This document shows, piece after piece, positions 1 through 64,000 of a stretch of 64,000 bases of DNA; position 1 is the first letter of the stretch, and every line of letters begins with the position of its first letter. The position numbers and the translations under genes were made by a program. A model generated the notes under the pieces. The model had not been told where the DNA came from. It worked only from the letters and a program-made list of their open reading frames with translations, and ran no database searches. Source of the stretch: Candidatus Nomurabacteria bacterium (GTDB lineage Bacteria; Patescibacteriota; Minisyncoccia; Phycocordibacterales; UBA9973); the NCBI GenBank assembly GCA_023267435.1, contig JAHFNH010000001.1, positions 16,253 to 80,252 of the forward strand, given 5' to 3'.

Positions 1-424
1 ACTCAAGAATAAAACTTAAACCGGGTAAACGATTTATCGGAAACACTTCAATCCCTATTGGGATAATGCCACCATATATATCGTAATTTTTCTGTCCCGA
101 GTTATAAGACGTTGTTCCATATTCAACTGAAATACCAGAATACACTTTTATAGCTCCAGCACTTTTCCAGGCGTACATAAATTTCAACTCATCAATTTTA
201 CTGTAAACAAATAATTCTGAAGATTTCGGAAAAGGAATTTTAAAATTGTCTTCAATTTTCATTCTTCCCTTTTTACCAAAACAATATGTTAAACCAATTT
301 CCTCTTTAAGTGGAAAACAAACTACACCCAATCTCCTATTAATAGGACTATCAGTTGAGTCCTGGCTTTTTGCGGGTATGACAGAAATTACTGCCAAAAT
401 GATTGTGAAAAAAATATTTTTCAT
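1..424 (-). CDS. secreted hypothetical protein, partial (5' end at 424, runs off window at position 1)
   Basis: Minus-strand ATG at 424..422 gives MKNIFFTIILAVISVIPAKSQ..., a classic signal peptide. The reading frame stays open to the window edge and conflicts with the weaker plus-strand ORF 246..452. Confidence 0.4.
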   Translation of the reverse strand, partial: MKNIFFTIILAVISVIPAKSQDSTDSPINRRLGVVCFPLKEEIGLTYCFGKKGRMKIEDNFKIPFPKSSELFVYSKIDELKFMYAWKSAGAIKVYSGISVEYGTTSYNSGQKNYDIYGGIIPIGIEVFPINRLPGLSFILE

Positions 425-540
425 ATTTTCTACGGTTTATAGCCTGTCTTAGCAAGCATGGTTTATATTCAATTTTCAATGTATATTTACAGTAAAAGTA
501 TACACTATTAAAGCTAAAAAGTCAATAGTAGTAAAAGTAC

Positions 541-570
541 AAAAAACCTCTATTAAATAGAGGTTTTTTG
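541..570 (-). terminator. rho-independent terminator downstream of the giant Gly-rich gene
   Basis: Stem CCTCTA/TAGAGG with A-run and T-run on either side (AAAAAACCTCTATTAAATAGAGGTTTTTT). Confidence 0.6.
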
Positions 571-584
571 ATTTTAAATATTAA

Positions 585-3500
585 TTATTGCCAAGAAATC
601 ACAACTCCACCATTACTTCCTTTTCCACCAGCGCCGCCATAAGTATTAGCTGTATCTTTTCTTTTTCCGCTTCCGCCTCCGCCACCACCGCCTCCGCCGC
701 CGCCACAAGTACCTCCGCCGCCATTACTACCATTATTTTTATCAGCACCACCATTACCACCATCTCCGCCCTTACCATTACAAGCTACAATACCTGGACC
801 CCAGGCATAAGCTGTAGAAAATGTACTTCCAGTACCACCTCCTGGTGTACCTCCACCACCTCCTGGATTAGGACTTATTCCACTTCCTCCTGCACCACCG
901 CCGCCAATATCAGATCCTCCATTTCCTCCACTGCCCCAACCATTACCCCAAGAAGGAATTGTGCCTGGACTTTGGTTTATTTGATAACTTAAAAAGTTAT
1001 CATGTGAAGCATTGCCACCACTTTTACCAGTGTCTGTAGCACCCGGAGCAGAAATTAATACAGTTGAACCAAGAGAAACAGAACTATTACCTCCAGGTGC
1101 ACCATCACCACCACCATGACTATCATTATTACCCGCACTTCCACCACCGCCTCCTGATCCAATTGCGACATTCAATATAGTTCCAAATTGAAGATTATTG
1201 GTACCACCAACATTGAAATCCTGTATTTGATATTTACCAAAACTACCACCGCCTCCGCCAGCACCTCCGTAATTAAAAGTATCAGAAAATCCACCACCGC
1301 CTCCGCCAGCACCTCCGCCCCAAGTTTCAACAGTTAATTTTTTAACACCTAATGGAATTTTAAAAACACCACTTGTAGAAAAAGAACTGGAACCAGGCGT
1401 AATATGAAATAGATTTAAATAAGAACGATAATAAACAATAACCTTTCCGTTACTTCCATTTCCACCGTGACCACCAATACCCTTAAATACTTCTGTATTC
1501 CCAACCCAACTAATATGTGATTCACCAGAATCAAGACCACCACCGCCTCCGCCAGCACCTCCGCCACCGCAAGTACCATCACTTCCATTAAAACCATTAA
1601 CCTCATGAGTACCACCATTTCCGCCTTTACCACCACCCTTACCACTACAATATAATAAAATGCCAGGTCCATATGTATAATTACCAACTGAAAAAATACC
1701 TCCAGTACCACCTATACCACCCACAGACTCGGAATGACCCTGGCCTCCATTTCCAGAAACATTAATGAATGAACCGCCACCGCCACCAGCACCTCCTCCA
1801 GCGCCATAATTAAAATTTACACCATAAACACTATCTGAACCAGTTCCACCAGGTCCAACACCACAAGAGGTACCGCCAGAAGTACTTCCATTATACAAAA
1901 AATCTTCCCCGCCAGTGCCACCACAGGCATGACTAGCACTAACTAATTTTAGATTGCCAAATTTAATAAAACTTTCAACACCATTGTTTGCTCGATAAGC
2001 TAAACTATCTCCATCAGTTCCAACATGTCCAGAACCACCGCCACCAACTTGAACACTTAAAGTTGCACCTGGTGTTACATTGACTCCAGTTTGATATTTA
2101 TAATCTCCAGCTGCACCGCCACCGCCGCCGGAACCACTATGCGCATGATGGCTATCAGAGCCACCTTGGCTACCACCGCCGCCGCCGCCGGAACCACTCC
2201 ACATTTCTACATCAATTTTATTTACATCAGTTGGTACTGGAAAAACACTAGAACAAGATCCATCGGTAATATTACAATCATAAGTAAAAGAATTTCGTTG
2301 AGCAGGAGTGGTGTAAAAAGTTGCAACATTTCCAGCAAAATCTACTCCGGTATAAGCAAGAGAGTATGCAGCACCACTGACGAGTGGAGCTGGTGCTGGA
2401 GAAGCACAACCATTCACAGTATCAGTCACATCAATCTGATGACCACCAAATTTTTTAGCATTACCTACCAGATTACAAGTACGAGTTGATATTGGATCAG
2501 TTTCGCCGTCAGTTCTTGTTGTGATTACAACGGTACCACTAGCAATAGCTTCACTAAGAGTATATTTAACCAGACTAGGAGCCAACATTAAAGGCGCACT
2601 AGAAAATACTGGTGGAGTGATATCAACTGTCACAAGTCTAGGAACAGATAATGCTGATGAAACTCCTGAAGTACTAACTGCTTTCGCTGTAAAAATATGT
2701 AATCCTTCAGCTAAAACAACCGGTAGATTCCACTTATCAAGACTATCGGTAATACCAGAAACAAAAGGGGTAAGGCTTGTCACGATAGGCACAGTAATTG
2801 TTTTTGAATTTGTACCAGTATTATTTGAACAAGTTAGAGTGTAATCTCTAGTTTGATCGGTTGAAATAGAAGTAAGCAAACCTGGAACAATAATATTACT
2901 ATGATCATCAGCACTTGGACCAACAACAGGGACTGGACCATTCCAATCATTTGTTTGAGGTGATGAAGAAGCAGTACACTGAACAGCTCCTGTCGTATCC
3001 CAATCAAGTTCAGAAGGACAGCTTCTATAAATGGGACCGAGATCAAAAAAAGAAAAATTTATAGTAGGTGGTTCTGTGGGTTCATTAAAGGATTTATTAG
3101 TTGGTGAAGTAGAACCACCTTTTTGAGCAACAGTAGAATATTTTGGACTTACAGCACTTAAACCAAAAGAACCAACAGATTGCAGAGTATAAGAATAAGT
3201 GGAACCAGCTTTTAACCCAACAACATTAATAGATGTTCCTGTAACTCCTGAATAAGATTTAAATAAACTACCTGTACTATCGTACACATTAATTTTATAA
3301 CCTGTAGCTTTAGAAACAGGAGTCCAATTTAATGTAACAGATCCAACATAAGATCTAGATGCACTAAGCGTAGTTACATGTTTTTGAGTTAAAGATCTAA
3401 AACTATTAATTGAATTAGGATCAGCACAAGGAGTATATCCGTCAAATATGGTAGCTGCACTTCCAGCACCCACCCCCCCAGTACCAAAGAGATTTATATG

Positions 3501-3671
3501 TGTTTTGTTTGTAAAATTATTTACAGGTGGAATGGTATTAATAAAATATTTCGTTGTCGGCGCCGCTATAAACCCTGTAATAGTGGAAGGATTTGCTGCA
3601 GCAAAAGTAGAATTAATAATAGTTAAAAAGACAAAACTAACAATAAACGCAAACGAAAATATTTTTTTCAT
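585..3671 (-). CDS. giant secreted surface protein: signal peptide + fibronectin-III-like + Ig-like modules + C-terminal glycine-rich repeats (Gly_rich/PF12810-like)
   Basis: Likely start is MKKIFSFAFIVSFVFLTIINSTFAAA (signal peptide) at 3671; the upstream MAEDFLLYRG extension would run into the rpsR terminator hairpin. Fn3-like SVTLNWTPVSKATGYKINVYDSTG. At least three repeats of the form V(E)xWsGsGGGGGG...Y.YQtGvNVtpGatLsVqVGGGGsG. Confidence 0.7.
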   Translation of the reverse strand: MKKIFSFAFIVSFVFLTIINSTFAAANPSTITGFIAAPTTKYFINTIPPVNNFTNKTHINLFGTGGVGAGSAATIFDGYTPCADPNSINSFRSLTQKHVTTLSASRSYVGSVTLNWTPVSKATGYKINVYDSTGSLFKSYSGVTGTSINVVGLKAGSTYSYTLQSVGSFGLSAVSPKYSTVAQKGGSTSPTNKSFNEPTEPPTINFSFFDLGPIYRSCPSELDWDTTGAVQCTASSSPQTNDWNGPVPVVGPSADDHSNIIVPGLLTSISTDQTRDYTLTCSNNTGTNSKTITVPIVTSLTPFVSGITDSLDKWNLPVVLAEGLHIFTAKAVSTSGVSSALSVPRLVTVDITPPVFSSAPLMLAPSLVKYTLSEAIASGTVVITTRTDGETDPISTRTCNLVGNAKKFGGHQIDVTDTVNGCASPAPAPLVSGAAYSLAYTGVDFAGNVATFYTTPAQRNSFTYDCNITDGSCSSVFPVPTDVNKIDVEMWSGSGGGGGGSQGGSDSHHAHSGSGGGGGAAGDYKYQTGVNVTPGATLSVQVGGGGSGHVGTDGDSLAYRANNGVESFIKFGNLKLVSASHACGGTGGEDFLYNGSTSGGTSCGVGPGGTGSDSVYGVNFNYGAGGGAGGGGGSFINVSGNGGQGHSESVGGIGGTGGIFSVGNYTYGPGILLYCSGKGGGKGGNGGTHEVNGFNGSDGTCGGGGAGGGGGGLDSGESHISWVGNTEVFKGIGGHGGNGSNGKVIVYYRSYLNLFHITPGSSSFSTSGVFKIPLGVKKLTVETWGGGAGGGGGGFSDTFNYGGAGGGGGSFGKYQIQDFNVGGTNNLQFGTILNVAIGSGGGGGSAGNNDSHGGGDGAPGGNSSVSLGSTVLISAPGATDTGKSGGNASHDNFLSYQINQSPGTIPSWGNGWGSGGNGGSDIGGGGAGGSGISPNPGGGGGTPGGGTGSTFSTAYAWGPGIVACNGKGGDGGNGGADKNNGSNGGGGTCGGGGGGGGGGGSGKRKDTANTYGGAGGKGSNGGVVISWQ

Positions 3672-3695
3672 AATATAAATTATACCACGATATAA

Positions 3696-3730
3696 CAAAA
3701 AATCCTCTGCCAATGGCGGAGGATTTTTAT
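3696..3730 (-). terminator. terminator of the rpsF-ssb-rpsR operon
   Basis: Stem TCCTCTGCC/GGCGGAGGA with T-run on the minus strand, 14 nt downstream of the rpsR stop. Confidence 0.55.
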
Positions 3731-3743
3731 TGTTAAAAACTTA

Positions 3744-3944
3744 TTATTTAGCTACAAAAGGAAGCAATCCCATGAAACGAGCACGTTTAACGGCCATTGT
3801 CAGAGCGCGTTGATTCTTGGAAGTAACACCTGTGCGCTTGTGGCTCATTATTTTGCCGTTGGGATTTAGAAATTTCTTTAAGATTTCAATATCTTTATAG
3901 TCTATGTATTTTATATTGTTTGATGAAAAGTAATCTTGTTTCAT
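3744..3944 (-). CDS. rpsR: 30S ribosomal protein S18
   Basis: Motif [28 protein letters not shown]; sits in a conserved rpsF-ssb-rpsR arrangement. Confidence 0.85.
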
Positions 3945-4011
3945 ATGTGATTTAGCTTATACCAAGTATGATTTTGTTAAATCAAATCATTTCTTGGGCA
4001 ATTATTGGTAA

Positions 4012-4464
4012 TTAAAATGGAATGTCTTCAGGGTTTATATCTTCTTCTGGATATTCAATAGTATCGATCTCTTCTGGTCCAGGTCCGGCTGGGGCTTTAG
4101 AAGCTTCAGCGTTATTTGATCCTCCACTTGGAGCACCACCTCTTGGTCCAAATTGTGTTCTGTCAGCGACGATTTCAGTACGATATTTTTTTGTACCATC
4201 CTTATCATCCCAACTTCTTGTCTGCATTCTTCCTTCAACCAGCATGGAACTTCCCTTTTTCATATACTGCGCGACTGTCTCTGCTTGGCGTCCGAAGACT
4301 ACGACATTGTGATAATCAGCTGATTCTTGTTTAGCACCATTCTTGTCTTTCCAAACACGATTGGTAGCAAGTGAAAATGAACAAACTTTGATACCTGAAG
4401 GAAGCGATCTTAATTCTGGATCGCGAGTAAGATTTCCTATTACAATTGCTTTGTTTAAATACAT
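4012..4464 (-). CDS. ssb: single-stranded DNA-binding protein
   Basis: OB-fold N-terminus (LNKAIVIGNLTRDPELR), Gly/Pro-rich linker and acidic C-terminal tail ending DIPF. Confidence 0.85.
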   Translation of the reverse strand: MYLNKAIVIGNLTRDPELRSLPSGIKVCSFSLATNRVWKDKNGAKQESADYHNVVVFGRQAETVAQYMKKGSSMLVEGRMQTRSWDDKDGTKKYRTEIVADRTQFGPRGGAPSGGSNNAEASKAPAGPGPEEIDTIEYPEEDINPEDIPF

Positions 4465-4477
4465 AATATTTTTTAAA

Positions 4478-4987
4478 TTAAACTGTAACTAAAGCGTCGA
4501 TTTCTTTATCTATCTCTTCTTTGTTAATTGGCTGTTCAGTTTCATTTTCTCCTTCCTTCTTGGCTGAAAATGTCTTGCGTCGAGTTATGTCTCCACGAAC
4601 AAATCTCTTTGCAGCAACGGTATTTTCTTTTACTGTTTTCAAGATCAAAGATCGAACAATGTTTGTATCAAGCTCAATTTTTTTCTTAAGATCTAATACT
4701 TTTTCAGGATCCATTGAAAACTTAATCCAGCCGAAATATCCAGTATCAAATTTATGTCTGATGTTCTGAACAACTTTCACCATAGTATAAGCAAGAGGAA
4801 TCATTCTAGGCATTTCGTCTGAGACGATTTCACCGCCTAAAGAATTAACAAGCTCTTTTAAATTGCTATAAATAGCAGATATGTTTTCTTCAGGAATAGT
4901 AGACATCAAAATATAGCCAACTTCGTATATTCTGGCATCTGTTCCCTCATTTTCAGCTTTATTTTCCATTTCTTTCATGACCTCCAT
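4478..4987 (-). CDS. rpsF: 30S ribosomal protein S6 with N- and C-terminal extensions
   Basis: ARIYEVGYIL... matches the S6 N-terminal pattern (RHYEIVFMV); lies in the operon with ssb and rpsR. Confidence 0.65.
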   Translation of the reverse strand: MEVMKEMENKAENEGTDARIYEVGYILMSTIPEENISAIYSNLKELVNSLGGEIVSDEMPRMIPLAYTMVKVVQNIRHKFDTGYFGWIKFSMDPEKVLDLKKKIELDTNIVRSLILKTVKENTVAAKRFVRGDITRRKTFSAKKEGENETEQPINKEEIDKEIDALVTV

Positions 4988-5024
4988 ACTATCAAAAACA
5001 ATTTAAAAAGTAAACCCCACCAGA

Positions 5025-5807
5025 CTAAAGTCCGAAAATTCGCTTAGTATTTGCCATAATAACCTCTTCAACTTTTTCGACTGGTAAGTTTTTTATTTCA
5101 GCTATTTTTTTATAAACTTCTTCCACCATCCAAGGCTCGCAAGTCTTGCCTCGGTATGGCACAGGCGCAGCAAAAGGCGCATCCGTCTCGCACATGATCG
5201 ATTCCAAAGGTATAAATTTAATAACCTCATCGTAATCAGTTGTGAAAGTTATCGGCCCATCGAATGACATTGTAAAACCAAGATCTAGTGCGCGCCTCGC
5301 TATATTTATGTCACCGACGAAGAAATGAAAATTGCCAGACAATACTCCTTTGTAATTTTCTAAAATAGTTAGAGAATCTTCATAGGCATCTTGAGTTCCC
5401 TTCGAAGGACGCGCATGAATCATCAGTGGTTTTTTAGAATACAAGGCAAGTTCTATGTGACGCATAAAAAGTTCTTTTTGTTTTTGTTTAATCTCTTCCC
5501 TACTATCACGAAAATAATCGAGCCCACATTCTCCAATACACACAACTTCTTTATTTTCAGATAATTTTTTATATTTTTCTATATCAAAAATTTCTTTGTC
5601 ATTATCCGTCGGATGAAGACCCACTCCTGCCCAAATAAAATCACGTTGATTAGCAATCTCTATCGCCTTTAGGGATGTTTCATAATCAACTCCGATGACA
5701 ATAGTACCCACGCCTTTTTCCATCATTTTATAAATGATTTTTTCCTTATCTTCTTCGAGCGTCAACAATCCCAAATGCGAGTGTATGTCTATGTATTTTA
5801 AGTTCAT
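5025..5807 (-). CDS. tatD: TatD-family metal-dependent DNase/hydrolase
   Basis: IDIHSHLG N-terminal motif, HPTD, ETDAPF; length about 260 aa. Confidence 0.8.
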   Translation of the reverse strand: MNLKYIDIHSHLGLLTLEEDKEKIIYKMMEKGVGTIVIGVDYETSLKAIEIANQRDFIWAGVGLHPTDNDKEIFDIEKYKKLSENKEVVCIGECGLDYFRDSREEIKQKQKELFMRHIELALYSKKPLMIHARPSKGTQDAYEDSLTILENYKGVLSGNFHFFVGDINIARRALDLGFTMSFDGPITFTTDYDEVIKFIPLESIMCETDAPFAAPVPYRGKTCEPWMVEEVYKKIAEIKNLPVEKVEEVIMANTKRIFGL

Positions 5808-5808
5808 A

Positions 5809-6114
5809 TTATTTAGATTTTATTATTTTTTTCTTCACAGAATCAACGAACAACCTAAAAGCAGGACGGTTCTCTTTATCGTAAATAATTTTAACCCCAA
5901 GAATATGCCCTTTTGAGCAGGATAAATCTTTTTTTGAAACAGATACCTTTGGTTTAAAAATCCGGTCAAAATACATTCTTCTTAAATTCCCTGGTCCATC
6001 TTTTTGATAATCACAAATATGTTCATTGCATTTTGCACAACAAACACTAAGCATTCGAGAATACCCTCCTCTTGTTTTTTTAAATTTATCATTTTTAAAA
6101 ATATTTTTTGACAT
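5809..6114 (-). CDS. hypothetical small basic Cys-rich (zinc-ribbon-like) protein
   Basis: CCAKCNEHICDY...CSKGH cysteine cluster. Reads directly into tatD (coding ends adjacent at 5807/5809). Confidence 0.4.
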   Translation of the reverse strand: MSKNIFKNDKFKKTRGGYSRMLSVCCAKCNEHICDYQKDGPGNLRRMYFDRIFKPKVSVSKKDLSCSKGHILGVKIIYDKENRPAFRLFVDSVKKKIIKSK

Positions 6115-6116
6115 TT

Positions 6117-6476
6117 TTATTGTGTTTTTAATTCACTTAATATCTTAAGCAACACTCCATCCATATTAGTATTTATCTCTGCGTTTGTAAAACGCAAAAC
6201 TTTTATATCTAAGCCTTCGAAGTATTCACTTCTTATTTTATCGTACTCCATATTCTCTTTTTCAAAATGCTGTGAACCGTCAATTTCAATCACTATCTTT
6301 TTTAAAGGACAATAAAAGTCTGTAATATATCCACCAATACTATGTTGTCGACGAAATTTTACACCAAGTTGGGAATTTTTTAATTTATTCCATAATAAAA
6401 TTTCTTGCGGAGTAGCATTATTTATTAATTCTTTTCGTCGATAAAATAACTTTTTTATATTATGTATAGTATCCAT
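6117..6476 (-). CDS. DUF559 endonuclease-domain protein (Vsr-like fold), copy 1
   Basis: TPQEILLWNKLK...GVKFRRQHSIGGYITDFYCP...IVIEIDGSQH...VLRF, the DUF559 signature. Confidence 0.8.
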   Translation of the reverse strand: MDTIHNIKKLFYRRKELINNATPQEILLWNKLKNSQLGVKFRRQHSIGGYITDFYCPLKKIVIEIDGSQHFEKENMEYDKIRSEYFEGLDIKVLRFTNAEINTNMDGVLLKILSELKTQ

Positions 6477-6488
6477 TGCATTTTTGCA

Positions 6489-6512
6489 CCCCCTCCTTAA
6501 TAAAGGAGGGGG
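6489..6512. repeat. GC-rich palindrome CCCCCTCCTT-AATAA-AAGGAGGGGG (DUF559-associated hairpin family)
   Basis: Perfect 10-bp inverted repeat immediately 5' of DUF559 copy 1. Confidence 0.6.
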
Positions 6513-6565
6513 CTGGGGATGGTAATTCTGAATTTAATAAAATCACCACCCCGCCCTTTGGGCAC

Positions 6566-6586
6566 CCCTCCTCCACAAGGAGGGGA
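6566..6586. repeat. GC-rich palindrome CCCCTCC-n7-GGAGGGG (same family)
   Basis: 7-bp perfect stem; second hairpin in the same intergenic region. Confidence 0.55.
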
Positions 6587-6591
6587 AAATT

Positions 6592-8040
6592 CTAATCCTT
6601 CCTCAGGAATAAAGGAGTTTCTGGCATTTTGTTTGCAAAGATTGATTCTTGAATTTTTTTCGCAGTTTCAGGCAAGAATGATTCGAGTAATTTTGAAACA
6701 TGTAAAAGTTCTAAGACTAATTCTTTTATCATCTCTATTCCTTTTTCTTTGTCTTCTTTGATAACTTTAAACGGCTGTTCTTTTTGAATCTTCTCATCCA
6801 TACCTGAAACAAAAACCCAAATATGATCCATTGCTAATTTTAAATTAAAGTCTGCGATAGCATCTTCAAAAACTTTACTTGGTTTTATTTTAAAATCTTC
6901 AAAAATAACTGGACTAGTTAGATTTGTCTCTGCTAATTTCATAATGCGGGAAGTTAAATTTCCAATACCATTCGCCAGTCCAGCATTATATGTTTCCTTG
7001 AAACGCTCCATGGTAAATGGACTATCTTCAAAAGAAGAGACTTCACGCAATAAGAAATAACGGAGTGCGTCTGTGCCATATTCGTCGACAACATCTTTGG
7101 GATTAACAACATTACCTAAACTTTTAGACATTTTTAATCCACCTTCGGCTGTTACAAAACCATTGATAATTATTTGGTGAGAATTAGGCAATTCTGCCGC
7201 CATCAGCATCGCTTGCCACATCGCAGACTGGAAACGCAAATTGTCTTTACCACAATATTGCGTCGGTGTTCCATTAACCCAATATTTTTCAAAATTTTCT
7301 TTATTCTCCGGCCAGCCTAGAGTAGAAATATAATTTACCAAAGCATCAAACCAAACATACATAACATGATCAGGGTCGTTGGGTACTTCTATTCCCCAAG
7401 ACATTTTTGCTTTCAAGCGTGAAATAGAAAAATCTTGCAATCCCCTTTCGACGAAAGCTTTTATTTCATTGAAACGAAAATCTGGAACGACAAAATTCGG
7501 ATGAGATATATAAAATTCCATCAACTTATCGGCAAAGGCGCTGTATTTGAAAAAGTAATTTTCTTCGTGAATTATTTCAAGAGGTTTTCCTGGATGCAAT
7601 GGACACTCGCCATTTACTAGCTCAGAATCGCTTTTTGTCTCTTCACAACCGACGCAATATTTCGATTCATAATCTTTTTTATAAATAAATCCATTATCAT
7701 AAACACGTTTCCAAAATTCCTGTGCAGCTTTTATGTGATGCTCGTCTGTTGTCCTGACAAAATGAATATCTTCATCCATTCCAAAAATTCTTACTGATTC
7801 TTTAAAATGCAAAAAACTTTCATCTACGAATTCTTTAGTGGTCTTCCCTAGAGATTTAGCTTTTTCGTAGATTTTCATACCATGTTCGTCTGTACCAGTA
7901 TTAAAAAACACATCGAAACCTTCGAGTTTTTTAAAACGAGCGACAACATCAGCACGCACGAATTCAAGCGCATGGCCCATATGAAGATCGGCATTTACGT
8001 AAGGTAGAGTCGTTGTTATGTAAAAACTATTTTGCTTCAT
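6592..8040 (-). CDS. metG: methionyl-tRNA synthetase (short form, no C-terminal tRNA-binding domain)
   Basis: HIGH-type motif HMGH (TTTLPYVNADLHMGHA), KMSKS (KMSKSLGN), MetRS zinc-knuckle region. Start moved to the internal MKQNSFYITT to avoid overlap with the upstream gene. Confidence 0.85.
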   Translation of the reverse strand: MKQNSFYITTTLPYVNADLHMGHALEFVRADVVARFKKLEGFDVFFNTGTDEHGMKIYEKAKSLGKTTKEFVDESFLHFKESVRIFGMDEDIHFVRTTDEHHIKAAQEFWKRVYDNGFIYKKDYESKYCVGCEETKSDSELVNGECPLHPGKPLEIIHEENYFFKYSAFADKLMEFYISHPNFVVPDFRFNEIKAFVERGLQDFSISRLKAKMSWGIEVPNDPDHVMYVWFDALVNYISTLGWPENKENFEKYWVNGTPTQYCGKDNLRFQSAMWQAMLMAAELPNSHQIIINGFVTAEGGLKMSKSLGNVVNPKDVVDEYGTDALRYFLLREVSSFEDSPFTMERFKETYNAGLANGIGNLTSRIMKLAETNLTSPVIFEDFKIKPSKVFEDAIADFNLKLAMDHIWVFVSGMDEKIQKEQPFKVIKEDKEKGIEMIKELVLELLHVSKLLESFLPETAKKIQESIFANKMPETPLFLRKD

Positions 8041-9106
8041 TGCCTGTTCGAGCGAAGATTTTATCTTTCTCAATATCATTTACAAATTCCATTAAAGAAA
8101 CAGCCGTCGGAATAGCTAGAATTAATCCCCAGAAACCAGCCAACTCATAGCCAATCAATATTGCCAGAATAACAACCAAAGGAGAAAGTCCCACCACTTT
8201 TTTAACAATAAGAGGATAAAGCAAATAAATTTCAAACTGGTGAATTATAAGATATGCTCCCAAGACCATCAAAGAACTGGAAACTCCGCCGGAAAGATAA
8301 GCGAAGGAAATTGCCGGCACCATGGCAACGATCAAACCATAAGGAACAAGTTCCATAACTCCCGTCAGAATGGCTAAAAGCAGAGCATATTGAATTCCCA
8401 AGAGAGAAAGAACTAAATATGTCAGTACAGCAATCAGAACTCCTAGAAGCATCTGACCTTTAACCCATAATGCAATTTTATGATGTGCGCGATTCCATAA
8501 ATCTACAGCGTAATCTTCGTGCTTTTGCGGTATCACAATGCGCAAAAAACTCTCGATACCCTTTTCTTGAATAGAAAGATAAAAAGAAATAACAATAATC
8601 ATGCCGACATTGAAGAAACTTCCGAAAGCTGAAGAAAGTGTTTGAAAGAAACCGCCGGAAAGATTTGAAATGAAAGCTCTGGAAGTATCAAGTAGTGTCG
8701 AAAGAGAAAAATTATTGGAAAGATTTGCCACGATATCCCTGGCTCCAGAGAAAGCGTTATTTTGGAAATAATTCAAGAAACCAGAATCTGGAATGTAGGC
8801 AGAAAGGAAAGTTGAAAAATTATAAATTTCGGTAATGAGTAGTGGAGTGAATAAATAAAAGAGCGTAGCTAAAAATAATATTGAAAAGAAATAAATCAAC
8901 ACCACTCCAAAAACTCGCCCAATACCTATCCTCTTCATTTTACCAGCAGCTGATCCGGCAAATGACGCGATGACGATCGAAGTAAGAATGATCAGCACCA
9001 AATCACGCAAAAAGTAAATTAGAAAAAAACCTAAACCAACTAAAACTGCACGGATCATCGTGTCAGTCGATATTGAAATCGATGTTATTTTATTTTTTTC
9101 ATTCAT
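8027..9106 (-). CDS. AI-2E family transporter-like polytopic membrane protein
   Basis: About 8 predicted TM helices; pattern resembles UPF0118/PerM. Confidence 0.45.
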   Translation of the reverse strand: MNEKNKITSISISTDTMIRAVLVGLGFFLIYFLRDLVLIILTSIVIASFAGSAAGKMKRIGIGRVFGVVLIYFFSILFLATLFYLFTPLLITEIYNFSTFLSAYIPDSGFLNYFQNNAFSGARDIVANLSNNFSLSTLLDTSRAFISNLSGGFFQTLSSAFGSFFNVGMIIVISFYLSIQEKGIESFLRIVIPQKHEDYAVDLWNRAHHKIALWVKGQMLLGVLIAVLTYLVLSLLGIQYALLLAILTGVMELVPYGLIVAMVPAISFAYLSGGVSSSLMVLGAYLIIHQFEIYLLYPLIVKKVVGLSPLVVILAILIGYELAGFWGLILAIPTAVSLMEFVNDIEKDKIFARTGNEAK

Positions 9107-9135
9107 AACAATATAATAACACAGAAGAAAAAACT

Positions 9136-10404
9136 TTAAAACTTGAGAATTTTAGAAAATTTAGCCTTTTCTTTAAAAGGACCAATCAAAGCCAAATTTA
9201 ATATTTCGTTCTTAAAAATTTTATTCGCCAAGTCTTTAATCTGAATAGCTGTAACTTTCCTGATTTCGTTAGCTTTTTCTTCTGCTAAATGAATTTCCCT
9301 CTTTAAGAGCTCTTGTCCGCCGTAAAAGTTCGCAATATCGTCACTAGACTCTAAAGAAAGCTTCATATTACCGATCAAACATTCTTTTACTTTACCGAGT
9401 TCATCTTCAGAAACTAAATCATTTTTCAATTTTCGGCATTCTTCTAAAACAGCTTCGATAACTTCATTGATTCTTTTATTGTCTACCCCAGCGGAAACTT
9501 GAAAAACTCCGTGATCAGTATAAACATCATTATATGCACGAACGTAATATCCGACACCCATTTCTTCACGTAATTTCTGAAAAAGCCTGGAACTCATTCC
9601 CCCACCCAGCACGCCTCCTAAGACAGAAAGCACTGGATTCTTTTTGTTAAATAAATCGAAAGAGCGCACACCTAAAACAAAATGTGTTTGATCTGTTTTT
9701 TTAAATTTCACTAAGACTTCCGGCTTCTTTTGAGCTTCTTTCACTTTTAATTTTTTAGATTTCTTTCCGCGTGGAATATTTCCGAAAACTTTTTCAACTT
9801 CTTTCATCACATCTTTTTCGGTCACCTGTCCTGCGACTACCAATAATGTCGCTTCCGGTAAATAATGTGCTTTTTTGTAATTCACAAAATCATCACGCTT
9901 CATTTTCAAAATATTTTTCTTTTCTCCCGCAATATTCCAACCCGCTGGTTGGTTACCATAAAGTAATTCCATAAATAAATCCTGCACGTGCCTGTTGGGC
10001 ATATCTTCGTACATATTTATTTCTTCGATAATCACACCTTTTTCTTTTTGCATTTCTGCTTCAGGAAAAGTAGAATTCAAATAAATATCAGAAACTACGT
10101 CAAAAATCTGCTTGAAGTGACGTGCGTCAGACTTCGCATAATAACCTGTATATTCTTGGCCAGTAAAAGCGTTGTATTGAGAACCGAGTGCATCTAATTC
10201 CTTGGAAATATCAATCGCCTTGGGTCTTTTCACTGTTCCCTTGAAACACATATGTTCTAAGAAATGCGAAATACCATTTATCTTTTTTGTTTCGTATTTT
10301 GAACCAGCTTCCACTAATACCAAAACCGTAGCCGTAGGATTATCCTTCATCGGCACAATAATAACTCTGAGTCCGTTATGTAAAACTTTTTTTGTGAATT
10401 TCAT
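9136..10404 (-). CDS. M16-family (pitrilysin/insulinase-like) zinc peptidase
   Basis: Inverted zinc motif HxxEH in GISHFLEHMCFKGT; length 422 aa. Confidence 0.8.
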   Translation of the reverse strand: MKFTKKVLHNGLRVIIVPMKDNPTATVLVLVEAGSKYETKKINGISHFLEHMCFKGTVKRPKAIDISKELDALGSQYNAFTGQEYTGYYAKSDARHFKQIFDVVSDIYLNSTFPEAEMQKEKGVIIEEINMYEDMPNRHVQDLFMELLYGNQPAGWNIAGEKKNILKMKRDDFVNYKKAHYLPEATLLVVAGQVTEKDVMKEVEKVFGNIPRGKKSKKLKVKEAQKKPEVLVKFKKTDQTHFVLGVRSFDLFNKKNPVLSVLGGVLGGGMSSRLFQKLREEMGVGYYVRAYNDVYTDHGVFQVSAGVDNKRINEVIEAVLEECRKLKNDLVSEDELGKVKECLIGNMKLSLESSDDIANFYGGQELLKREIHLAEEKANEIRKVTAIQIKDLANKIFKNEILNLALIGPFKEKAKFSKILKF

Positions 10405-10440
10405 AAAATAATCTTAACACATATTAACACCCCACCCCAA

Positions 10441-10464
10441 CCCTCCCCTTGGCTAATGGGAGGG
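10441..10464. repeat. GC-rich palindrome CCCTCCC-n10-GGGAGGG (DUF559-associated)
   Basis: Immediately 3' of DUF559 copy 2. Confidence 0.5.
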
Positions 10465-10812
10465 AGAGTCTAATTCACTACTAATTTTCTGTAATACTCC
10501 ATCTATATTTGCATTTACTTCATTGTTCCAAAAACGAAGAGTTTTTATTTCCAACCCAAGAAGATAGTTATCTCTTTCTTGATCGTACTCTTTATTATCT
10601 AAATGTTGAGAACCATCTAGTTCAACTGCTATTTTCTTATCAGGACAATAAAAATCTAAAATATATGGACCAATAGAATGTTGGCGTTTAAATTTAAAAC
10701 CGAGTTGATTTCTTCTTAACCTAGCCCAAAGTAGTACTTCTTGTGGAGTTTGATTTTTCCTCAATTCAATCCGGCGTTCTTTTAAAATTGGATGATTATG
10801 AGTAATAGTCAT
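10453..10812 (-). CDS. DUF559 endonuclease-domain protein, copy 2
   Basis: TPQEVLLWARLRRNQLGFKFKRQHSIGPYILDFYCPDKKIAVELDGSQH; paralog of 6117..6476 with the same length (119 aa). Confidence 0.8.
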   Translation of the reverse strand: MTITHNHPILKERRIELRKNQTPQEVLLWARLRRNQLGFKFKRQHSIGPYILDFYCPDKKIAVELDGSQHLDNKEYDQERDNYLLGLEIKTLRFWNNEVNANIDGVLQKISSELDSPSH

Positions 10813-10833
10813 TTTAACTTTGTATTGTATTCC

Positions 10834-10857
10834 TCCTCCCCTTCGCCAAGGGGAGGA
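10834..10857. repeat. GC-rich palindrome TCCTCCCCTT-CGCC-AAGGGGAGGA (DUF559-associated)
   Basis: Perfect 10-bp stem immediately 5' of DUF559 copy 2. Confidence 0.6.
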
Positions 10858-10874
10858 TTGAGGTGGGGTGCTAA

Positions 10875-11543
10875 CTATTTCTTCTTAGCCTTTACAATAA
10901 AAAATCCAGGATATTTACCACCATTTATCTGCTCAGCCGCAGGGTCCCATACTTCTTTATAATCTATCATTTCAAATTTACTGAAGAAATCTAAATTAAA
11001 GTATTCATTCATCGTATGAGTAGGCTCCTTTAATTCAACAGTGCCCTCTAAAATCAAACAATCAACAATGACTTGTTTGAAATAGTCACTAGCGAGTTTT
11101 TTTCTTTCAATAAATTGTCTAAATGGATGAGTTACAAGATAAACAAGTAAACCACCAGGTTTCAAAACGCGAAACATTTCATTAAAAATTTGTTTCATGT
11201 CTGGAGATGTCATGATTGCATATTTTGTAAAAACAGCATCAAATGAATTATTTTCAAATGGAATATTTTCGGCAAAACCTTGAATAAATTCAACAGATGG
11301 ATACTTTGTTTTTGCTATGTCGATAAGCGACTGTGACGCATCTAAACCAACAACAGTTGCTCCAATAGTTCTATAATATTCTGCGTCAATGCCATCACCG
11401 CATGCCAAATCTAACACTTTTTGGTTAGTTAAATCAGTTCCGGTCATACTTCTCATTTCAAACCTGTTTATTTGATTTTTCTCCTCTTGGTTTACTGAAA
11501 AATCTTGAGCGAATTCATCATATTGTGTACGTATATCATTCAT
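10875..11543 (-). CDS. class I SAM-dependent methyltransferase
   Basis: Motif I VLDLACGDGIDAEY; motif post-I VVGLDAS; LKPGG. Confidence 0.75.
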   Translation of the reverse strand: MNDIRTQYDEFAQDFSVNQEEKNQINRFEMRSMTGTDLTNQKVLDLACGDGIDAEYYRTIGATVVGLDASQSLIDIAKTKYPSVEFIQGFAENIPFENNSFDAVFTKYAIMTSPDMKQIFNEMFRVLKPGGLLVYLVTHPFRQFIERKKLASDYFKQVIVDCLILEGTVELKEPTHTMNEYFNLDFFSKFEMIDYKEVWDPAAEQINGGKYPGFFIVKAKKK

Positions 11544-11550
11544 ATAATTT

Positions 11551-12867
11551 TTATACTAATCTATTTTTAATATAATCTTTTAGAGCTTCTACTTTTACTC
11601 TCTCTTGAGCACCTGTATCACGATCACGAACCGTTACTTCATTATCTGTTAAGGTTTCAAAATCAACTACAATACAAAATGGAGTACCTATCTCGTCTTG
11701 TCGGCGGTAACGCTTTCCAATGTTTCCATTGTCGTCCCATGCGACACGTCCAAACTCTGCTTTCAGTGGTGCGAAAACTTTTGTATTGGCATATTCCACA
11801 AGCTCTGGTTTATTTTTCAGTAATGGAGATACTGCACAAATAACCGGTGCCATGGAAGGCTTGAATTTCAAATATGAACGCACTTCCCCGTCCTTTTCAT
11901 CTTCTGCATAAGCAGAAGTAAGTAAAGCTAGAACTGCGCGATCCAGACCGAAAGATGGTTCGATAACATGAGGAATTATTTTCTTGGAATTTTCTTCGTC
12001 TATATAATCCAGCTTGTGAGTTTTCAAATCAAAATCAGAACGATAAGCCAGACCAAAAAGTTCTTTCTGTCCGAAAGGATATTCAAATTCGAAATCAACT
12101 GTACGAGAAGAATAATGCGCTCTATCTTCAGCTGCGATTTCAATATCATGAACTTTAGTCATGTCTATACCGATTTCTTCTATCCATTCAAACATTTCAT
12201 CTTTGAAAAATTCAAAATATCTTTCCCAATCTTCGGGGCGTACGAAATATTCTATTTCCATCTGCTCGAATTCTCTCTGGCGGAAAATAAAATCACGCGG
12301 AGTGATTTCGTTTCTGAAAGCCTTACCGATCTGAGCCATACCGAAAGGAAGCTTTGGGTGAAAAGCATCTACAGTATTTTTGAAATTTACGAATACACCT
12401 TGAGCTGTCTCAGGACGAAGATAAGAGATAGAAGAAGAATCTTCTGAAGCACCCACCTTGGTCTGAAACATCATATTGAACTGTCTGGCTTCACTTAACT
12501 TACCTCCACAATCTGCACACTTAACCTTATCTTCTATTTGATCTGCACGAAATCTTTTGTGACATTTATCGCACTCCACCATCGGATCTGCAAAATGTTC
12601 TGCGTGACCTGTCGCCTGCCAGACTTCCTGACGCATTAATATTGCCGCATCAATACCGTACATATCTCTGCGAGAATCCACAAATTTTTTCCACCAAGAA
12701 GCTTTTACATTATTTTTTAAAGCCAAACCGAAGTGTCCCCAGTCCCAAGTACCAGCGAGTCCCCCATATATTTCCGAACCAGGAAAAATAAAACCTCGTC
12801 TCTTACAAAGTGAAACTATCTTTTCCATTAATTCAGATCCTTCTTTCTTTTCGTTTTCTTTAGACAT
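11551..12867 (-). CDS. glyQS: glycyl-tRNA synthetase (dimeric class II GlyQS type)
   Basis: RRGFIFPGSEIYGGLAGTWDWGHFG N-terminus, zinc-knuckle C..C..C insertion and class II motifs; 438 aa. Confidence 0.85.
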   Translation of the reverse strand: MSKENEKKEGSELMEKIVSLCKRRGFIFPGSEIYGGLAGTWDWGHFGLALKNNVKASWWKKFVDSRRDMYGIDAAILMRQEVWQATGHAEHFADPMVECDKCHKRFRADQIEDKVKCADCGGKLSEARQFNMMFQTKVGASEDSSSISYLRPETAQGVFVNFKNTVDAFHPKLPFGMAQIGKAFRNEITPRDFIFRQREFEQMEIEYFVRPEDWERYFEFFKDEMFEWIEEIGIDMTKVHDIEIAAEDRAHYSSRTVDFEFEYPFGQKELFGLAYRSDFDLKTHKLDYIDEENSKKIIPHVIEPSFGLDRAVLALLTSAYAEDEKDGEVRSYLKFKPSMAPVICAVSPLLKNKPELVEYANTKVFAPLKAEFGRVAWDDNGNIGKRYRRQDEIGTPFCIVVDFETLTDNEVTVRDRDTGAQERVKVEALKDYIKNRLV

Positions 12868-12892
12868 ATTTTAAAAATTATTTATTAAAAAA

Positions 12893-14821
12893 TTACTGCG
12901 TTACCCTCTCCGAGCCAGCTGGGAAAGATGGATCGCTTGAAAGTCGAGTATTAAGAGAAGCCTTATTGACTCTCACATCCACATTAGCAAAATCATCGTG
13001 TCCGGTCAAAACTGCATCATTAATAATCGTCGGTGTCGTGTTCACTTGTGAAAGTGATGGTAGAAATGCAATCTGGAAAGAAACTTCTCTGTCGGTGCTG
13101 GTAATGCCGGTACCTTTTGGAATCCCGCCGACATTCCAAACAATTTCCTTGGAAGAAGGATTGTAAGTCAAATCTTCAGTCGAAGGAGAAATTGGTCCGA
13201 CAAATTTTACCCACGGAGGAAGCGATGAAGTAACTTGTGCTTTGGAAGCGTTATTAGATGTATTAGAAAGAGCCCAGACTACTGTGTAAGTCGTTTCTTG
13301 TTCCACTTTCGGAGGCAATGGTCCAGTGTTTGCGAATGCGCCGGAATAATATAAAGCTTTTGTGGAAAGGCCGACATCGGAAATAACTCTAATAATTTTA
13401 GATTCTGAATTTGTTAGCTCCTGCAAAGCATTACCTTCGAGGGGCTGTTTGCCACTAATGGAAACATCAATATTCACAGTCGGATCAGTAACCATACCAC
13501 CACTGCCTGAAAATAGAGGCAAGGAAGCAAGAGAAAATGAGACAGTTCCAGAATCACTTGGATTAATCTCGGCAAAAGTATTGTCAGAATTTTTATCCCA
13601 AATAATAGAATTCAGAGAAGAATTATAAAATCCATGTTGGCTGTCGATCGTATTTCGATTTACCGCATTGCCGGAAATTTTCGCGGTGATTACTAGGTCG
13701 TTTATTTTTGTCGGCAAATTATTTATCCAATGTATTTCTCCCTGGATCGGAGTTTTAGAATCTGTCGCATATTCCCTCTGGTAAACGCCATTCACATAAA
13801 GCTGCGCCGCGATAAATGGTTTTTTAATCGTAATAGTTTGAGCTAAAGAATTGAAAACAACTCCGATCATCGTCTTGTCTTTTTCACTCTGTGATCCGCT
13901 CAAAATATGAAAAGTTTTATCTTCTCCGTCAAACACATCCACCATTTTACCGGTTATTGAAATATTGCTCTGTGCGCCAGGAGCCAGATCACCCAAGCTC
14001 CAGACATTATTGCCGAGCGATGGCGCCGGCTTGGATGTCTCAAACTGGAAACCTACTGGGTAGTCAATCTTGAGCATCATATTGGAAGCTATTTTAGTGG
14101 CATTCAATGTCGCCTTCACATTCAAAGTAACTTCTTGATTTGGACTTGCCTCCGTCGGAGCATCGACAGAAAGATTGATCGGAGCAGAACTGATAGTGAC
14201 TTGAAAATCTGTTGCTTTTACGAAAATAGCATTGGACCCTTCCACTCGATATTCCAAAGAAATTTTTACCGGCTGGATGCTATTCTGTTCTCCAAAAAGA
14301 GTTATTTTTACATTTTCCATATGCACAGTGCCGGCTGGAATAGTTCCTAAAGATACACGAACATGATCTGTATCACCTGTTACACCGCTGGTACTCTTGG
14401 GATATTCCACAACCAGATCCGCCAATTCAAGAGCCGCATTATTTTTATTTGTAATTTCAACTTGAAGAGGAAGCTCTTCCCCGCCAGCCGTAAAAGTATT
14501 GCCCAATACAGCAATATCAATATTGTTATTAGAAACAGTATTGCCTCCATTAAAGTAAGTAAAAAAAGCAAAGCCTAAAGCCAAAACAAAAAAACCTATC
14601 GAAAAAATAAAAAATTTCTTAAACATTGATGTTTTCATATAAAATTTTTCCATAGAATCAGATTCGCCCACTGCCTCCTTTTTCCAAGAATCCGGAATAT
14701 CTTTTTTCTGCCGATACATAAAACCATCGTGACGATCTATTCTGGACTGAAAACTCTTGCTGAAAAGTTTCGTTTTTAAATCTTCTAATCTATTTAGTTT
14801 TTCTTTGTCATTTAAAGCCAT
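12893..14821 (-). CDS. hypothetical single-pass membrane protein with large beta-rich extracytoplasmic domain
   Basis: Cytoplasmic N-terminus, one TM (FFIFSIGFFVLALGFAFFTYF), then about 540 aa of S/T/N-rich beta-like sequence. Confidence 0.55.
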   Translation of the reverse strand: MALNDKEKLNRLEDLKTKLFSKSFQSRIDRHDGFMYRQKKDIPDSWKKEAVGESDSMEKFYMKTSMFKKFFIFSIGFFVLALGFAFFTYFNGGNTVSNNNIDIAVLGNTFTAGGEELPLQVEITNKNNAALELADLVVEYPKSTSGVTGDTDHVRVSLGTIPAGTVHMENVKITLFGEQNSIQPVKISLEYRVEGSNAIFVKATDFQVTISSAPINLSVDAPTEASPNQEVTLNVKATLNATKIASNMMLKIDYPVGFQFETSKPAPSLGNNVWSLGDLAPGAQSNISITGKMVDVFDGEDKTFHILSGSQSEKDKTMIGVVFNSLAQTITIKKPFIAAQLYVNGVYQREYATDSKTPIQGEIHWINNLPTKINDLVITAKISGNAVNRNTIDSQHGFYNSSLNSIIWDKNSDNTFAEINPSDSGTVSFSLASLPLFSGSGGMVTDPTVNIDVSISGKQPLEGNALQELTNSESKIIRVISDVGLSTKALYYSGAFANTGPLPPKVEQETTYTVVWALSNTSNNASKAQVTSSLPPWVKFVGPISPSTEDLTYNPSSKEIVWNVGGIPKGTGITSTDREVSFQIAFLPSLSQVNTTPTIINDAVLTGHDDFANVDVRVNKASLNTRLSSDPSFPAGSERVTQ

Positions 14822-14841
14822 TACGAAATTATATCACACTT

Positions 14842-15423
14842 TTAAAGGTGTGTTTCCTTTAGTGCTTTATTTATTTCGGATAAAATATGAGTTCGATTTT
14901 TGGAAACTTCAAACATCAACTCGTCTTCAAACGGAGATTTGACCAGAGTTTTTAAATCTTCGCCTCCGCCGATATAACCCAAATTATCCAGAATGCGCAA
15001 AACAATCACCATCTCAATATTGCGCAATTCTTCCATTGTCTCAGTTTTTTCTAAAATAAAAAATCCTTTCAATAAATCTGCGAACAATTCCGGGTTGGAA
15101 TCTTCCCCTGCCAGTAAGCGTTTTAGCAGTTTAGAAATCTTTTCCATTATTTCTAAAGTCTCCGGTCTTTTCGATAGACTTTCAAGCTCGTTTGTTTTAG
15201 ATGCACTCGTGATGCGCCAAAAATCTTTTCCACGCACGAAATCAACTTTCACATAAGAAAAATCTTGCAGGACAAAACGAAGCTTCGAAGATATTTTTCG
15301 AACTCCCTGCGCTGAAGCATGGATCATTCCCAAGTCACGAGTAAAAACAGAATAATATTTCCCCGCTTCTCCGAAATTCCTACTCCCTAAAATTATTCCT
15401 TCTGTATGATAAATGTGGTGCAT
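14842..15423 (-). CDS. recO: DNA repair protein RecO-like (short)
   Basis: N-terminal OB pattern EGIILGSRNFGEAGKYYSVFTRDLGMIHASAQGVRK. Confidence 0.55.
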   Translation of the reverse strand: MHHIYHTEGIILGSRNFGEAGKYYSVFTRDLGMIHASAQGVRKISSKLRFVLQDFSYVKVDFVRGKDFWRITSASKTNELESLSKRPETLEIMEKISKLLKRLLAGEDSNPELFADLLKGFFILEKTETMEELRNIEMVIVLRILDNLGYIGGGEDLKTLVKSPFEDELMFEVSKNRTHILSEINKALKETHL

Positions 15424-15432
15424 TAAAATTAT

Positions 15433-15762
15433 TTATTTTGAAATATCTTCTAGAGCATGAATATCAAAAGCAACTTCTTCATATGGATGTACTTTTTTCA
15501 TTGCTTCTATAACTTTAGATAAAATTTCTCTTGAAACAACAACTTCTATTCTTTCTTCTATCACTTCCTCAAGTTTGCCAACTTCACCTATTGCTGGATT
15601 TGCTCCTTCTACGGGTAAAAATCTCCCTATTCCTTTAGAAGAGAAACTACAAAAATTATAATTTCCAATTACACCCGCTCCAGCTTCACCCATTGCCTGC
15701 CTAACTTTTTCAGTATGATTTTCCGGAACAAATACTACCAGTTTTACATTTTTTGATTGCAT
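15433..15762 (-). CDS. small PII/CutA-like fold protein (Nif3 C-terminal-like), function unknown
   Basis: KLVVFVPENHTEKVRQAMGEAGAG...HPYEEVAFDI resembles CutA/Nif3 C-terminal modules. Confidence 0.35.
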   Translation of the reverse strand: MQSKNVKLVVFVPENHTEKVRQAMGEAGAGVIGNYNFCSFSSKGIGRFLPVEGANPAIGEVGKLEEVIEERIEVVVSREILSKVIEAMKKVHPYEEVAFDIHALEDISK

Positions 15763-15767
15763 ACCTT

Positions 15768-16382
15768 TTATTTTAACACACTATTTATAGCACTTTCTAA
15801 ATCTATAGGATTATCAATAATTAAAGCTGGATTGCCTTTTTCTAAAGTTTCTTTTTCGTGTAATCCCCAAGTTACAGCAATTGATTTTATTTTACATTCG
15901 TTCGCTTCTAATATATCACCTAAGGTATCTGTAATAAAAACACAATCATTCGAAGAAATAGAATGATCATTAAGTAGTTTATTTAATTTCACAACTTTAC
16001 TGACATGAAAATCAAAACCTAAAATTTCATCAAAGTATTTATCTATCCCTTCCCTTTTTAAATGATCAGTAATGGCTAAGGTGTATCCAGAGGTAACAAT
16101 AGATAGAGAATTATCTTTTGCTAATTTGATAACCAACTCTTTTAGAATCGGAGGTATATTTATATCGCATATTTTTTCGCCATAAAGAGTGTGGAAATCT
16201 GGATGAGGAGAAAATTTCTTATTTTTTATTCCAGAACGCAAAGCTGTATAAAAATTACCATGGGACATTTCTTTAAAATCCTGCCAGGAATGATCTGGAT
16301 TGTTTGCCTTGTTAAGTTCGTAACACATTAAAAGTGTATCAATTAATACCCCATCAAAATCAAAAATAACAAGTTTTTTCAT
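15768..16382 (-). CDS. HAD-superfamily hydrolase/phosphatase
   Basis: Motif I LVIFDFDGVLIDT. Confidence 0.75.
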   Translation of the reverse strand: MKKLVIFDFDGVLIDTLLMCYELNKANNPDHSWQDFKEMSHGNFYTALRSGIKNKKFSPHPDFHTLYGEKICDINIPPILKELVIKLAKDNSLSIVTSGYTLAITDHLKREGIDKYFDEILGFDFHVSKVVKLNKLLNDHSISSNDCVFITDTLGDILEANECKIKSIAVTWGLHEKETLEKGNPALIIDNPIDLESAINSVLK

Positions 16383-16383
16383 T

Positions 16384-19300
16384 TTATTTTTGAATCTTTA
16401 TCTTAAAGGCAAGTACGTCAACTTTTATTTCTTCGCCTTCATTAGTTACAAATTCTATTTTTGAAGCAAGGACTGTCTTTTTAAGATCAACTTCAAATTT
16501 TTCTATGAGTTTCTTTCCTTCTTCACTCGTTTCAATTGAAAGAGAAATCACATCCGATGGAGTAAGCCCAGACTTTTTGCGCATATCCTGCACACCACGT
16601 ACGAATTCACGATAATCCCCCTCTTCTTTTAATTCTGGAGTGATATTTATATCGAGAGATACTTCTGTTTCTAAACCACTATTCTCAACTATTTCTTTCA
16701 CATTCAATTCGTCTTTAATAACTTCAGAATATGGGGCACCGAGCTTATATTCTTTCACTTCAATTTTTGCCAACGGCTGACGCACTTTCATTCCTGCTTT
16801 CTGACGTGCTTCCAGTCCGAGTGAAACAACCTTTCGGATTTCCGCCATATTTGCAATAACATCGAAATTTATTTCATTCGCAACTGGCCAATGAGACAAA
16901 TGCACAGATTCTTCATCATGCTCATTTTTTAATTTCAACCAGATATCATCTGCTGAAAATGGTGCAAATGGCGCCATTAATTTCGCAATATTTTTTAATA
17001 CAAAATACAAAGTTTGTTTCGCATCGGCATCCCCTTCTTTTATTCTGTCTCTAGATCTTCGAACATACCAAGTCGAAAGGTCATCAATAAAATCTTTTAT
17101 TGCACGGACAGATTCTAGAAGTTTATAATTATCCATTTTTTCAGTCACAAGTGTAGTCAATTCATCCAAGCGTGCCAAAATCCATTGATCGAGAATATTG
17201 CCAGATTTTAAGTCTTTCACATCTTGTTCCAAATAAGTATCTCGGTAAAGCTCATAAAAAGCTAAAACATTATAAAGCAAACCAAAAACCTGACGATGAG
17301 TTTCATTCACAGTTCTTTCGTCAAAATTCTTTGATTCGCCTGGCTGATTTACTGAATACATCCAAAGACGCAAAGTATCCACGCCATATTTATCCATCGC
17401 AGTCCAAGGATCAACGACGTTACCGATAGACTTCGACATTTTTTTTCCTTCCTTATCTAAAATATGTCCTAGACAAATAACATTCTTGTAAGGTGTTCCT
17501 CTTCCCATAAGCACTCCCACTGCGAGCAAAGTATAAAACCATCCGCGAGTCTGGTCAATCGCTTCAGAAATAAAGTCCGCCGGATAACCTGCCCCTTCTA
17601 CCCATTCTTTATTTTCAAATGGATAATGGTCCTGAGCGAAAGGCATCGCACCAGAATCAAACCAAACATCCATCACTTCTTTTACTCTCTTCATTTCTCC
17701 TCCGCAAACTTGCCCCGCCTTGGCGTGGGTGCAAACAAGTTTTACATCATCAATAAATGGTCGGTGTAAATCAAGCTCGTAGTTTTCATTGTGTGGAAGC
17801 GGTACGAAACTAAGTTCCCGCACTTCAGCATTAGTAAAATGTTTAAAGCTTCCAAAAACTCCTTTTTCAATTTCTTCCGAATGACGGAAAGATCCACCGG
17901 TCATACTAATAGATTCATCTCCAGAATATCCACACGCTCCGGCAAAAAGCATCCATAATGGTGAGCCATGACTCAGTATTAAAATATTTTTATTTTTATA
18001 CTTTTCTTCGAGTTCATAAACAAAACTCATCATTCTATTTTTTACATCAAGCAATGATTCACCTTTATGTTTTGCAGAGAAAAATCTTTCATTAGCATCT
18101 TTAAATATATTTTTGTATTCATTCCAATTCTTTCCTTCAAAATCTCCTGCGTCTATTTCTGACAATCTTTTATCAAAAATTATTTGTTCATCTTTATAAC
18201 CCAATTTGTCTTTCAATATTTCTATAGTTTCGCGAGTACGCATGAAAGGTGAAACGAAAACTAAATCAATTTTTTCATCTTTCAATGATTCTACAGCTTG
18301 AAGTGCTTGCGCTTTACCTTGTTCCGTTAAATGATCTATATCTTCTACTCGTGAACAAACAACTCCGTGCAAATTATCTTTCACATTGCTCTCAGACTGT
18401 CCATGTCGCATGACAAAATATTTGTTACCAGATTTTATTACTTTTTGTTTTAAATCATCAATACTACCGACAATATGTCGATCGGTACATAAATCACACA
18501 CCCAAATAGGCAAAGGTGTTCCCCAGTATCGCTCGCGAGATATCGCCCAATCTTTCACCTCACGAAGCCATTCTCCGAATCTGCCTTCTCTGATATAAGC
18601 CGGTTCCCAATTTATTTTTTCATTCTCTTTCATTAAATCTTCTCGAAGAGAGGACATGTTGATATACCAAGAATCTCGTGCGAAATAAATCAATGGGGTT
18701 TGACAGCGCCAACAATGCGGATAATTGTGTTCGTATTTTTCTTTTTTCAAAAGCAGTCCACGGTGTGCCAAATCTTTGATTATTTCTACAGCTGTTTCTT
18801 CGTCTTTTACAAACTTACCTGCGAGAAAACCGGCAAATTTCAAAAAATTACCGTCTTCTCCGACCAGGTGGAATTTTGGCAAACCAATTTTGGTACCCAA
18901 TTCAAAATCATCTGCTCCATACATCACTGCTGTATGTACTACTCCTGTACCATCCACGGTCGTCACAAAATCGGCTGGATAAATTTTAAATGCATTACCC
19001 AACTTTTCTTTTTCCGCGCCAGAAATATTATCTTTCAAAAATGGATAAAGGGGTTCGTACTCCAAACCGAGTAAATCTTTGCCTTTCATTTTTGAAACTA
19101 TTTCATATTCCCCCACCAGCACATCTAAACGCGCTTCCGCTAAAATTAGAAATTCTTCTCCTTGCTTTACTTTCACGTAATTAATATCTTCCCCTACTGC
19201 TAAACCAACGTTACCCGGTAAAGTCCAAGGAGTTGTCGTCCAAGCTAAGACAAAAGTATTTTCTTCTCCGATTATTTTAAATTTCACAAAAACAGATAAT

Positions 19301-19914
19301 TCTTTTATATCTTTATAACCTTGCGCCAATTCATGCGAAGAAAGAGCTGTTCCGCAACGAGGACACCAAGGCAAAACTTTGTAATCCTTGTATAAAAGTT
19401 TTTTATCATCGACTGTTTTAACAACATTCCAAACTGACTCCATAAAATGTTTATCATAAGTAACATATGGATTCTCTTTATCGATCCAGTATCCTGTACG
19501 GTCAGTAAATTGTTCCCACACATCTATGTGCTTCCAAACACTTTCTTTACACTTCTTATTAAATGCTTCTATGCCGTAAACTTCAATTTCTTTTTTAGAT
19601 TTTAAGCCAAGTTCCTTTTCAACTTTTAACTCAACAGGCAAACCGTGAGTGTCCCATCCTCCTTTGCGTCGCACATGATAACCACGCATTGTTTTATATC
19701 GAGGCAAAGCATCTTTAAAACACCTTGGTTCAAGATGGTGAATACCGGGCATACCGTTCGCAGTTGGCGGGCCATCATAAAAAACGAACTCACCGCTCGG
19801 TGCTGGTTTTTTTAAAGATTTATTAAAAATATCTTTTTCTTTCCAAAATTCTAAAACTCGCTCTTCACGGAGCGCAGACTCACTTTTATTACTTATTTCT
19901 TTGTTTTCAGCCAT
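16384..19914 (-). CDS. ileS: isoleucyl-tRNA synthetase (type 2, Thermus/eukaryote-like) carrying an inserted histidine-phosphatase (PGAM-like) domain
   Basis: PPTANGMPGIHH (HIGH region, noncanonical), CP1 editing region, WAISRERYWGTPLPIW, KMSKSIGN. Between the two Cys pairs of the zinc knuckle (VCDLCTDRH ... ELDLHRPFIDDVKLVCTHAKAGQVCGG) lies an insertion of about 200 aa with RHGQSESN, SPFMRTRETIE and LILSHG motifs. Confidence 0.85.
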   Translation of the reverse strand: MAENKEISNKSESALREERVLEFWKEKDIFNKSLKKPAPSGEFVFYDGPPTANGMPGIHHLEPRCFKDALPRYKTMRGYHVRRKGGWDTHGLPVELKVEKELGLKSKKEIEVYGIEAFNKKCKESVWKHIDVWEQFTDRTGYWIDKENPYVTYDKHFMESVWNVVKTVDDKKLLYKDYKVLPWCPRCGTALSSHELAQGYKDIKELSVFVKFKIIGEENTFVLAWTTTPWTLPGNVGLAVGEDINYVKVKQGEEFLILAEARLDVLVGEYEIVSKMKGKDLLGLEYEPLYPFLKDNISGAEKEKLGNAFKIYPADFVTTVDGTGVVHTAVMYGADDFELGTKIGLPKFHLVGEDGNFLKFAGFLAGKFVKDEETAVEIIKDLAHRGLLLKKEKYEHNYPHCWRCQTPLIYFARDSWYINMSSLREDLMKENEKINWEPAYIREGRFGEWLREVKDWAISRERYWGTPLPIWVCDLCTDRHIVGSIDDLKQKVIKSGNKYFVMRHGQSESNVKDNLHGVVCSRVEDIDHLTEQGKAQALQAVESLKDEKIDLVFVSPFMRTRETIEILKDKLGYKDEQIIFDKRLSEIDAGDFEGKNWNEYKNIFKDANERFFSAKHKGESLLDVKNRMMSFVYELEEKYKNKNILILSHGSPLWMLFAGACGYSGDESISMTGGSFRHSEEIEKGVFGSFKHFTNAEVRELSFVPLPHNENYELDLHRPFIDDVKLVCTHAKAGQVCGGEMKRVKEVMDVWFDSGAMPFAQDHYPFENKEWVEGAGYPADFISEAIDQTRGWFYTLLAVGVLMGRGTPYKNVICLGHILDKEGKKMSKSIGNVVDPWTAMDKYGVDTLRLWMYSVNQPGESKNFDERTVNETHRQVFGLLYNVLAFYELYRDTYLEQDVKDLKSGNILDQWILARLDELTTLVTEKMDNYKLLESVRAIKDFIDDLSTWYVRRSRDRIKEGDADAKQTLYFVLKNIAKLMAPFAPFSADDIWLKLKNEHDEESVHLSHWPVANEINFDVIANMAEIRKVVSLGLEARQKAGMKVRQPLAKIEVKEYKLGAPYSEVIKDELNVKEIVENSGLETEVSLDINITPELKEEGDYREFVRGVQDMRKKSGLTPSDVISLSIETSEEGKKLIEKFEVDLKKTVLASKIEFVTNEGEEIKVDVLAFKIKIQK

Positions 19915-20029
19915 AGTTAGCTGATTTTAGCATAAAATATCCTAGATTTCATCCCACCTTTAAAAAATTAAAATAAAAAAAATGCGCTGGATTTTTCAAC
20001 CCAACGCACTCATTACTAACCAACTAAAC

Positions 20030-20704
20030 TTAAACATTTTGTTTCCATTTTTTACGCAAATCCCGTGCACGAACAGTGATGCCTTTTTTAGGACGTACTA
20101 CATTCTGATAATACTCTGTTCTGTTTTTAAGAGCATCGAAATGCTGCCTTAAACGGTCGGGAATTTTTCCCAAATAAAAAGGTATGGTGACTTTTTTATT
20201 TATCGGTGAAACCCAAACAGTTTCAACATCAGTTTGCTTAATGTTAAAAAGTAAATTGGTACCTTCAATAAATGGACGATCTTCCAACCTATTTATCAAA
20301 AAAGCAACTTCATTAACAATGTTTTTAATGAACGAATTCATATTTGTACGATAGAATTTTCGTATGTAAACTCTTTCAGTAATACCTTTGTTTATTACCA
20401 CCCAGCCACATCCACCGATTGAGGTGAAACCACCATTCAATCCTAAATTTGGATTGAATGAAGTATGCACTCTTATACAATAGTCTTGAAACCATTTTTG
20501 ATAGCTGAGCTGATCCTTTGTTTGTTTTATTCTTGCAACATCAGGCGGTTTACGATCAAACCTTTTAGCTTCTTTAGTTAAAATTTGTTCTGTTATTAAT
20601 TCAAGACCCAGTTTTAACAGATCCCGATTTAAAACAATAAATCTGCGATGATTCATTCCTTCCGGTTCCAGACATTGCTGGGATTTTAGTTTTCCTTTTT
20701 TCAT
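20030..20704 (-). CDS. hypothetical basic protein
   Basis: 224-aa ORF with K/R-rich termini. Confidence 0.5.
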   Translation of the reverse strand: MKKGKLKSQQCLEPEGMNHRRFIVLNRDLLKLGLELITEQILTKEAKRFDRKPPDVARIKQTKDQLSYQKWFQDYCIRVHTSFNPNLGLNGGFTSIGGCGWVVINKGITERVYIRKFYRTNMNSFIKNIVNEVAFLINRLEDRPFIEGTNLLFNIKQTDVETVWVSPINKKVTIPFYLGKIPDRLRQHFDALKNRTEYYQNVVRPKKGITVRARDLRKKWKQNV

Positions 20705-20824
20705 TTTCTATATTATTTTTTGAGGTTCATATCTTAAATCTTTATACCAAAAAACACTCTCTTTGTCAAAGGGTGTTTTTAAATAATATTTTTACTATTC
20801 GGAAAGACTTTTCTTGTAAAAAAG

Positions 20825-20850
20825 AAAGCCCTTCCAAAAGGAAGGGCTTT
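20825..20850 (-). terminator. rho-independent terminator
   Basis: GCCCTTCC-AAAA-GGAAGGGC perfect 8-bp stem with flanking T-run, downstream of the 20875..21348 gene. Confidence 0.65.
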
Positions 20851-20874
20851 TAATTTTAATTACAGTAAATTATT

Positions 20875-21348
20875 TTAATAATTACCGTCTCTGCAACTAC
20901 TCTCAGAAAGTTCAATACTTAGGAAATAACAAGTTAATTCGTTTCCTTTCTTGCGAATTGAATACGTAAGTTTCTTTTTTAACGTATTAATCGTTTCTTC
21001 TACATAGACTTTACAATGATGTGATTTTGACAACTGGGCAAGAAATTTATCAATAACTTCTCTATCTGTTTGTCCTACAAATGACTTTAATTTTCCATAC
21101 ATGTCATCTTTGTTTTCAAAGAACTTCAAATTACCAGAGTGTCGAGCATTCAACACATAACTTGTTTGATTTGTTGAAAGACAAAGAAAATTATAGTCAA
21201 ACACTTTTGTTTTCCAGCCATCACTAAATCCAGTGTCACCATTGTGTTTAAAAAGCCCTTGTATCCTCTGTAATGTTTTAAGAGGACTCAAATTGTCTGT
21301 CAGAGTTACTGACTCTGACTTTTTCGTTGATGAAAATGATACAGACAT
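20875..21348 (-). CDS. hypothetical protein
   Basis: 157-aa ORF with its own terminator. Confidence 0.5.
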   Translation of the reverse strand: MSVSFSSTKKSESVTLTDNLSPLKTLQRIQGLFKHNGDTGFSDGWKTKVFDYNFLCLSTNQTSYVLNARHSGNLKFFENKDDMYGKLKSFVGQTDREVIDKFLAQLSKSHHCKVYVEETINTLKKKLTYSIRKKGNELTCYFLSIELSESSCRDGNY

Positions 21349-21445
21349 ACTGTTTTCGTTTTTAATTGTTTATATACAAATTTTATTTTCTACTCTATCC
21401 TACCGTAAGATTCTCAACTTGTCAATATAATTAAGTAATATCTAT

Positions 21446-23134
21446 TTACATTCTCTCCGGAGCTTGGATACCTAAAAGATGCAAACCATTTTTTATTATG
21501 ATTTGTGTTGCGCGAGCTATAGCTAAACGATGTTCTGAAACTTCCTTATTTTTTTCATCAATTATTTGATTGTCACCGTAAAAAGAATTAAAACCATGAG
21601 CAACTTCAATAACATAAGTCACAATATATTGCGGAGCGTATTCTGTAATTGCACGCTCGACTATTTCAGGAAAACGATATAACATTTTTTCAATATCCAA
21701 AATATCTTGAGCATGATAGTTTGGAGACATTCCTAATCCTGACCCTTTTTCAATCAAGCTTTGAATACGGGCATGGGTGTATTGTAAGTATGGGCCAGAA
21801 TCCCCTTCAAAAGACAAAGATGTATCTGGATCAAAATTAATATTCTGACCTGGCTTCGTGCGAAGAATTGTAAACTTTATTGCACCAATAGCTACAGCTT
21901 CAGCATTTTCACGTATATCAGCTACACGATCTTTTGTTCTTTCAGAAACTTCACCTAAAACAAGATCAATCATCTCAGTCGCAAGGGGCACGCCACCTAA
22001 TCGAGACGACATCTTTTGTCCCTTGTAACTCATACGTCCATGAGGGACATGAATACTGTTTTTTACCCACTCAGGATTTATTTTTTCTGCAGCATCGAGC
22101 ACAATATTGAAATGTGGAATTTGTTCGGTGTCAGTAATAAAAATAGAAATATTCGGATTCACACGCTCGAATTTTAATTTCAATAATCCTAAATCTTTAG
22201 CTTCATAAGTCGGATTACCTTGGCTATTTATAAAGACAGCTGTGTTTAAATTCTTTTTAGCTTCATCTGGAATATAAACAACAGCACCTTCGCTCTCAGT
22301 GAAAACTGCTGGAGTATTTTTCCCTACAATTTCCTTCCCTGCTATACCCGCCTCACTCTCGTATATATATGAATCAAAATGAGAACCAAGTCTCTTTGTA
22401 ATTGATTCAAAGTATTCAATATTGAATTTCTTACATACTTCATAAACCTTCAATTCTGGAGAACCTTTGCCAACATATAGATTATCCGCAATTTCTTTCA
22501 CGCGTTCATGAATTGATTCATCATCTGTAAATCTTTTTGTACCTTCCACATAAGCGTCACCTAATACTGCAATATCATTCGGGGTAAAATCTGCACCGTA
22601 TTTTTCCAAAATAATAAAAACTGCTTTGGCTACACCGAGAGAAATATCTGAAGGAAAAGACATTGTTTTCACTTCTGCACCGGAGAACTTCATAATTTGG
22701 ACCATTGATTCCCCTATTGTATTGTTCATCATATGCCCAATATGAAAAGGCTTGAATAAATTTGGAGAAGAATGTTCCACTAAAACTTTTTTTCCTTTTA
22801 GTGATTCTACTTTCCCAAAATTATCTTTTGTATTTAAAATTTCTTTAGTTGAATCTGCAAAAAATTCCGGTGCTAAATAAAAATTTATAAATCCCGCACC
22901 CGCAACATCAATTTTATTTATTTTACTGTCAAGGTTCAACCTTGACAGTTGGTCAACAATTTTCTGAGCCAATTCTTTCGGATTGGTTTTTTCTCTTTTA
23001 GAGAGAACCATAGCAACATTTGTGGAATAATCCCCCATCTTCAAATCTGCTGGATGTTCCACAGTAAAATCAACCTCTTCTATATTGAGATTTTTTAACG
23101 CTTCTATAATTAAATTTTTTATTTTATATTCCAT
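21446..23134 (-). CDS. argS: arginyl-tRNA synthetase
   Basis: HSSPNLFKPFHIGHMMN (HIGH), DALR anticodon-binding C-terminus ending ...APERM. Confidence 0.85.
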   Translation of the reverse strand: MEYKIKNLIIEALKNLNIEEVDFTVEHPADLKMGDYSTNVAMVLSKREKTNPKELAQKIVDQLSRLNLDSKINKIDVAGAGFINFYLAPEFFADSTKEILNTKDNFGKVESLKGKKVLVEHSSPNLFKPFHIGHMMNNTIGESMVQIMKFSGAEVKTMSFPSDISLGVAKAVFIILEKYGADFTPNDIAVLGDAYVEGTKRFTDDESIHERVKEIADNLYVGKGSPELKVYEVCKKFNIEYFESITKRLGSHFDSYIYESEAGIAGKEIVGKNTPAVFTESEGAVVYIPDEAKKNLNTAVFINSQGNPTYEAKDLGLLKLKFERVNPNISIFITDTEQIPHFNIVLDAAEKINPEWVKNSIHVPHGRMSYKGQKMSSRLGGVPLATEMIDLVLGEVSERTKDRVADIRENAEAVAIGAIKFTILRTKPGQNINFDPDTSLSFEGDSGPYLQYTHARIQSLIEKGSGLGMSPNYHAQDILDIEKMLYRFPEIVERAITEYAPQYIVTYVIEVAHGFNSFYGDNQIIDEKNKEVSEHRLAIARATQIIIKNGLHLLGIQAPERM

Positions 23135-23556
23135 TACTTTTTTCCTGTTGATCCAAACCTCCCTTCTCCACGAACCGATTCACTCAATATATCAGTTTCC
23201 TCTAATTCTGCAATGATTACAGGATAAATTATCAGCTGGCTAACTTTATCTCCTACTTCAACAGTATAAGGTTTATCTGATAAATTTACTAAATGAGTAT
23301 TGTATTCTCCACGATAACCAGCATCGTAAACCCCTCCCATAGTATGAAGTCCCAATTTTGAAATACTACCTTTGTCTTTAACAATACCCGCATAACCTTC
23401 TTCAAATTCCGTTGCAAATCCGTGCCAAAATATATGGTGTCCCATTGAGGGAATAGTCACAGCTTCCATTGAAAACAAATCCATCCCCACATCTCCTGGA
23501 TGGGCATAGCTTGGTAACTTTACATTTTCTTTTAATTTTTTAATTTTTAATTGCAT
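23134..23556 (-). CDS. dut: dUTP diphosphatase
   Basis: Motifs AHPGDVGMDL and RGEGRFGSTG. Confidence 0.85.
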   Translation of the reverse strand: MQLKIKKLKENVKLPSYAHPGDVGMDLFSMEAVTIPSMGHHIFWHGFATEFEEGYAGIVKDKGSISKLGLHTMGGVYDAGYRGEYNTHLVNLSDKPYTVEVGDKVSQLIIYPVIIAELEETDILSESVRGEGRFGSTGKK

Positions 23557-23559
23557 GAA

Positions 23560-24252
23560 TTATTTCTTAATTACTTTTTTAACTTCTAAATAAACATCTT
23601 TATGAATATCTTCTCTAGTGCGCATATTATTGCCTTTTACACAAGATATTTTTACAAAATTATTTAATTCTTTAATAAGTTTCAAGGCGCTCTTACGAGA
23701 ATTTTCCAAGAAAACAGGATCATTCTCGTGAACATCACCCTTACGTCTTAAATATTGGCGAACATTTTTTGCATCACGTTCTATCATTAACTTTTGAGTA
23801 ATTTTTATCGGAACTTCTAAATAAAGAACAATGTCTGGACGTGGAATACCAAAAACTTTATATTCCATATCATCAAGCCAACGTAAAAAATCTTTTCTTT
23901 TTTTTGCGTCTGTTATTTTTCCACCTTGATGTATTTGATTAGCTGAAACATAACGATTTGCAATTACAACATTTCCTGATTTAAGCCATTTAGAAATCTG
24001 CTCGGAGGACTCCCATCTATCGGCGGCATACAAAACTGAAGCTATTTTAGGGTGAACTTTAACAAAGTTAAAATATTGTTCTCGTAAACAATGACCAATA
24101 AATTGACCGAAGAAGTTTTTGTAATACTCTGGAAAATCAACAGTTTTAACTTTAAAACCTTCCTTCACAAGACGCGCTCTCAAGAGTTCAACCTGTGTTG
24201 CCTTTCCGCTTCCATCTGTACCATCTATTACTATTAGTTTTCCTTTTTTCAT
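23560..24252 (-). CDS. tmk: thymidylate kinase
   Basis: P-loop IVIDGTDGSGKATQ. Confidence 0.8.
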   Translation of the reverse strand: MKKGKLIVIDGTDGSGKATQVELLRARLVKEGFKVKTVDFPEYYKNFFGQFIGHCLREQYFNFVKVHPKIASVLYAADRWESSEQISKWLKSGNVVIANRYVSANQIHQGGKITDAKKRKDFLRWLDDMEYKVFGIPRPDIVLYLEVPIKITQKLMIERDAKNVRQYLRRKGDVHENDPVFLENSRKSALKLIKELNNFVKISCVKGNNMRTREDIHKDVYLEVKKVIKK

Positions 24253-24253
24253 A

Positions 24254-25453
24254 TTATTTTTTAGCTCTTAAAATCTTATCCATTTTTTGTGCAATTTTAA
24301 TCATGTCTTTTTCTTTTTTACCACGAGTGGTTTCTGCGCAAGTGCCAAGTCGAATACCAGAAGGATCCATCACACTGCGTGTATCTCCTGGAATAGTGTT
24401 CATATTTACAATAATCCCTGCTTTTTCAAGCTTAATACTTGCCTCCTTACCGGAAACACCAGATCCATTCATAAAGGTATCCATAAGTATTAGGTGTGAA
24501 TCTGTGCCACCAGAAATAATATGCCATCCTAATATTTTTAATTCGTTCGCTAGTGTCTTAGCATTCTTTACTACTTGCTTCGCATATTTTTTGAAATCAG
24601 GTTTCATTGCTTCGCCTAACGCAATAGCAACACCTGCAATATTGTTTTCATGTGGTCCACCAAAAAGTCCTGGGATAACCATCTTGTCTAATTTTTTATC
24701 AAACTCTCGTGCATCTTTTTTTACAAAAAGAATTGCTTGTCTTGGTCCACGCAGAGACTTGTGAGTGGTAGTCATCACACTATCTGCATAAGGAAACGGT
24801 GTTGGATAAACTCCTCCAGCCACGAGTCCTGCAAAGTGTGACATGTCGACATGTAGTAACGCTCCCTTCCGTCCGTCAGGGTAAACCACAGCATCGGCAA
24901 TTTCTCTAAACTTTTTAAAATCAACAACTCTAGGGTATGCGGTAAAACCAGCTACGATAATATCTGGCTTTTCTTGAACTGCAAGATTTTTTAATTTATC
25001 GTAATCAATAACTTCAGTCGCACCATCGAGTTCAAATTGAATTGGTTTCCAAAGTTTACCAGTCATAGATAATGGGTGTCCGTGTGTAAGGTGTCCACCA
25101 GAAGTTAATTTCATTCCCATTATTTTTCCACCGATTGGAACCAGGGCAGAATACAAAGCAAAGTTTGCTGGAGAACCGGAAAGAAGCTGAACATTTGCAT
25201 GCCATTCTGTGTCTTTTAATTTAAAAAGTTTTAAAGCTCGTTCAATGCAAAGAGTTTCTACTTTGTCGATAATCTGATTGCCACCATAGTATCTCCTGCC
25301 TGGATAACCTTCGGCATATTTATTTGTAAGTTCCGAACCGAGCGCTTGTAAAACATCTTTTGAAACGTAGTTCTCAGATGCGATTAAGTTAGTAACACTC
25401 TTCTGCCTTTTGGCTTCTAGTTTGATAAGCTTCTCAATTTGTTTATCTTTCAT
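24254..25453 (-). CDS. glyA: serine hydroxymethyltransferase
   Basis: LIASENYVSKDVLQALGS, PLP-lysine region TTTHKSLRGPR. Confidence 0.9.
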   Translation of the reverse strand: MKDKQIEKLIKLEAKRQKSVTNLIASENYVSKDVLQALGSELTNKYAEGYPGRRYYGGNQIIDKVETLCIERALKLFKLKDTEWHANVQLLSGSPANFALYSALVPIGGKIMGMKLTSGGHLTHGHPLSMTGKLWKPIQFELDGATEVIDYDKLKNLAVQEKPDIIVAGFTAYPRVVDFKKFREIADAVVYPDGRKGALLHVDMSHFAGLVAGGVYPTPFPYADSVMTTTHKSLRGPRQAILFVKKDAREFDKKLDKMVIPGLFGGPHENNIAGVAIALGEAMKPDFKKYAKQVVKNAKTLANELKILGWHIISGGTDSHLILMDTFMNGSGVSGKEASIKLEKAGIIVNMNTIPGDTRSVMDPSGIRLGTCAETTRGKKEKDMIKIAQKMDKILRAKK

Positions 25454-25483
25454 TCCCCAATTTTACCACCAAAACCAGCCTTA

Positions 25484-26344
25484 TCAAAACCCGAAATTAA
25501 GCTTGTCACCATTGGATTTTACAACAATAGTGCCAAGCAAGTCCGTCCTAAAAATCTTGGCACCTATCTGCTTTAATATATCTAAAGTTTCTGGATGTGG
25601 ATGACCGTAAGTATTACCTTTGCCATCTGAGATGAGTGCGTATGTTGGCGAAACGGCTTGCACGAATTCTAAAGAACTAGAACCACGAGAACCATGATGC
25701 CCGACTTTCAAAATATCACTCTGTAATTCGCTTGAAGAAAAATCTCCTAATATTATTTTTTCGGTTAATTTTGTCGCATCGCCTGTCAGCATTACCGAAG
25801 TCTTGCCATAAGATAATCGTGCCACTACTGAGCCATCGTTCGTCTTCCAACTCGACACATCACGATCAGGAAATAAAATATCGAGCACTGCTCCCTCGCC
25901 CAGATCGAGACGCATTCCTTTTTTTACTAAAAGATTTGGGATATTTTTATTTTGTATTTGTGTTTCTAAATCTTTAAAAGTTTTTGAATTGCTCACTGTA
26001 CCGGAACTAAAAACTTCACCCACTTGATAATTTTTCAAGACATCTAAAAACCCTCCAATATGATCTGCATCAGGATTTGTAATAATTACCGCATCTATTT
26101 TTTTATCAAAAGGATTCATCACACGAGAAAGTGGACTGAGTATTTTTCGAGCTGGGCCACCGTCCACCAAGATTTGCGTGCCAGTCGGTGACTCTATAAA
26201 AAGTGCATCCCCTTGTCCAACATCCAGCATCGCAAAAGTCAGCTGACGATGTTCGTTTTGCCAAATAAGCTGAAAGATAAAAATATTCACTAAAATAAGA
26301 GCTAAAACACACAAAGGTAAGTAATATTTTTTGTTATTCTCCAT
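25484..26344 (-). CDS. ComEC/Rec2-type metallo-beta-lactamase domain protein (C-terminal part of ComEC as a separate gene) with N-terminal TM anchor
   Basis: LDVGQGDALFIESP, HxDxDHIGG (NPDADHIGG), KVGHHGSRGSS, NTYGHPH. Confidence 0.8.
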   Translation of the reverse strand: MENNKKYYLPLCVLALILVNIFIFQLIWQNEHRQLTFAMLDVGQGDALFIESPTGTQILVDGGPARKILSPLSRVMNPFDKKIDAVIITNPDADHIGGFLDVLKNYQVGEVFSSGTVSNSKTFKDLETQIQNKNIPNLLVKKGMRLDLGEGAVLDILFPDRDVSSWKTNDGSVVARLSYGKTSVMLTGDATKLTEKIILGDFSSSELQSDILKVGHHGSRGSSSLEFVQAVSPTYALISDGKGNTYGHPHPETLDILKQIGAKIFRTDLLGTIVVKSNGDKLNFGF

Positions 26345-26345
26345 C

Positions 26346-26354
26346 GTGCTATAA
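26346..26354 (+). promoter_or_regulatory. candidate extended -10 (TGcTATAAT) for the SOD gene
   Basis: cgTGcTATAATttt lies about 50 nt upstream of the probable start at 26404. Confidence 0.35.
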
Positions 26355-26379
26355 TTTTAACATATCAATTAATAAATTC

Positions 26380-27009
26380 GTGGTGACACGAAACAGAAAA
26401 ATTATGAAAAAATTTGAAGAAATGAAATTCAATATTGGAGAATTAAAAGGAATATCGGCCAAGAATGTCGAAGAGCATTTGAAGCTTTATGCTGGTTATG
26501 TAAAAAACACAAATGGAGTTATCGAAAAAATAAGCTACTTGAGTGAAGGAATGTTTAAAAATGGAGAAGACAACGCTTATCTAATAGCTGAACTCTTCCG
26601 TCGTTTTTCTTTCGAATACAATGGTATGAGAAACCACGAAGTGTATTTCAATTCCCTATCTGGTGGAGCAAAAGCATTGAATCCTGAAAGTGAACTAGCA
26701 AAAAAAATAAACGAAGACTGCATGTCTCTAGAGATATTTCTTATGGGATTTAAGAACTTAGCACTGACTCGTGGTGTCGGCTGGGCAGTACTTTGGTATG
26801 ATAAAAAGGACAATAGACTCCTTGCTTCATGGGTAGATGAACAACATCTTGGTCAATTAAATGGTTGTGAAATGATTTTAGCTATCGATATGTGGGAACA
26901 TGCTTTCGTGTATGACTACCCCACTTCTGAAAAGAAAAAGTATGTAGAAGCATTTTTTGAGAATCTAAACTGGGAAAATGTTGAAAACAATTTCATAAAA
27001 GCCAAGTAA
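26380..27009 (+). CDS. Fe/Mn-family superoxide dismutase
   Basis: Aligns to FeSOD: ISAKNVEEHLKLYAGYV (His26-equivalent), NHEVYFNSL (His73), GVGWAVLW, DMWEHAFVYDY (Asp/His ligands). Probable true start is MKKFEEM at 26404. Confidence 0.75.
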   Translation: MVTRNRKIMKKFEEMKFNIGELKGISAKNVEEHLKLYAGYVKNTNGVIEKISYLSEGMFKNGEDNAYLIAELFRRFSFEYNGMRNHEVYFNSLSGGAKALNPESELAKKINEDCMSLEIFLMGFKNLALTRGVGWAVLWYDKKDNRLLASWVDEQHLGQLNGCEMILAIDMWEHAFVYDYPTSEKKKYVEAFFENLNWENVENNFIKAK

Positions 27010-27029
27010 GAAAAGTATTTTAGAAAAAA

Positions 27030-27088
27030 CCATAATATAAAAGTTTTCGCCTGCGGGTACTGGCTGCGTCTTACCCGCCAGAAAATTT
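27030..27088. terminator. bidirectional composite terminator between convergent SOD and comEC genes
   Basis: Outer stem CCATAATAT/ATATTATGG encloses inner stem GCGGGTA/TACCCGC, with A-run and T-run flanks. Confidence 0.55.
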
Positions 27089-27094
27089 TTGATA

Positions 27095-28585
27095 TTATGG
27101 TTTTTTAGTTTCTGTAAAAAATTCTTTTATATTATCACCAAAAATAAAGTAAATAAAATATAAATAAATACCAATAGTTAAAACCAAAGGAAAATTTGGT
27201 ATAGTAAATGCTGCGAAATTTAAGTGTGAAAGGAAACCAATCATAAACAATTCATAGTGTAAAAATAAATATGAAACATATCCAAACGGAATAGAAAGTA
27301 CTGGTAAAATAAGACCAACAAAGCCAGTGATAAAACCGAGCATCATAGTAAATGGTATAAAAGGAAGAATTAAAACATTTGCTGGCAGAGCTACGAGCGA
27401 CAGATTACCCATCTTGTAAAGAATAAAAGGAAAGACAAAAATATACGCTGCGCAAGTCACGGTAATAATATCCCGCAAACCGAAACGATCTGTAATCCAT
27501 TGAAAATGTTTCTCTATTTTAGGCGCTAGGAATATCACTGCTACAGTCGCAATAAATGAAAGTTGGAAAGATACATCAAAGACCAAAAGAAAAGGATTGA
27601 TTAAAACCATTAAAACACCCGCCATGATAAGGGCGCGCGCGACATCATAGTTTCTCCCTGTCGCGCGCGCTACAAGTGCTAGGGTTGCCATTATCCCCGC
27701 TCGCAAAGCCGTCGAGCTTCCACCAGTCATCAACACGAATAAAAGAATAGAAAATATACCCACACCGATACCTAAATTTCTAGGCAGAAAACCAAAGAGT
27801 TTCATAATCCATTCAGCAACAATAGTCACATTATAACCAGACAAAGCTACGATATGTATCGTGCCAGTATCTACGAAACTCTGTCGGAGTGCCTGATCAA
27901 AAGAAGACTTCTCCCCTAGTATCAATCCACCCATCAATAAATTCTCCGGGTCCGGTATTGCATAAGATAATTTTTCTAAAAACTTTTCTTTAACTGCAAA
28001 TAGTGTGCTTTTTATTTTACTGCCATTCCCAGATGAGACCACTTCTATTTTCGGGTATTTAACTACAAATAAAATACCGTCTTTGCGCAGATAATTTATA
28101 TAATCAAATTCCTTGCCTTGGTCAGTCACAAAGTTTTCTGGTTTTTCTAAGACTCCGGAGAAATTTATCTCATCACCGTATTTAAAACTATCATCCAGCC
28201 CAGTCGATAATAAAACATCTGTCTTCTCTCCTCTAGACGCAACTTCGACGGTCAAGCTCTGACTATTTTCTTTTTGAGTAACTTCGTCTATTATCAATCC
28301 ACTTAGAGAAACTTTTTGACCGACACTACTTGCCAAAATCGCTTCTGATTTTAAAGAAGCTTGATCAGCCATATGGAATCTAATAATTCCAAATGAAAAA
28401 ACTAAAATAAAAATTGAAGCCAATATCCCCCACTTACTCTTTGAGATAAAAAAGTGAAATAAAAAAATAGCCAAAGAAATGACTATAAGCAAAACAGCAC
28501 TATAAAAATTTATCGAAATAAGAGAACGGAGAAAAACTCCGAAAGTAAAACCAAAACAAATAGTTAGAAAAACCCTCTTCTGCAT
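27095..28585 (-). CDS. comEC: ComEC/Rec2 N-terminal portion (DUF4131 OB domain + competence channel domain), no MBL domain
   Basis: N-terminal TMs plus OB region (VSLSGLIIDEVTQKENSQSLTVEV), competence domain TGTIHIVALSGYNVTIVA, about 10 TM helices. Confidence 0.75.
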   Translation of the reverse strand: MQKRVFLTICFGFTFGVFLRSLISINFYSAVLLIVISLAIFLFHFFISKSKWGILASIFILVFSFGIIRFHMADQASLKSEAILASSVGQKVSLSGLIIDEVTQKENSQSLTVEVASRGEKTDVLLSTGLDDSFKYGDEINFSGVLEKPENFVTDQGKEFDYINYLRKDGILFVVKYPKIEVVSSGNGSKIKSTLFAVKEKFLEKLSYAIPDPENLLMGGLILGEKSSFDQALRQSFVDTGTIHIVALSGYNVTIVAEWIMKLFGFLPRNLGIGVGIFSILLFVLMTGGSSTALRAGIMATLALVARATGRNYDVARALIMAGVLMVLINPFLLVFDVSFQLSFIATVAVIFLAPKIEKHFQWITDRFGLRDIITVTCAAYIFVFPFILYKMGNLSLVALPANVLILPFIPFTMMLGFITGFVGLILPVLSIPFGYVSYLFLHYELFMIGFLSHLNFAAFTIPNFPLVLTIGIYLYFIYFIFGDNIKEFFTETKKP

Positions 28586-28654
28586 TTAAATATTATAGCA
28601 AATAAAAAAGCCTCTCAATAAAAGAGAAGCTTTTTGTGTTTTTAATACTTTTTA

Positions 28655-29080
28655 TTAACCACCCATATGATTAACTATTTTTTTAACTGCATAACTTATA
28701 ACAACAGCATCTTTATTATCAAAACCTCTCTTTCTTGAAAGTACTGTAATATCTAAACAATAGCCCTGTGAAACTTTTTCTGAGAGAAGCATCTTAATTA
28801 ACAAATTTTTTGTATAAGCACAATAAATATTGTACCCACCGCCAATTTTCAGTTTAAGAAGTTTTTCTGAATAAACAGTTGTGGTGTCACTGTTATTTCC
28901 TATTTCCAACACAACACTGGTAACCAGTGATACTGGGTAAACAGTCGTTATCGATGTAGTATCCCAAACATCACCTGATCCATTTCCATTTACTATTTGG
29001 GTAGATGGAGTTATTTCATTATTACAACTTAAAAAAGTTACAATAATAAATATAATTAAAATTATGGCTAATTTTTTCAT
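28655..29080 (-). CDS. hypothetical secreted/lipoprotein-like small protein
   Basis: Signal peptide MKKLAIILIIFIIVTFLSC. Confidence 0.5.
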   Translation of the reverse strand: MKKLAIILIIFIIVTFLSCNNEITPSTQIVNGNGSGDVWDTTSITTVYPVSLVTSVVLEIGNNSDTTTVYSEKLLKLKIGGGYNIYCAYTKNLLIKMLLSEKVSQGYCLDITVLSRKRGFDNKDAVVISYAVKKIVNHMGG

Positions 29081-29269
29081 TTGTCTATTTATTTAATTGT
29101 TAGTAATTTATTTATTAAGTTCTCTCAATCCCCTTAAAGAAACTAAGAGAACTCAATAAAAGCTGACAACTAAATAAAATATCAAAGAGCCGTAACTAGT
29201 AAGAGTATAGCATATTTAATTAGAAAGTCAAGGGGTTAAAAAGCTTTACTAAATAATCCTTAAATAACA

Positions 29270-29297
29270 AAAAATCTCCCAACTTGGGAGATTTTTT
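29270..29297 (-). terminator. terminator directly after rplB (S10 cluster ends here)
   Basis: ATCTCCCAA-CTTGGGAGAT with T-run. Confidence 0.65.
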
Positions 29298-29307
29298 AGT
29301 AAAAATT

Positions 29308-30156
29308 TTATTGACTCTTTCTTGATTTTCCAGTCTTTCGGCGGGAAACGATGAAGACGTTTGAGTATTTCTTTGGAGTTCTTGTCTTTCTTCCTCCAGT
29401 AACTTTACCCCACATAGTCTTTGGTCTCTTTGTACCGCGACCTTGTCTTCCTTCTCCTCCTCCGTATGGGTGATCCACAGGGTTCATGGCTGTACCTCTG
29501 ACTGTAGGACGGATACCTTTCCAGCGACTTCGTCCTGCTTTACCGTAGTTTTCTAAGTGGTGTTCATCGTTTGAAACAGAACCGATAGATGCCCAACATT
29601 CTTCTTTAACTTTTCTAATTTCAGAAGATGGCATCTTTAAGTTGGTGTAACCGTCGGCGTTCGCAACAACTTGAGCAAATACTCCGGCTGATCTTGAAAT
29701 CTTCGCACCACCTTTTGTTTTTATTTCAACATTGTAAACGAATGTTCCAACTGGAATATTTTTCAAAGGCAATCTGTTTCCTGTGGCAAGTTCTGCTTTT
29801 TCGGAAACGATAAATGAATCACCTACTTTAACAGACTTTGGAAGAACAACATATCTCTTCTCTCCGTCTTTATAGACAGCGATACCGATAAAAGCTGATC
29901 TGTTTGGATCGTATTCTACAGAAGTTATTTTTGCAGGAATATCTTTCTTGTCGTATAAGAAATCAACATCTCTGAATAAACGCTTATGTCCGGCGCCCTT
30001 ATGACGAGTGGTGATGCGTCCCTGGCTGTTTCTACCGACAGATCGGCGAAAACCGTGAGTTAAAGATTTTGTTGGTTCAGATTTAGTCAAAACGCCACGG
30101 TAAGTAACGTTGGACATCATTCTTCTGGATTTGGTTGTAGGTTTGTATGTTTTCAT
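29308..30156 (-). CDS. rplB: 50S ribosomal protein L2
   Basis: GRNSQGRITTRHKGAGHKR; C-terminal basic tail. Confidence 0.9.
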   Translation of the reverse strand: MKTYKPTTKSRRMMSNVTYRGVLTKSEPTKSLTHGFRRSVGRNSQGRITTRHKGAGHKRLFRDVDFLYDKKDIPAKITSVEYDPNRSAFIGIAVYKDGEKRYVVLPKSVKVGDSFIVSEKAELATGNRLPLKNIPVGTFVYNVEIKTKGGAKISRSAGVFAQVVANADGYTNLKMPSSEIRKVKEECWASIGSVSNDEHHLENYGKAGRSRWKGIRPTVRGTAMNPVDHPYGGGEGRQGRGTKRPKTMWGKVTGGRKTRTPKKYSNVFIVSRRKTGKSRKSQ

Positions 30157-30162
30157 GGTTTA

Positions 30163-30435
30163 TTAAATAAGTTCTATCTTATCACCCTTTTTCAAATAAA
30201 CAATAGCTTTCTTACCTCCTTGTTTTACACCAGCCTTTCCTTTGGACATGATTTGTTTAGCTGGAATATTTACTATGTTTACTTTTACTGGCTTAACTTT
30301 GTAAAGGGAAAAAATGGCTTTCTTGATTTCGGTCTTATTGGCAGATGCTGTAACATCAAAAGTGTAAACATTTTGCTCGAAGGCAAGTGATGCTTTTTCA
30401 GTAACTCTTGGTTTTTTAATTAATTTCATTGTCAT
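30163..30435 (-). CDS. rplW: 50S ribosomal protein L23
   Basis: Size and position; KPRVTEKA pattern. Confidence 0.8.
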   Translation of the reverse strand: MTMKLIKKPRVTEKASLAFEQNVYTFDVTASANKTEIKKAIFSLYKVKPVKVNIVNIPAKQIMSKGKAGVKQGGKKAIVYLKKGDKIELI

Positions 30436-30447
30436 ATAATTTAAAAA

Positions 30448-31107
30448 TTATCCGCGTGATTCCAAGAATTTAACACTCTCTTCTGGATTTTCTATTAAAA
30501 GGTATTGGTGATTTAATACGTCAAATGGATTTAAGTTTTTAACGAAGACTATTTCAAGCTGAGGTAAATTTCTGAAACTCTTTTCTGTTTTTTCACTGCG
30601 TCCAAATAAAGCTGTTAAAACTTTTGGCTTCTTGGAAGTTGCCAAAGTCTTAATACCAGAACCTTTTGCTAAGTTCTTCATTACATCTACAGCATCCTTT
30701 GTTTTAATACCTGAAGTTGCAAGAGAATCAACAAAAATTATTTCTCCATCTTTAAATTTTCTGGAAAGCACTGAGAAAAGGGCTTGAGCACGCATACTCT
30801 TTGTAATCTTTCTCTTGTAGTTCTTGTCTGAAAGTGGACCGTGTGTGACACCTCCACCAACCCAGATAGGAGAACGAGAAGATCCATGACGAGCACGTCC
30901 TGTTCCTTTTTGTTTCCAAGGCTTCTTTCCTCCTCCACTCACCTCTCCGCGATCTTTCGTGTCAGCTGTACCAGCACGCTTGTTTGAGCGCATACTTTGA
31001 ACAACTTGGTGAACCAAGTCAGAACGCCATTTCGCAGCGAAAACTTTCTCAGGAAGAGTTATCTTTCCGTCAGCTGTGCCTTTTTGGTTGTATATTTTTG
31101 CTTCCAT
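30448..31107 (-). CDS. rplD: 50S ribosomal protein L4
   Basis: Position between rplC and rplW; GTGRARHGS motif. Confidence 0.85.
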   Translation of the reverse strand: MEAKIYNQKGTADGKITLPEKVFAAKWRSDLVHQVVQSMRSNKRAGTADTKDRGEVSGGGKKPWKQKGTGRARHGSSRSPIWVGGGVTHGPLSDKNYKRKITKSMRAQALFSVLSRKFKDGEIIFVDSLATSGIKTKDAVDVMKNLAKGSGIKTLATSKKPKVLTALFGRSEKTEKSFRNLPQLEIVFVKNLNPFDVLNHQYLLIENPEESVKFLESRG

Positions 31108-31115
31108 ATAAATTA

Positions 31116-31730
31116 TTATCTTGAAACTATTTCAATTAATGTTCCACGCTTTCCTGGTATTGCACCCTTGATAAGCATTGTATTGTTATCTTGATCAACA
31201 TACACAACTTTTAAGTTCTTGTAGGTTATACGATCAGATCCCATTCTGCCTGCCATTCTCATTCCTTTTGGAACGTGTGTACGTAGACCTCCTCCGATTG
31301 ATCCTGGCTCTCTTTCAGAATGTTTCTGACCGTGTGAACGAGGACCTCCGTGGAAACCGTGACGCTTCACAACTCCTTGGAAACCTTTACCTTTTGAAAC
31401 TCCTGAAACTTGTAGTTTGTCTCCTGGGGCAAAAGCTGAAACATTAATAACATCACCTTCTTTAGCATTATTTGTATCAGTAGGTTTTAATCTGAATTCT
31501 TTCAAAGTTCTGTAAAGAACTCCTTTCATCTGACCTAAGCGAGGCTTATTTACGCGATGTGCTTTCTGAGTACCGAAACCAACCTGAACAGCATTATAAC
31601 CATCCTTGGCTTTCTCGAAAACTCGAGTTACAGTCACAGGGCCGGCTGAAATAATCGTCACTGGGATGACTGTTCCGTCTTCGGAGAAATACTCCGTCAT
31701 ATTTTCTTTTGTTCCAAGAATAAATTTCAT
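31116..31730 (-). CDS. rplC: 50S ribosomal protein L3
   Basis: VSGVSKGKGFQGVVKRHGFHGGP. Confidence 0.9.
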   Translation of the reverse strand: MKFILGTKENMTEYFSEDGTVIPVTIISAGPVTVTRVFEKAKDGYNAVQVGFGTQKAHRVNKPRLGQMKGVLYRTLKEFRLKPTDTNNAKEGDVINVSAFAPGDKLQVSGVSKGKGFQGVVKRHGFHGGPRSHGQKHSEREPGSIGGGLRTHVPKGMRMAGRMGSDRITYKNLKVVYVDQDNNTMLIKGAIPGKRGTLIEIVSR

Positions 31731-31746
31731 AAATTTTAAATTACTT

Positions 31747-32172
31747 CTATAACATCTTCACATCAATATCAACTCCGGAAGGAAGTGATAAGTTTGTAAG
31801 AGCTTCGATTGTTTTTGCTCCGGGGTTCAATATATCGATCACTCTTTTGTGCACTCTCATTTCAAATTGTTCTCGTGTGTTTTTGTAAACGAAAGATGCA
31901 CGGTTCACTGTATATTTCTTTATTTCAGTTGGAAGAGGTACTGGTCCGACAATAGTCGCATCATAACGCATAGCGGTATCCATGATCTGTTTTACTGACG
32001 CATCCAAGATCTTGCTCTCGTAAGCACGAACTCTGATGCGAAGTATTACCTTGCCGTCTTCTTTCTTTTCTTTAGCTTTAGGAGCTGCTTTCACAGCTTT
32101 TGCCTTTACTGTCTTTGTTGTGACAGTCTTTGCAGCCTTAGGTTTTTTTATTTTTGTTTCTGCTGTTGGCAT
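31747..32172 (-). CDS. rpsJ: 30S ribosomal protein S10 with a Lys/Ala-rich N-terminal extension of about 40 aa
   Basis: KILRIRVRAYESKILDASVKQIMDTA... S10 core preceded by PKAAKTVTTKTVKAKAVKAAPKAKEKK. Confidence 0.85.
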   Translation of the reverse strand: MPTAETKIKKPKAAKTVTTKTVKAKAVKAAPKAKEKKEDGKVILRIRVRAYESKILDASVKQIMDTAMRYDATIVGPVPLPTEIKKYTVNRASFVYKNTREQFEMRVHKRVIDILNPGAKTIEALTNLSLPSGVDIDVKML

Positions 32173-32190
32173 GAACTAATCCTGTTTTAA

Positions 32191-33387
32191 TTAAGCAATA
32201 ATTTTTGTAACAACTCCGGCGCCGACAGTCTTGCCTCCTTCACGGATAGCAAATCTCTGTGACTCTTCGAGTGCGACCGGGGTAACCAATTTAACTGTAA
32301 GTTTTACTGTATCTCCAGGCATAACCATTTCTGTTCCTTCTTCCAAAGTAACATCTCCTGTTACGTCTGTTGTACGGATGTAGAATTGAGGCTTATAACC
32401 TTTGAAGAAAGGAGTGTGACGTCCGCCTTCTTCTTTCTTCAAAACGTATATTTCACAAGTGAAATTGTCATGAGGAGTAACTGTTCCTGGTTTTGAAAGA
32501 ACCTGTCCGCGTGTAATATCTTCCTTTTTCAGACCGCGTAGAAGAATACCAGCATTGTCTCCAGCCATACCTTCTTGCAAGTTCTTGTTGAACATTTCAA
32601 TACCGGTAACTGTTGACTTCATAGTTGGTCTAATACCGACGATTTCGATATCTTCACCAACTTTGATAATACCTCTTTCGATTTTACCAGTAACAACTGT
32701 TCCACGGCCTTCGATTGAGAAGATATCTTCTACAGGCATAAGGAAAGGTTTTGCTGTATCTCTTTCAGGAACTGGGATGTATGTATCAAGAGCGTTTGTA
32801 AGTTCAAGAATTTTTTGTGCCCAAGGATCATCAATAGATGTAGCTTCAAGACCCTTAAGAGCTGATCCACGAATAACTGGAGCGTTTGCACCATCAAAGC
32901 CTTGCTTTGTTAGAAGTTCACGGATTTCTTCTTCAACCATGTCGATCATATCTTTATCATCAACCATATCGCACTTGTTTAAGAAAACAATAATCTTTGG
33001 AACACCAACTTGTTTTGCAAGCAAAACGTGTTCGCGTGTCTGAGGCATAGCACCGTCAGTAGCGGCAACCACAAGGATAGCACCGTCCATTTGAGCGGCA
33101 CCAGTAATCATGTTCTTGATATAGTCGGCGTGTCCTGGAGCATCGATGTGCGCGTAGTGACGTGCATCAGTCGCATACTCGTTGTGAGAAATGTTAATGG
33201 TGATTCCACGAGCCTTTTCTTCTGGGGCGTTGTCGATCTGACTAACATCACGAAGACGCACTGTTTTACCAGCTAAGTTAAGGACGTTTAATATTGCCGC
33301 GGTTAAAGTAGTCTTACCGTGGTCAACGTGACCGATAGTACCTACGTTTACGTGTGGCTTATCTCTTTTAAATTCTTCTGCTGCCAT
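32191..33387 (-). CDS. tuf: elongation factor Tu
   Basis: [26 protein letters not shown]. Confidence 0.95.
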
Positions 33388-33474
33388 ATAATTTTGTTTA
33401 TTACTAATTAAGACTTAACATACGAGAACCAGTTGCTAAGGCCTAACTACTAAATTAAATTAAACTAATAATTC

Positions 33475-33505
33475 AGCCTCTATGGCTGATTCGCCGATGA
33501 GGCGA
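33475..33505. repeat. GC-rich double-hairpin REP-like element, copy 1 (AGCC-TCTAT-GGCT + TCGCC-GATGA-GGCGA)
   Basis: Same two-hairpin architecture and loop sequences (TCTAC/TCTAT and GATGA) as the copies at 38179, 62274 and 63456. Confidence 0.55.
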
Positions 33506-33661
33506 AAATTAAATTGTTTATATCACAATCAGCAATATAAAAACTGCCAAAAGTGCAGTTACGTCTCATACTATCAAATTCAAAAATAAAGTCAAATCTG
33601 GAAAATATACAATAAAAAATCCCCAATCGTTATGATACGATTAGGGACATTTTAATAATAC

Positions 33662-34645
33662 TTAGTAAAAGAAACCTGAATTCCTTTTGGATTTGCTTAT
33701 CAAAGTACCGGGCAAATCTGGCTTCCAGAAATTTTTCACGCGAAGCGGTATCTCTTTATCTTTCAACTCTTTGAGAGTTTTCGGATGAACAAGACCATAA
33801 GCAGTACCATTCGGCTCAATCATTTCCTGAAAATGATCATAAGAAAGAGTTTTGAAAAACTTTGCATCCTTTCCAGCTTTTTTAGGATTTTCAAGTCCCA
33901 CACCCGGAACGTCTTTCCATAAAACAACTTCTGTGACTTCTTCTGCTTTTAATATTCCTGAATCAACAAGCAAAGAAGCGATGAGAGCTGCACTGTAATC
34001 ACTTCCCTCACGGCCAAGAGTCGTATAACCTTCAAAATAAAATTCTGGTTTTCTGTCTAAGCGAGCACCTGCAATAAATCCTTGAGTTATAACTGGTATT
34101 TCTTTTCTTAAACAATAAATCAAACCGCAATCAAAGAGAGTTTTCATAGATTCTTCCTTAGAGACAATGGCGTTACCAAAATCTAAATTGGTCCTGATAA
34201 AATTTTTAGCCGGTATGAGTTTGTTTGAATAATCATTATCAGCCAGAAAAGCGCTAACTATCCGAGATGAAATGATTTCACCTTGAGCCATAAGCTGATC
34301 ACGAACCATTTCAAAAGAATTACATTTATTGATTCCCACAAATGATTCAGTCAGATATTTCATAATCTCCTCAAATTTAAATGGAACATCTGGTCTTTTT
34401 TTGAAAAGTTCCTTAATTATTGGTTCATTATATTTTCTAACCAATTCAAGAGACTGCTCAAAAAGATCTGTGCGATTTTCAATAATACCGCGTGCAACAT
34501 TTTCAAGTGCATTTGTTGTTTTACCTATTGCTGAAACGACAACAATATTTGGTTTTTCTTTTTTTACAATTTTTCCGCATTGCCGAAGAGAAGGAACATC
34601 TTTCAAGGAAGCTCCTCCAAATTTATGAATTTTTATTTCTAACAT
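33662..34645 (-). CDS. aspartate kinase-like amino-acid-kinase catalytic domain, lacking ACT regulatory domains
   Basis: IHKFGGASL, IVVVSAIGKTTN, TTLGREGSDYSAALIASLL...LVHPKTL...GTLI align to the aspartokinase catalytic core; the protein ends about 15 aa after GTLI. Confidence 0.6.
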   Translation of the reverse strand: MLEIKIHKFGGASLKDVPSLRQCGKIVKKEKPNIVVVSAIGKTTNALENVARGIIENRTDLFEQSLELVRKYNEPIIKELFKKRPDVPFKFEEIMKYLTESFVGINKCNSFEMVRDQLMAQGEIISSRIVSAFLADNDYSNKLIPAKNFIRTNLDFGNAIVSKEESMKTLFDCGLIYCLRKEIPVITQGFIAGARLDRKPEFYFEGYTTLGREGSDYSAALIASLLVDSGILKAEEVTEVVLWKDVPGVGLENPKKAGKDAKFFKTLSYDHFQEMIEPNGTAYGLVHPKTLKELKDKEIPLRVKNFWKPDLPGTLISKSKRNSGFFY

Positions 34646-34818
34646 AGCTTGTTGTTTAAAGGGTTAGTATTCTGTTTTCTTAGATCTATTTTTTCTTAAC
34701 CTTACTTAAAATTTACAAACTTGTCAAACAATAACTTGCTTTTAAGGCACCTGAATAGTAAGGTAAAGAAAGAAAACAACTAGAAATCCGGTGTGTTCCG
34801 GTAAAAATAAATAGCACT

Positions 34819-35931
34819 TTGAAAATGAAACAACAATTAGCAGAATTCAAGGACATTGTGCCTATGATTCATCTCTTTTCAGGAATACTGAAAGGAACCA
34901 ATATTCTCTTTGATTTTGGTAATTCGCTCAAACTTTTGAAATATGAGGGAAATTCTCTCGAGGTGATGGAACCGAATACTTTCTCATACAGCAGACATGT
35001 TACCTTAATGACTTTTCCAAAAAGTTTTTTTGATAACAAAAAAACAAATGAGGAAAAATCTTTGCCAGCCAAACAAGAAAAAAACTTATTAAAGAAACTT
35101 CAAGCGAATATTTTAGGAACTCATATGCTTGATTTTAATTTGGATGAAGAATTTGGCATCTGGCTTCCTTCGTCATATGGCAAGGATCTATTTTTGACTA
35201 TTGCAGGAAAATATAAAGACGGCGTAGAAAAAATGGATAACCTTCCCATAATCACAATAGATCCAAGCCTTGTCGAAAAAAGATTGAAAGAAGTGACTCG
35301 TCCGGATTATTATGAAAATGTCATAGTTCCCTTTTTGGAAAATAAAAGTACAAAATTTAAAATACCTAAAGAGGAACAACCTTGGCATAATAAATTTTTT
35401 CAGACAAAGAAAGATTATGTCAGGCGAAGAATAACTGAATTGCCGAATGAATTAAAACATGGAGATTTTTTGTATGTCGGGTGTAAAGAAGAAGTATTTC
35501 TTCAGGGCTTTGTGGAAATGAACAATGAATATACGAATCGAAAAGATAACTGGTATTGCGGTGTAAGCACAAAACCAATTCTTTATTTTTCTAATAATTA
35601 TTTAGAGTTTATTTCTAAACATGATGCCGAAATGCCAAAGCATGAAGGTGAAGGTTCTGTAAATGTCGCGAATTATCGCACCTATGACATACCAGAGATG
35701 GGAGGTAAACGTTTTATCTTCCCACAAATAGGCAGAAACACTGATTGCAAAAATGGATTGTTTACAGGATATCCTGAATTAATTACAGGAAATCTGGACG
35801 AAGCCTTGAAACATTTTGCCAAAACGGATTTTGCTGAATTTTCTGATGTGGTAGAAAGGTATGCGAAAAATATGTCGTTCATACATCCATCATTGGAATA
35901 TGTAAAAAATGGAAGCAGGTATTTTTGCTAA
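34819..35931 (+). CDS. hypothetical protein (only sizeable plus-strand gene inside the str cluster)
   Basis: 370-aa ORF followed by a strong terminator. Confidence 0.5.
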   Translation: MKMKQQLAEFKDIVPMIHLFSGILKGTNILFDFGNSLKLLKYEGNSLEVMEPNTFSYSRHVTLMTFPKSFFDNKKTNEEKSLPAKQEKNLLKKLQANILGTHMLDFNLDEEFGIWLPSSYGKDLFLTIAGKYKDGVEKMDNLPIITIDPSLVEKRLKEVTRPDYYENVIVPFLENKSTKFKIPKEEQPWHNKFFQTKKDYVRRRITELPNELKHGDFLYVGCKEEVFLQGFVEMNNEYTNRKDNWYCGVSTKPILYFSNNYLEFISKHDAEMPKHEGEGSVNVANYRTYDIPEMGGKRFIFPQIGRNTDCKNGLFTGYPELITGNLDEALKHFAKTDFAEFSDVVERYAKNMSFIHPSLEYVKNGSRYFC

Positions 35932-35945
35932 ACACAAAAAAGCAA

Positions 35946-35973
35946 ATCGCCCTCGAGTAAACTCGAGGGCGAT
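35946..35973. terminator. bidirectional terminator (convergent with the fusA end)
   Basis: Perfect 12-bp stem ATCGCCCTCGAG-TAAA-CTCGAGGGCGAT with T-run. Confidence 0.75.
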
Positions 35974-35998
35974 TTTTTATTTTTAATAAATTTTTATT

Positions 35999-38146
35999 TT
36001 ATTTTCTTGCTGCGATGATTGTGTCTGCTACGTTTTGAGGCACAATATCGTATCTCAAGAATTCCATTGTGAATGACGCACGTCCTTCTGTCATAGATCT
36101 CAAGCCGGTCATGTAACCGAACATTTCAGAAAGAGGAACGACAGCTTTGATGACTTTACTCATACCACGCTCTTCCATACCTTCGATAAGTCCGCGCTTG
36201 GATGAAAGGTTTCCTGTGACGTCTCCCATGAATTTATCTGGAGTCACAACTTCAACTTTCATCATCGGCTCAAGGATAACTGGGTTAGCTCTTCGGCAAG
36301 CATCTTGCACAGCCATCGAAGCGGCGATTTTGAAAGCCATTTCGTTGGAGTCCACTTCGTGGTAAGAACCGTCCCAAAGTTCGACGGAAACATTTACCAT
36401 TTTAAATCCTGCCAAGATACCGCGATCCAAACCTTCTTTAAATCCTTTTTCACAGGCAGGAATATATTCTTGTGGAATAACTCCTCCTTTGATTGTGTTG
36501 ATGAATTCGAAACCAGGCGCTCTCTTTGTGTTCTTTGGTAGATCTTCCACTTCTTCTTTGGTCATAGCAACCATAGGCTTTACTTTGATCTTTACGTGAC
36601 CGTAGTTTCCACGTCCTCCGGATTGCTTGATGTATTTACCTTCAGCGTCAGCATTACCATTGATTGTCTCACGGTAGGCTACTTGAGGCTTACCAACATT
36701 GGCTTCCACCGTAAACTCTCTTTTCATACGATCAACAATAATTTCCAAGTGCAATTCTCCCATTCCAGCAATAATAGTCTCTCCTGTTTCTTGGTCGGTG
36801 GTCACACGGAAAGTAGGATCTTCTTGAGCCAAACGATTCAAAGCCATACCCATTTTTTCTTGGTCCGCTTTTGTCTTTGGTTCAATTCTTAGAGAGATAA
36901 CTGGTTCTGGGAAAACGATACGGTTCAACTCGATTGGATTTGCTTCATCACAAAGAGTATCAGAAGTGATAGTGTCTTTCAATCCGACAGCCGCTGCGAT
37001 TTCTCCAGCATAAACTTTCTTTACTTCTTCACGATCATTCGCATGCATACGCAAGATACGTCCGATTCTTTCTTTATTTCTGGTACGAGGATTATAAACA
37101 TAACTTCCGGCTTCAAGAGAACCTGAGTAAACACGGAAGAAAATAATTTGTCCGACGAATGGATCTGTCGCAACTTTGAAAGCCAAAGCTGAGAAAGGTT
37201 CTGTATCAGAAGCGTGACGAACTGCGGGTTCATCATTGTCTGGATTGATACCAGGGATAGGAGGAATATCTGTCGGAGCTGGAAGATAATCAACCACAGC
37301 ATCGAGCACAAGCTGAACACCTTTGTTTTTTAACGCAGAACCTGCGAAGACTGGGAAAACATTGTTGGCAATAACTGCCTTGCGAAGTGTCTTCTTAAGG
37401 ACATCCATACTAGGCTTCATTCCTTCAAGATATTCAGACATAAGGACATCGTCTTGTTCAACAATCTTCTCAACTAATTCTGCGTGATATTTTTCTGCAT
37501 CCGCTTTGTATTCTTCAGGAATGTCCTTTTCGATAACTTTGTTTCCCATGTCACCTTCGAAGTAATAAGCCTTCATACGTAGAAGATCCACGACACCTTC
37601 ATGCTTTTCTTCTAGTCCAATAGGAATCTGCATACGAACAGCTTTCTTTGTAAGTCTGTCTAAAATAGTTGCATAGGAGTGTTCAAAAGATGCACCAGTT
37701 CTGTCTAATTTGTTAATGAAACAAATACGAGGAACATTGGCTTCATCGGCATAGCGCCAGTTTGTTTCGGACTGAGGTTCTACTCCGGCCACGCCGTCGA
37801 AGACCACAACTGCACCGTCGAGCACGCGGAGAGAACGCTTCACTTCCACAGTGAAGTCGATGTGCCCAGGAGTATCAATAATATTGAAACGATGTTTCTT
37901 TGTTTTATCTGTCAGAGCGTAAGTAGGTGTCCAAAAACAAGTAACAGCGGCAGAAGTAATAGTGATACCTCTCTCTCTTTCTTGTTCCATCCAGTCTGTG
38001 GTGGTTTCCCCTTCGTGCACTTCACCTATTTTGTGTGATACGCCTGTATAAAAAAGCACGCGTTCAGTGGTGGTAGTCTTACCAGCATCGATGTGTGCAA
38101 TAATTCCAAAATTTCTTACTTTTTCTAACGGATAATCTCTTTCCAT
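35999..38146 (-). CDS. fusA: elongation factor G
   Basis: [13 protein letters not shown], 715 aa. Confidence 0.95.
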
Positions 38147-38178
38147 ATATATTGATTGTTAATAAATGATTGATAATA

Positions 38179-38210
38179 TCGCCTCATCGGCGATCCGCCG
38201 TAGAGGCGGA
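38179..38210. repeat. GC-rich double-hairpin REP-like element, copy 2 (TCGCC-TCATC-GGCGA + TCCGCC-GTAGA-GGCGGA)
   Basis: Reverse orientation of the consensus, upstream of fusA. Confidence 0.6.
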
Positions 38211-38336
38211 AAAATAAAAAAGGCATAGGCCTTCGTTACGAACAATATACGACATTTGCCCCAAATTTGCAAACCTCGTCGTAAACTTACGACAGGGTAA
38301 ATAAAAAAACCTCAACATATGTAAATGCAAAGGTTT

Positions 38337-38567
38337 TTAATAATACGATTCATTTCTTGAGTCCTTAAATAATTTAACAAAATAATCCTTGTTATCAGTA
38401 AAAGTATTATCTTCGTAACCCATTCCCGTTTCTACAAAAAAAGATTCTAAAATAACAAAATAATCTTCTGCCATAGAACCACCGAAGTTTTCAATATAAT
38501 ACTTACAATATCTCAAGAAAATACCTTCTACGTGATTATCACCTGGAATCAATCTAAATTTTTCCAT
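38337..38567 (-). CDS. hypothetical small protein (island gene 6)
   Basis: 76-aa ORF preceded by a cassette-type intergenic module. Confidence 0.4.
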   Translation of the reverse strand: MEKFRLIPGDNHVEGIFLRYCKYYIENFGGSMAEDYFVILESFFVETGMGYEDNTFTDNKDYFVKLFKDSRNESYY

Positions 38568-38624
38568 GTCCTTAAATTTAAGTTTATAAATATCTATTTA
38601 ATCTTAAATTACCATTTAAGGATA

Positions 38625-38695
38625 ATTAGTCAATGCTAAACAAAAAAGCGCCCTTACGATAATCTGTAAGGACACTTCGCTTTAAAACCATGGCG
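38625..38695 (-). repeat. cassette boundary module copy E (TTGACTAAT box + CCTTAC/GTAAGG terminator hairpin + CTTCGCTTAAAACCATGG box)
   Basis: Near-identical to 40214..40284. Confidence 0.6.
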
Positions 38696-38714
38696 TAGGT
38701 TTATCAGCATAAAT

Positions 38715-38927
38715 TTAATACTCGTATTCATAAAAAGAAAGGAAAATGAAAATTAACATAAATACTCCAATTAAACTTAAACCTGAAAGGATACTATTTT
38801 TAAAACAAAGAAAAATTCCTGCAATAAGTACAGAATACATAAATATCGCAATAATCTTTACCTTTGTTTGTCTTTCCAAATTCTTAATTTTTAAGAAAGG
38901 AAAAAGTAATATTTTAGATATTTTCAT
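38715..38927 (-). CDS. hypothetical small membrane protein, 2 TM (island gene 5)
   Basis: Two hydrophobic helices. Confidence 0.4.
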   Translation of the reverse strand: MKISKILLFPFLKIKNLERQTKVKIIAIFMYSVLIAGIFLCFKNSILSGLSLIGVFMLIFIFLSFYEYEY

Positions 38928-38931
38928 TGTC

Positions 38932-39618
38932 TTAAGTTTTTAGTAATGTAAATTGTGATCTGTATGATTCAAAAACTTCATAGGATTTCAAATAATCCAA
39001 GAAATAATTTATCATTTTAATTCTGTGATTTAATCTTTTGTAAGCTTTCAATTTTAGCGCGGAACGACAGTATGAAAGTTCTTGCTGAAGATAATTTTCA
39101 AATTTCTCAATTAAATCTTTACGCTTTTTAATTTCGGGACGTATTCCATTATAAAACAAAAAAGAATGCGCTAAATCAAATTTTATTTTTGAAATTCTTA
39201 ATTCCATCTCACAAGAAAAGTAAGCGACTTTTAGTTGAAAATTGGTACTACTTCTTGCAGAATATTCATCAATACCAAATGGGTCGAAATGAAAACCTGT
39301 TTTTGATTTGGTTTCATTCACAATACATTCCGTTTGTCTGTTTATTTTTTGTTTTCGTGTTTTTTTAAGATCTTCAATACACTGTTTTACATCTTTAATT
39401 GTATTCTCTATTTCTTCCATTTTTGCAATTGTTTCCGGCAAATAAAATTCATTCTTATTGATTTCAATAAAATCGATTAATTTACCTTTTTCTATTTCTG
39501 CAAGAATAAGTAAATCGATAAGCTTTTTAGATCTAAAAAAATACTCTAGTAAAAAGAGTAAGATATAAACGAACACTATAAATGCAGTAATTTTTATAAC
39601 TAAATAAAATATTTCCAT
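38932..39618 (-). CDS. hypothetical membrane-anchored coiled-coil protein (island gene 4)
   Basis: N-terminal TM (ITAFIVFVYILLFLL), K/E-rich helical remainder. Confidence 0.45.
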   Translation of the reverse strand: MEIFYLVIKITAFIVFVYILLFLLEYFFRSKKLIDLLILAEIEKGKLIDFIEINKNEFYLPETIAKMEEIENTIKDVKQCIEDLKKTRKQKINRQTECIVNETKSKTGFHFDPFGIDEYSARSSTNFQLKVAYFSCEMELRISKIKFDLAHSFLFYNGIRPEIKKRKDLIEKFENYLQQELSYCRSALKLKAYKRLNHRIKMINYFLDYLKSYEVFESYRSQFTLLKT

Positions 39619-39700
39619 TTTTCTTTGATTTTCAAGGAACGACTGGTTTGACTCCGTTCAAAATCACATTACCATTTTTAGACTTTTAGTCAAATAAAAA

Positions 39701-39723
39701 AGAGCTGAATATTTATCAGCTCT
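39701..39723 (-). terminator. terminator of island gene 3
   Basis: AGAGCTGA-ATATTTA-TCAGCTCT, 8-bp stem with T-run. Confidence 0.6.
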
Positions 39724-39730
39724 TTTACTC

Positions 39731-40150
39731 TTAGTGTACATCAAAAAATGATTCCTTTATTTTAGTAACAACACATTTACTTTTTCCTTCACCACAATCT
39801 TGTCCTGAATATGTACCGAACCAAATACCACCTTCTTTTTTATCAAAAACATACTCAATCACAGGACGACCAGTATAAGGCATTCCTTTAATTAAGTATT
39901 GTTTAGTAAAACTTAATTCGCTATCACTTAATCTAAAGTTAGTAATTTTTGATTCACCCCATTTATCGTTCATACTGCCACAAAAACCTTTTTCATTATC
40001 TTTTGATGAACCAACGATTCCATGAAACATTGCAAATATCATTGCATCTTTAATCGTTGCAACGATTCCGATACTTTGGTCATATGCTGTACCAAAAATT
40101 TTACCTTGCTGAAAAATAATTCCTTGCAAGGCATAGAGATTTCTTTCCAT
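39731..40150 (-). CDS. hypothetical protein (island gene 3)
   Basis: 139-aa ORF with conserved upstream module copy C. Confidence 0.5.
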   Translation of the reverse strand: MERNLYALQGIIFQQGKIFGTAYDQSIGIVATIKDAMIFAMFHGIVGSSKDNEKGFCGSMNDKWGESKITNFRLSDSELSFTKQYLIKGMPYTGRPVIEYVFDKKEGGIWFGTYSGQDCGEGKSKCVVTKIKESFFDVH

Positions 40151-40157
40151 ATTGTTT

Positions 40158-40284
40158 TTTGTTTTAAAAGAAGTTAATACTATATATTTACCCTCACACT
40201 ACCACTTTATGAAATTTAATCAATGCTAAATAAAAAAACGCCCTTACGATAACCTGTAAGGACGCTTCGCTTAAAACCATGGAC
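40158..40284 (-). repeat. cassette boundary module copy C (conserved leader + TTGATTAAAT box + terminator hairpin + CTTCGCTTAAAACCATGG)
   Basis: GTTTTAAAAGAAGTT...CCCTCACACTACCACTTT then ATTTAATCAATGCTAAATAAAAAAAC then GCCCTTACGATAACCTGTAAGGAC. Confidence 0.6.
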
Positions 40285-40313
40285 TGATTTTATAGCATAA
40301 AAATTTATTATTA

Positions 40314-41300
40314 CTACAACAAAGCTCCAAGTAATTCAACTTTTTTCTTTGGATTTAATCTTCCAACCGATTGACTGCCTTTTTGTATTTTTTCAAATAC
40401 AGATTCGTTTGATTTCTTGTCACTAAAAATCTTCCATTCTTCCGGCAAATAAAGACTTTTTATTGAAAAATTATTTTTATGAAGTTGAACAATTCGTTCC
40501 TTGCCTATTTTAGGAATTAGAATTTCTTGAGTCTTACCGTTAAACAGCCTAAGGAAACTAATCAGGTGCTCATCCTTTAGGATGCCTATATGTTCTGCAA
40601 TACAATTAAATACATCTTCATTAAAAGTATAATCCTTACAATACTCATCCTGAAAAATATTTTCTAATCCGTCACCTTCAAAAAGAGACTTCTGATACAA
40701 CCAAAGTATTTTCTTTAAATACTCATTCGAGACTAAATTAAGTGCCGGAAAAAATACTCTTGGATGAACTGAAGAAAATAGATGCATGGCCTCAAAAGGA
40801 AATTCCTTTTCTTTTTTGTATAAAAAAATATCCTTTTCTCTTGCCGAAGCCGGAGCTTTGACATTTAAACAGCTACCAAATAAAAAGTTGATAATTTCTA
40901 ATACCCGTTTCGGGGAAGCTACAGAAAAGTAACGCGATAAGTTATAACCATGACCATAATGATTTTGATCATTTTTCCATCTACCCCAAGCACCACCTAT
41001 ATCAACAGAATTTTTTGCAGCGATTCTGATTAAAAGATGCGGTGGTAAAATATCAAGTAATTCTTTTTTGATTCCTTCTCCAAGATCGAAATTAATACTC
41101 CATATACTAGAAAAATCGACAGTATCAGCATCGTATTTTACAAATTCCAGAAATTTTTCCGGTGTAAGCTTATTTAACACTTTAAGATAACGCTCACTAT
41201 CAAGATCCATAAGCTCTTGATGTAATGTTTTAATTGGGAGCTTTAACACAGAACCAATGAGTTCATTGATTACCTGTTCTTTCTTTGTTTGTTTTTTCAT
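40314..41300 (-). CDS. hypothetical protein (island gene 2)
   Basis: 328-aa ORF with conserved upstream module copy B. Confidence 0.5.
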   Translation of the reverse strand: MKKQTKKEQVINELIGSVLKLPIKTLHQELMDLDSERYLKVLNKLTPEKFLEFVKYDADTVDFSSIWSINFDLGEGIKKELLDILPPHLLIRIAAKNSVDIGGAWGRWKNDQNHYGHGYNLSRYFSVASPKRVLEIINFLFGSCLNVKAPASAREKDIFLYKKEKEFPFEAMHLFSSVHPRVFFPALNLVSNEYLKKILWLYQKSLFEGDGLENIFQDEYCKDYTFNEDVFNCIAEHIGILKDEHLISFLRLFNGKTQEILIPKIGKERIVQLHKNNFSIKSLYLPEEWKIFSDKKSNESVFEKIQKGSQSVGRLNPKKKVELLGALL

Positions 41301-41309
41301 ATCTATATT

Positions 41310-41420
41310 TAGTTTTAAAAGAAGTTTATATTTCGTTTATTTACCTTCACACTACCATTTTAAAATACTTTGTCAAAGTTACTTCAAACAAATAAAAAAG
41401 CCCTCACAATTTGTGAGGAC
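41310..41420 (-). repeat. cassette boundary module copy B
   Basis: TAGTTTTAAAAGAAGTTTATATTTCGTTTATTTACCTTCACACTACCATTTT, then TTTGTCAAAG box, A-run and hairpin CCTCACA-ATTT-GTGAGG. Confidence 0.6.
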
Positions 41421-41440
41421 TTAAAACAACTTTTGCTTTT

Positions 41441-42367
41441 TTATTTTAATGTATCATTTAATGTTTGAGAAAAATTAAATGAAACAACCATCTTCCCATC
41501 TTCAACCTCCACCTCCGAAAATACACTGGAAGAAAAATCAACCTTAAATTTTCCTTTGACTTCTTCCCAATTATCAGTGTTTAATATCTTCCAATAAGCA
41601 TCTTCACTTGAGTTGTGTTTAACCGAACAAGCAAGATATTTATCTGTACATTTTACACTCATAATAATTTCACCTTTTTCAGACAAAGAAAGGTATGATT
41701 TCGTTTCAAGATTATAGACGAAAAAATGACGATTAAAATCCGATCCGTATCTAAGTACTACATACTTTGGAGCGACAAAAAAGAAAACATTGGTTTCTTT
41801 TGCGGATCCTTCTTTTTGGAGTTTCACAGGAAGTGGAATAGTTAAAAAAGAATTTTCTGCAATAAAGTAAACCATCTTGTCAGGAGCACGGTATCCATGA
41901 TCAGGAGAAAGGAAAAGTACTTTTTCCCCGTTAAATATTTCTGTCTTTTCACATTTTTTAAAGAACCCTACACCATTCGCCTCTAGGATATGGTTTGGCA
42001 CAAAACGATCCTCGTTAAATAAGTAGGTTGCATAATGGTCATGTGAGCTTCCTTCTACTGAAAGCTGAATAAAATCTTCAGTAAGTGAAAAAATCTTTCC
42101 TTCATAAAAATCAAAGGAATTTTTACACTTTAACCATTTACCTTCTCCGCGAAGATAAACACAGAAAATATCCTTAACGGTAGTGCATTGCACAATTTTT
42201 TCAAAAACTTTTATTTCTTTAAATCCCTGAGGACTGCCATAAGGACCTTCAATAATAGGTTTTGATTCTTCAATCGAAAAATAAAGCAATTCATTAGAAT
42301 CTTTAAATAAAAGAATTCCTTGTTCCTCTTTTGAGAAAGCCAAGGTTAATACAGTTGTTGTTTCCAT
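41441..42367 (-). CDS. hypothetical beta-rich protein (island gene 1)
   Basis: 308-aa ORF with conserved upstream module copy A. Confidence 0.5.
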   Translation of the reverse strand: METTTVLTLAFSKEEQGILLFKDSNELLYFSIEESKPIIEGPYGSPQGFKEIKVFEKIVQCTTVKDIFCVYLRGEGKWLKCKNSFDFYEGKIFSLTEDFIQLSVEGSSHDHYATYLFNEDRFVPNHILEANGVGFFKKCEKTEIFNGEKVLFLSPDHGYRAPDKMVYFIAENSFLTIPLPVKLQKEGSAKETNVFFFVAPKYVVLRYGSDFNRHFFVYNLETKSYLSLSEKGEIIMSVKCTDKYLACSVKHNSSEDAYWKILNTDNWEEVKGKFKVDFSSSVFSEVEVEDGKMVVSFNFSQTLNDTLK

Positions 42368-42374
42368 TTTTATT

Positions 42375-42469
42375 TAGTTTTAAAAGAAGTTTATATTCCG
42401 TTTATTTATCTTCACACTACCACTTTCAGATATTTAGTCAACAAAAACAAAATCCACCGATGAGGCGGA
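42375..42469 (-). repeat. cassette boundary module copy A (conserved leader + TTTAGTCAA box + half-REP hairpin TCCACC-GATGA-GGCGGA)
   Basis: TAGTTTTAAAAGAAGTTTATATTCCGTTTATTTATCTTCACACTACCACTTT is about 90% identical to copy B. Confidence 0.6.
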
Positions 42470-42490
42470 TTAGAGTTTGTATTTTTAGTA

Positions 42491-42961
42491 TTACCAAGCG
42501 AAGTGAGCGAAGGCTTTGTTGGCTTCTGCCATTTTGTGTGTGTCTTCTCTCTTCTTGATGGCAGCACCTTCGTTCTTTGAAGCTGCGATTAATTCATCAG
42601 CAAGTTTCAAATGCATTGGCTGGCCTTTTTTGGAACGAGCAGCGTCACGAATCCATCTCATAGCTAATGCAAGACGACGTTCAGGGCGAACTTCACGAGG
42701 AACCTGATAGTTTGCGCCTCCGATTCTCTTTGAACGAACTTCAGTCAATGGACCAGCGTTCTTCATTGCAAGATCGAAAATTTCCAAAGGATTAGGATTG
42801 CCTGTCTTTTCTTTTATAACATCAAAAGCTTTGTACATAACTTTTCTAGCAGTCTCTTTCTTTCCAGACCACATGGTGTAGTTAATAAACTTCTCAAGCT
42901 TTTGAGAGTTATAAACGAAATCAGGTCCTACGATATTTCTATTTTTTACTTTTCTTCGCAT
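42491..42961 (-). CDS. rpsG: 30S ribosomal protein S7
   Basis: S7 family pattern; follows rpsL. Confidence 0.9.
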   Translation of the reverse strand: MRRKVKNRNIVGPDFVYNSQKLEKFINYTMWSGKKETARKVMYKAFDVIKEKTGNPNPLEIFDLAMKNAGPLTEVRSKRIGGANYQVPREVRPERRLALAMRWIRDAARSKKGQPMHLKLADELIAASKNEGAAIKKREDTHKMAEANKAFAHFAW

Positions 42962-42995
42962 TTTAAAATTTTTTAATTTATTATTTTATAACTTC

Positions 42996-43421
42996 CTATT
43001 TCTTTCCGTCTTTCTTAGGTCTCTTGTTTCCGTACAGGGAACGTCCTTGTCTTCTCTTCTCAACTCCTTGAGTATCGAGAACACCGCGAACAATGTGATA
43101 TCTTACTCCGATCAAGTCTTTCACACGTCCTCCGCGCAACATAACCACTGAGTGTTCTTGTAGATTGTGTCCTTCTCCTGGAATATAAGCTGTGACTTCC
43201 ATACCATTAGTCAAACGTACGCGAGCAATCTTTCGGAGCGCTGAGTTAGGCTTCTTTGGAGTAGTGGTAGTAACTTTCGTGCAAACTCCTCTTTTGAAAG
43301 GAGCTGGGAAATATACCGGCTTGTTTTTTAAGACATTGAATCCGCGAGCCAAGGCAACCGTCTTGGATTTTCGGCGAGTTATGATTCTACTTTTTTTAAC
43401 TAATTGATTTATTGTTGGCAT
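42996..43421 (-). CDS. rpsL: 30S ribosomal protein S12
   Basis: [12 protein letters not shown]... N-terminus (internal Met of the longer ORF), PNSALRK motif. Confidence 0.9.
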
Positions 43422-43511
43422 ATTGTTGATTTTAAAAGAATAAAGTGAACATAGTCGCTCCATTCCTTAGTTTTCTAAATCTACTACAAGCTTTGAAAAA
43501 TTGCAAATTTC

Positions 43512-45980
43512 TTATATGTTAAATACTCTGTTTAATACTCCATGAATGATTTTGAAGTAATTTGATGTGTAAACGACGGAGTATGACGCATCATCATTTT
43601 TCTTCTCAATTTTCACATAATATGTGCCGTTTGGAACAAGCATGTAATATCTTCCCATTTCATCGGTCACCTTGTGTGCGATTTCCACATTGGTATCGAC
43701 AGAAAATACGCGAATGAAGGCAAATGACAACGGGGATCCATCTTTATCAAAGAGGCGTCCTTTGGCTTTCAATTTGAAGCTTGTTCTGCGCAAGATAAAC
43801 ATAGCGACATACAAGCCGAGCACAACCATATTGTATTTTTCAGGAGAAATGATGAACGCACCGATAGCCACAGTAAATCCGAAACCGAAGAAGAAGTTCG
43901 AAACACGAGCGATCATCAATTCTTTCTTGGAATAGAACTGGAAGAGTTTCTTTTTATTCTTAGCAAATTCATTCCAATCAAAACCGATAGGATCCAACGG
44001 AATATTTTTCACAATCACTTCCCCTTCAGTGATGTTCATATAATCTCCGAAATAAAGATCCTGATAAAATTCATCACGGAAATGTTTTGAAAGAACATCG
44101 GATGGGAAAAGATAGTTTGTCTTTCTTGGCACGACTTTATAAACTCCCGGCTTGACCAAGAATCCATATCGTCCATCGATATCAGTAATAGAAGAATCAA
44201 CTTCCACGCCTTCAAGGTTGCGCAGAGAAACATAAACCGGATCGAGTGGCTGCTTGGTAATGCTGTCGTAGACAGTTCCCCATTTGTTTACTCTCTTTCT
44301 CAATCCAAAAGCCGTCAAGAACAGAGACCAGAGACGGAAAGGAATAAGTATTAATTCTGGGAAAGCTAATGGGTTCAAGAAGAGCGCTGTCGCCAAGGAA
44401 AGTATCGAACCGACGATCACCGAGATAGTAGCTGCGATCTTAAGTCCGAGATTTAAATTTTGCACAAGTGCTGGCGGGAAGAAATTAAGAACTGGAGGTG
44501 GCAATAAACTCTGATTACATCCGGGTGCATTTGGATTTGTAGCACAATCAATCTGAGTGCTTAAAACTTGTATACAGCCTGGAAGGTTTGGGTTGGTCGT
44601 ACAGTTTACAGTGATACAACTCGGATCAGTTGGATTAGTCTCACAAAAAGGTTTCATGACACAAAGCGGGTCATTTATAGAATAGTGTATATCAAAAGGA
44701 CAAAGAGCTATAGGATTACAGATAGGATTATTTGAATTGTATGTTGGCAATCCTTGAGTACACTGACAAACAGCTGTGGTTGGATCAGTCGTACAAGAAT
44801 CATTACTCTCATCGTTTAATGATTGATCGTACACTCCGTTCGTCCAACAGCCCGGATCGTTTCGATCAACCAAGCCGTCACCGTTATTTCCATTTGAACC
44901 GTTGTCTGCTCCACCTGGAGGTGGTGGAGGAATATCTACTCCGTTGGAACCGTTGTCTATGCCGTCATTACATTGAGTCGCTGTAGCTGCACAAGGTAAG
45001 TTGCCGACATTCACAGTAATATCTTTTTCATTAGTTACAAGTCCGATTGAACCAGTAGCTTTAGCTTTAATAGAAATGGTTTGGTCTGCACTACAAGATA
45101 CTGTCTGGTACCAGGGTATTTCATAATTTCCAGTCGTTGCGTTATAAGTTCCTGAAACCCAAGCTCCATTATCAACTGAAAATTCCACAGTATCGGCTGT
45201 GCCTGATGTTACTTTGGCTTGTATTGTTAAATTAGCTAATGGCACAGGTGGAACATCGGGAGGAGTGTAGATAGCATCAGCTGATACGAAACTGTCACTA
45301 TCATGTAGATTAACAAAATCAACAACCAAGTTATTGGTTACTGGAATACACTCACTAGGATTTAAAGGATTCACCATATAACCCACAGGTGGTGCATTTG
45401 TAAATGGACTGCCTTGCATACCCTGGGCTGTTAAATTAGGACATAGATCAACTGGAGTAGGAGAAAGAACGGGACCACCACCACTAACAACAGTAGGACG
45501 CCAGCTAGTTTTAACACACTGTCCGGCTACTTTTCCAGGAGCAGAACAATCAAATTTTATCCAACCGTCATTTTGACTCCAAACATTACCATTGAATTCG
45601 CCTGTAGTCGTATCGATCGAAACACCGCCATTCGTCGGAGCAAAATTTATCCAACCAGCATTTTGACTCCAAGCATAGCCAGACAAAATTCCGTTTATAG
45701 TGTTAGACACACCGCCATTAGTTGGATTTAAATTTATCCAACCGACAACATCTCCCCAAGCATATCCGGTAATACTAGAATCTGTTATTTGAACATTACA
45801 ATTGGTACAGTTAAAATTTATTGTTCCGTTATTGGTATCTATAAATTTTGCAGTGTTATAAGTGGCATCAATGCTGCCATTATTAGCCTGCACATGAAAA
45901 GCGAAAAGAGTAAAAACCAAAATTGGTATTAAAAAATATGTTTTTCGCAAAAATTTATTCATAGTTTTAATTGATATCAT
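43512..45980 (-). CDS. large surface protein: signal peptide, GYAW(G/S)xxxGWI(N/K)F repeats, Cys-rich Pro/Asn module, several TM helices interspersed with carboxypeptidase-regulatory-like beta domains
   Basis: Signal peptide LIPILVFTLFAFHVQA. Three tandem repeats (GYAWGDVVGWINLNPTNGGVS / GYAWSQNAGWINFAPTNGGVS / GNVWSQNDGWIKFDC). Cys-rich CQCTQGLPTYNSNNPICNPIALCPFD...; TM segments near residues 500-560 and 690-730; GRYGFLVKPGVYKVV and GRYYMLVPNGTYYVKI motifs. Confidence 0.6.
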   Translation of the reverse strand: MISIKTMNKFLRKTYFLIPILVFTLFAFHVQANNGSIDATYNTAKFIDTNNGTINFNCTNCNVQITDSSITGYAWGDVVGWINLNPTNGGVSNTINGILSGYAWSQNAGWINFAPTNGGVSIDTTTGEFNGNVWSQNDGWIKFDCSAPGKVAGQCVKTSWRPTVVSGGGPVLSPTPVDLCPNLTAQGMQGSPFTNAPPVGYMVNPLNPSECIPVTNNLVVDFVNLHDSDSFVSADAIYTPPDVPPVPLANLTIQAKVTSGTADTVEFSVDNGAWVSGTYNATTGNYEIPWYQTVSCSADQTISIKAKATGSIGLVTNEKDITVNVGNLPCAATATQCNDGIDNGSNGVDIPPPPPGGADNGSNGNNGDGLVDRNDPGCWTNGVYDQSLNDESNDSCTTDPTTAVCQCTQGLPTYNSNNPICNPIALCPFDIHYSINDPLCVMKPFCETNPTDPSCITVNCTTNPNLPGCIQVLSTQIDCATNPNAPGCNQSLLPPPVLNFFPPALVQNLNLGLKIAATISVIVGSILSLATALFLNPLAFPELILIPFRLWSLFLTAFGLRKRVNKWGTVYDSITKQPLDPVYVSLRNLEGVEVDSSITDIDGRYGFLVKPGVYKVVPRKTNYLFPSDVLSKHFRDEFYQDLYFGDYMNITEGEVIVKNIPLDPIGFDWNEFAKNKKKLFQFYSKKELMIARVSNFFFGFGFTVAIGAFIISPEKYNMVVLGLYVAMFILRRTSFKLKAKGRLFDKDGSPLSFAFIRVFSVDTNVEIAHKVTDEMGRYYMLVPNGTYYVKIEKKNDDASYSVVYTSNYFKIIHGVLNRVFNI

Positions 45981-46025
45981 TTTTATTTAAAAGTTTATCG
46001 TTCGCTCATTATATCACAAATAATA

Positions 46026-46643
46026 CTAAATGGGAAGACCTGTAATAATATGGTACAAAAAGGCCATGACTGGGAATAAATAATTGGAGAGAAAAACAAC
46101 AAAGATAATTAGAAAAACTAGGGAGTATTGTTCCAAAGCTCTAACTATAAAATAAAAAGATTCAGGTAAAATTTCAAAAAGTATTTTCGAACCATCGAGA
46201 GGTGGTATCGGCACAAGATTGAAGATCGCCAATGCTAAGTTTATCACAACTATCGAAGAAATAATAAAATTAAATCCGGCTGGAACATTAAAACCAACAG
46301 AGAAACGTAGTATGAGACCGAATAAAATCGCAATACAAATATTTGCGATTATGCCGGCACTGGCGACTGCTATCGTTCCCCATTTTCTATCTGTTAGATT
46401 ATCAGGATTGTATGGCACAGGCTTCGCCCAACCTACAACAAACCCAGATGAAAAATATAAAACTGCTGGCAAGATGATAGATCCGAATAAATCTAAATGT
46501 TTTAGAGGATTTAGAGTAAGACGACCGGCATTTCGCGCTGTTCTGTCACCAAAATATTCCGCCATAAAGCCATGTGAAATCTCGTGAATCACTACTGACA
46601 TGATAAGTATAGCTACATAAAAAACGGCATCGGTTGCTTGCAT
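46026..46643 (-). CDS. M50-family (site-2 protease-like) zinc metalloprotease, short form
   Basis: HEISHG zinc motif in TM1, NLALAIFNLVPIPPLDGS second motif. Confidence 0.75.
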   Translation of the reverse strand: MQATDAVFYVAILIMSVVIHEISHGFMAEYFGDRTARNAGRLTLNPLKHLDLFGSIILPAVLYFSSGFVVGWAKPVPYNPDNLTDRKWGTIAVASAGIIANICIAILFGLILRFSVGFNVPAGFNFIISSIVVINLALAIFNLVPIPPLDGSKILFEILPESFYFIVRALEQYSLVFLIIFVVFLSNYLFPVMAFLYHIITGLPI

Positions 46644-46675
46644 ATTTGTATAACTAATGATACCATAAAAAAACT

Positions 46676-46927
46676 ATGGCGAAAATATGTGCAATAACTA
46701 AAAAGGGTTCAATTATCGGAGGCGGATACTCAAATCGTACTCGTGCCACCAAATTCAACCCAACAGGCAAGAAAAGAAAGTACCCAAATCTTCAAAAGAA
46801 GAAAGTCTTTGTGCCTGAATTAAATAAATCTGTTATCATCGAAGTTTCCACTAAAGGAATGCGTACAATGAAGAAAAACGGTGTCTACCCTACATTACTA
46901 AAAGCAGGACTCGTAAAAGCAAGATAA
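46676..46927 (+). CDS. rpmB: 50S ribosomal protein L28
   Basis: MAKICAITKKGSIIGG...STKGMRTMKKNG L28 pattern. Confidence 0.8.
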   Translation: MAKICAITKKGSIIGGGYSNRTRATKFNPTGKKRKYPNLQKKKVFVPELNKSVIIEVSTKGMRTMKKNGVYPTLLKAGLVKAR

Positions 46928-46941
46928 ATTATAAATCAAAA

Positions 46942-46968
46942 ATAGCCCGCGACCTAGGTCGCGGGCTA
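46942..46968 (+). terminator. rpmB terminator
   Basis: TAGCCCGCGACC-TAG-GTCGCGGGCTA perfect stem followed by a T-run. Confidence 0.75.
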
Positions 46969-46981
46969 TTTTATTGTGAAA

Positions 46982-47060
46982 TCTTGTTATATTTTTTCTG
47001 CATGAAGGGGTCCCGCCCAGTACTCTGGATGGGCGTAGTGCGAAAAAATATGACAAGATG
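46982..47060. other. 79-nt structured element: 17-bp AT-rich inverted repeat enclosing a GC-rich core (complex terminator of the DEAD-box gene or a small structured RNA)
   Basis: ATCTTGTTATATTTTTT ... AAAAAATATGACAAGAT flank CTGCATGAAGGGGTCCCGCCCAGTACTCTGGATGGGCGTAGTGCG. Confidence 0.4.
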
Positions 47061-47068
47061 AAACTAAT

Positions 47069-48586
47069 TTAGAACGGAACGAAAGTCAAAGCTGTTCCCT
47101 TTTTGCCAGCACGGCCGGTTCGACCGATACGGTGCACATAAGTATCATAAGTCTGAGGGATATCGTAGTTGATGACATGAGTTACATCCGGAATATCCAG
47201 ACCTCTCGCTGCGACATCTGTCGCAATAAGAATAGTTATGAAATCTTTTTTGAATAAATCTAAAGTGCGGATTCGTTCACGACTTCTTTTGTCGCCATGA
47301 ATAGCTCCGACCTTGAATCCTAAATGAGTAAGCTCTTTTGTTAGAGTATCCACACTGTGTTTCATTTCACGGAAAATCAACACCTTGTCTGTTCCCTCTT
47401 GTTTTAAAACTTCATGCAATCTGTCGAGTCTTTCTTCTTTTGTTTTAGTACGGATAACATCTTGTTCGATATTTTTAGCTGTCTCACCAGAGACAACAGA
47501 AATAAATACAGGATCTTTCAAAAACTCAGTTGTAAGTTTTTTAATTTCAGGAGAAAGTGTCGCTGAAAAGAAAAGAGTTTGTCTTTCCTTTGGAGCTTTC
47601 GCAAGAATAAAAGTCATATCATCTTTGAATCCCATATCCAGCATTCTGTCGGCCTCATCGAGAACCACAGCGTGACATGCTGAAAGATCTACAACCTTTC
47701 GGTCGATAAGATCACGGATTCTGCCGGGAGTACCGATAATGAACGAAACTCCTCTGCGAATTTCTGAAATCTGACGCATGATTGGAAGACCTCCGACGCA
47801 AGCGACAGAAAAAATTCCTAAACCAAAAGCCATATCTTTAAAGTCAGCATCGATCTGCATTGCGAGCTCTCGTGTGGGAGCCATAATCAAAACGGTTTCT
47901 TTGACACCTGATTTTTTCTTTTTAGAAATATTTTCAATAAGAGGCAACAAGAATGCTGCGGTCTTACCGGTACCAGTGTTTGCCATTCCAAAAACATCCT
48001 TCCCTTCCATAACAGTCGGAATAGATTGATCTTGAATTGGACGAGGATTAGCAAATCCTTTTTTAGCAATATTTTTGTGAAGTTGTTCGTTGAAAGGAAA
48101 ATCAGCAAAAGTATGTTTGGCAACATAAGGTTTCTCTTCTACGTGCTGAGCTTTTTTCACGAAACGTGAATAATCTATACGCTCAGAAAAACCTCTTTTT
48201 TTACTTCCTCCTGATCGGTGTCCACCTCCTTTTCTAAAAGGACGAGAACCACTGTTAAATTTACCGCCACCAAAAGATGGACGAGCGGAACCTCCGAAAC
48301 TAGGTCTAGCACTATGAGATGAACTTCCTCCGCTTGTGCGAGCTGATCCAAAACTAGGCTTACTAGAAAAGCTACGTGGAGCTGAACTAGCCGGTCTAGC
48401 ACCGAAAGTCTTTTTGGCTCCCACCACAAAGTGAGAACCTCCTGCAGGTTTGGCAGATCTAGAGAAACTAGAAGTGTGACCAGCAGGTTTCCCGCCCCCG
48501 AATTGGCGGACAGGCTTCGCGCCGAAGCGTGAAGTAGGGCGTGCACCAGCCGAAGCCGGACGCGCGAAACTGCGTTTGTTAATCAT
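47069..48586 (-). CDS. DEAD-box ATP-dependent RNA helicase with an N-terminal Arg/Gly/Ser-rich low-complexity region of about 150 aa
   Basis: Q-motif region, AQTGTGKT-like GTGKTAAF, PTRELA, DEAD (VLDEADRMLDMGF), SAT, HRIGRTGRAG. RGG/SF-rich N-terminus. Start taken at the internal MINKRSFARP. Confidence 0.85.
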   Translation of the reverse strand: MINKRSFARPASAGARPTSRFGAKPVRQFGGGKPAGHTSSFSRSAKPAGGSHFVVGAKKTFGARPASSAPRSFSSKPSFGSARTSGGSSSHSARPSFGGSARPSFGGGKFNSGSRPFRKGGGHRSGGSKKRGFSERIDYSRFVKKAQHVEEKPYVAKHTFADFPFNEQLHKNIAKKGFANPRPIQDQSIPTVMEGKDVFGMANTGTGKTAAFLLPLIENISKKKKSGVKETVLIMAPTRELAMQIDADFKDMAFGLGIFSVACVGGLPIMRQISEIRRGVSFIIGTPGRIRDLIDRKVVDLSACHAVVLDEADRMLDMGFKDDMTFILAKAPKERQTLFFSATLSPEIKKLTTEFLKDPVFISVVSGETAKNIEQDVIRTKTKEERLDRLHEVLKQEGTDKVLIFREMKHSVDTLTKELTHLGFKVGAIHGDKRSRERIRTLDLFKKDFITILIATDVAARGLDIPDVTHVINYDIPQTYDTYVHRIGRTGRAGKKGTALTFVPF

Positions 48587-48751
48587 ATATTTTTTTGTGT
48601 CATGGATTTCAATCTCCAGACACAAAAGTCATAGATGATTTCCACAATCGTCAGTCTCGTTATTAATAGAGGGCTCGTTGGCCCAAGTGAGATTGATAAG
48701 TTAAGAATAGCATTTATATAAAACATTGTCAAATATAAAAAATAAAAGGGC

Positions 48752-48778
48752 CTTTGTGTTATACACAAAGGCCCTAAA
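48752..48778 (-). terminator. terminator after the dCMP deaminase gene
   Basis: GGGCCTTTGTGT-TATA-CACAAAGGCCC perfect 12-bp stem. Confidence 0.7.
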
Positions 48779-48796
48779 ACTTTACCCTTAAAAGAA

Positions 48797-49273
48797 TTAT
48801 TTATCTTTTTCTTCTAAATAAACATTTCTTATTCCTGATTTTATCATCGCATCCCAACAGGGTTTACAACACCACCAATGACCCCATAAATATAAATCAC
48901 ACCCAGAAACATTGATTTTAGATTTCTTAGCTTTAGCCATAGCAAAACTTTCAGCGTGGTATTTATGTGAAGCACATCCTGGACAAAGCCAATACTTCTC
49001 TCCAGATGGGATTCTAAAAAATTTCCTGATACACCATCTTGGATGAGTTTCCAAAAGAAATTTATTTTTAATTGCTGATTGATTGGCTGCACTAACCACA
49101 ACATTGCCATTATTATCAACCACAACAGCTCCTGTTGAAGTTTTTTTGTCTGTGGATTGTGTTTGAGCTACTTCTTTTGCGATGAGCATGTATTTATTAT
49201 CTGCTGGAACATGTAAAATAGTTCTACCTTCAGGTAGGTAAGGATATTTAATGTTTTTTTCTGTATTTTGCAT
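48797..49273 (-). CDS. dCMP/cytidine deaminase family zinc enzyme
   Basis: HAE (YHAESFAM) and PCxxC (CKPCWDAM) zinc-binding motifs. Confidence 0.7.
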   Translation of the reverse strand: MQNTEKNIKYPYLPEGRTILHVPADNKYMLIAKEVAQTQSTDKKTSTGAVVVDNNGNVVVSAANQSAIKNKFLLETHPRWCIRKFFRIPSGEKYWLCPGCASHKYHAESFAMAKAKKSKINVSGCDLYLWGHWWCCKPCWDAMIKSGIRNVYLEEKDK

Positions 49274-49302
49274 AACGTTCTAATTTTTGTATACTTTATC
49301 AC

Positions 49303-50136
49303 ATGACAACCTTCGACGCAATTTATCAAAATTTAATAAAAAAAATAGTAGAAGAAGGTATGGAAGAACTAAACAAGAGAACTGGCCATAAAACAAAAAC
49401 TTTAGTCGGTCTTACTTTTCAAATTGATCTAGAAAAAGAAGGATTCCCTATCTTAACTCTCAGAAAAAACCCAATCAAATCCCCTATTGCTGAACAAATC
49501 TGGTTTATTACAGGTGAGAGAAATACAGAATTTTTAAGAAAATATACAAAAATGTGGGACGAATTTATTGAAGAAGATGGAACAATTACTTCTGCTTATG
49601 GATATCGTTGGCGACATCATTTTGTAAGAGACCAACTTGGAAAATTAATTGAACTCTTACAAAATGATCCCAGTTCACGACATGGAGTCGTGGTAACTTG
49701 GGACCCAAAGGATGATGGTTACGGAGGGACACCAAAGAAAAATATTCCTTGTCCTTTTACTTTTACAGTAAATATTGTTGGAGAACGACTACATCTTCAC
49801 AATATAATTCGTTCAAACGACATGATGCTTGGCTGTCCATTTGATACTTTTGGATTTAGTTTATTACTATGTACTCTTGCCCAAAAATTGGGCGTAAAAC
49901 CTGGAATTTATACTCATACAATTTCAAACGCGCATATTTATGATACACACTATGCTGGTGCAGAAGAGTTAATAAAAAGAACAAATACTCATGAAAATAT
50001 CTTCCCAGTATTACCTTTAAATATTTACGATAGAGCAGAAAAAAAAGATGACACTCTAGTAGATGAAATCTACCAATCTTTTGCTCCATTTTTCAAACCA
50101 GGAGAATCAATATCTGGACTTGATATAATTAAATAA
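49303..50136 (+). CDS. thyA: thymidylate synthase (ThyA type), with PCP in place of the usual PCH
   Basis: RTGHKT, FPILTLRK, DPSSRH, IPCPFTFTV (catalytic Cys), IRSNDMMLGCPFDTFGFSLL. Confidence 0.85.
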   Translation: MTTFDAIYQNLIKKIVEEGMEELNKRTGHKTKTLVGLTFQIDLEKEGFPILTLRKNPIKSPIAEQIWFITGERNTEFLRKYTKMWDEFIEEDGTITSAYGYRWRHHFVRDQLGKLIELLQNDPSSRHGVVVTWDPKDDGYGGTPKKNIPCPFTFTVNIVGERLHLHNIIRSNDMMLGCPFDTFGFSLLLCTLAQKLGVKPGIYTHTISNAHIYDTHYAGAEELIKRTNTHENIFPVLPLNIYDRAEKKDDTLVDEIYQSFAPFFKPGESISGLDIIK

Positions 50137-50139
50137 TTT

Positions 50140-50634
50140 ATGATTATTTCTCTCATCGCGGCTATTGGTAAAAATAATGAACTCGGCAAAAATAATACTT
50201 TGCTTTGGCATTTACCAGCCGATATGAAACATTTTAAAGAAATTACATCTCTGCACACAGTCATCATGGGACGCAAAACTTTTGAAAGTATAGGTAAACC
50301 ACTTCCCAATCGCCGAAATATCGTAATAACTCGTGATAAAAATTATCAAGCTGATGGTGTCGAAATTACACATTCATTTGAAGAAGCTTTGAGTTTGGTA
50401 AAAAATAAAGATGAGGAAGTTTTTATTGTTGGGGGTGCAGAAATATATAAGCAAGCATTAGAATTTGCCAATAAACTTTATATCACCCATATTGAAGCAA
50501 AAGATAAAAATGCTGATGTATTTTTCCCAGAAATTATCCCGATAGTCTTTGGTGAAGTTTCTCGCGAAGAACACGCGCCTGACGAAAAAAACCTACTACC
50601 ATATTCATTCGTAAAATACGAAAGAATATTTTAA
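50140..50634 (+). CDS. folA: dihydrofolate reductase
   Basis: IISLIAAIGKNNELGKNNTLLWHLPADMKHFKEIT...VIMGRKTFESIG. Confidence 0.85.
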   Translation: MIISLIAAIGKNNELGKNNTLLWHLPADMKHFKEITSLHTVIMGRKTFESIGKPLPNRRNIVITRDKNYQADGVEITHSFEEALSLVKNKDEEVFIVGGAEIYKQALEFANKLYITHIEAKDKNADVFFPEIIPIVFGEVSREEHAPDEKNLLPYSFVKYERIF

Positions 50635-50693
50635 ATAAAAAAAATCCCCCGAAAGATTCGAGGGAAATTAATAAAATACTTACATAAAAGTTA

Positions 50694-51233
50694 CTAACGA
50701 TCTTCGTACAGATGTGGATTCTTATGCTTAATAAGAGCAAAGATTGCACTTTGTAAATACGTGCTGGTTCGATCAACCAAATCTGCTGTAAGAAACCCAA
50801 TGATACTGCCTTGTTGTTTCGAATTTGAAACACCAAACAATTCATCAACCGCAGGACCAAGCTCCATACCTTTTCTGATATTATCAGCAATGGATGTCGG
50901 TATTTCAAACGAAGCCGCTTTAGCACGTCCGACAACTCCGTCTTTTGATGCAATCACAATGTGACTGGTCTCAAACATATGGACAACATTATCAATAATG
51001 CCACTCTCTTGTGAAACCCAAAAATCTGCATCTGGATATTTTTCTTTACAATCATCAATTCGATTAAGAGCTCCACGAAGCGTCTCCTCATCGCTCTTTG
51101 GCTGATCGGAAACGTTTGACAAGGCACGGTAACTAACAAACTCAAATTTTTCATCTGGAAAAACTTGTTCAAAGGCTTGCTGTGCCACTTTTATTTTTAC
51201 TGGGTTCTGAGAACCGACGATAACTTTTTTCAT
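50694..51233 (-). CDS. YjjX-family inosine/xanthosine triphosphatase (non-canonical purine NTPase)
   Basis: VIVGSQNPVKIKVAQQAF...DEETLRGALNRID...PDADFWVSQESGI parallels E. coli YjjX. Confidence 0.55.
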   Translation of the reverse strand: MKKVIVGSQNPVKIKVAQQAFEQVFPDEKFEFVSYRALSNVSDQPKSDEETLRGALNRIDDCKEKYPDADFWVSQESGIIDNVVHMFETSHIVIASKDGVVGRAKAASFEIPTSIADNIRKGMELGPAVDELFGVSNSKQQGSIIGFLTADLVDRTSTYLQSAIFALIKHKNPHLYEDR

Positions 51234-51543
51234 TTTTTACGTTTTTTGTTAAGGAAACCTATCTTATATTATTCTTGAAATAATGACAGGACAAACTATT
51301 TCTGTAACCACTATATAAGATATTTCTTAAAAGTCAACAAAGTAAGTAATATTTACTATTCAGTATCTTTCTACACCTCCCTTTTTCATAACTTAAATAT
51401 ACTCTGAAATAATTAAAAATGAAAGGGAAGTAGTTTTTAAAAAGCATTGCGCAGGCTGACGAGCCGAGTATAGCAAATTTTCAGCAGAAAATTATGTGCG
51501 GTTTTTAAAAGCTACTTCGCTGGAATATTAACTTAAAAAACAA

Positions 51544-51570
51544 AGAGCCCCCGACTTGGTCGGGGGCTCT
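51544..51570 (-). terminator. terminator immediately after rplK (no rplA follows)
   Basis: AGAGCCCCCGAC-TTG-GTCGGGGGCTCT with T-run. Confidence 0.75.
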
Positions 51571-51582
51571 TTTAAAGTTTAA

Positions 51583-52008
51583 TTATTTTGTAACTTCGAT
51601 ACCGGCAGATCGGGCGGAACCTTCCACAATGCGAATAGCTCCTTCCATATCTTTAGCATTCAAGTCGGTCATTTTCTTTTCAGCGATTTCTTGAGCTTGA
51701 GCTTTGGTAATTTTTCCAGCTTTTGTGGTTTTGTTTTTACCAGAACCTTTCTCTACTCCGGCTGCTTTAAAGATAAGACCTGAAACTGGGGGGGTTTTGA
51801 TAAAGAAATCGTAAGTACGATCTTCGTAAACATGAACCACAACTCCAACCTTGTCTCCTGCCATCTTTTGAGTCGCAGCATTAAACTTGGTAACAAAATC
51901 ACCTATGTTAATACCAGCCTGTCCCAATGCGGGTCCTAAAGGAGGCGCTGGGGTAGCTTTTGCGGCCTGAATTTGTAGTTTTATTTTTTTGGTTATTTTC
52001 TTTGCCAT
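51583..52008 (-). CDS. rplK: 50S ribosomal protein L11
   Basis: PAPPLGPALGQAGINIGDFVTKFN. Confidence 0.9.
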   Translation of the reverse strand: MAKKITKKIKLQIQAAKATPAPPLGPALGQAGINIGDFVTKFNAATQKMAGDKVGVVVHVYEDRTYDFFIKTPPVSGLIFKAAGVEKGSGKNKTTKAGKITKAQAQEIAEKKMTDLNAKDMEGAIRIVEGSARSAGIEVTK

Positions 52009-52026
52009 ATAATTTACTAGATTAGC

Positions 52027-52572
52027 TTAAATCTTCTTAACTTGCAAGAAGTCGAGTTCGACTGGGGTCTCTCTTCCGAACATTGAAACAAGTACCTTTA
52101 CCTTTCCGCGTTCCTGGTCGGTAGAGTTTACTTTGCCTTCAAGGTCTTTAAACGGACCATCGGATATCAAAACTGTCTCTCCGATAGCAAGATCAATGTT
52201 ATGTTTCGCAGTACCTGTATCCATTTTCTTAAATAAATAATCAACTTCATCTTGTTTGAGAGGCACTGGGTTAACTCCTGCTCCGACGAATCCTGTAACG
52301 CGAGGAGTATTTCGGACAACATACCAAGAATCATCTGTTACGATCATATCAACCAAGACATAACCTGGGTAGATCTTTTCTTCTACTTCTGTTCTCTTTC
52401 CTGCTTTTATTTTTATTTTCTTTTCTGATGGAACAATGACGTTAAAAATTTTGTCGTGCATTCCTAGGGAATCGATACGCTGTTTCAAATTGCGAAGAAC
52501 CGCATTTTCATATCCGGCATAAGTATGGATCGCATACCAATTTCTAGCTCCTTGTGTTTCTTGTTTTGCCAT
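52027..52572 (-). CDS. nusG: transcription termination/antitermination factor NusG
   Basis: NGN domain (WYAIHTYAGYENAV) plus KOW (GETVLISDGPFKDLEGKV). Confidence 0.85.
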   Translation of the reverse strand: MAKQETQGARNWYAIHTYAGYENAVLRNLKQRIDSLGMHDKIFNVIVPSEKKIKIKAGKRTEVEEKIYPGYVLVDMIVTDDSWYVVRNTPRVTGFVGAGVNPVPLKQDEVDYLFKKMDTGTAKHNIDLAIGETVLISDGPFKDLEGKVNSTDQERGKVKVLVSMFGRETPVELDFLQVKKI

Positions 52573-52576
52573 AAAT

Positions 52577-52774
52577 TTAGAAAGAAATTATTTTTACCAA
52601 ACCGCTTGAGAAAAGGAAGTCAAAAATACCTAAAAAGTAGGCTAATACTACGGACAATAAGAGGACAATCAAAGTATAAAAAAGAGTCTGGCTTCTGGTT
52701 GGCCAATTAACATGCTTCAACTCTGTTTTTGTTTCCTTTAAATATTCAGTGAATTTTGACATATGATTTTGCAA
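52577..52774 (-). CDS. secE: preprotein translocase subunit SecE
   Basis: 65 aa, single C-terminal TM, ELKHVNWPTR motif; precedes nusG. Confidence 0.75.
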   Translation of the reverse strand: MQNHMSKFTEYLKETKTELKHVNWPTRSQTLFYTLIVLLLSVVLAYFLGIFDFLFSSGLVKIISF

Positions 52775-52818
52775 ATCACGTCGCGTAAGTCCTTTTGATG
52801 CGACGCTATTCCTTTTTA

Positions 52819-52837
52819 TTTTTAAAAAAGCCCCCTT
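52819..52837. terminator. bidirectional terminator upstream of secE and downstream of the SIMPL gene
   Basis: AGCCC-CCTTTCA-AGGGCT with A-run and T-run flanks. Confidence 0.55.
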
Positions 52838-52882
52838 TCAAGGGCTTTTTTAATATTACTCTTTTCAGTCTAAATAGTCAAA

Positions 52883-53686
52883 TTATCTTATTTCATAAGT
52901 GATTGAAACATCAGAACTGATTTTGTTCTCACCTTTTGGAATTTCTGCCGGAGCTGGAGCTACAGCGCTCTCAGCCATCATGCCAGCCTTGGCATACATC
53001 ATCGGTATCGGGCTATTGTTGGACTCACTGAAAGAAGTTATTTTACCCAAACGAATACCTAAGTCTTTAGCTAAACTTTGTGCTTTTAGTTTTGCATCGT
53101 CTATCGCTATTTTTCTAGCTTCAACTTTCAAACCATCTTCATTGTCTATCGCAAAATTTGGTCCATTTAAATTAGAAACGCCAAGCGCCCCGATACCTTG
53201 GATTATTTTGCCAGCATCATCTGTGTTTCTTATTTTAACGGTAATACTCTCACTGGCTGTGTATCCGACAATGACATTGTTGCCAGTTGGTGGAGGACAG
53301 TTTACTTGAGCACAAGGTATTTGCTTTCCATATCTGTATTCGTATTTCGGATAGAAAGATGAATTGGTTGTTTTAATATCTTTGTCAGCAATATTATTTG
53401 ATCTCAAAAAAGAAAGAGAATCTTTCTCGATCTGTGCTACGCCATCTTGCGCTTCTTTGACAGTCTTCGCGTCTTTTGAAATTGTAAAATCAATATTGGC
53501 AATATCTGGCACAGCAGAAACTTCTCCATGACCAGAGAAAGTTATAATATCTTTAGGTTGATCGTTATATCTGCCAAAAGACCTATTTTCAAAACATGCT
53601 TGGACAACGAAAGCGACTAAAAAAGCAATTAAAGCAATTTTCAAACCGCGATATAATTTTACTTTTTTTTCTGGTGATAATTCCAT
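52883..53686 (-). CDS. SIMPL/DUF541-domain periplasmic protein
   Basis: N-terminal TM; ITFSGHGEVSAVPDIANIDFTI pattern typical of SIMPL. Confidence 0.5.
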   Translation of the reverse strand: MELSPEKKVKLYRGLKIALIAFLVAFVVQACFENRSFGRYNDQPKDIITFSGHGEVSAVPDIANIDFTISKDAKTVKEAQDGVAQIEKDSLSFLRSNNIADKDIKTTNSSFYPKYEYRYGKQIPCAQVNCPPPTGNNVIVGYTASESITVKIRNTDDAGKIIQGIGALGVSNLNGPNFAIDNEDGLKVEARKIAIDDAKLKAQSLAKDLGIRLGKITSFSESNNSPIPMMYAKAGMMAESAVAPAPAEIPKGENKISSDVSITYEIR

Positions 53687-53714
53687 ATTTTAATTCCCGC
53701 CGTAGCGAAATAAA

Positions 53715-54227
53715 TTATTTTTTAATTCCAATAAGTTCGACAGTGAAAGTTAATTTTGCATTTGGAGGAATTACTCCGCCAGCACCAGCTGCACCATAAG
53801 CGTATTCAGGATTAATTTCCAATTTTCTCTGCTCGCCTGTTTTCATTCCATCTACTCCAATATCCCAGCCCTTAATAACTTGTCCTGCACCGAGTGTGAA
53901 AATAAATGGTTGAACATGGTTAAACTTTGGATCAATATTTGAATCAAAAGCAGTGCCATCTTCAAGTGTTCCTGTGTAATTCATAGCGACAGTATCGCCA
54001 GCTTTCGCTGCATCGCCTGTGCCTTCTCTTAAGACTGTAATTTTTACTCCATCAACTTGCTGTGTGTTATCCATATTTGTATTTGTATTTGTATTTTGCT
54101 CTTGTCCAACTTGTGGAGCTGGCTCAGGAGTGTTCTTTTTATTAATAGTAATGTAAACCAAAACTGCAATCACAACCGCAAAGATTATGATTGAAACCAT
54201 CATACTTGTTTTTTTGTCTTTTAACAT
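53715..54227 (-). CDS. FKBP-type peptidyl-prolyl cis-trans isomerase, membrane-anchored
   Basis: VAMNYTGTLEDGTAFDSN, GAGQVIKGWDIGVDGMKTGE, PPNAKLTFTVELIGI. Confidence 0.85.
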   Translation of the reverse strand: MLKDKKTSMMVSIIIFAVVIAVLVYITINKKNTPEPAPQVGQEQNTNTNTNMDNTQQVDGVKITVLREGTGDAAKAGDTVAMNYTGTLEDGTAFDSNIDPKFNHVQPFIFTLGAGQVIKGWDIGVDGMKTGEQRKLEINPEYAYGAAGAGGVIPPNAKLTFTVELIGIKK

Positions 54228-54289
54228 AAATTAAAAAATAATTAACTTTTAATAACCTCAATTATACACCTAGTCAGCATATAAACAAA

Positions 54290-55333
54290 TTAGATGAGAT
54301 TTACCTCTGGTGTCAGCTTTAAACCGAATTTTTGTTCAACCGATTCAATGATTTTATCAGCTAAATCTAAAATTTCTTCGCCTTTCGCTCCGCCATAATT
54401 CACTAAAACAAGCGCTTGTTTATCATGTACGCCGACATTGCCGAGTCTTTTTCCTTTCCAACCAGACTGTTCAATGAGCCAGCCAGTTGGGATTTTTATC
54501 AATTCTCCTTCTGCCTCACCGGCAGACGAGTCTTTAAACACTGGCATGTCTGAGTATATTTCCAGTAAGCTCTGTGCTTTTTCTTTATCGACATAAACAT
54601 TCTTAAAAAAACTTCCAGCATTACCTAAAATTTTTGGGTCAGGTAGTTTGCTTTTGCGAATTGCTGAGACGGCATCGCTGACATCTTTGGAACTTTTTAT
54701 TTCGATATTGTTTTCTTTTAAATAACTCTCGAGTGCTTTGTAGTCTGCATTCAATTTTGGAATTTTGCTCAATTTCAAAGTTATTGCAGTAATAAAATAT
54801 TTACCTTTTAATTTATTTTTAAAAACACTTTCCCTGTAACCGAACTCACATTCTTCTTTTGTAAAAACTTTTTTCTCACCAGACCCTATTTCAATAGCTT
54901 CTAAACTTTCTAAAACATCTTTCAACTCCACTCCGTATGCTCCCATATTTTGTATCGGTGCTGCGCCAGCCGTGCCAGGAATCAACGACATATTTTCAAT
55001 ACCCCAAAATCCGTGATTTACAGAAAACAAAACCACATCATGCCAGACTTCCCCACCCATAGCTTTAATCAAAACTGTTTCTGAATTTTCATCCTGAACT
55101 TGCTGAAGGACAATTCCTTTTAATTTATCTAAAACAACCAAACCATTAAAATCTTTGGTAAAAAGAACATTACTGCCGGCACCTAAAATAAATCTTTCAT
55201 TTTCCTTAAATTCCGGAGACAAAAAAAGTTCCTGCAAATCCGCTTCACTAGTAACCTCGACAAAAAGCTTCGCTTTAGCCCTTATTCCAAAAGTATTTAA
55301 ATTAGTTAAATCATAATCCCGTAAAATTTCCAT
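54290..55333 (-). CDS. murB: UDP-N-acetylenolpyruvoylglucosamine reductase
   Basis: FAD-binding N-terminus (FILGAGSNVLF); MurB C-terminal domain. Confidence 0.75.
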   Translation of the reverse strand: MEILRDYDLTNLNTFGIRAKAKLFVEVTSEADLQELFLSPEFKENERFILGAGSNVLFTKDFNGLVVLDKLKGIVLQQVQDENSETVLIKAMGGEVWHDVVLFSVNHGFWGIENMSLIPGTAGAAPIQNMGAYGVELKDVLESLEAIEIGSGEKKVFTKEECEFGYRESVFKNKLKGKYFITAITLKLSKIPKLNADYKALESYLKENNIEIKSSKDVSDAVSAIRKSKLPDPKILGNAGSFFKNVYVDKEKAQSLLEIYSDMPVFKDSSAGEAEGELIKIPTGWLIEQSGWKGKRLGNVGVHDKQALVLVNYGGAKGEEILDLADKIIESVEQKFGLKLTPEVNLI

Positions 55334-55380
55334 ATATTAAAACTATACTCCTTAATGAGTAATGTGCGCAAATATTAAAA

Positions 55381-56985
55381 TTATTCGATTAATCCAAGCT
55401 TTTCTAGTCTCGCCGAGATTGCCCCCCTTTTTCTGCCGAATTCTTTTGCTAAGTCTTTAATTGGTGTTTTCTTTTCAAAAAGTTCAAACAATTTTTCATC
55501 TTCTTCTGTTGTCCAAGATTTGTATGCGTTGGGTGATTCTGCAGAATCACGTCGCGCAGTGTCCTTTGAAGCGCGACGCTTTTTTGTGTTTATAGTTCCA
55601 CTATTTTTTCTAGATTCTTTTACTATCTTACCACCCGAAGCAGTAACAAAATTACTGTGCATTTTTAAAAGTTTGTCTTTAGAAATTTCAGCAAAAAGTT
55701 TTTCCGCATCTTTTGATTGTTCATGAAACATCGCATCCTTCTCCAGAATTTCTGGATGCACCTGAAAAGCTCTAGCATTAAACCCGATAATATGAAGTCC
55801 GGAAAGTCTACGTACGCGAGATAATGCGACATAACCTTGTCCATACTCAAACACATCCGACAAATCCATAATTGCCGAATCCATACTCATCCCCTGACTT
55901 TTATGAACAGTAATAGCCCAAGCGAGGCGAAGCGGTATCTGAATTATCTTCGCTTTTATTTTTCCATTTTCTTCGACACTCCATTCCATCGGCTCGACGA
56001 TAATTCTTTTTCCATTTCGAGTTTGAACAATAGGACTTCTGGAACCTTTTTGAAATTCTACGACAGTGCCGAGAGTTCCATTTACAAATCCTTCTTTTGG
56101 ATTATTTTTAGTGAACATAACTTCCGCGCCAATTTTCAAATATAAATTTTCTGGTGACAAGCATCCTTTTTTCAAAATAGCGACAAGTGCATCTGGTCCG
56201 ACTGAATCCATAATAAATTCTTCTGTATCACTTTCTATTTTTGAAAGGGTTACGGTGTTTACCGAATCCACATCGACATTGTGCGAATAAAGTTTCGGTG
56301 CTTTTTCTGGCAGATTTGCTCTGTCCACTTTTCGTTCTTCTAACTGTTCAAAATGTTCTTGATCAAAAGTGTTACTGCGAATAGCCGAAAGAATAGAAAG
56401 AAAGACTTCATCGTCTTGTCGGTATTGTTCAGTCAGATAACAAACTATCGGCCGAGCCTTCTCCCAGGCAGGACAATCACAAGCAAAAATGGGTTCTGGT
56501 CCATCGTCCATCAGAGATGCTTGAAGTTTTTGTTCTGTTTCTCTTTTTATAATCGGTGGCAACTGAAAAAAATCCCCAACGAATATTACTTGGAGCCCGC
56601 CAAATGCTTCGTGAGTATTGTTCACTTCTCGACAAACTGCATCCACCATCGAAAGTGTCGTCGATGAAAGCATTGAGATCTCATCGATCACAAGAACTTT
56701 CGCACGACGAATTCTTTTTGAAACATATTCATTGCTGGCAATTTTATCTAAGTCGTATTTATCTAATTTATTTTTTATTCCGATTCCACTCCAAGAATGT
56801 ATTGTCATACCGCCGATATGCGTCGCTGCGATACCAGTCGAAGCAGTAATAGCGACTTCCACATCGGAGTCGCGCAAATAATTTACATATTCATTAATAG
56901 TATGAGTTTTACCGGCACCAGGTTCGCCTGTGAGAAATACATTTGCTCCTGTCTTTAAAATATCTAGAGCTTCTTTTTGAGTCAT
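55381..56985 (-). CDS. Pif1/RecD-family SF1 DNA helicase with C-terminal HTH-like tail
   Basis: Walker A GEPGAGKTH, VLVIDEISML, QLPPI motif; C-terminal WTTEEDEKLFELF...KRGAISARLEKLGL. Confidence 0.7.
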   Translation of the reverse strand: MTQKEALDILKTGANVFLTGEPGAGKTHTINEYVNYLRDSDVEVAITASTGIAATHIGGMTIHSWSGIGIKNKLDKYDLDKIASNEYVSKRIRRAKVLVIDEISMLSSTTLSMVDAVCREVNNTHEAFGGLQVIFVGDFFQLPPIIKRETEQKLQASLMDDGPEPIFACDCPAWEKARPIVCYLTEQYRQDDEVFLSILSAIRSNTFDQEHFEQLEERKVDRANLPEKAPKLYSHNVDVDSVNTVTLSKIESDTEEFIMDSVGPDALVAILKKGCLSPENLYLKIGAEVMFTKNNPKEGFVNGTLGTVVEFQKGSRSPIVQTRNGKRIIVEPMEWSVEENGKIKAKIIQIPLRLAWAITVHKSQGMSMDSAIMDLSDVFEYGQGYVALSRVRRLSGLHIIGFNARAFQVHPEILEKDAMFHEQSKDAEKLFAEISKDKLLKMHSNFVTASGGKIVKESRKNSGTINTKKRRASKDTARRDSAESPNAYKSWTTEEDEKLFELFEKKTPIKDLAKEFGRKRGAISARLEKLGLIE

Positions 56986-56987
56986 TG

Positions 56988-57059
56988 GGCGCCCGGAGGG
57001 AGTTGAACCCTCGATACCGGTTCCACAAACCGGAGTTTTACCGTTAAACTACGGGCACC
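56988..57059 (-). tRNA. tRNA-His (GTG), with 5' G(-1) and discriminator C
   Basis: Cloverleaf GGTGCCCGTAG...CCGGT-TTGTGGA-ACCGG...GAGGG-TTCAACT-CCCTC-CGGGCGC-C; abuts the helicase start codon. Confidence 0.8.
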
Positions 57060-57146
57060 ATGTGTATATCTCCTACTTCTAAGAGACGCTGACCATTATG
57101 GCAGAACAAGGCCAATTTTTCAACTTTAGAATTTTATTCTAGTGTT

Positions 57147-57231
57147 GTGCACGAGGGGAGATTTGAACTCCCATGCCCTTGCGAGCGCTACCACCTCAAG
57201 GTAGTGCGTCTACCAGTTTCGCCACCCGTGC
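57147..57231 (-). tRNA. tRNA-Leu (GAG), type II with long variable arm
   Basis: GCACGGG...CTACC-TTGAGGT-GGTAG, long variable arm, GGGAG-TTCAAAT-CTCCC-CTCGTGC-A. Confidence 0.8.
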
Positions 57232-57252
57232 ATTTCTAGACTCTAACAAAAA

Positions 57253-57275
57253 AATCCACTTTTGTGAAATGGATT
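57253..57275 (-). terminator. rplS terminator
   Basis: AATCCA-n11-TGGATT with T-run. Confidence 0.5.
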
Positions 57276-57290
57276 TTTTGTTTAAATATT

Positions 57291-57725
57291 TTATTCGATG
57301 ACTCCGGCGGCTTTGTCTTCTTCTTCAGTTTTACTGTCTGCATCTAGAGTGACTGAACGCATTTTTCTTCGAACATCCTTCACCGCCTTAGTTCGGATGT
57401 AATAAAGTTTTGATCTGCGGGCTCGAGCTTTTTTAACAACTTCAATCTTATCAACCATCGGAGAATAAATCGGAAAGATTCTTTCTACGCCGACACCTGA
57501 TGCAACCTTTCTAACTGTAAATGTTGCTCCAGCTTCTGCACCGTGCTTTCTTGCAAGTACGATTCCTTCAAAAGCCTGTAAGCGGAATTTTCCTGTTTCG
57601 CCTTTCTTAGCGGCTTTTTCTTCAGGAATTTTGGACCAAACACGAACTGTATCACCAGCATTGAAATCAAGCTTCTTTCGCGCTTCGATATCGACTGGAC
57701 TAAATTTGATTTTTGTTACTGCCAT
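57291..57725 (-). CDS. rplS: 50S ribosomal protein L19 with C-terminal extension
   Basis: FNAGDTVRVWSKI...RLQAFEGIVLARKHGAEAGATFTVRKVASGVGVERIFPIYSP. Confidence 0.85.
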   Translation of the reverse strand: MAVTKIKFSPVDIEARKKLDFNAGDTVRVWSKIPEEKAAKKGETGKFRLQAFEGIVLARKHGAEAGATFTVRKVASGVGVERIFPIYSPMVDKIEVVKKARARRSKLYYIRTKAVKDVRRKMRSVTLDADSKTEEEDKAAGVIE

Positions 57726-57847
57726 AATTCATACAATCTAACACAAACACTTTGTTTTTGCAATTATTTCGGTTTGAAAGCATTTTTAGGCCTAAAATAA
57801 AAAAATACCCCCTAATAATATAGGAGGTATTCAATCTTTTTGACAAA

Positions 57848-58348
57848 TTAAGTAATATTACAAATAGCACCAAAGCTATGAAAACCACTATGACGAACGA
57901 CATGATCAAGCTTCCTCTTTGGACCATCTGAGGAAAGAATTGGCACACGAAACTCCTGATGCATATCTTTAAAAACTGAACCCAAAGAAATAATGTTAGT
58001 ATGTTTTTGAAGTTCCGGATCTTTTATTCCCAAAGCCAAAAGTTCTTCGATTGTGATTGGACGACAATCACCTCTCTTCATCCTGATCATTACTTCGGTG
58101 AATGGAATTAATTTACTAAAAGTAAAAACTTCAATGATCGAAATTCGTTTGGTTTTATTTACTATTGGAAAATTATTCTCATTAATTTCACTATTAATTA
58201 AATCATAACCTCCCAAACGAATAAGTTGTTCTATGGTTTTAGTACCATCAATTTCTACTTCAAAAGAGTGGTGACCTGTTTCAGGATGTCCCATCTCAAC
58301 TGTTCCAGGAATTCTAATCCCTGGATGTCTATTACTAATTTCTGTCAT
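57848..58348 (-). CDS. hypothetical protein
   Basis: 166-aa ORF. Confidence 0.45.
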   Translation of the reverse strand: MTEISNRHPGIRIPGTVEMGHPETGHHSFEVEIDGTKTIEQLIRLGGYDLINSEINENNFPIVNKTKRISIIEVFTFSKLIPFTEVMIRMKRGDCRPITIEELLALGIKDPELQKHTNIISLGSVFKDMHQEFRVPILSSDGPKRKLDHVVRHSGFHSFGAICNIT

Positions 58349-58470
58349 AACTTTATGATTTATTTGTTTAAAGAACTATTTGAGCCAATCAAACCACTGT
58401 GTGGTATCCAAGGCGGCTTTACCTTTGGGATATAATTTATAAATCTTTTGAGATAAAAAGTCAACAATAT

Positions 58471-59223
58471 TTACACTGAAAACTTTTTAAAATCTTCTGG
58501 AAGGGGTGCTTCTATTTTTATTTTTTTACCTTCTAAATTTTCAAATTCAATAGACTTGGCATGCAAGGCTAAACGAGAAATGCCTAGAGGGCAAGGTTTG
58601 CCCGGATCATAAAGTGAATCACAGGCAACAGGGTGATTTAAATATTTCATATGCACGCGGATCTGATGCGTGCGTCCAGTCTTGGGACGTACTTCCAAAT
58701 AACTAAATTTATTTCCATTTTTATCTTCAAATTTTTTCAGGACAGTATATTCAGTAATAGCTTCACGTAGTTCTCCTCGCGCACCTCGTCCAGCCAAACG
58801 ACGACGAAAATCACTAGGGCTTCGTCCGATTGGTTTATTGATCACTCCTTTATCTTCTTTAAAGAATCCAGAAACGATAGCGTGATAAGTTTTCTTTATT
58901 TCCCTGTCTTGGAATTGTTTTTTTAAAAATTCATGAGCTTTTTGATTTTTCACCAAAAGTAAAACACCGGAAGTATCTTTGTCTAAACGATGCACTATGC
59001 CAGGACGTTTTATTTCACTCTCTTCAGAAACAATCGGTTCACCGACATTTTCCATTTCCGGATAATTTTCCAAAATCCAATGGGTCAAATCTTTTTCCTT
59101 GCTCTTTCCATCCGCATGCACCGAAATACCCGACGGTTTGTCTATGGCTAAAATATTTTTATCTTCGTAGAGAACTTTGGGTAAAAGTTTACTGTTTTTG
59201 TTTGTTGATATTTTTTGTAACAT
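58471..59223 (-). CDS. RluA-family pseudouridine synthase
   Basis: HRLDKDTSGVLLLVKN catalytic Asp motif. Confidence 0.8.
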   Translation of the reverse strand: MLQKISTNKNSKLLPKVLYEDKNILAIDKPSGISVHADGKSKEKDLTHWILENYPEMENVGEPIVSEESEIKRPGIVHRLDKDTSGVLLLVKNQKAHEFLKKQFQDREIKKTYHAIVSGFFKEDKGVINKPIGRSPSDFRRRLAGRGARGELREAITEYTVLKKFEDKNGNKFSYLEVRPKTGRTHQIRVHMKYLNHPVACDSLYDPGKPCPLGISRLALHAKSIEFENLEGKKIKIEAPLPEDFKKFSV

Positions 59224-60238
59224 CTAATATTTTCACATGAACAGCATCAGAGAAAAACGCCTTTTCGTTTTCAAAAGTAAATACATTTTTCTCTTCACCC
59301 GCCTTGCGCACAAGTCCAAGTATTTCAGAATGCATGTCAAAAAGACGCGAAGCTAGACGTTGTTCTAAATTAAAATCTTCTTTTTTTGTTTCATCCGTAG
59401 CTTCGTTTGTCATGTGTCTATAATATACAGACTTTTTAGAATAACGATCTTTAAATGCTGAAAGTTGAGCTTCTGCTTGAATGAGTAATTTATCCTGAAT
59501 AGGATTATTTTCTAAAACATTGAAATTTTTCTGAGCAATTTCTTTAATCAAAACATTAATAGACTCGTTGTCACAACCTAAAATAACTTTCGGAAGCAAA
59601 AGTCCATTTTTTTCTCGAATATCATCATAGACATATTTTAATTTAGGAATATTATTGTTGTCTAAATCTTTTTTCAAAGCGTGAATTTTTGTATTAATTC
59701 CCTCTATGTCTGAGGTAAATGTGGCATCAAATTCAAGTCCCAACAATTTATATTGAGTAACAAAATCTAGTGTATTAAATTTTACTCCGCCATCAATAAA
59801 ATTAAGTTCATCGTCAATATCTGATGCCAAGAAAGATTCTGCTTCTTTGCCAAAATATTCAAATTTAGATATACCGACAACAATGAGACGTTCTAGGAAG
59901 TCTGCTTTGAGTTTCGTTATTTTTTGCTCAAGTGTCGCCTCTCCGTATTTTTTTCTTTTATTGGCTAAAAGCTCATACTCTTGATCAATTTCCTGTTTTG
60001 AATATCCTGGCTCTTTAGATGTAAAATCATACGGATTTAAACGTGTAAATTTATATTCATTTTCAAGATTTTTTAAAGCAGTAGAAACAAGCTCGAATTC
60101 CTTTTCAAGCTTTACTTTCACATTTTCGAAACTTATGGGTAGGTCTTCGTTCATATAGACCAATAATACATCTTTATTTAGAAAAATCAAAAACTTGAAA
60201 AATAAAGATTTTAGCGTATACTTGAAATTGTATTTCAT
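59189..60238 (-). CDS. hypothetical protein (start uncertain; alternative at the internal MNEDLPISF about 60154)
   Basis: 349-aa ORF overlapping the rluA-like gene start by 35 nt. Confidence 0.45.
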   Translation of the reverse strand: MKYNFKYTLKSLFFKFLIFLNKDVLLVYMNEDLPISFENVKVKLEKEFELVSTALKNLENEYKFTRLNPYDFTSKEPGYSKQEIDQEYELLANKRKKYGEATLEQKITKLKADFLERLIVVGISKFEYFGKEAESFLASDIDDELNFIDGGVKFNTLDFVTQYKLLGLEFDATFTSDIEGINTKIHALKKDLDNNNIPKLKYVYDDIREKNGLLLPKVILGCDNESINVLIKEIAQKNFNVLENNPIQDKLLIQAEAQLSAFKDRYSKKSVYYRHMTNEATDETKKEDFNLEQRLASRLFDMHSEILGLVRKAGEEKNVFTFENEKAFFSDAVHVKILDVTKNINKQKQ

Positions 60239-60316
60239 ACGCGGTTAGCTGTTTTGGTAGGTATCAAAAGTAGCCAACTAAAAGCATATTGTAAATATAT
60301 AGTTAAAAAAAATAAT

Positions 60317-60391
60317 GCGCGGTTAGCTCAGTTGGTAGAGCAACCCGTTTACACCGGGAAGGTCGTAGGTTCGAGTCCTACACCGCGCACA
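60317..60391 (+). tRNA. tRNA-Val (TAC)
   Basis: GCGCGGTTAGCTCAGTTGGTAGAGC...CCCG-TTTACAC-CGGG...GTAGG-TTCGAGT-CCTAC-ACCGCGC-A. Confidence 0.8.
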
Positions 60392-60408
60392 AAACGAGTA
60401 TTTAACAA

Positions 60409-60426
60409 AAGCACCCTACGGTGCTT
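60409..60426 (+). terminator. terminator after tRNA-Val
   Basis: AAGCACC-CTAC-GGTGCTT followed by TTGTTTGTTTTG. Confidence 0.7.
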
Positions 60427-60597
60427 TTGTTTGTTTTGTGCGAGCCGGAGTCATGTTTTTTCAGCAGAAAAAATAGACGAGGTGGGGTCGCGAAATTTCC
60501 GAGCGACGGCGAGGAAATATTTGTGATCACAAAACAACCTTAGAAAAATTATTCCTGACCACAAAATATCTTATCCACTAGTATTTGTGCGTGTTTT

Positions 60598-60607
60598 ATT
60601 GTTATAA
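60598..60607 (+). promoter_or_regulatory. candidate extended -10 (TGtTATAAT) for the receiver-domain gene
   Basis: ttattGTTATAATaaaaaatATG; two direct repeats of A(T/C)CACAAAA lie upstream (60531.., 60573..). Confidence 0.35.
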
Positions 60608-60615
60608 TAAAAAAT

Positions 60616-61005
60616 ATGGAAAAAAAGGTTCACATTCTTCTCGTTGACGATGATGAGATCATACGCAGATTTTTCGGCTCTAAACTCGCTGCTGCGGGCT
60701 ATGAAGTGATATATGGAGAAGATGGCAATGAAGGACGCGAAATGGCGCGACGTTTTCAGCCCGACCTTGTCTTGATGGATATCAACATGCCAGTGATGGA
60801 TGGCATCAAAGCTTCCAGTATGATGAAAGACGAAAAAGAAACTTCTAACATTCCGATTATTTTCCTTAGCAACGAGGACTTATCAATTGAAGAAGAGAAA
60901 GTAATAAAAGAGCTGGGTGTGTCAGGATGCATCCAAAAAGGAGTTGAACCTGAAGAACTTATCGATTATGTTAAAAAAGCTCTCGCGAACCTTGCTGAAA
61001 AATAA
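60616..61005 (+). CDS. stand-alone response-regulator receiver (CheY-like) domain protein
   Basis: LLVDDDE acidic pocket, phospho-acceptor D in LVLMDINMP, conserved K in IQKG. Confidence 0.8.
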   Translation: MEKKVHILLVDDDEIIRRFFGSKLAAAGYEVIYGEDGNEGREMARRFQPDLVLMDINMPVMDGIKASSMMKDEKETSNIPIIFLSNEDLSIEEEKVIKELGVSGCIQKGVEPEELIDYVKKALANLAEK

Positions 61006-61043
61006 TTTTGAAAATAGATTTTAATTTGCTAGTATGATGCCAT

Positions 61044-61115
61044 GCCCTCGTAGTTCAATGGATAGAACAAGGCTCTTCTAAGGCCTTGATGTAGGTTCGA
61101 TTCCTACCGAGGGCA
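61044..61115 (+). tRNA. tRNA-Arg (TCT)
   Basis: GCCCTCG-TA-GTTC-AATGGATA-GAAC...AGGCT-CTTCTAA-GGCCT...GTAGG-TTCGATT-CCTAC-CGAGGGC-A. Confidence 0.8.
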
Positions 61116-61128
61116 CAAAATTAAAAAT

Positions 61129-61146
61129 CCAAGCATTATTGCTTGG
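61129..61146 (+). terminator. terminator after tRNA-Arg
   Basis: CCAAGCA-TTAT-TGCTTGG followed by TTTTTT. Confidence 0.7.
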
Positions 61147-61268
61147 TTTTTTAATTTCGATAACCTTGGGAATCGAACCGAAGGCGCACATTTTTAATAA
61201 GCAAAGCGCATATAAAAATGTAGCGTCTCGACCAGAGGGAGAGGCGATTACGTTCCAAAAATAATTTT

Positions 61269-62201
61269 TTATTTAACCCCCTCCAACGCAAGCCCTAATG
61301 GAGCAGTAAACAATAGTGATTGTTCGAAATTCATCTCTGGAATATTTTTTTCTATGTCTAAAATATTAACCCAAACATTTGCGACTTCGACTTTGTGTTT
61401 TAAGCTGCCAGACAAATAATCAGCGAGTGCTGTTAGGTCCATGCCTCCACCGCATAAAAATATTTTTTCAACTGACGGGCGAACTTTTCCATCTTCATCT
61501 TTATGCGTATGCCAATACAAAAAGTGTTTTGATATTTCCTCGCGCAAAACGTGGATATTGTCAGAAAACATTTCTCCACTGGCATTCAATGTGGAATCAA
61601 GTATTACAATGCCATTAGAAACAATAGAAATTCCCGTATGTGTGGCGCCTAGATTGACGATCATATGAGTTTCGAAATCTACCTTTTTAATGACGCTCTG
61701 AGCTGTCGCCTGCGCCTTGGTCTCAAAAGACGAAATCGAAATATTAGAGTTTTCAAAAGCAGAAAGATAACTCTCAATTATATTTTTAGCTATGACAATG
61801 ACCTGCACTTCCCAACTCTGGTTGTCTTCATTTAATATTTTATAATCAAAAACAACTGCTTGATCTGACATCGGAATATTGTATTCTAAGGAAAGTTCTA
61901 TTCCCTTTCTGATGTTTTTCAACCCAGCTTTTTCCAACCTAATTTTAAAAATAAATATTTTTTCTTCCGGCAGAGAAACATGCACAGACTTTATTCCTTC
62001 TTCTTTTTTTAAGACAGACAATATTTCTTCAAAAAGTTCCGGCTCCATTATTTCTCCCGCCTCGATGATGCCCGGCGCGATCCGGCGCGATCCATATCGT
62101 CCAGTTTTGATACTATCTTTTACATGGACAAGCTCCGCAAATTTCAATGATTCATCTGAAATTTCCAAACCGAAAGAAGATGCCTTGCTGAAACTCGGCA
62201 T
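61269..62201 (-). CDS. pilM: PilM-like actin-fold type IV pilus assembly ATPase (orphan; no pilN/O/Q follow)
   Basis: FGLEISDESLKFAELV (N-terminal phosphate-1-like), NLGATHTGISIV, FLCGGGMDLTALADYL. Start placed at the internal MPSFSKASSF so the REP element 62274..62305 stays intergenic. Confidence 0.6.
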   Translation of the reverse strand: MPSFSKASSFGLEISDESLKFAELVHVKDSIKTGRYGSRRIAPGIIEAGEIMEPELFEEILSVLKKEEGIKSVHVSLPEEKIFIFKIRLEKAGLKNIRKGIELSLEYNIPMSDQAVVFDYKILNEDNQSWEVQVIVIAKNIIESYLSAFENSNISISSFETKAQATAQSVIKKVDFETHMIVNLGATHTGISIVSNGIVILDSTLNASGEMFSDNIHVLREEISKHFLYWHTHKDEDGKVRPSVEKIFLCGGGMDLTALADYLSGSLKHKVEVANVWVNILDIEKNIPEMNFEQSLLFTAPLGLALEGVK

Positions 62202-62273
62202 TAAAGAAGATCCTTTGCATAAGTTCTTAAACATAAAGACATTATAGCAACAAACAAGTGATATGAACAAATT

Positions 62274-62305
62274 CCGCCTCATCAGCGGATGCGCCGTAGA
62301 GGCGC
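62274..62305. repeat. GC-rich double-hairpin REP-like element, copy 4 (CCGCCTCATCAGCGG + ATGCGCCGTAGAGGCGC)
   Basis: 32-nt near-perfect inverted copy of the element at 63456..63487. Confidence 0.65.
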
Positions 62306-62306
62306 A

Positions 62307-62636
62307 TTATTTTGCTCGTGTACCAGCAGGAATTTCATCATTTGGTTCCAGTAAAGAAAATTTTCCGTCTTCAGTCGAGACAGCTACGATCATCCCATTA
62401 CTTTCAAATCCGCGAATCATTCGTGGTTCTAGGTTCGCAACAAACATACATTTCTTTCCAACAAGTACAGAACAATCTGGAAAATAAAGAGATATACCAG
62501 AAACAATTTGTCTTGGATGTTCTTCACCTAAATCTACTGAAAGTTTCAACAACTTATCAGTATCAGGGATTTTTTCGGCGGACAAAATCTTACCCACAGC
62601 CATTTCAACTTTTTTAAAATCTTCAAAAGAAATCAT
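62307..62636 (-). CDS. stand-alone tRNA-binding domain protein (CsaA/Trbp111/MetRS-C-terminal-like)
   Basis: FKKVEMAVGKILSAEKIPDTDKLLKLSVDLGEE..RQIVSGI...GKKCMFVANLEPRMIRGFESNGMIVA. Confidence 0.7.
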   Translation of the reverse strand: MISFEDFKKVEMAVGKILSAEKIPDTDKLLKLSVDLGEEHPRQIVSGISLYFPDCSVLVGKKCMFVANLEPRMIRGFESNGMIVAVSTEDGKFSLLEPNDEIPAGTRAK

Positions 62637-62669
62637 TTTATTTTTTATTATTTATAATAATTTATTATC

Positions 62670-63116
62670 TTACTTTTCTGCTTGTTTATTTATTTTATCT
62701 AAATATCTCTGCAATATCAAAGCTGCTGCCGAAGCATCTATCCTGCCCGACTTTATCTGTTTCACTCGGCCGTGCGCCTGCGAGGGACTCAAGTCTTTTT
62801 TAGTATCTCCTGACTTGCGCGCCTCGACAGAAGTTAAAAATTCTTTTTGCTTATGAATAGGCAAATTAAACTTCTCGCCTAATTCTAAAATAAAGACATC
62901 AATGCGGGCTGAGAGTGCATTTAATTTTCCTGAAAAATCCACCGACTCGCCGACGACAATTTCTGAAATTTTTTCAGACTTAATAATCTCCCCTATTTTT
63001 TTAAATGTATTTGCGTCATTGGGCACTATCTCTTTCGGAAACGCTAAACTCATATTTTCGTCGGAAACAGCCACTCCGATTCTTTTTGTCCCATAATCAA
63101 TGCCTAGAAATCTCAT
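62670..63116 (-). CDS. ruvX: YqgF/RuvX putative pre-16S rRNA nuclease / Holliday-junction resolvase-like
   Basis: MRFLGIDYGTKRIGVAVSD N-terminus. Confidence 0.8.
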   Translation of the reverse strand: MRFLGIDYGTKRIGVAVSDENMSLAFPKEIVPNDANTFKKIGEIIKSEKISEIVVGESVDFSGKLNALSARIDVFILELGEKFNLPIHKQKEFLTSVEARKSGDTKKDLSPSQAHGRVKQIKSGRIDASAAALILQRYLDKINKQAEK

Positions 63117-63163
63117 ATAGAGACAGACTAGCATAAAAAAGAGTTTTTTGATATGATTCAGAC

Positions 63164-63400
63164 ATGCATTTTTTTATAATAAAAAACTTAATAGTAGCAG
63201 TATTAATGGTTTGGAGTCTTGTTTGGAAGTGTTATTCCGTATGGACCGCTGTAAAAGCTGGTCACAAAAAGTGGTTCGTAGCGCTTCTTTTGTTTAACAC
63301 ATTGGGTATTTTAGATATGATCTATATCTTCTATATCGCAAAAAAGAAGTGGTCTGAAGTAAAGGCAACTTTCCTAAGATTAATGTCATCAACTAAATAA
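63164..63400 (+). CDS. hypothetical small membrane protein, 2 TM
   Basis: Two hydrophobic segments, basic loop. Confidence 0.4.
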   Translation: MHFFIIKNLIVAVLMVWSLVWKCYSVWTAVKAGHKKWFVALLLFNTLGILDMIYIFYIAKKKWSEVKATFLRLMSSTK

Positions 63401-63455
63401 TAAAAACAAATCCACCGCTTAATACTGGTGGATTTGTTAATGGAGGTGTCGCATT

Positions 63456-63487
63456 GCGCCTCTACGGCGCATCCGCCGATGAGGCGG
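63456..63487. repeat. GC-rich double-hairpin REP-like element, copy 5 (consensus orientation GCGCC-TCTAC-GGCGC + CCGCC-GATGA-GGCGG)
   Basis: Both stems perfect; the cleanest copy in the window. Confidence 0.65.
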
Positions 63488-63511
63488 AAGTGTTAATTAA
63501 ATCAAACTTAT

Positions 63512-63772
63512 ATGTATTATTTTTATGTATTAAGGTTTCGTAAAAATAAAAAATTATATTATGGTTTTACAAACGATCTGCAACGTAGGATTAAAGAACA
63601 TAAATCGGGTGGATCAGAATTTACTTCAAAAAATGGTTTATTTGACTTAATTTTCTATGAAGCTTATATTAATGAGTATGATGCTAGAGATGCGGAAGCG
63701 TATTTCAAAACAAGTCATGGAAGAGAAGTGTTAAAAGGAAAGTTGAAAAATTATTTAGGAGGTGTCGCATAG
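63512..63772 (+). CDS. GIY-YIG nuclease-family small protein (YhbQ/UPF0213-like)
   Basis: YYFYVLRF...LYYGFTNDLQRRIKEHKSGG. The last 15 nt of the ORF overlap the 5' end of tRNA-Ser. Confidence 0.65.
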   Translation: MYYFYVLRFRKNKKLYYGFTNDLQRRIKEHKSGGSEFTSKNGLFDLIFYEAYINEYDARDAEAYFKTSHGREVLKGKLKNYLGGVA

Positions 63773-63844
63773 TGGTTTAGTGCACCTGTCTTGAAAACAG
63801 GAGTACCGCAAGGTACCGTGAGTTCGAATCTCACCACCTCCGCA
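63758..63844 (+). tRNA. tRNA-Ser (TGA), type II
   Basis: GGAGGTG...CCTGT-CTTGAAA-ACAGG, long variable arm GTACC-GCAA-GGTAC, GTGAG-TTCGAAT-CTCAC-CACCTCC-G. Confidence 0.8.
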
Positions 63845-63854
63845 AAACTTAAAA

Positions 63855-63873
63855 AACACTCTTAACGAGTGTT
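63855..63873 (+). terminator. terminator after tRNA-Ser
   Basis: AACACTC-TTAAC-GAGTGTT followed by TTTTATT. Confidence 0.65.
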
Positions 63874-63957
63874 TTTTATTTGAGTTGGGGGTATAATTAA
63901 ATCAAGCAACCGATCTGAGTTGTATTAATTTATAAAATAACGATCGGTATAAACTAT

Positions 63958-64000
63958 ATGGCGAAAGCAAAAAAAATAACGAAAGAGTCGAATGAAGTCG
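63958..64000 (+). CDS. start of an unidentified gene (MAKAKKITKESNEV...), runs off window
   Basis: ATG after a terminator and an AT-rich spacer. Confidence 0.25.
   Translation, partial: MAKAKKITKESNEV

What the first reader, a model, noticed from the sequence alone, without database searches (positions are those of the whole stretch)
6117..10874. Two DUF559 endonuclease-like paralogs, each flanked by GC-rich CCTCCCCTT/AAGGGGAGG palindromes (REPtron-like selfish modules?)
The two 119-aa DUF559 (Vsr/PD-(D/E)xK-like) genes are about 60% identical and sit 4 kb apart between unrelated housekeeping genes. In an AT-rich genome the sequences next to them are conspicuously GC-rich perfect palindromes of one family: CCCCCTCCTT-AATAA-AAGGAGGGGG and CCCCTCC-n7-GGAGGGG 5' of copy 1; CCCTCCC-n10-GGGAGGG 3' of copy 2 and TCCTCCCCTT-CGCC-AAGGGGAGGA 5' of copy 2. 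I see no other copies of this palindrome in the 64 kb, so they are specifically gene-associated. A small nuclease gene travelling with cognate palindromes is the arrangement described for REP/RAYT (REPtron) systems and for homing-endonuclease-like selfish genes. DUF559 genes are known to be multi-copy in CPR-type genomes, but I am not aware of a described cognate palindrome.
Basis: partly seen in the sequence, partly recalled or inferred. Interest (0 to 1): 0.6.

Follow-up and report, generated by a model that had tools for sequence, protein, structure and literature searches.

The report
DUF559 nuclease genes bounded by BoxC repeats
Two small nuclease genes of unknown function are each bordered by GC-rich repeats of the long-known but unexplained BoxC / triplex-motif family, and comparison with other genomes shows that gene and repeats travel together as an inserted unit, giving this orphan repeat family its first candidate partner enzyme.

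Summary
Two 119-aa DUF559 (Vsr-like) genes, 59% identical, lie on the minus strand. The only four C-rich/G-rich palindromes in 64 kb sit beside them.

First, copy 2 is enclosed by 54-nt inverted repeats, forming a discrete 447-bp module (10426-10872). Second, each palindrome is followed on one side by a G-run that mirrors its purine arm. That is the signature of the BoxC / PIT / triplex-motif repeats described in E. coli and more than 260 other genomes.

In 80 DUF559 loci from several phyla these units are 37-fold enriched beside the gene. Their sequence tracks the protein clade, not the host genome. They are better conserved than synonymous sites. Close relatives have empty junctions at both window sites.

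Most units elsewhere are gene-less: only 8 of 75 metagenome sites have a DUF559 neighbour, and 38% of E. coli genomes lack ycjD yet keep the repeats.

My best reading is a selfish nuclease module with triplex-motif ends, analogous to REP/RAYT but not a member of it. The nuclease's action on the repeats is inferred, not shown. I found no paper linking DUF559 to these repeats.

The parts
10426..10872 (-). Module 2 as a whole (447 bp): left end, DUF559 gene, right end
   Evidence: Aligning it with L001 gives sharp limits, AGCACCCCACC...GGTGGGGTG(C/T)T. L001 carries an 85%-identical protein in a different locus. L003 and L005 give the same limits, and the flanks diverge immediately outside them. 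The inverted repeat is I1.
10453..10812 (-). DUF559 copy 2, 119 aa. Its last residues, SPSH, and its TAG stop lie inside the right-end palindrome.
   Evidence: PF04480 at E = 9e-34. The conserved acidic/His core D53, E64, D66, H70 is invariant in 28 homologues. dN/dS is 0.05-0.08 against L001, L003 and L005.
10826..10872 (-). Left end of module 2: terminal C-box (10859-10872) plus palindrome 10834-10857. Read on the + strand it is a triplex-motif unit: pyrimidine arm, loop CGCC, purine arm, loop, then G-strand AGGTGGGG at 10861-10868.
   Evidence: mirror score 8 of 8. It is 53/54 identical to the L001 end, although 4-fold degenerate sites in the gene are only 10/27 identical.
10426..10464 (-). 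Right end of module 2: palindrome 10441-10464, then G-strand GGGTGGGG, then the terminal GTG(T)T. This is a triplex-motif unit on the gene's sense strand.
   Evidence: mirror score 8 of 8. It is 42/46 identical to L001.
6117..6476 (-). DUF559 copy 1, 119 aa
   Evidence: PF04480 at E = 1e-29. It belongs to a different clade from copy 2, grouping with L020, L027 and L024. dN/dS is 0.11-0.16.
6487..6588 (-). Composite upstream of copy 1: two triplex-motif units back to back, with both G/C boxes in the middle. In the gene's orientation it reads: palindrome 6565-6585, mini-hairpin 6553-6563, G-strand (+ strand 6544-6552), 21-nt spacer, C-box 6515-6525, palindrome 6489-6512. There is no unit downstream of the gene.
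   Evidence: mirror scores 8 of 8 and 7 of 8. As single-stranded DNA it folds into four hairpins, -30.9 kcal/mol, z = -5.15. The same composite is conserved in L020 (two copies), L024 and L027, with compensatory variants in L011, L033 and L037.
5809..6114 (-). Cys-rich 101-aa ORF between copy 1 and tatD. It is inserted relative to close relatives. Whether it belongs to the module is unknown.
   Evidence: No Pfam, NCBIfam or PADLOC match. No homologue in the 80 loci. The MetRS|TatD junction is 2-4 nt in three relatives.
10875..11543 (-). Class I SAM methyltransferase just outside the left end of module 2. It is an accessory neighbour, not part of the module.
   Evidence: Methyltransf_11/25. It lies outside the inverted repeat and is absent from L003, L005 and L016, where DUF559 follows GlyRS directly. 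It is also absent from the empty-site relatives.

Best explanation
Each DUF559 gene is the coding part of a small selfish module whose ends are BoxC / PIT / TM-type repeats. A unit of this repeat is a pyrimidine arm, a loop, a purine arm, a short loop, and then a G-strand that mirrors the purine arm. Such a unit can fold into a hairpin or an intrastrand triplex.

Module 2 (10426-10872) is the commonest single layout, with the two units inverted and the G/C boxes outermost. Module 1 carries both units abutted upstream of the gene.

Proposed mechanism: the Vsr-like nuclease recognises the folded or duplex form of its own end sequence and nicks or cuts there. Host recombination or replication repair then copies or relocates the module, and perhaps also gene-less units. 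This would be a nuclease-driven, homing-like spread rather than classical transposition. The module has no promoter of its own and is expressed by read-through from the co-directional upstream gene.

Shown: the architecture; the family identity of the repeats; the enrichment; that gene and ends are inherited as one unit; insertion polymorphism; purifying selection on both the protein and the ends.

Inferred: that the nuclease acts on the repeats, and the whole route of spread.
For: 1. Repeat identity. All four window palindromes have a mirror G-strand on exactly one side, scoring 7-8 of 8, while other window palindromes score 4 or less. In the 80 DUF559 loci, 145 of 362 hairpin-strand instances score at least 7 of 8, against 2 of 362 in the control. 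Units such as L007/L009 (CCCTCTCCTTAATAAGGAGAGGGTAGGGTGAGG) are nearly the E. coli TMECO sequence (CCCTCTCCCTTGAGGGAGAGGGTTAGGGTGAGGGT).

2. Association. There are 5.1 units per kb within 150 nt of DUF559 against 0.14 per kb in the flanks, and 63 of 80 loci have one. In 49 of 78 loci the inverted-repeat score between the gene's two sides exceeds the 95th percentile of controls. Loop sequences are inverted in 14 loci and direct in 4. All 5 DUF559 genes in 686 kb of loci chosen by hairpin lie within 100 nt of a unit. In E. coli, the stop codon of ycjD sits in a degenerate unit and TMECO #9 lies 168 nt downstream.

3. One unit of inheritance. The module limits are identical in different loci. End sequences follow the protein clade, not the host: same-genome paralogues score 8-12, same-clade genes in different genomes score 30-100.

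4. Function of the ends. Between W2 and L001 only 10 of 27 4-fold sites are identical, yet the ends are 53/54 and 42/46 identical.

5. Insertion. Relatives whose M16 peptidase is 85-93% identical have 1-7-nt GlyRS|M16 and MetRS|TatD junctions. The same junctions hold at least 3-4 separate DUF559 clades. Other accessory genes at these junctions have no units.

6. Units move on their own. L011 has a 45-nt in-frame unit inside tatD.

7. The nuclease is under selection, with dN/dS of 0.05-0.21.

8. The upstream neighbour is co-directional in 58 of 63 loci.
Against: - No biochemical link between DUF559 and the repeats exists.
- Most units are gene-less. Only 8 of 75 full-context metagenome sites have DUF559 nearby.
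- All 5426 E. coli genomes carry the repeat, but only 3378 carry ycjD. So the repeats persist without this gene.
- Gene-less units near modules are usually of another subtype than the resident module's ends.
- No DUF559 remnants lie next to gene-less units.
- No target-site duplication is visible.
- Paralogues within a genome are old (50-72% identical), so no recent intragenomic copying is seen.
- Layouts are heterogeneous. Only 23 of 80 loci are strictly canonical.
- PD-(D/E)xK hydrolases are not known to catalyse strand transfer (my own knowledge).
Confidence: 0.5

Rival explanations
1. Free-standing homing endonuclease gene. The nuclease cuts a site in or between the conserved neighbouring genes of module-less genomes, and the gene is copied in by recombination with those conserved flanks. 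On this view the triplex-motif ends are accessory, for example insulating expression or stalling polymerases, and are not the nuclease's substrate.
For: - Presence is patchy at exactly the same junctions of a conserved GlyRS-M16-AI2E-MetRS-TatD string.
- The gene sits co-directionally behind a conserved gene.
- Vsr, DUF559 and the intron homing endonuclease I-Bth0305I fall in one PD-(D/E)xK clade (PMC3424549).
- Copy 1 has a weak PADLOC 'HEase' match.
- Empty sites contain no repeat unit, so a pre-existing unit is not needed as a target.
Against: - It does not explain why the ends are conserved far above synonymous sites or why they co-diversify with the protein.
- The same junction holds several unrelated clades, and a near-identical module sits in a different locus, L001. 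Pure flank-guided homing would not produce this.
- There is no sequence match to I-Bth0305I (3r3p) at E < 0.01.
Confidence: 0.2
2. Host-serving caretaker. BoxC/TM units are structural or regulatory genome elements with their own means of spread. DUF559 is a domesticated structure-specific nickase that processes hairpins or triplexes that stall replication. Like a RAYT, it merely sits among its substrates.
For: - Strong purifying selection, single-copy status and long-lived syntenic positions.
- Units block polymerases and mark unstable loci (PMC4666352).
- Gene-less units greatly outnumber genes.
Against: - Close relatives do well without any copy at these sites.
- 38% of E. coli genomes lack ycjD yet keep the repeats.
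- In this window the only units are those attached to the genes themselves, so there is nothing else to take care of in 64 kb.
Confidence: 0.15
3. Hot-spot passenger. Triplex motifs create fragile, recombination-prone sites, and any accessory gene, DUF559 included, tends to land there. On this view the association is indirect.
For: - TM loci are more rearranged among E. coli strains (PMC4666352).
- ycjD alternates with the eefRABCD operon at sapF-fabI (PMC12817139).
- The two window junctions also hold other accessory genes in relatives.
Against: - Those other accessory genes (RHH pair, PaaX_M, a 180-aa ORF) have no units.
- The ends share limits and sequence with the gene across different loci and follow the protein clade.
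- Genes beside gene-less units are mostly ordinary housekeeping genes.
Confidence: 0.08
4. RNA-level element. In the polycistronic transcript the two ends pair into a long stem, or form local hairpins. This stem is then processed, for example by RNase III as with rRNA intervening sequences, or it stabilises or terminates the DUF559 message.
For: The modules are co-directional with their neighbours and have no promoter or terminator above the shuffle expectation. The ends are complementary.
Against: - There is no sense-strand G:U excess. Hairpins show T:G 6 against C:A 6, and end-to-end pairs show 50 against 41.
- The stems are near-perfect DNA palindromes.
- The boxes follow a mirror (triplex) rule, not a Watson-Crick rule, which gives a conserved A.A or T.T position in gene-less units. 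According to PMC4666352, purine-motif triplexes do not form in RNA.
- There are no T-tracts, whereas the window's true terminators have them.
- No Rfam match.
Confidence: 0.05

Closest known systems
BoxC / PIT elements / TM (TMECO) intrastrand-triplex repeats (Bergler 1992; Hoyne and Maher 2000; Holder et al. 2015, PMC4666352)
   Same: They share the three-block architecture: pyrimidine arm, loop, purine arm, 2-3-nt loop, then a G-strand mirroring the purine arm with G*G:C and T*A:T triads. Some clades have near-identical sequence. Both are intergenic, occur as singles or inverted pairs, are found in many phyla, and lie at variable loci.
   Different: In the window the units occur only as the ends of DUF559 modules. 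One unit has a 12-nt second loop holding a mini-hairpin, longer than the 1-6 nt used by the ITxF triplex finder of PMC4666352. The published work found no associated mobility or nuclease gene. Triplex formation by these particular sequences is untested.
REP / REPIN - RAYT systems (REPtrons)
   Same: A single-copy, vertically stable nuclease gene is flanked by inverted copies of a structured repeat. The repeat is also dispersed as gene-less singles and doublets. The repeat sequence is cognate to the enzyme lineage.
   Different: The enzyme is a 119-aa PD-(D/E)xK Vsr-like protein, not an HUH Y1 transposase. There is no GTAG/CGTC tag. The repeat follows a triplex mirror rule. Gene-less copies are absent from this window.
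Free-standing homing endonuclease genes, including the Vsr-like I-Bth0305I family
   Same: A small nuclease ORF is wedged between conserved genes, co-directional with them, and patchily present among close relatives. The fold clade is related.
   Different: Homing endonuclease genes are not bounded by inverted repeats. The target site here is unknown. There is no direct sequence match to 3r3p.
Yeast mitochondrial GC clusters (e.g. GC42; PMC4478555) and Rickettsia palindromic elements
   Same: Both are short GC-rich palindromes spreading in an AT-rich genome, found in intergenic DNA and occasionally in frame inside protein genes. L011 tatD has such a 45-nt insertion. For GC clusters. The Rickettsia comparison rests on my own knowledge.
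   Different: The hosts differ (organelle or Rickettsia). No mirror G-strand and no linked nuclease gene are known for those elements.
Vsr very-short-patch repair endonuclease
   Same: The fold and the acidic/His catalytic core are shared. JGI annotates many homologues as Vsr.
   Different: Pfam places both proteins in DUF559, not Vsr. There is no adjacent C5 DNA methyltransferase. The neighbouring methyltransferase is of the small-molecule type and lies outside the module.

Membership tests
DUF559 (PF04480) | Match to the Pfam model above its gathering score | tested here: met
   102.9 and 116.1 bits against a cut-off of 20.6. The nearest solved structure is 3hrl, E = 3e-27.
BoxC / PIT / TM intrastrand-triplex repeats | Pyrimidine arm and purine arm forming a hairpin | tested here: met
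   Four perfect stems of 7-10 bp made of C/T against G/A.
BoxC / PIT / TM intrastrand-triplex repeats | A third G-rich block, after a short loop, that mirrors the purine arm (G*G:C, A/T*A:T) | tested here: met
   Mirror scores are 7, 8, 8 and 8 of 8, on one side of each palindrome only. Loops are 2, 3, 3 and 12 nt. Other window palindromes score 4 or less.
BoxC / PIT / TM intrastrand-triplex repeats | Many dispersed intergenic copies in the genome | tested here: not met
   There are only four units in 64 kb, all at DUF559 genes. The rest of the 242-kb contig and of the genome could not be read. In other genomes the feature is met.
BoxC / PIT / TM intrastrand-triplex repeats | Formation of a stable triplex by the single strand | not testable with these tools
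   Shown in vitro only for E. coli TMECO (PMC4666352).
REP/RAYT (REPtron) | The enzyme is an HUH Y1 (IS200/IS605-like) transposase | tested here: not met
   The only Pfam hits are DUF559, MTES_1575 and PvuRts1I-like.
REP/RAYT (REPtron) | The gene is flanked by inverted copies of the repeat | tested here: met
   A 54-nt inverted repeat surrounds copy 2. Loops are inverted in 14 loci and direct in 4.
REP/RAYT (REPtron) | Conserved GTAG/CGTC tetranucleotide at the foot of the palindrome | tested here: not met
   The termini read AGCACCCC / TAACCCC. No GTAG tag is present.
Insertion sequence / MITE | Terminal inverted repeats | tested here: met
Insertion sequence / MITE | Target-site duplication | tested here: inconclusive
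   No direct repeat is seen at the W2, L001 or L203 borders. Gene-less units end in TAA...TTA, which could hide a TA duplication.
Insertion sequence / MITE | A transposase of a known class (DDE, DEDD, HUH, Ser, Tyr) | tested here: not met
Free-standing homing endonuclease gene | Presence/absence polymorphism at one locus among close relatives | tested here: met
Free-standing homing endonuclease gene | The nuclease cleaves the empty allele | not testable with these tools
   This needs enzyme assays.
Vsr (very-short-patch repair) | Match to the Vsr family and partnership with a C5 DNA methyltransferase | tested here: not met
   No PF03852 hit. The neighbour is a Methyltransf_11/UbiE-type enzyme outside the module, absent from L003, L005 and L016.
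Known anti-phage defence systems (PADLOC) | Full-length match to a defence protein model | tested here: not met
   Only partial matches at the nuclease-domain level, E of 1e-5 or weaker.
Rfam RNA families | Match to any covariance model | tested here: not met
   Nothing at gathering score, and nothing credible at E <= 10.

The most novel reading that the evidence does not exclude
DUF559/YcjD proteins are the missing trans-acting partner of the BoxC / PIT / triplex-motif repeats. They would be structure-specific nucleases that recognise the folded hairpin-triplex end and thereby drive the spread of their own modules and of gene-less units. This would define a class of mobile element that uses a Vsr-like hydrolase plus host repair instead of DDE, HUH, serine or tyrosine chemistry. 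It would also explain the genomic instability reported at triplex-motif loci.
Probability: 0.3. Interest if true: 0.85.

Novelty: new variant of a known kind. Interest (0 to 1): 0.7.

Why it matters
BoxC/PIT/TM repeats have been known in E. coli since the early 1990s and occur in hundreds of genomes. Yet their origin, spread and function are unexplained. The most thorough study states that no transposase or integrase was ever found near them (PMC4666352).

DUF559 is likewise a large orphan family, with a solved structure (3hrl) and an E. coli member (YcjD) but no known function.

If gene and repeat are cognate partners, both orphans become testable at once in a tractable organism. One could assay YcjD on TMECO DNA, and compare E. 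coli lineages with and without ycjD. The link would also add a nuclease-plus-repeat system built on a different fold from RAYTs.

For genome annotation, it explains the recurrent 'SPSP/SPSH/PLL..GEG' tails and N-terminal extensions on DUF559 proteins. These are read-through into the repeat.

Tried and rejected
- **RNA motif.** No Rfam hit and no sense-strand G:U bias.
- **Intrinsic terminators or promoters.** Counts are no higher than in shuffles. The units lack T-tracts, while the window's real terminators have them.
- **Restriction-modification pair with the adjacent methyltransferase.** The methyltransferase is of the small-molecule type, lies outside the inverted repeat, and is absent from orthologous modules.
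- **Defence system.** Only weak domain-level PADLOC hits.
- **Phage carriage.** Only 21 distant DUF559 relatives (43% identity or less) and 21 pattern hits in 2.9 million viral contigs.
- **Gene-less units as scars of decayed modules.** A sensitive HMM scan of 686 kb found no DUF559 remnants beside them.
- **Target-site duplications.** None convincing. An automatic attempt to define the ends of gene-less units was noisy.
- **Boxes as a simple Watson-Crick stem.** Replaced by the mirror/triplex rule, which explains the conserved A.A or T.T position.
- **Matching nearby gene-less units to the resident module's ends.** In the few cases seen they are different subtypes.
- **Literature.** Searches for DUF559, ycjD, Vsr-like with REP, and 'intrastrand triplex' found no paper linking the gene to the repeat.

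Full report
**1. Check of the observation**

The window is AT-rich (36% G+C). Its genes run mostly on the minus strand.

ORFs 6117-6476 and 10453-10812, both on the minus strand and both 119 aa, match Pfam DUF559 at E = 1e-29 and 9e-34. They are 59% identical. An HMM built from 28 homologues finds no third copy in any frame.

One correction is small: the first loop is AATA, 4 nt rather than 5.

A scan of the window for perfect GC-rich stems of at least 7 bp finds no other palindrome with a pyrimidine 5' arm and a purine 3' arm. Shuffled windows give 0-4 GC-rich palindromes of any kind. The other GC-rich palindromes (20828, 35946, 46943, 48748, 51544) are classical terminators with an A-tract before and a T-tract after the stem. 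The DUF559 palindromes lack these tracts.

**2. Anatomy**

*Copy 2.* It is enclosed by a 54-nt inverted repeat that is 80% complementary, 10424-10477 against 10821-10874. In the gene's orientation the layout is:

- C-box CACCCCACCTCAAT
- palindrome CCTCCCCTT-GGCG-AAGGGGAGG
- 24 nt, then the ATG and the gene
- a TAG stop inside the loop of palindrome CCCTCCC-ATTAGCCAA-GGGGAGGG
- G-box TTGGGGTGGGGTG

The last residues of the protein (SPSH) are therefore encoded by the repeat. The same is true of the 'SPSP', 'SPSS' and 'PLLNKERGG' tails of many homologues.

*Copy 1.* Here the layout differs, because both units lie upstream, back to back with their boxes in the middle. After the metG stop come palindrome, mini-hairpin, G-box, 21-nt spacer, C-box, palindrome, and then the ATG. 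As single-stranded DNA this 115-nt stretch folds into four consecutive hairpins (-30.9 kcal/mol, z = -5.15).

No unit follows the gene. A 101-aa Cys-rich ORF with no family match starts 2 nt after its stop.

**3. What the repeats are**

The boxes do not obey a Watson-Crick rule with each other. Gene-less copies from metagenomes have a conserved A.A (or T.T) position between the two boxes.

They obey a mirror rule instead. The G-rich box is the purine arm read backwards, with G opposite G and T or A opposite A. In the window, each of the four palindromes has such a mirror strand on exactly one side, scoring 7, 8, 8 and 8 of 8. Every other palindrome in the window scores 4 or less.

This three-block design is the defining architecture of three names for one repeat family:

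- BoxC repeats of E. coli
- the 'potential intrastrand triplex' (PIT) elements of Hoyne and Maher
- the 'triplex motif' (TM, TMECO) of Holder et al. 2015

Holder et al. showed triplex formation in vitro. They counted 23 copies in MG1655 and found the motif in more than 260 genomes. They linked it to genomic instability. [quoted passage not shown]

Some Patescibacteria units are nearly identical to TMECO. L007/L009 read CCCTCTCCTTAATAAGGAGAGGGTAGGGTGAGG. TMECO type A reads CCCTCTCCCTTGAGGGAGAGGGTTAGGGTGAGGGT.

**4. Is the association with DUF559 general?**

*Starting from the gene.* I fetched 80 DUF559 loci from species-representative genomes: Patescibacteria, Chloroflexota, Deinococcus, Bacteroidota, Acidobacteriota and others.

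| Measure | Result |
|---|---|
| Unit density within 150 nt of the gene | 5.1 per kb |
| Unit density in the remaining 418 kb of flanks | 0.14 per kb (37-fold lower) |
| Loci with at least one perfect unit beside the gene | 63 of 80 |
| Median inverted-repeat score, upstream against downstream, same locus | 32.5 |
| Median of the two control scores | 16-17 |
| Loci above the 95th percentile of controls | 49 of 78 |
| Informative loop sequences, inverted against direct | 14 against 4 |
| Hairpin-strand instances with mirror score of at least 7 of 8 | 145 of 362 (control 2 of 362) |

Because the loops are mostly inverted, the ends are true inverted repeats rather than a duplicated target.

The layout is not uniform. 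Outward-facing units outnumber inward-facing ones about 2 to 1, and only 23 of 80 loci are strictly canonical. Composites like that of copy 1 recur in its own clade.

- Only 8 of 75 sites with full context have a DUF559 ORF within 200 nt.
- Most sites are gene-less units of about 50 nt, reading TAACCCCACCC..palindrome..GGAGGGGTTA, next to ordinary genes.
- Conversely, all five DUF559 genes present in those 686 kb lie within 100 nt of a unit. No DUF559 remnants lie beside the gene-less units.

*E. coli.* The DUF559 gene ycjD ends '...SPSP*' with its stop codon in a degenerate unit. TMECO #9 lies 168 nt downstream. The repeat is in all 5426 complete genomes, with a median of 19 places per genome. 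ycjD is in only 3378 of them.

So DUF559 genes almost always have units, but most units have no DUF559.

**5. Gene and ends are one inserted unit**

- *Limits.* I aligned module 2 with L001, whose protein is 85% identical but which lies between a kinase-like gene and secD. I also aligned it with L003 and L005. The limits are sharp, AGCACCCCACC...GGTGGGGTGCT, which places the module at window 10426-10872.
- *Ends follow the protein clade.* Paralogues in one genome have unrelated ends (local score 8-12), including the two window copies. Members of one clade in different genomes share them (score 30-100).
- *Ends are under selection.* Between W2 and L001, synonymous sites are saturated (dS 1.56; 10 of 27 4-fold sites identical). 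Yet the non-coding left end is 53/54 identical and the right end 42/46.
- *The protein is under purifying selection.* dN/dS is 0.05-0.21.
- *Empty sites exist.* Three relatives whose M16 peptidase is 85-93% identical have the order GlyRS-M16-AI2E-MetRS-TatD, with junctions of 1-7 nt and no DUF559. Another relative, L203, has a DUF559 module only at MetRS|TatD.
- *The same junctions were filled repeatedly.* MetRS|TatD holds at least four DUF559 clades and GlyRS|M16 at least three.
- *Other accessory genes at these junctions have no units.* These are an RHH pair, a PaaX_M protein and a 180-aa ORF. This argues against a general hot-spot effect.
- *Units can move alone.* L011 tatD carries a 45-nt unit inserted in frame (15 residues). 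It is absent from the 80%-identical window tatD. Three near-identical 100-nt composites separate genes in the same locus.
- *Orientation.* The upstream neighbour is co-directional in 58 of 63 loci and the downstream one in 36 of 57. No promoter-like or terminator-like signal exceeds the shuffle expectation. Expression by read-through is therefore likely.

**6. What it is not**

- *An RNA motif.* No Rfam family matches. Mismatches show no sense-strand G:U excess: T:G 6 against C:A 6 within hairpins, and 50 against 41 between the ends. According to PMC4666352, purine-motif triplexes do not form in RNA.
- *A REPtron.* The enzyme is not an HUH Y1 transposase and there is no GTAG tag.
- *A classified insertion sequence.* There is no known transposase class and no visible target duplication.
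- *A restriction-modification pair.* The adjacent methyltransferase is of the small-molecule type, lies outside the repeat, and is absent from orthologous modules.
- *A known defence system*.
- *Phage-borne to any extent*.

**7. Mechanism**

The best-supported reading is a selfish module. A Vsr-like nuclease gene has ends that are cognate triplex-motif repeats, and the nuclease is proposed to recognise and nick or cut those ends. Host repair would then copy or move the module.

This fits the co-diversification, the constraint on the ends, the insertion polymorphism and the gene-less relatives. It parallels REP/RAYT in logic.

The action of the nuclease on the repeats is inference only. Several facts weigh against a simple dependence:

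- Repeats persist in E. coli genomes that lack ycjD.
- Nearby gene-less units are often of another subtype.
- Paralogues within a genome are old.
- There is no target duplication.
- Hydrolytic PD-(D/E)xK enzymes are not known to join DNA (my own knowledge).

The main rival is a free-standing homing endonuclease guided by the conserved flanks. The patchy occupation of identical junctions, the empty sites without any unit, and the kinship of the Vsr/DUF559 clade with I-Bth0305I all support it. It leaves the conserved cognate ends unexplained.

The other rivals are a host-serving 'caretaker' nickase, a hot-spot passenger and an RNA-processing stem. I rank them lower for the reasons given under each rival.

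**8. Novelty**

The repeats are new members of a known family. The DUF559 fold assignment is also known.

I could not find the consistent, cognate, cross-phylum coupling of the two in the searchable literature. Searches for DUF559, ycjD and 'intrastrand triplex' returned no such paper. The principal study of the repeats reports no associated mobility gene.

The library lacks most subscription-journal papers, so prior description cannot be excluded.

**9. Limits of this work**

- The 80 loci are the best-scoring relatives of copy 2 and are not a random sample.
- Unit detection required perfect 7-bp stems.
- No whole genome could be censused.
- Only 64 kb of a 242-kb contig was visible.

Noticed in passing
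window 5809-6114 (-): A 101-aa Cys-rich ORF (CCAKC...C...CSKGH) with no Pfam, NCBIfam or PADLOC match is packed between DUF559 copy 1 and tatD with 2-nt gaps. It is absent from all close relatives examined and from the 80 loci.
   Followed up: partly
window 10875-11543 (-) and loci L202, L204, L011: The GlyRS|M16 and MetRS|TatD junctions of an otherwise rigid gene string are recurrent landing sites for unrelated small accessory genes. Examples are a methyltransferase here, an RHH pair, PaaX_M, a 180-aa ORF and a glutamine amidotransferase-like gene. None of these has triplex-motif units of its own.
   Followed up: partly
L011 4473-4494 (within ORF 3356-4819): A 45-nt repeat unit is inserted in frame in tatD, adding 15 residues (SPTPSASGHSPSGRG). 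In the same locus the gene upstream of tatD is fused with it into one 487-aa ORF through a composite repeat that reads through without a stop.
   Followed up: yes
L087, L108, L109, L127, L146, L163, L173, L192 and others: Gene-less units of about 50 nt end in TAACCCC...GGGGTTA. The TAA often serves as the stop codon of the upstream gene. The box pair is either CCCCACC/GGAGGGG or CCCCTCC/GGTGGGG, which is one element in two orientations with a conserved non-complementary position.
   Followed up: partly
L082 4320-5383: A GC-rich metagenome contig carries six copies of the palindrome in 1.1 kb, three on each side of a DUF559 gene. Each has a second small hairpin (TGCCTCCGCAGGAGGCGGAG) between the purine arm and the G-strand.
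   Followed up: no
L155 3795-4346; L020 2878-3620: Some DUF559 genes are flanked by direct, not inverted, repeats of a 100-nt composite. The layout of units around the gene is therefore not fixed.
   Followed up: partly
L247 4262-4305 (E. coli K-12, upstream of ycjD): A 16-bp-stem AT-rich palindrome (CACCTCATTCTGACAA...TTGTCAGAATGAGGTG) overlaps the GTG start of ycjD. It is not a triplex-motif unit.
   Followed up: no
window 20828-20847, 35946-35973, 46943-46968, 48748-48774, 51544-51570: These are perfect GC-rich palindromes flanked by an A-tract and a T-tract. They look like bidirectional intrinsic terminators and belong to a different class from the DUF559 units.
   Followed up: partly
window, whole: GC skew is negative in almost every 1-kb bin, and the cumulative skew falls steadily across all 64 kb. 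This is consistent with one replichore and genes mostly on the minus strand.
   Followed up: no

Follow-up and report, generated by a model that had tools for sequence, protein, structure and literature searches.

A histidine phosphatase domain nested in the CP3 zinc knuckle of an isoleucyl-tRNA synthetase from Patescibacteria

The closest described systems are the type-2 isoleucyl-tRNA synthetases (IleRS) of T. thermophilus (1ILE) and P. megaterium (IleRS2, 8C8V). They share with the enzyme considered here the subtype, a CP3 zinc knuckle built from two Cys pairs, the C-terminal domain DUF5915 and the GXHH variant of the class I signature. CP3, a small subdomain, connects CP2 with the second Rossmann-fold half. 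It goes by this name in the literature, and its topology is variable and structurally plastic among IleRSs (PMC7191050). None of the solved or described IleRSs has a catalytic domain inside CP3, unlike the enzyme from the present locus.

Conceptually, a second active site nested in a synthetase has its precedent in the CP1 editing domain of the class Ia synthetases, a hydrolytic domain that IleRS, ValRS and LeuRS carry within their Rossmann fold. CP1 acts on a substrate that is held by its own synthetase. It is ancient, occurs universally and has a fold unrelated to that of the phosphatase described below, which is lineage-specific and is located in CP3. The aminoacyl-tRNA synthetases (aaRSs) rank with the most intensively studied enzymes. 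We know of no characterised second catalytic domain, the editing domain aside, that is nested in the Rossmann-fold body of an aaRS. Two curated protein families come near to the present architecture. The family NF040702 (isoleucine-tRNA ligase, N-acetyltransferase domain-containing) is a precedent for an IleRS with an extra enzyme domain, but the present IleRS scores only 334 bits against its cut-off of 1999 and has no GNAT/acetyltransferase match in Pfam. The bifunctional RNase H/acid phosphatases of the M. tuberculosis Rv2228c type (NF005567) have a CobC-like domain fused to a nucleic-acid enzyme; they are end-to-end fusions with a different partner, whereas the domain described here is nested and matches NF005567 only weakly (71.9 bits; cut-off 326).

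The gene was found in a window of 64,000 nucleotides from a Candidatus Nomurabacteria bacterium (contig JAHFNH010000001.1), which is the whole stretch of DNA that was analysed. All coordinates below refer to this window.

The synthetase and the position of the insert

The open reading frame listed in Table 1 encodes the housekeeping type-2 IleRS of a tiny, uncultured Patescibacterium of the Paceibacteria/Nomurabacteria type. The whole protein scores 889.6 bits with the NCBIfam model for ileS (TIGR00392; cut-off 621.4), the insert notwithstanding. The best structural matches in Foldseek are the IleRS2 of P. megaterium (8c8v, 34% identity) and the T. thermophilus enzyme (1ile, 36% identity, TMt 0.82). 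The assignment to type 2 rests on these nearest structures, which are of type 2, and on the C-terminal domain, which is DUF5915 (residues 1083-1176) and not the domain by which IleRS1 binds zinc. Pfam finds tRNA-synt_1 split in two stretches around a His_Phos_1 domain, followed by Anticodon_1 (residues 909-1049) and DUF5915.

Table 1. Features of the ileS gene and of its product, with coordinates in the window
Feature	Coordinates	Strand	Basis or remark
ileS, type-2 (Thermus/IleRS2-like) IleRS with nested phosphatase domain	16384..19914	(-)	single unbroken ORF, 1176 aa + stop
IleRS residues 1-494: first Rossmann half, CP core, CP1 editing domain, CP2 and first part of CP3, to helix 'IGSIDDLKQKVIK'	18433..19914	(-)	Pfam tRNA-synt_1, residues 20-497
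Class I signature GIHH, residues 57-60, non-canonical, in place of HxGH	19735..19746	(-)	read from sequence
First CP3 zinc-knuckle Cys pair, C473 and C476, 'WVCDLC'	18487..18498	(-)	aligns to Tt 'WVCQAC'
Inserted His_Phos_1 branch-1 domain with linkers, residues 495-713	17776..18432	(-)	1ile alignment, Pfam PF00300, AF2, Foldseek
Catalytic RHG: R503, H504 (nucleophile), G505; 'VMRHGQSESN'	18400..18408	(-)	aligns to RHG of PhoE 1ebb
R559, second phosphate-pocket arginine, 'SPFMRTRET'	18238..18240	(-)	aligns to Arg of PhoE 'tsgRalET'
E586, predicted general acid/base, 'LSEIDAGDFEG'	18157..18159	(-)	aligns to PhoE 'lrEihlGdwEG'
H649, distal catalytic histidine, 'ILILSHG'	17968..17970	(-)	aligns to PhoE 'THG'
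IleRS residues 714-1176: end of CP3, second Rossmann half (DVWFDSG; KMSKS), anticodon-binding domain, type-2 C-terminal domain	16387..17775	(-)	Pfam
Second CP3 zinc-knuckle Cys pair, C728...C737, with 7-residue extra loop 'THAKAGQV'	17704..17733	(-)	aligns to Tt 'ACACGG', 7-residue gap
KMSKS, residues 825-829	17428..17442	(-)	KKMSK invariant in 107/107 IleRS family members

The non-canonical class I signature is kept in 96 of the 107 aligned members of the IleRS family, and GXHH is a signature variant of IleRS2 that has been described as functional (PMC10485003). The CP1 peptide 'WTTTPWTLP' is present as well. The enzyme probably charges tRNA-Ile, because its motifs are intact, its synteny is conserved and it is under strong purifying selection (see below).

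The alignment with the T. thermophilus enzyme (Tt; 1ile) defines the position of the extra segment. Residues 430-494 correspond to Tt 418-482 and residues 714-784 to Tt 488-550; hence residues 495-713 stand for 5 Thermus residues, so that the CP3 site holds 219 residues in this IleRS and 5 in that of Thermus. The Cys residues of the zinc knuckle are kept in 99 of the 107 homologues, for the first and the second pair alike.

A preliminary description of the window had placed the insert at 17779-18441, in a type-2 IleRS of the Thermus kind and with one Cys pair of the zinc knuckle on either side. Both the 1ile alignment and Foldseek bear out this position, and the boundaries agree with ours within a few codons. 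Its view that the synthetase itself is intact was also upheld: the ileS score lies above the cut-off, and KMSKS, the CP1 peptide and the anticodon-binding and C-terminal domains are all present. Its distances need correction. It had given about 15 residues between the Cys pairs in Thermus-type enzymes and about 215 here, while the 1ile numbering gives about 37 (C464..C502) and 251 (C476..C728) respectively.

A complete branch-1 histidine phosphatase nested at the tip of the knuckle

The insert is a complete domain of the branch-1 histidine phosphatases, nested at the tip of the CP3 zinc knuckle. His_Phos_1 (PF00300) matches residues 500-666 with E=3.8e-35 and 121.8 bits (gathering score 21.7), and it is the sole Pfam domain within the insert. 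Four catalytic residues (R503, H504, R559 and H649) do not vary among 107 full-length homologues, nor among a set of 68 sequences that includes divergent ones. N510 is invariant in one of these alignments and conserved to at least 90% in the other; E586 and R583 are conserved to at least 90%. Judged by these conserved residues and by their alignment with PhoE, the insert is apparently an active phosphatase.

The structure predictions agree with this assignment. The AF2 model of residues 480-725 alone has a pLDDT of 93.7 and a pTM of 0.91. In the model of the full-length protein, which has a mean pLDDT of 83 and in which the whole chain folds coherently, the insert reaches 92-97. Foldseek aligns the insert with GpgP, iPSP1, PhoE and CobC (TMt 0.64-0.78), with E ~1e-12 and an rmsd of 2.4-3.5 A for the first three. 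The elements of the preliminary description that concern the domain held in these analyses: the presence of a complete branch-1 domain, now seen in Pfam, in the PhoE alignment, in AF2 and in Foldseek; and the three motifs RHG, SPFMRTRET and SHG, which fall on the catalytic positions of PhoE. The match to the PF00300 model and the alpha/beta PGAM-like fold of the modelled insert agree with it.

The term PGAM-like is true of the fold only, since the models of the dPGM enzymes all remain below their cut-offs (NF038349, 73.4 bits versus 225; NF002339, 52 versus 316; NF002901, 40 versus 261). Every one of the specific NCBIfam phosphatase models behaves in this way with the insert. An identity as alpha-ribazole phosphatase CobC (TIGR03162, 78.3 versus 162.9) or as phosphoserine phosphatase PspA (NF045917, 66.2 versus 350) was rejected on the same basis, and SixA is absent among the best 25 of 33 NCBIfam families.

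The nearest proteins by sequence and fold are PhoE, the phosphoserine phosphatase iPSP1, glucosyl-3-phosphoglycerate phosphatase, an HFP of the riboflavin pathway, CobC and TIGAR. Four of them, PhoE (1EBB/1H2E), iPSP1 (4IJ5), GpgP Rv2419c (4PZ9) and CobC, resemble the insert in fold, in the register of the catalytic residues, in size and in a small helical cap. They differ from it in that they are free-standing proteins of ~200 aa, while the insert is nested in another enzyme and is only 21-26% identical to them. With this identity and with scores below all specific cut-offs, their substrates cannot be transferred to the insert. SixA, Sts and PGAM5 do not occur among the top 50 Foldseek matches, and the insert is acidic (pI 5.6, net charge -8). 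The fold neighbours lean towards a small-molecule phosphatase rather than an RNA or protein phosphatase, and the fold does not match that of mutases.

Conservation and distribution of the architecture

The architecture is lineage-wide in Paceibacteria and not peculiar to this stretch of DNA. The best 120 full-length homologues (61-88% identity) all contain both PF00133 and PF00300, and the entire insert with its flanks is covered in each of the 80 GTDB species genomes that were retained (45-84% identity). All of these insert-bearing homologues and genomes belong to the Patescibacteria (Paceibacteria/Nomurabacteria) and have the insert at one common position. Matches that have no insert come from other phyla; the segment is therefore not a routine part of the type-2 enzymes of many phyla. 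Some close relatives (P0044, P0048 and others) seemed to be insert-free, but these are fragments that start within the insert and not insert-free orthologues.

The gene order ArgRS-IleRS-RecO-DUF11 is kept in 59-71 of the 80 loci. A HAD phosphatase gene located downstream was considered as a conserved partner and discarded; it occurs at only 11 of the 80 orthologous loci. The dN/dS ratio is 0.09-0.10 for the insert and 0.064-0.070 for the remainder of the IleRS. The data show an old insertion that has been passed on vertically, and the purifying selection on it is of about the same strength as that on the synthetase.

The same domain occurs elsewhere. The ValRS of Gracilibacteria/Peregrinibacteria carries one to four copies of His_Phos_1 in the equivalent CP3 site, and 81 of 83 ValRS copies retain RH[GAST]. 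Across the IleRS and ValRS relatives the insertion sites are located before WxISRQ (seen in ValRS), in CP3, between DxWFxSG and DQxRGWF, and after KMSKS. They all lie around the catalytic body, which binds the acceptor arm; none is found in the anticodon or C-terminal domains. Copies inside one protein are only 33-36% identical to each other. The inserts share 33-42% identity within each host and 26% between IleRS and ValRS. In a comparison of about 140-160 domains, with a biased stand-alone set that may include fragments, the pairwise identities of all groups range between 26 and 42%, and only the inserts of ValRS and of IleRS separate. The sequences thus suggest that IleRS and ValRS acquired the domain separately. 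Genuine stand-alone genes of about 200 aa, with 37-41% identity to the insert, also exist; three stand-alone homologues (P0290, P0297 and P0303) lie on short contigs. Additional modules are occasional in the relatives and comprise GNAT, an AAA_18 P-loop kinase-like domain and an HD domain; one relative (P0300) has both His_Phos_1 and GNAT.

Proteins with this architecture have been deposited in public databases since the GW2011 genomes of 2015, where they are annotated merely as 'isoleucine-tRNA ligase'. Our search of the full-text literature, which leaves most subscription journals outside its coverage, gave no description of a histidine phosphatase in an IleRS or a ValRS. This is consistent with the preliminary description, to which no aaRS-phosphatase chimera was known. 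The architecture, which is conserved, seems to be undescribed.

Possible functions of the nested phosphatase

The sole visible IleRS of a minimal-genome bacterium carries an apparently active phosphatase in CP3; the insert is conserved in at least 80 species, and ValRS, which gained the domain separately, sometimes has up to four copies of it. The explanation which we tentatively prefer, with somewhat less than even confidence, is that of an autonomous phosphatase on a tether, which acts on a small phosphomonoester outside the chemistry of aminoacylation. From the sequence we infer that the protein may be bifunctional. The synthetase part, with zinc ligands, GIHH, KMSKS, editing and anticodon domains all retained, would charge tRNA-Ile as usual. 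The insert would work as a phosphomonoesterase by the standard mechanism of the histidine phosphatases, in which a phospho-histidine would arise when H504 attacks the phosphate, R503, R559, H649 and N510 would hold the phosphate, and E586 would give a proton to the leaving group and then activate water. The substrate would be of the nucleotide or sugar-phosphate type, and the module would have no role in aminoacylation. Its benefit could be co-expression with, and stability from, an essential and abundant carrier protein in a minimal genome; CP3 may have been chosen as the surface loop of IleRS and ValRS that is most tolerant of insertions.

The occurrence of the domain at several sites, in one to four divergent copies and also as a stand-alone protein suggests an autonomous module that does not require a fixed geometry. 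The PhoE-like neighbours, the lack of SixA, Sts and PGAM5 among the top 50 structures and the acidic nature of the insert favour a small-molecule enzyme. Other data do not fit as well. His_Phos_1 is overwhelmingly dominant at CP3, while a permissive site, used to park an enzyme, should host many families. Both this dominance and the separate acquisition by IleRS and ValRS point to a specific tie in function with the class Ia synthetases, one that the model of an autonomous module leaves unexplained. The fact that all sites surround the body that binds the acceptor arm also speaks against it. If the domain is a parked metabolic enzyme, it would be a striking case of ultra-small genomes using essential proteins as scaffolds. 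CP3 would also be a natural, validated place for engineered domain insertions in class Ia synthetases.

Another reading is that the phosphatase heals tRNA ends. It is favoured by the location of all the sites within or beside the catalytic body, to which the acceptor arm binds, and by the recurrent, host-specific and independently acquired pairing of His_Phos_1 with the class Ia enzymes IleRS and ValRS. The phosphatase would free the CCA end from a 3'-phosphate or 3'-pyrophosphate that blocks it (or from a 2' or 3' phosphate left by a nuclease), and the same enzyme would then charge the tRNA. This could provide built-in protection from tRNA-targeting toxins such as the toxSAS pyrophosphokinases, which pyrophosphorylate the CCA end and in this way block aminoacylation (10.1101/2021.04.30.441581; PMC11559606). 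A 3'-phosphate is a phosphomonoester and matches the chemistry of the family, and the AAA_18 kinase-like, HD and GNAT modules that are occasionally co-inserted are of kinds known from RNA-end repair and tRNA chemistry. However, the nearest characterised branch-1 neighbours are all small-molecule enzymes, none of which acts on RNA ends, and the insert is acidic. Moreover, several divergent copies at variable sites do not fit a precisely positioned repair site, and toxin or repair genes were not seen beside ileS. On balance we consider healing of tRNA ends unlikely. We regard as rather more doubtful the wider proposal that in Patescibacteria the catalytic body of class Ia enzymes (IleRS in Paceibacteria, ValRS in Gracilibacteria/Peregrinibacteria) recruited His_Phos_1 repeatedly, as a step of tRNA 3'-end dephosphorylation just before charging, which would take off the 3'-phosphate or pyrophosphate that nucleases or toxSAS-type toxins leave behind. 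If such a step is true, it would be a third catalytic activity for an aaRS, previously unknown, and would make cells resistant to tRNA-targeting toxins in a new way.

Some members of the histidine phosphatase family, namely SixA, Sts-1 and PGAM5, are protein phosphatases, and the kinases HipA and HipT inactivate GluRS and TrpRS. The insert could accordingly dephosphorylate in cis the synthetase itself or a partner, and thereby regulate charging or confer immunity to Hip-like kinase toxins. A tether at varied places around the catalytic core would be in keeping with a reaction inside one molecule, and multiple copies are compatible with this reading. The cap helices and the neighbours of the insert, however, are those of small-molecule phosphatases; no protein phosphatase is among its top 50 folds and SixA is again missing from the best 25 of the 33 NCBIfam families. 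In addition, we know of no kinase toxin that targets IleRS or ValRS, and no kinase was seen in the neighbourhood of ileS. A protein phosphatase is for these reasons improbable. An action of the module on tRNA ends or on the synthetase would bring to light a further level of quality control in translation, or of resistance to toxins.

Still less probable is a functionless passenger, i.e. a selfish or neutral in-frame insertion into a tolerant loop, or a structural expansion, with an activity that is irrelevant or lost. CP3 is structurally plastic among IleRSs (PMC7191050) and carries other cargo too in relatives, and the G+C content of the insert (0.29-0.30) is below that of its flanks (0.39-0.44). 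These properties would suit a passenger, but catalytic residues that are invariant or nearly so in more than 100 orthologues, divergent ones included, would not; nor would the RH[GAST] motif kept in nearly all ValRS copies or a dN/dS of about 0.09. A mobile origin finds no footing either. Pfam detects no intein/Hint or homing-endonuclease domain in the insert. The only direct repeat that flanks it (17 nt; 17739-17755 and 18447-18463, encoding IDDVK and IDDLK) was considered as a target-site duplication, but it is not kept even by orthologues with 86-88% overall identity and is therefore a lineage-specific coincidence.

An artefact of assembly or annotation, in which a chimeric contig or a wrongly merged phosphatase gene would have produced the architecture, has only the general prior of chimerism in metagenome assemblies in its favour and is effectively refuted by a continuous reading frame free of stop codons, by knuckle halves that border the insert exactly as in 1ile and by the coherent AF2 fold of the whole protein. 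Both junctions recur in 120 protein clusters from NCBI, JGI, ENA and Logan and in the genomes of at least 80 species, each assembled independently, so the segment is a genuine domain insertion and, as had been maintained from the start, neither a frameshift nor a fusion artefact.

Anatomy of the synthetase and its insert

The ileS gene encodes an isoleucyl-tRNA synthetase (IleRS) in which a Pfam search found the class I synthetase domain (PF00133) in two stretches, flanking a branch-1 histidine phosphatase domain (His_Phos_1, PF00300) at residues 500-666 (E = 3.8e-35, 121.8 bits, gathering score 21.7). This result bears out the proposal of a phosphatase domain in the preliminary description. 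Anticodon_1 and then the type-2 C-terminal domain DUF5915 follow. The interruption notwithstanding, the protein scored 889.6 bits with the NCBIfam ileS equivalog (cut-off 621.4); the host protein is an ordinary member of the type-2 IleRSs.

Local alignment to the T. thermophilus IleRS structure (1ile) equates residues 430-494 with Thermus 418-482 and residues 714-784 with Thermus 488-550. Because of these boundaries the insert comprises residues 495-713, in place of 5 Thermus residues. Its place is in the zinc knuckle, after the first Cys pair (C473/C476, 'WVCDLC') and before the second (C728/C737). The knuckle is assigned to the CP3 subdomain, which bridges CP2 and the latter half of the Rossmann fold and differs in topology between the Candida, Thermus and Staphylococcus IleRSs (PMC7191050). 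The earlier reading had both coordinates and motifs right and erred only in assuming a normal Cys-pair spacing of about 15 residues; in Thermus it is about 37. The second Cys pair is C-x-C in Thermus, but the window IleRS has 7 residues more there. In a full-length alignment, 99 of 107 sequences have all four CP3 cysteines; about 8 of the 107 homologues have none of the four and retain the phosphatase insert.

Features of the ileS region
Feature	Window position	Strand	Remark
ileS ORF	16384..19914	-	1176 aa, uninterrupted; contains the whole finding
Insert, residues 495-713	17776..18432	-	
GIHH, residues 57-60	19735..19746	-	swapped form of the class I 'HIGH' signature
Second Cys pair of the CP3 knuckle, residues 728-737	17704..17733	-	7-residue extra loop, C-THAKAGQV-C
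17-nt direct repeat bracketing the insert	17739..17755 and 18447..18463		16/17 identical; encodes IDDVK and IDDLK
HAD-family phosphatase gene	15768..16382	-	HAD_2 E = 4e-15; begins 1 nt past the ileS stop codon
Two ORFs between argS and ileS	20030..21348	-	224 and 157 aa

Searched against the PDB sequences, the insert retrieved PhoE (1ebb/1h2e, E = 1.6e-12) and the Hydrogenobacter phosphoserine phosphatase iPSP1 (4ij5, E = 2e-12). The RHG, the Arg of 'SPFMRTRET', the Glu of 'LSEIDAGDFEG' and the distal 'SHG' were all in register in the alignments, so the motifs named earlier (RHG, Arg and SHG) were correctly read. AlphaFold2 modelled residues 480-725 by themselves with high confidence (68-sequence alignment, pLDDT 93.7, pTM 0.91); in the full-length model (mean pLDDT 83, pTM 0.75) the insert was the most confident region (92-97). 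Foldseek matched it in the PDB to the glucosyl-3-phosphoglycerate phosphatase Rv2419c, iPSP1, PhoE, a riboflavin-pathway HFP, CobC and TIGAR (E about 1e-12, TM (target) 0.64-0.78, rmsd 2.4-3.5 Å). True mutases ranked lower than these small phosphatases, and SixA, Sts and PGAM5 were absent from the top 50 matches. The insert is thus an ordinary member of the His_Phos_1 superfamily, one without an assignable substrate because every specific NCBIfam phosphatase or mutase model fell below its cut-off for the window IleRS. The former label 'PGAM-like' therefore holds for the fold and not for mutase function.

G+C is 0.29-0.30 within the insert (17900..18350) versus 0.39-0.44 in the flanking synthetase-coding DNA, a drop that may be due to looser constraint on the amino acids and not to foreign descent. 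The 3' end of ileS is likewise AT-rich. The 17-nt repeat was considered as a target-site duplication and rejected as coincidence, since the closest orthologues do not have it.

Conservation and inheritance

The exact window protein is already on record in databases. The 120 best full-length homologues, drawn from NCBI, JGI, ENA and Logan, are 61-88% identical and 1138-1341 aa long, and without exception they have both PF00133 and PF00300. With each GTDB species represented by one genome, a scan yielded 395 relatives, of which 80 loci were retained; the whole insert and both flanks were covered in every one (45-84% identity). This agrees with the earlier view of a genuine insertion, and an artefact is effectively excluded. 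The 80 loci also answer the question of lineage specificity that had been raised: all are from Patescibacteria (Nomurabacteria, Paceibacterota/Paceibacteria, Taylorbacteria, Parcubacteria, Minisyncoccia), and partial sequences that diverge further bear the labels Nealson-, Vogel- and Colwellbacteria. Apparent insert-free close relatives were rejected as fragments beginning inside the insert; matches to the flanks alone came from other phyla.

In 59-71 of the 80 loci the genes stand in the order ArgRS-IleRS-RecO-DUF11 protein, so the insert-bearing genes are orthologous and the insert has passed down by vertical inheritance. A HAD phosphatase, the second phosphatase of the same apparent operon, follows ileS in only 11 of the 80. 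The two ORFs upstream had no Pfam or PHROG match. Among the 80 loci, relatives exist for the 224-aa ORF alone and are confined to the two closest genomes, so the pair resembles a small variable island where synteny is otherwise kept.

Within the insert, conservation is highest at the catalytic residues. R503, H504, N510, S555, R559, E619 and H649 are invariant in the 107-sequence alignment, and G505, T560, T563, D581, R583, E586, G594, S620 and R627 are at least 90% conserved. The same core stayed invariant or at least 90% conserved after fragments down to 33% identity were added, N510 dropping to the latter class. For the two closest orthologues dN/dS was 0.09-0.10 in the insert versus 0.064-0.070 in the rest of the gene (values approximate, as dS is about 1). 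The insert is therefore under constraint almost as strict as that on the essential synthetase.

Histidine phosphatases in other synthetases

An exhaustive HMMER search with the insert gave 9822 matches at E ≤ 1e-3 and 48 at E ≤ 1e-30. The best 150 were mostly IleRS-sized proteins and fragments; among them were also true free-standing genes of about 200 aa (37-41% identity). Odd-sized relatives show a modular arrangement. The eukaryote-like IleRSs P0371 and P0336 have a normal 56-residue CP3, one His_Phos_1 between DCWFESG and DQTRGWF and a second after KMSKS; the IleRS P0328 carries at least three inserts. Two relatives combine the CP3 phosphatase with another domain, an AAA_18 P-loop kinase-like domain (P0364) or a GNAT domain (P0300), and a third has an added C-terminal HD domain (P0197). 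P0300 also has an IS200-like Y1 transposase match inside CP1 (residues 340-461).

One relative, P0276, is a valyl-tRNA synthetase (ValRS) with four His_Phos_1 domains. Among its 119 best relatives 70 have one to three copies; they are 1030-1626 aa long ValRSs, and several bear a Gracilibacteria or Peregrinibacteria label. Overall, among P0276 and the relatives P0384-P0501, ValRSs of Gracilibacteria/Peregrinibacteria-type bacteria have one to four copies, mostly at the CP3-equivalent site. That site, between WxISRQ and DxWFxS, holds 72 of 83 domain instances in ValRS, and the RH dipeptide is retained in 81 of the 83. His_Phos_1 is missing from sibling ValRSs of 880-980 aa, one of which is from Nomurabacteria. 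Insert identity is 26% between ValRS and IleRS, versus 33% among ValRSs and 42% within IleRS inserts of the window type, which points to separate acquisition by the two synthetases.

There are precedents for an extra catalytic module in IleRS, namely the universal CP1 editing domain and NCBIfam 'ileS_w_GNAT', a model that the window IleRS does not match. For fusion of a histidine phosphatase with a nucleic-acid enzyme, the closest parallel is the mycobacterial RNase H/acid phosphatase, to which the window protein has only a weak match. What is unusual is the combination of IleRS with a phosphatase and its nesting in CP3. A search of the full-text literature, with incomplete coverage, found no description of a histidine phosphatase in IleRS or ValRS, nor did recent papers on IleRS evolution and structure, including a 2026 domain-evolution preprint and the 2023 IleRS2 paper. 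From the time of the GW2011 genomes, GenBank and UniRef have contained members such as the relative P0156, under the name 'isoleucine-tRNA ligase' only. The phosphatase-bearing IleRS is real, widespread in one phylum and unannotated, and it belongs among the domain-bearing synthetases.

Possible role of the insert

Anatomy, conservation and fold are demonstrated here; that the window IleRS is bifunctional is what we infer. By the textbook mechanism of the family, H504 would be the nucleophile that forms the phospho-histidine, R503, R559, H649 and N510 would make up the phosphate pocket, and E586 would act as acid/base. Our tentative preference is for an autonomous, tethered phosphomonoesterase with a small nucleotide- or sugar-phosphate-like substrate, because the nearest characterised relatives are all such enzymes, the module is acidic (pI 5.6), it occurs at several attachment points and in divergent multiple copies, and CP3 is a known variable, surface-exposed subdomain. 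Two facts are left unexplained by such an esterase: the separate recruitment of one domain family by IleRS and ValRS, and its exclusive placement in the acceptor-arm-binding half. Both would fit tRNA 3'-end healing, for which the blocking 3'-pyrophosphates of toxSAS toxins are a plausible target (10.1101/2021.04.30.441581, PMC11559606); we nevertheless consider this role unlikely. That the insert is a cis-acting protein phosphatase seems improbable, and a functionless passenger, disfavoured by the selection data, slightly more so.

The GIHH signature of the synthetase is present in 96 of 107 family members. It is the GXHH variant that confers mupirocin hyper-resistance in P. megaterium IleRS2 mutants (PMC10485003); the whole clade may be intrinsically hyper-resistant.

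What the first reader, a model, noticed from the sequence alone, without database searches (positions are those of the whole stretch)
25484..28585. ComEC split into two genes by an opposite-strand Fe/Mn superoxide dismutase gene
The N-terminal two-thirds of ComEC (OB/DUF4131 + competence channel, 27095..28585) and the C-terminal metallo-beta-lactamase nuclease domain (25484..26344, with its own TM anchor and start codon) are separate minus-strand genes 750 nt apart. A plus-strand SOD gene (26380..27009), ending in a composite bidirectional terminator, lies between them. ComEC is normally one polypeptide in which the MBL domain is thought to degrade the non-transforming strand during uptake. 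A natural split with an intervening gene implies either a two-subunit ComEC or a decayed competence system. The MBL half retains all metal-binding motifs, and the channel half retains the competence-domain signature.
Basis: partly seen in the sequence, partly recalled or inferred. Interest (0 to 1): 0.55.

Follow-up and report, generated by a model that had tools for sequence, protein, structure and literature searches.

The report
Two-gene ComEC with SOD between
The DNA-uptake protein ComEC is really encoded here as two separate genes (channel and membrane-anchored nuclease) with a superoxide dismutase gene between them, but this is the conserved, selected, normal arrangement of a whole group of ultra-small (CPR/Patescibacteria) bacteria, not a broken gene or a one-off oddity.

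Summary
A 496-aa gene (27095..28585, -) carries the OB/DUF4131 and competence domains. A 286-aa gene (25484..26344, -) carries one TM helix and the MBL nuclease domain. A Fe/Mn SOD gene on the + strand lies between them. The two products match residues 10-470 and 514-788 of a solved 801-aa ComEC. The break falls in a Lys-rich hydrophilic loop between two TM helices.

It is not an artefact, not decay and not genome-specific. None of 80 related species genomes has a fused gene. 64 show the same complete N–SOD–MBL order. 9 have the halves directly abutting or overlapping as two ORFs. dN/dS is 0.05-0.15 for both halves, like ArgS. Stand-alone ~290-aa TM+MBL proteins recur across CPR lineages (Berkelbacteria, Pacebacteria, Moranbacteria, Portnoybacteria), with various genes between the halves.

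The best reading is an ancient gene fission giving a two-subunit ComEC, with SOD as an old passenger insertion.

Corrections: SOD most likely starts at ATG 26404, and MBL motif II reads N-x-D-x-D-H, not H-x-D-x-D-H.

Published work already notes that the ComEC–MBL fusion is absent in CPR. I found no description of the conserved partner gene.

The parts
27095..28585 (-). comEC channel subunit (496 aa): three N-terminal TM helices, OB fold/DUF4131, competence (channel) domain. It ends in a Lys-rich cytoplasmic tail (…GDNIKEFFTETKKP).
   Evidence: ORF. Pfam DUF4131 and Competence. TIGR00361 positions 71-364. Aligns to 30bt_A residues 10-470. About 490-505-aa homologs at 65-84% identity. dN/dS 0.07-0.14.
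27024..27106 (.). Long hairpin of about 33 bp (AT-rich outer stem, GC-rich inner stem) flanked by A6 and T6 runs, between the convergent comEC-N and sod genes. It is an inferred bidirectional terminator. Its right arm overlaps the last three codons and the stop codon of comEC-N.
   Evidence: Sequence. RNA folds give dG -37.7 (z -6.3) and -29.4 (z -4.4). The arm is not repeated elsewhere in the window beyond chance. About 20 relatives have comparable structured spacers, while about 36 others have overlapping 3' ends. Terminator function is inferred, not shown.
26404..27009 (+). Fe/Mn superoxide dismutase (201 aa from ATG 26404; the mechanical ORF starts at GTG 26380).
   Evidence: Pfam Sod_Fe_C E=3e-21. 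Best solved match is 1coj, a superoxide dismutase entry, E=5e-25 over residues 21-208. Ligands H33, H86, D170 and H174 are invariant in 70 relatives. dN/dS 0.04-0.17. Start inferred from relatives and the Logan gene call.
26345..26403 (.). 59-nt divergent intergenic region between the start codons of the MBL gene and sod. It contains TGCTATAAT (26347..26355, + strand; reads as an extended -10) and a small hairpin at 26377..26392.
   Evidence: Sequence. The hairpin is listed as terminator-like on the - strand. Reading these as promoters is inference from the sequence only. In 22 relatives the two start codons are only 14 nt apart.
25484..26344 (-). comEC nuclease subunit (286 aa): short Lys-rich cytoplasmic N-terminus, one TM helix (about residues 8-28), then an extracytoplasmic MBL-fold nuclease domain of the ComEC C-terminal type.
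   Evidence: ORF. Lactamase_B. TIGR00361 positions 410-661. Aligns to 30bt_A 514-788 and 9ic4 (ComEC nuclease domain), E about 1e-35. The model matches 9ic4 at TM 0.84. Hydropathy peak of 2.35 at the TM helix. About 8000 homologs, the best 120 all 274-301 aa. dN/dS 0.05-0.15.
21446..25453 (-). Co-directional, tightly packed downstream genes glyA (SHMT), tmk, dut and argS, headed by the MBL gene. This is conserved context, probably one transcription unit.
   Evidence: ORFs (gaps of 30, 1 and 3 nt, then a 1-nt overlap). Pfam hits. The same order occurs in 76, 67, 57 and 65 of 80 species genomes. Co-transcription is inferred.
28605..29080 (-). Lineage-specific lipoprotein-like ORF (28655..29080, 141 aa) followed by a terminator-like hairpin (28605..28635), inserted between rplB and comEC-N.
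   Evidence: ORF. Weak lipoprotein signal-peptide match. Terminator-like site. It is absent from the closest relative L002, where rplB is followed directly by comEC-N.

Best explanation
This is a functional two-gene ComEC produced by an ancient gene fission. Gene 1 makes the DNA channel with its extracytoplasmic OB fold. Gene 2 makes the extracytoplasmic MBL-fold nuclease, held in the membrane by the TM helix that connects channel and nuclease in single-chain ComECs. The cut lies in the cytoplasmic loop before that helix, so both products can insert with their ancestral topology. Inferred mechanism: the nuclease subunit's TM helix and ectodomain dock onto the channel subunit. The nuclease degrades one DNA strand outside while the other strand is threaded through the channel, as proposed for single-chain ComEC. 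The imported DNA would serve transformation, nucleotide supply or both. Once the two halves were independent genes, the space between them was free to accept other genes. In this family a Fe/Mn SOD gene landed there in the opposite orientation long ago and has mostly stayed, as a passenger rather than a part of the machine. In this window each half must have its own promoter, because the intervening gene is on the other strand and is followed by a strong hairpin. The nuclease gene heads a glyA-tmk-dut-argS cluster.
For: Shown:
- The halves are complementary to one ComEC.
- The break lies in a hydrophilic Lys-rich loop (KD -1.6) between two hydrophobic helices (KD 1.6 and 2.35).
- 0 of 80 related species genomes have a fused gene. 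64 have the complete N-SOD-MBL order. 9 have the halves as adjacent ORFs with gaps of 1-109 nt or overlaps of 8 or 17 nt.
- Both halves have 66% median identity to the window's proteins, higher than SHMT (53%) and ArgS (43%).
- dN/dS is 0.07-0.14 for the channel half and 0.05-0.15 for the nuclease half.
- The catalytic residues D92, D94, H95, D189, H216, H217 and H248 are invariant or nearly so.
- About 140 of the best 150 representatives at 50% clustering are stand-alone proteins of 270-300 aa.
- Distant split lineages (38-47% identity) keep the same break point, with an overlap of 32 nt, SOD, a hypothetical gene, or DedA plus peptidase S49 between the halves.
- Stand-alone forms are named from Berkelbacteria, Pacebacteria, Moranbacteria and Portnoybacteria.
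- The artificially re-fused sequence, given an unpaired block alignment, yields a confident model (pLDDT 91.7, pTM 0.74) that dips only at residues 481-530 around the break.
- Its nuclease domain matches the solved ComEC nuclease domain 9ic4 at TM 0.84.

Literature:
- The ComEC C-terminal domain is a Mn-dependent nuclease important for transformation (PMC8579336).
- ComEC is required for transformation in a cultured Saccharibacterium (PMC10633639).
Against: - Physical association of the two products is not shown. The AF2 model was forced into one chain and cannot test assembly.
- In at least one lineage (P0242, L084) no channel gene lies within about 1.9 kb upstream of the nuclease gene, so linkage is not universal.
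- In the window's clade the first His of motif II is Asn (82 of 91 sequences). S. pneumoniae ComEC has the same change among others, and its domain is suspected to be inactive (PMC8579336).
- Whole genomes were not inspected, so a second full-length ComEC elsewhere cannot be formally excluded.
- No expression data are available.
Confidence: 0.7

Rival explanations
1. The membrane-anchored MBL protein works on its own as a cell-surface DNase or phosphodiesterase that feeds nucleotide scavenging. It does not dock onto the channel protein, and the channel imports DNA without a dedicated nuclease partner. This would resemble the separate EndA nuclease of S. pneumoniae.
For: The genes are separate and, in this window, cannot be co-transcribed. 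The spacer between them holds various unrelated genes in different lineages, and in one lineage the genes appear unlinked. The nuclease gene heads a conserved glyA-tmk-dut cluster of thymidylate metabolism. The purified ComEC nuclease domain is active on its own in vitro (PMC8579336).
Against: Where nothing is inserted, the two genes abut or overlap (8, 17 or 32 nt), the pattern typical of translationally coupled subunits. The nuclease keeps exactly the ancestral connecting TM helix and the same break point in all lineages seen. The two families have matching conservation levels. The 2025 NAR study reports that efficient, strand-selective degradation depends on interplay with the OB fold of the channel part (PMC12455585).
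Confidence: 0.2
2. A decaying competence system: comEC was broken by insertion of sod and the fragments are pseudogenes on their way out.
For: Only the superficial appearance of a gene interrupted by another gene. One relative (L063) has a channel gene fragmented across frames.
Against: Both ORFs are intact with their own start codons. dN/dS is 0.05-0.15. The state is conserved in 80 species genomes and far beyond. Genomes without sod still have two ORFs.
Confidence: 0.02
3. The SOD gene is a functional part of the module. Its back-to-back promoter region with the nuclease gene and its convergent overlap with the channel gene would couple DNA uptake to oxidative stress or to Mn/Fe supply.
For: SOD-between is retained in 64 of 80 species genomes and in an outgroup at 45% MBL identity. 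Start codons of sod and the MBL gene are only 14 nt apart in 22 genomes, and the sod and comEC-N 3' ends overlap by exactly 17 nt in 21 genomes. The ComEC nuclease is Mn-dependent (PMC8579336), and this SOD family uses Fe or Mn.
Against: Nine crown-group genomes have lost it, or never had it, and their two comEC genes are unchanged. Other lineages carry unrelated genes in the same place. Tight packing is general in these small genomes. No regulatory element was identified.
Confidence: 0.08

Closest known systems
Single-chain ComEC/Rec2 (NCBIfam TIGR00361; e.g. B. subtilis ComEC, Moorella ComEC, PDB 30bt/9vc6)
   Same: Same three modules in the same order: OB/DUF4131, competence channel, TM helix plus MBL nuclease. 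The two products align colinearly to residues 10-470 and 514-788 of 30bt_A. The nuclease motifs are of the ComEC type, with Asp in motif II and Asn in motif III (PMC8579336).
   Different: It is encoded as two polypeptides cut in a cytoplasmic loop. Neither half reaches the TIGR00361 cut-off alone (91.6 and 140.8 bits against 190). The first His of motif II is Asn in this clade.
'CTD-less' ComEC proteins (competence domain without a fused MBL: the CPR family fam000603 of Méheust et al. 2019; NCBIfam NF045979 MAG0480 family; the ComEC proteins without a CTD counted by Pimentel & Zhang 2018)
   Same: The channel gene here is exactly such a protein. [quoted passage not shown]
   Different: Here the 'missing' domain is not missing. 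It is encoded by a conserved neighbouring gene with its own membrane anchor. I did not find this stated in the papers I could search.
S. pneumoniae ComEC plus the EndA nuclease
   Same: The strand-degrading nuclease is supplied by a polypeptide separate from the channel (PMC8579336).
   Different: The papers describe EndA as a distinct membrane-bound endonuclease that is not part of ComEC. Here the separate nuclease is the ComEC domain itself, detached.
Fe/Mn superoxide dismutase (Pfam PF00081/PF02777; best solved match 1coj)
   Same: Full-length homology (E=5e-25). All four metal ligands are invariant.
   Different: The N-terminal alpha-hairpin domain is divergent (22.7 bits, below the Pfam cut-off of 27). 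The position between two comEC genes is peculiar to this lineage.

Membership tests
ComEC/Rec2 (TIGR00361 equivalog) | Competence (channel) domain PF03772 | tested here: met
   E=3e-49, model positions 1-265 of 270, all within the 496-aa gene.
ComEC/Rec2 (TIGR00361 equivalog) | N-terminal OB fold / DUF4131 | tested here: met
   PF13567 E=2e-15 at 57.3 bits, above the 31.6 cut-off. The model has beta strands at residues 91-184.
ComEC/Rec2 (TIGR00361 equivalog) | C-terminal MBL-fold nuclease domain of the ComEC type | tested here: met
   TIGR00361 positions 410-661. Matches 30bt_A 514-788 and 9ic4 at E about 1e-35. Foldseek TM 0.84 to 9ic4.
ComEC/Rec2 (TIGR00361 equivalog) | All three modules on one polypeptide that scores above the curated cut-off (190 bits) | tested here: not met
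   There are two genes separated by 750 nt and an opposite-strand gene. The scores are 91.6 and 140.8 bits.
ComEC nuclease domain (catalytically competent) | Motif II H-x-D-x-D-H and the other metal ligands (motif I Asp, motif IV bridging Asp, His of motif V) | tested here: inconclusive
   The window has N90-P-D92-A-D94-H95. The Asp and His residues, D189, H216/H217 and H248/H250 are kept. The first His is Asn in 82 of 91 sequences. Distant split forms keep His. Activity cannot be judged from sequence.
Two-subunit (heteromeric) ComEC | Physical association of the two products in the membrane | not testable with these tools
   Only a single-chain AF2 model was possible. There is indirect support from overlapping or abutting genes in lineages without an insert.
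Two-subunit (heteromeric) ComEC | Both genes maintained by selection and co-inherited | tested here: met
   dN/dS is 0.05-0.15 for both. Both are present in every locus where the contig allows (76 of 80). The same break point is seen in lineages down to 38% identity.
Fe/Mn superoxide dismutase | Four metal ligands (His, His, Asp, His) and both domains | tested here: met
   H33, H86, D170 and H174 are invariant in 70 sequences. The C-terminal domain is above cut-off. The N-terminal domain is below the Pfam cut-off but aligns full-length to 1coj.
Intrinsic bidirectional terminator | Stable GC-containing hairpin flanked by an A-tract and a U-tract, ending transcription from both sides | tested here: inconclusive
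   The hairpin and tracts are present and far more stable than shuffles. It was not called by the simple scan. Termination itself is not testable here.

The most novel reading that the evidence does not exclude
Splitting ComEC was adaptive for CPR bacteria. Detaching the nuclease lets the cell set nuclease and channel levels independently, and lets the anchored nuclease also act as a general surface DNase. In this family its gene is wired to thymidylate metabolism (the MBL-glyA-tmk-dut cluster) and shares a back-to-back control region with SOD. DNA uptake would then be primarily a regulated nucleotide-feeding and stress module rather than a transformation device.
Probability: 0.15. Interest if true: 0.65.

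Novelty: new variant of a known kind. Interest (0 to 1): 0.42.

Why it matters
ComEC specialists list as an open question how the non-transported DNA strand is removed in the many organisms whose ComEC 'lacks' the nuclease domain (PMC8579336). For CPR/Patescibacteria, a large share of bacterial diversity, the answer suggested here is simple. The domain is not lacking. It is a separate, membrane-anchored, strongly conserved gene product, usually encoded beside the channel gene. That changes how competence potential should be scored in metagenome surveys, where both genes should be counted. It predicts that the nuclease can work in trans. It also marks a natural, evolution-tested split site, which could help expression and structural work on a protein that is notoriously hard to produce. 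The SOD gene between the halves is a useful synteny marker for this family, but it is probably not part of the mechanism.

Tried and rejected
- **Assembly artefact:** rejected. The arrangement is identical in independent assemblies and in 64 other species genomes.
- **Pseudogenisation:** rejected by intact ORFs and dN/dS. The apparent early stop in L012 coincides with a masked run of N. L063 may be a real pseudogene or a product of long-read indel errors.
- **Fusion by frameshift or read-through in relatives without SOD:** rejected. Those loci have ordinary stop and start codons with small gaps or overlaps, and the ORFs are separate in all 9 cases.
- **Hairpin as a repeated mobile element:** there is no further copy in the window beyond chance.
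- **Single-sequence AF2 of the re-fused protein:** useless (pLDDT 40).
- **Deciding whether adjacent or SOD-between is ancestral:** the NJ tree shows SOD in an outgroup and scattered no-SOD tips. That fits several losses or recombination, but the tree is too crude to decide.
- **Literature searches for an explicit description of the two-gene ComEC:** none found.
- **Other competence genes (ComEA, ComFC, DprA) in the window:** none among the ORFs scanned.
Full report
**What is in the sequence**

The 496-aa product of 27095..28585 (- strand) carries DUF4131/OB (E=2e-15) and the Competence channel domain (E=3e-49). The 286-aa product of 25484..26344 (- strand) carries a metallo-beta-lactamase domain. 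Between them, on the + strand, is a Fe/Mn superoxide dismutase gene.

The NCBIfam ComEC/Rec2 model is hit at positions 71-364 by the first protein and 410-661 by the second. Against a solved 801-aa ComEC (30bt_A), the first aligns to residues 10-470 and the second to residues 514-788. The second alignment includes the transmembrane helix that precedes the nuclease domain. Together the two genes therefore encode one complete ComEC, cut once.

Hydropathy places the cut in a Lys-rich hydrophilic loop (19-residue mean -1.6). That loop lies between the last hydrophobic helix of the channel gene (1.6) and the single helix of the nuclease gene (2.35). This fits a cytoplasmic loop, which would leave both products able to insert with the ancestral topology. 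The topology itself is inferred.

**Corrections to the observation**

- **SOD start.** Relatives align to the SOD only from residue 9 of the GTG-initiated ORF, and an independent gene call gives 201 aa. The start is therefore most likely ATG 26404.
- **SOD integrity.** The SOD is credible. Its best solved match is the superoxide dismutase entry 1coj (E=5e-25). The four metal ligands H33, H86, D170 and H174 are invariant in 70 relatives.
- **Nuclease motifs.** The nuclease does not keep all canonical ligands. ComEC motif II is H-x-D-x-D-H (PMC12455585), and here it is N90-P-D92-A-D94-H95. The Asn is present in 82 of 91 sequences. Those 82 all belong to the close Nomurabacteria-type relatives (L002–L080) plus the window. 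L081 and all the distant split forms keep His. All other ligands are invariant or nearly so.
- **Hairpin.** The long hairpin at 27024..27106 between the convergent genes is real and very stable (z -6.3 and -4.4 against shuffles). It is flanked by A6 and T6 runs. Its role as a bidirectional terminator is a reasonable inference, not a result.

**Not an artefact and not decay**

The same gene order occurs on independent ENA and Logan contigs. A scan of one genome per species found 366 relatives of the nuclease gene, and the best 80 loci were fetched. I mapped the window's proteins onto them and extended ORFs.

| State across the 80 loci | Loci |
|---|---|
| Fused gene | 0 |
| Channel gene, opposite-strand SOD, nuclease gene, all complete | 64 |
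| Same order, but channel gene incomplete: cut by the contig end (L022, L030) or fragmented across frames (L063) | 3 |
| SOD and nuclease gene present, channel gene not seen (contig end or N runs) | 4 |
| No SOD, the two halves side by side as two ORFs | 9 |

In the 9 loci without SOD, the gaps are 1, 1, 3, 4, 12, 30 and 109 nt, and two loci have overlaps of 8 and 17 nt.

Both halves have 66% median identity to the window's proteins. That is more than the flanking SHMT (53%) and ArgS (43%). Pairwise dN/dS is 0.07-0.14 for the channel gene and 0.05-0.15 for the nuclease gene, against 0.06-0.08 for ArgS. These are genes under strong purifying selection.

**How old and how wide the split is**

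Homolog searches with either half return only proteins of the split size. In a library clustered at 50% identity, about 140 of the best 150 matches to the nuclease gene are stand-alone proteins of 270-300 aa at 38-58% identity. Only three are fused ComECs of 740-818 aa. The one fused example I inspected sits among genes that do not look like a CPR genome.

Contigs of distant stand-alone members show the same break point with different spacers:

| Member | Identity to the window's MBL | Between the halves |
|---|---|---|
| P0404 | 38% | nothing; the channel and nuclease genes overlap by 32 nt |
| P0392 | 47% | SOD, opposite strand |
| P0397 | 42% | a 121-aa hypothetical gene |
| P0292 | 39% | a DedA gene plus a peptidase S49 gene |
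| P0242 | 52% | no channel gene within about 1.9 kb upstream |

Source names on stand-alone members include Berkelbacteria, Pacebacteria, Moranbacteria, Portnoybacteria and Nomurabacteria. The fission is therefore ancient and CPR-wide.

The SOD insertion is also old. It is present in an outgroup at 45% nuclease identity, and the no-SOD genomes are scattered in a rough tree. I could not decide between repeated loss and recombination.

**How it most likely works**

*Shown:* two intact, co-conserved genes that together equal one ComEC, a cut in a hydrophilic loop, and a nuclease half that carries the connecting TM helix.

*Inferred:* the nuclease subunit docks through that helix and its ectodomain onto the channel subunit. 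It then degrades the non-transported strand outside the membrane, as proposed for single-chain ComEC (PMC8579336, PMC12455585).

The abutting or overlapping gene pairs in lineages without an insert are what one expects of co-translated subunits. An AlphaFold2 model of the artificially re-fused sequence, built with an unpaired block alignment, is confident (pLDDT 91.7, pTM 0.74). Confidence dips only at residues 481-530 around the break. Its nuclease domain superimposes on the solved ComEC nuclease domain (9ic4, TM 0.84). Because the model is a single chain, it cannot prove assembly.

In this window the halves cannot share a transcript. An opposite-strand gene and a strong hairpin lie between them. 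The nuclease gene is also the first of a tightly packed glyA-tmk-dut-argS cluster, and that order is conserved in most of the 80 genomes.

**Rival explanations**

- **Free-standing nuclease.** The main rival is that the anchored nuclease acts alone as a surface DNase for nucleotide scavenging. I give it about 0.2.
- **SOD as a functional part.** This is not excluded, given the tight geometry. Start codons are 14 nt apart in 22 genomes, and the 3' ends overlap by exactly 17 nt in 21 genomes. It is unlikely, because nine genomes do without SOD and other lineages hold unrelated genes at the same place.
- **Decay and artefact.** Both are refuted.

**What is known and what is new**

Méheust et al. 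2019 already reported that a ComEC family is present in 86% of CPR genomes and that the MBL-fused version is essentially absent from CPR (PMC6744442). Silale et al. 2021 call the fate of the second strand in ComECs without the C-terminal domain an open question (PMC8579336). Database annotators label both halves 'ComEC/Rec2 family'.

In the papers I could search, I found no statement that the domain persists as a conserved, membrane-anchored partner gene beside the channel gene. I also found none about the SOD insertion.

I therefore file this as a new variant of a known kind. It is still a useful point for the ComEC field.

Noticed in passing
window 48797..50634 and 23134..25453: The window encodes a complete thymidylate set: dCMP deaminase, ThyA and DHFR at 48.8-50.6 kb, and SHMT, Tmk and Dut directly downstream of the ComEC nuclease gene. 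The order MBL-SHMT-Tmk-Dut-ArgS is kept in 76, 67, 57 and 65 of 80 related species genomes. This hints at a link between the nuclease and deoxynucleotide metabolism.
   Followed up: partly
window 28605..33387: The tuf-S10-L3-L4-L23-L2 ribosomal cluster stops after rplB (29308..30156). Instead of rpsS it is followed by a lineage-specific lipoprotein-like ORF (28655..29080), a terminator-like hairpin (28605..28635) and then comEC-N. Only the window and its closest relative L002 have rplB upstream of comEC-N.
   Followed up: partly
L003, L008, L009 and 18 other loci (e.g. L003:7331-7347): In 21 relatives the stop-codon regions of comEC-N and sod overlap by exactly 17 nt (20, 26 or 32 nt in others). 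In 22 relatives the sod and MBL start codons are only 14 nt apart. Promoters and terminators must therefore lie inside neighbouring coding sequence. The window instead has an 85-nt hairpin spacer and a 59-nt divergent gap.
   Followed up: partly
window 16384..19914 (-): A 1176-aa class I aminoacyl-tRNA synthetase has a histidine-phosphatase (His_Phos_1) Pfam hit lying between two tRNA-synt_1 hits, according to the precomputed annotation of the matching ENA contig. This may be a domain insertion.
   Followed up: no
window 25484..26344, residue 90; L081-L091: The His-to-Asn change at the first position of MBL motif II is fixed in the close Nomurabacteria-type relatives and the window (82 of 91 sequences). 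L081 and the distant split lineages keep His (HPDxDH or HPHADH). It may mark a change in metal use or activity.
   Followed up: partly
L063:5809-7088: The channel gene of one relative (a long-read assembly) is split across several frames, while its nuclease gene is intact. This is either a real pseudogene or the result of indel errors.
   Followed up: no
P0243 (721 aa) and cluster members P0410, P0412: The third-best representative hit to the nuclease gene is a 721-aa protein with the MBL domain at residues 328-574, named 'beta-lactamase superfamily II metal-dependent hydrolase'. Its architecture is neither stand-alone nor ComEC-fused.
   Followed up: no
L082:321-4670, L090:3877-6840: In other CPR lineages the space between the two comEC halves holds unrelated genes: DedA/VTT plus peptidase S49 in one, a 121-aa hypothetical gene in another. 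RecJ and RNase H genes lie just upstream of the channel gene in two lineages.
   Followed up: partly
window 585..3713, 4012..4464, 12893..14821, 14842..15423, 43512..45980, 55381..56985, 61269..62282: There are several large probable surface proteins: 1042 aa with Gly_rich_2 and fn3, 642 aa with DUF11, and 822 aa with CarboxypepD_reg. DNA-handling genes are also present (SSB, RecO, a Pif1-like helicase, PilM). No ComEA, ComFC or DprA was found among the ORFs scanned.
   Followed up: no
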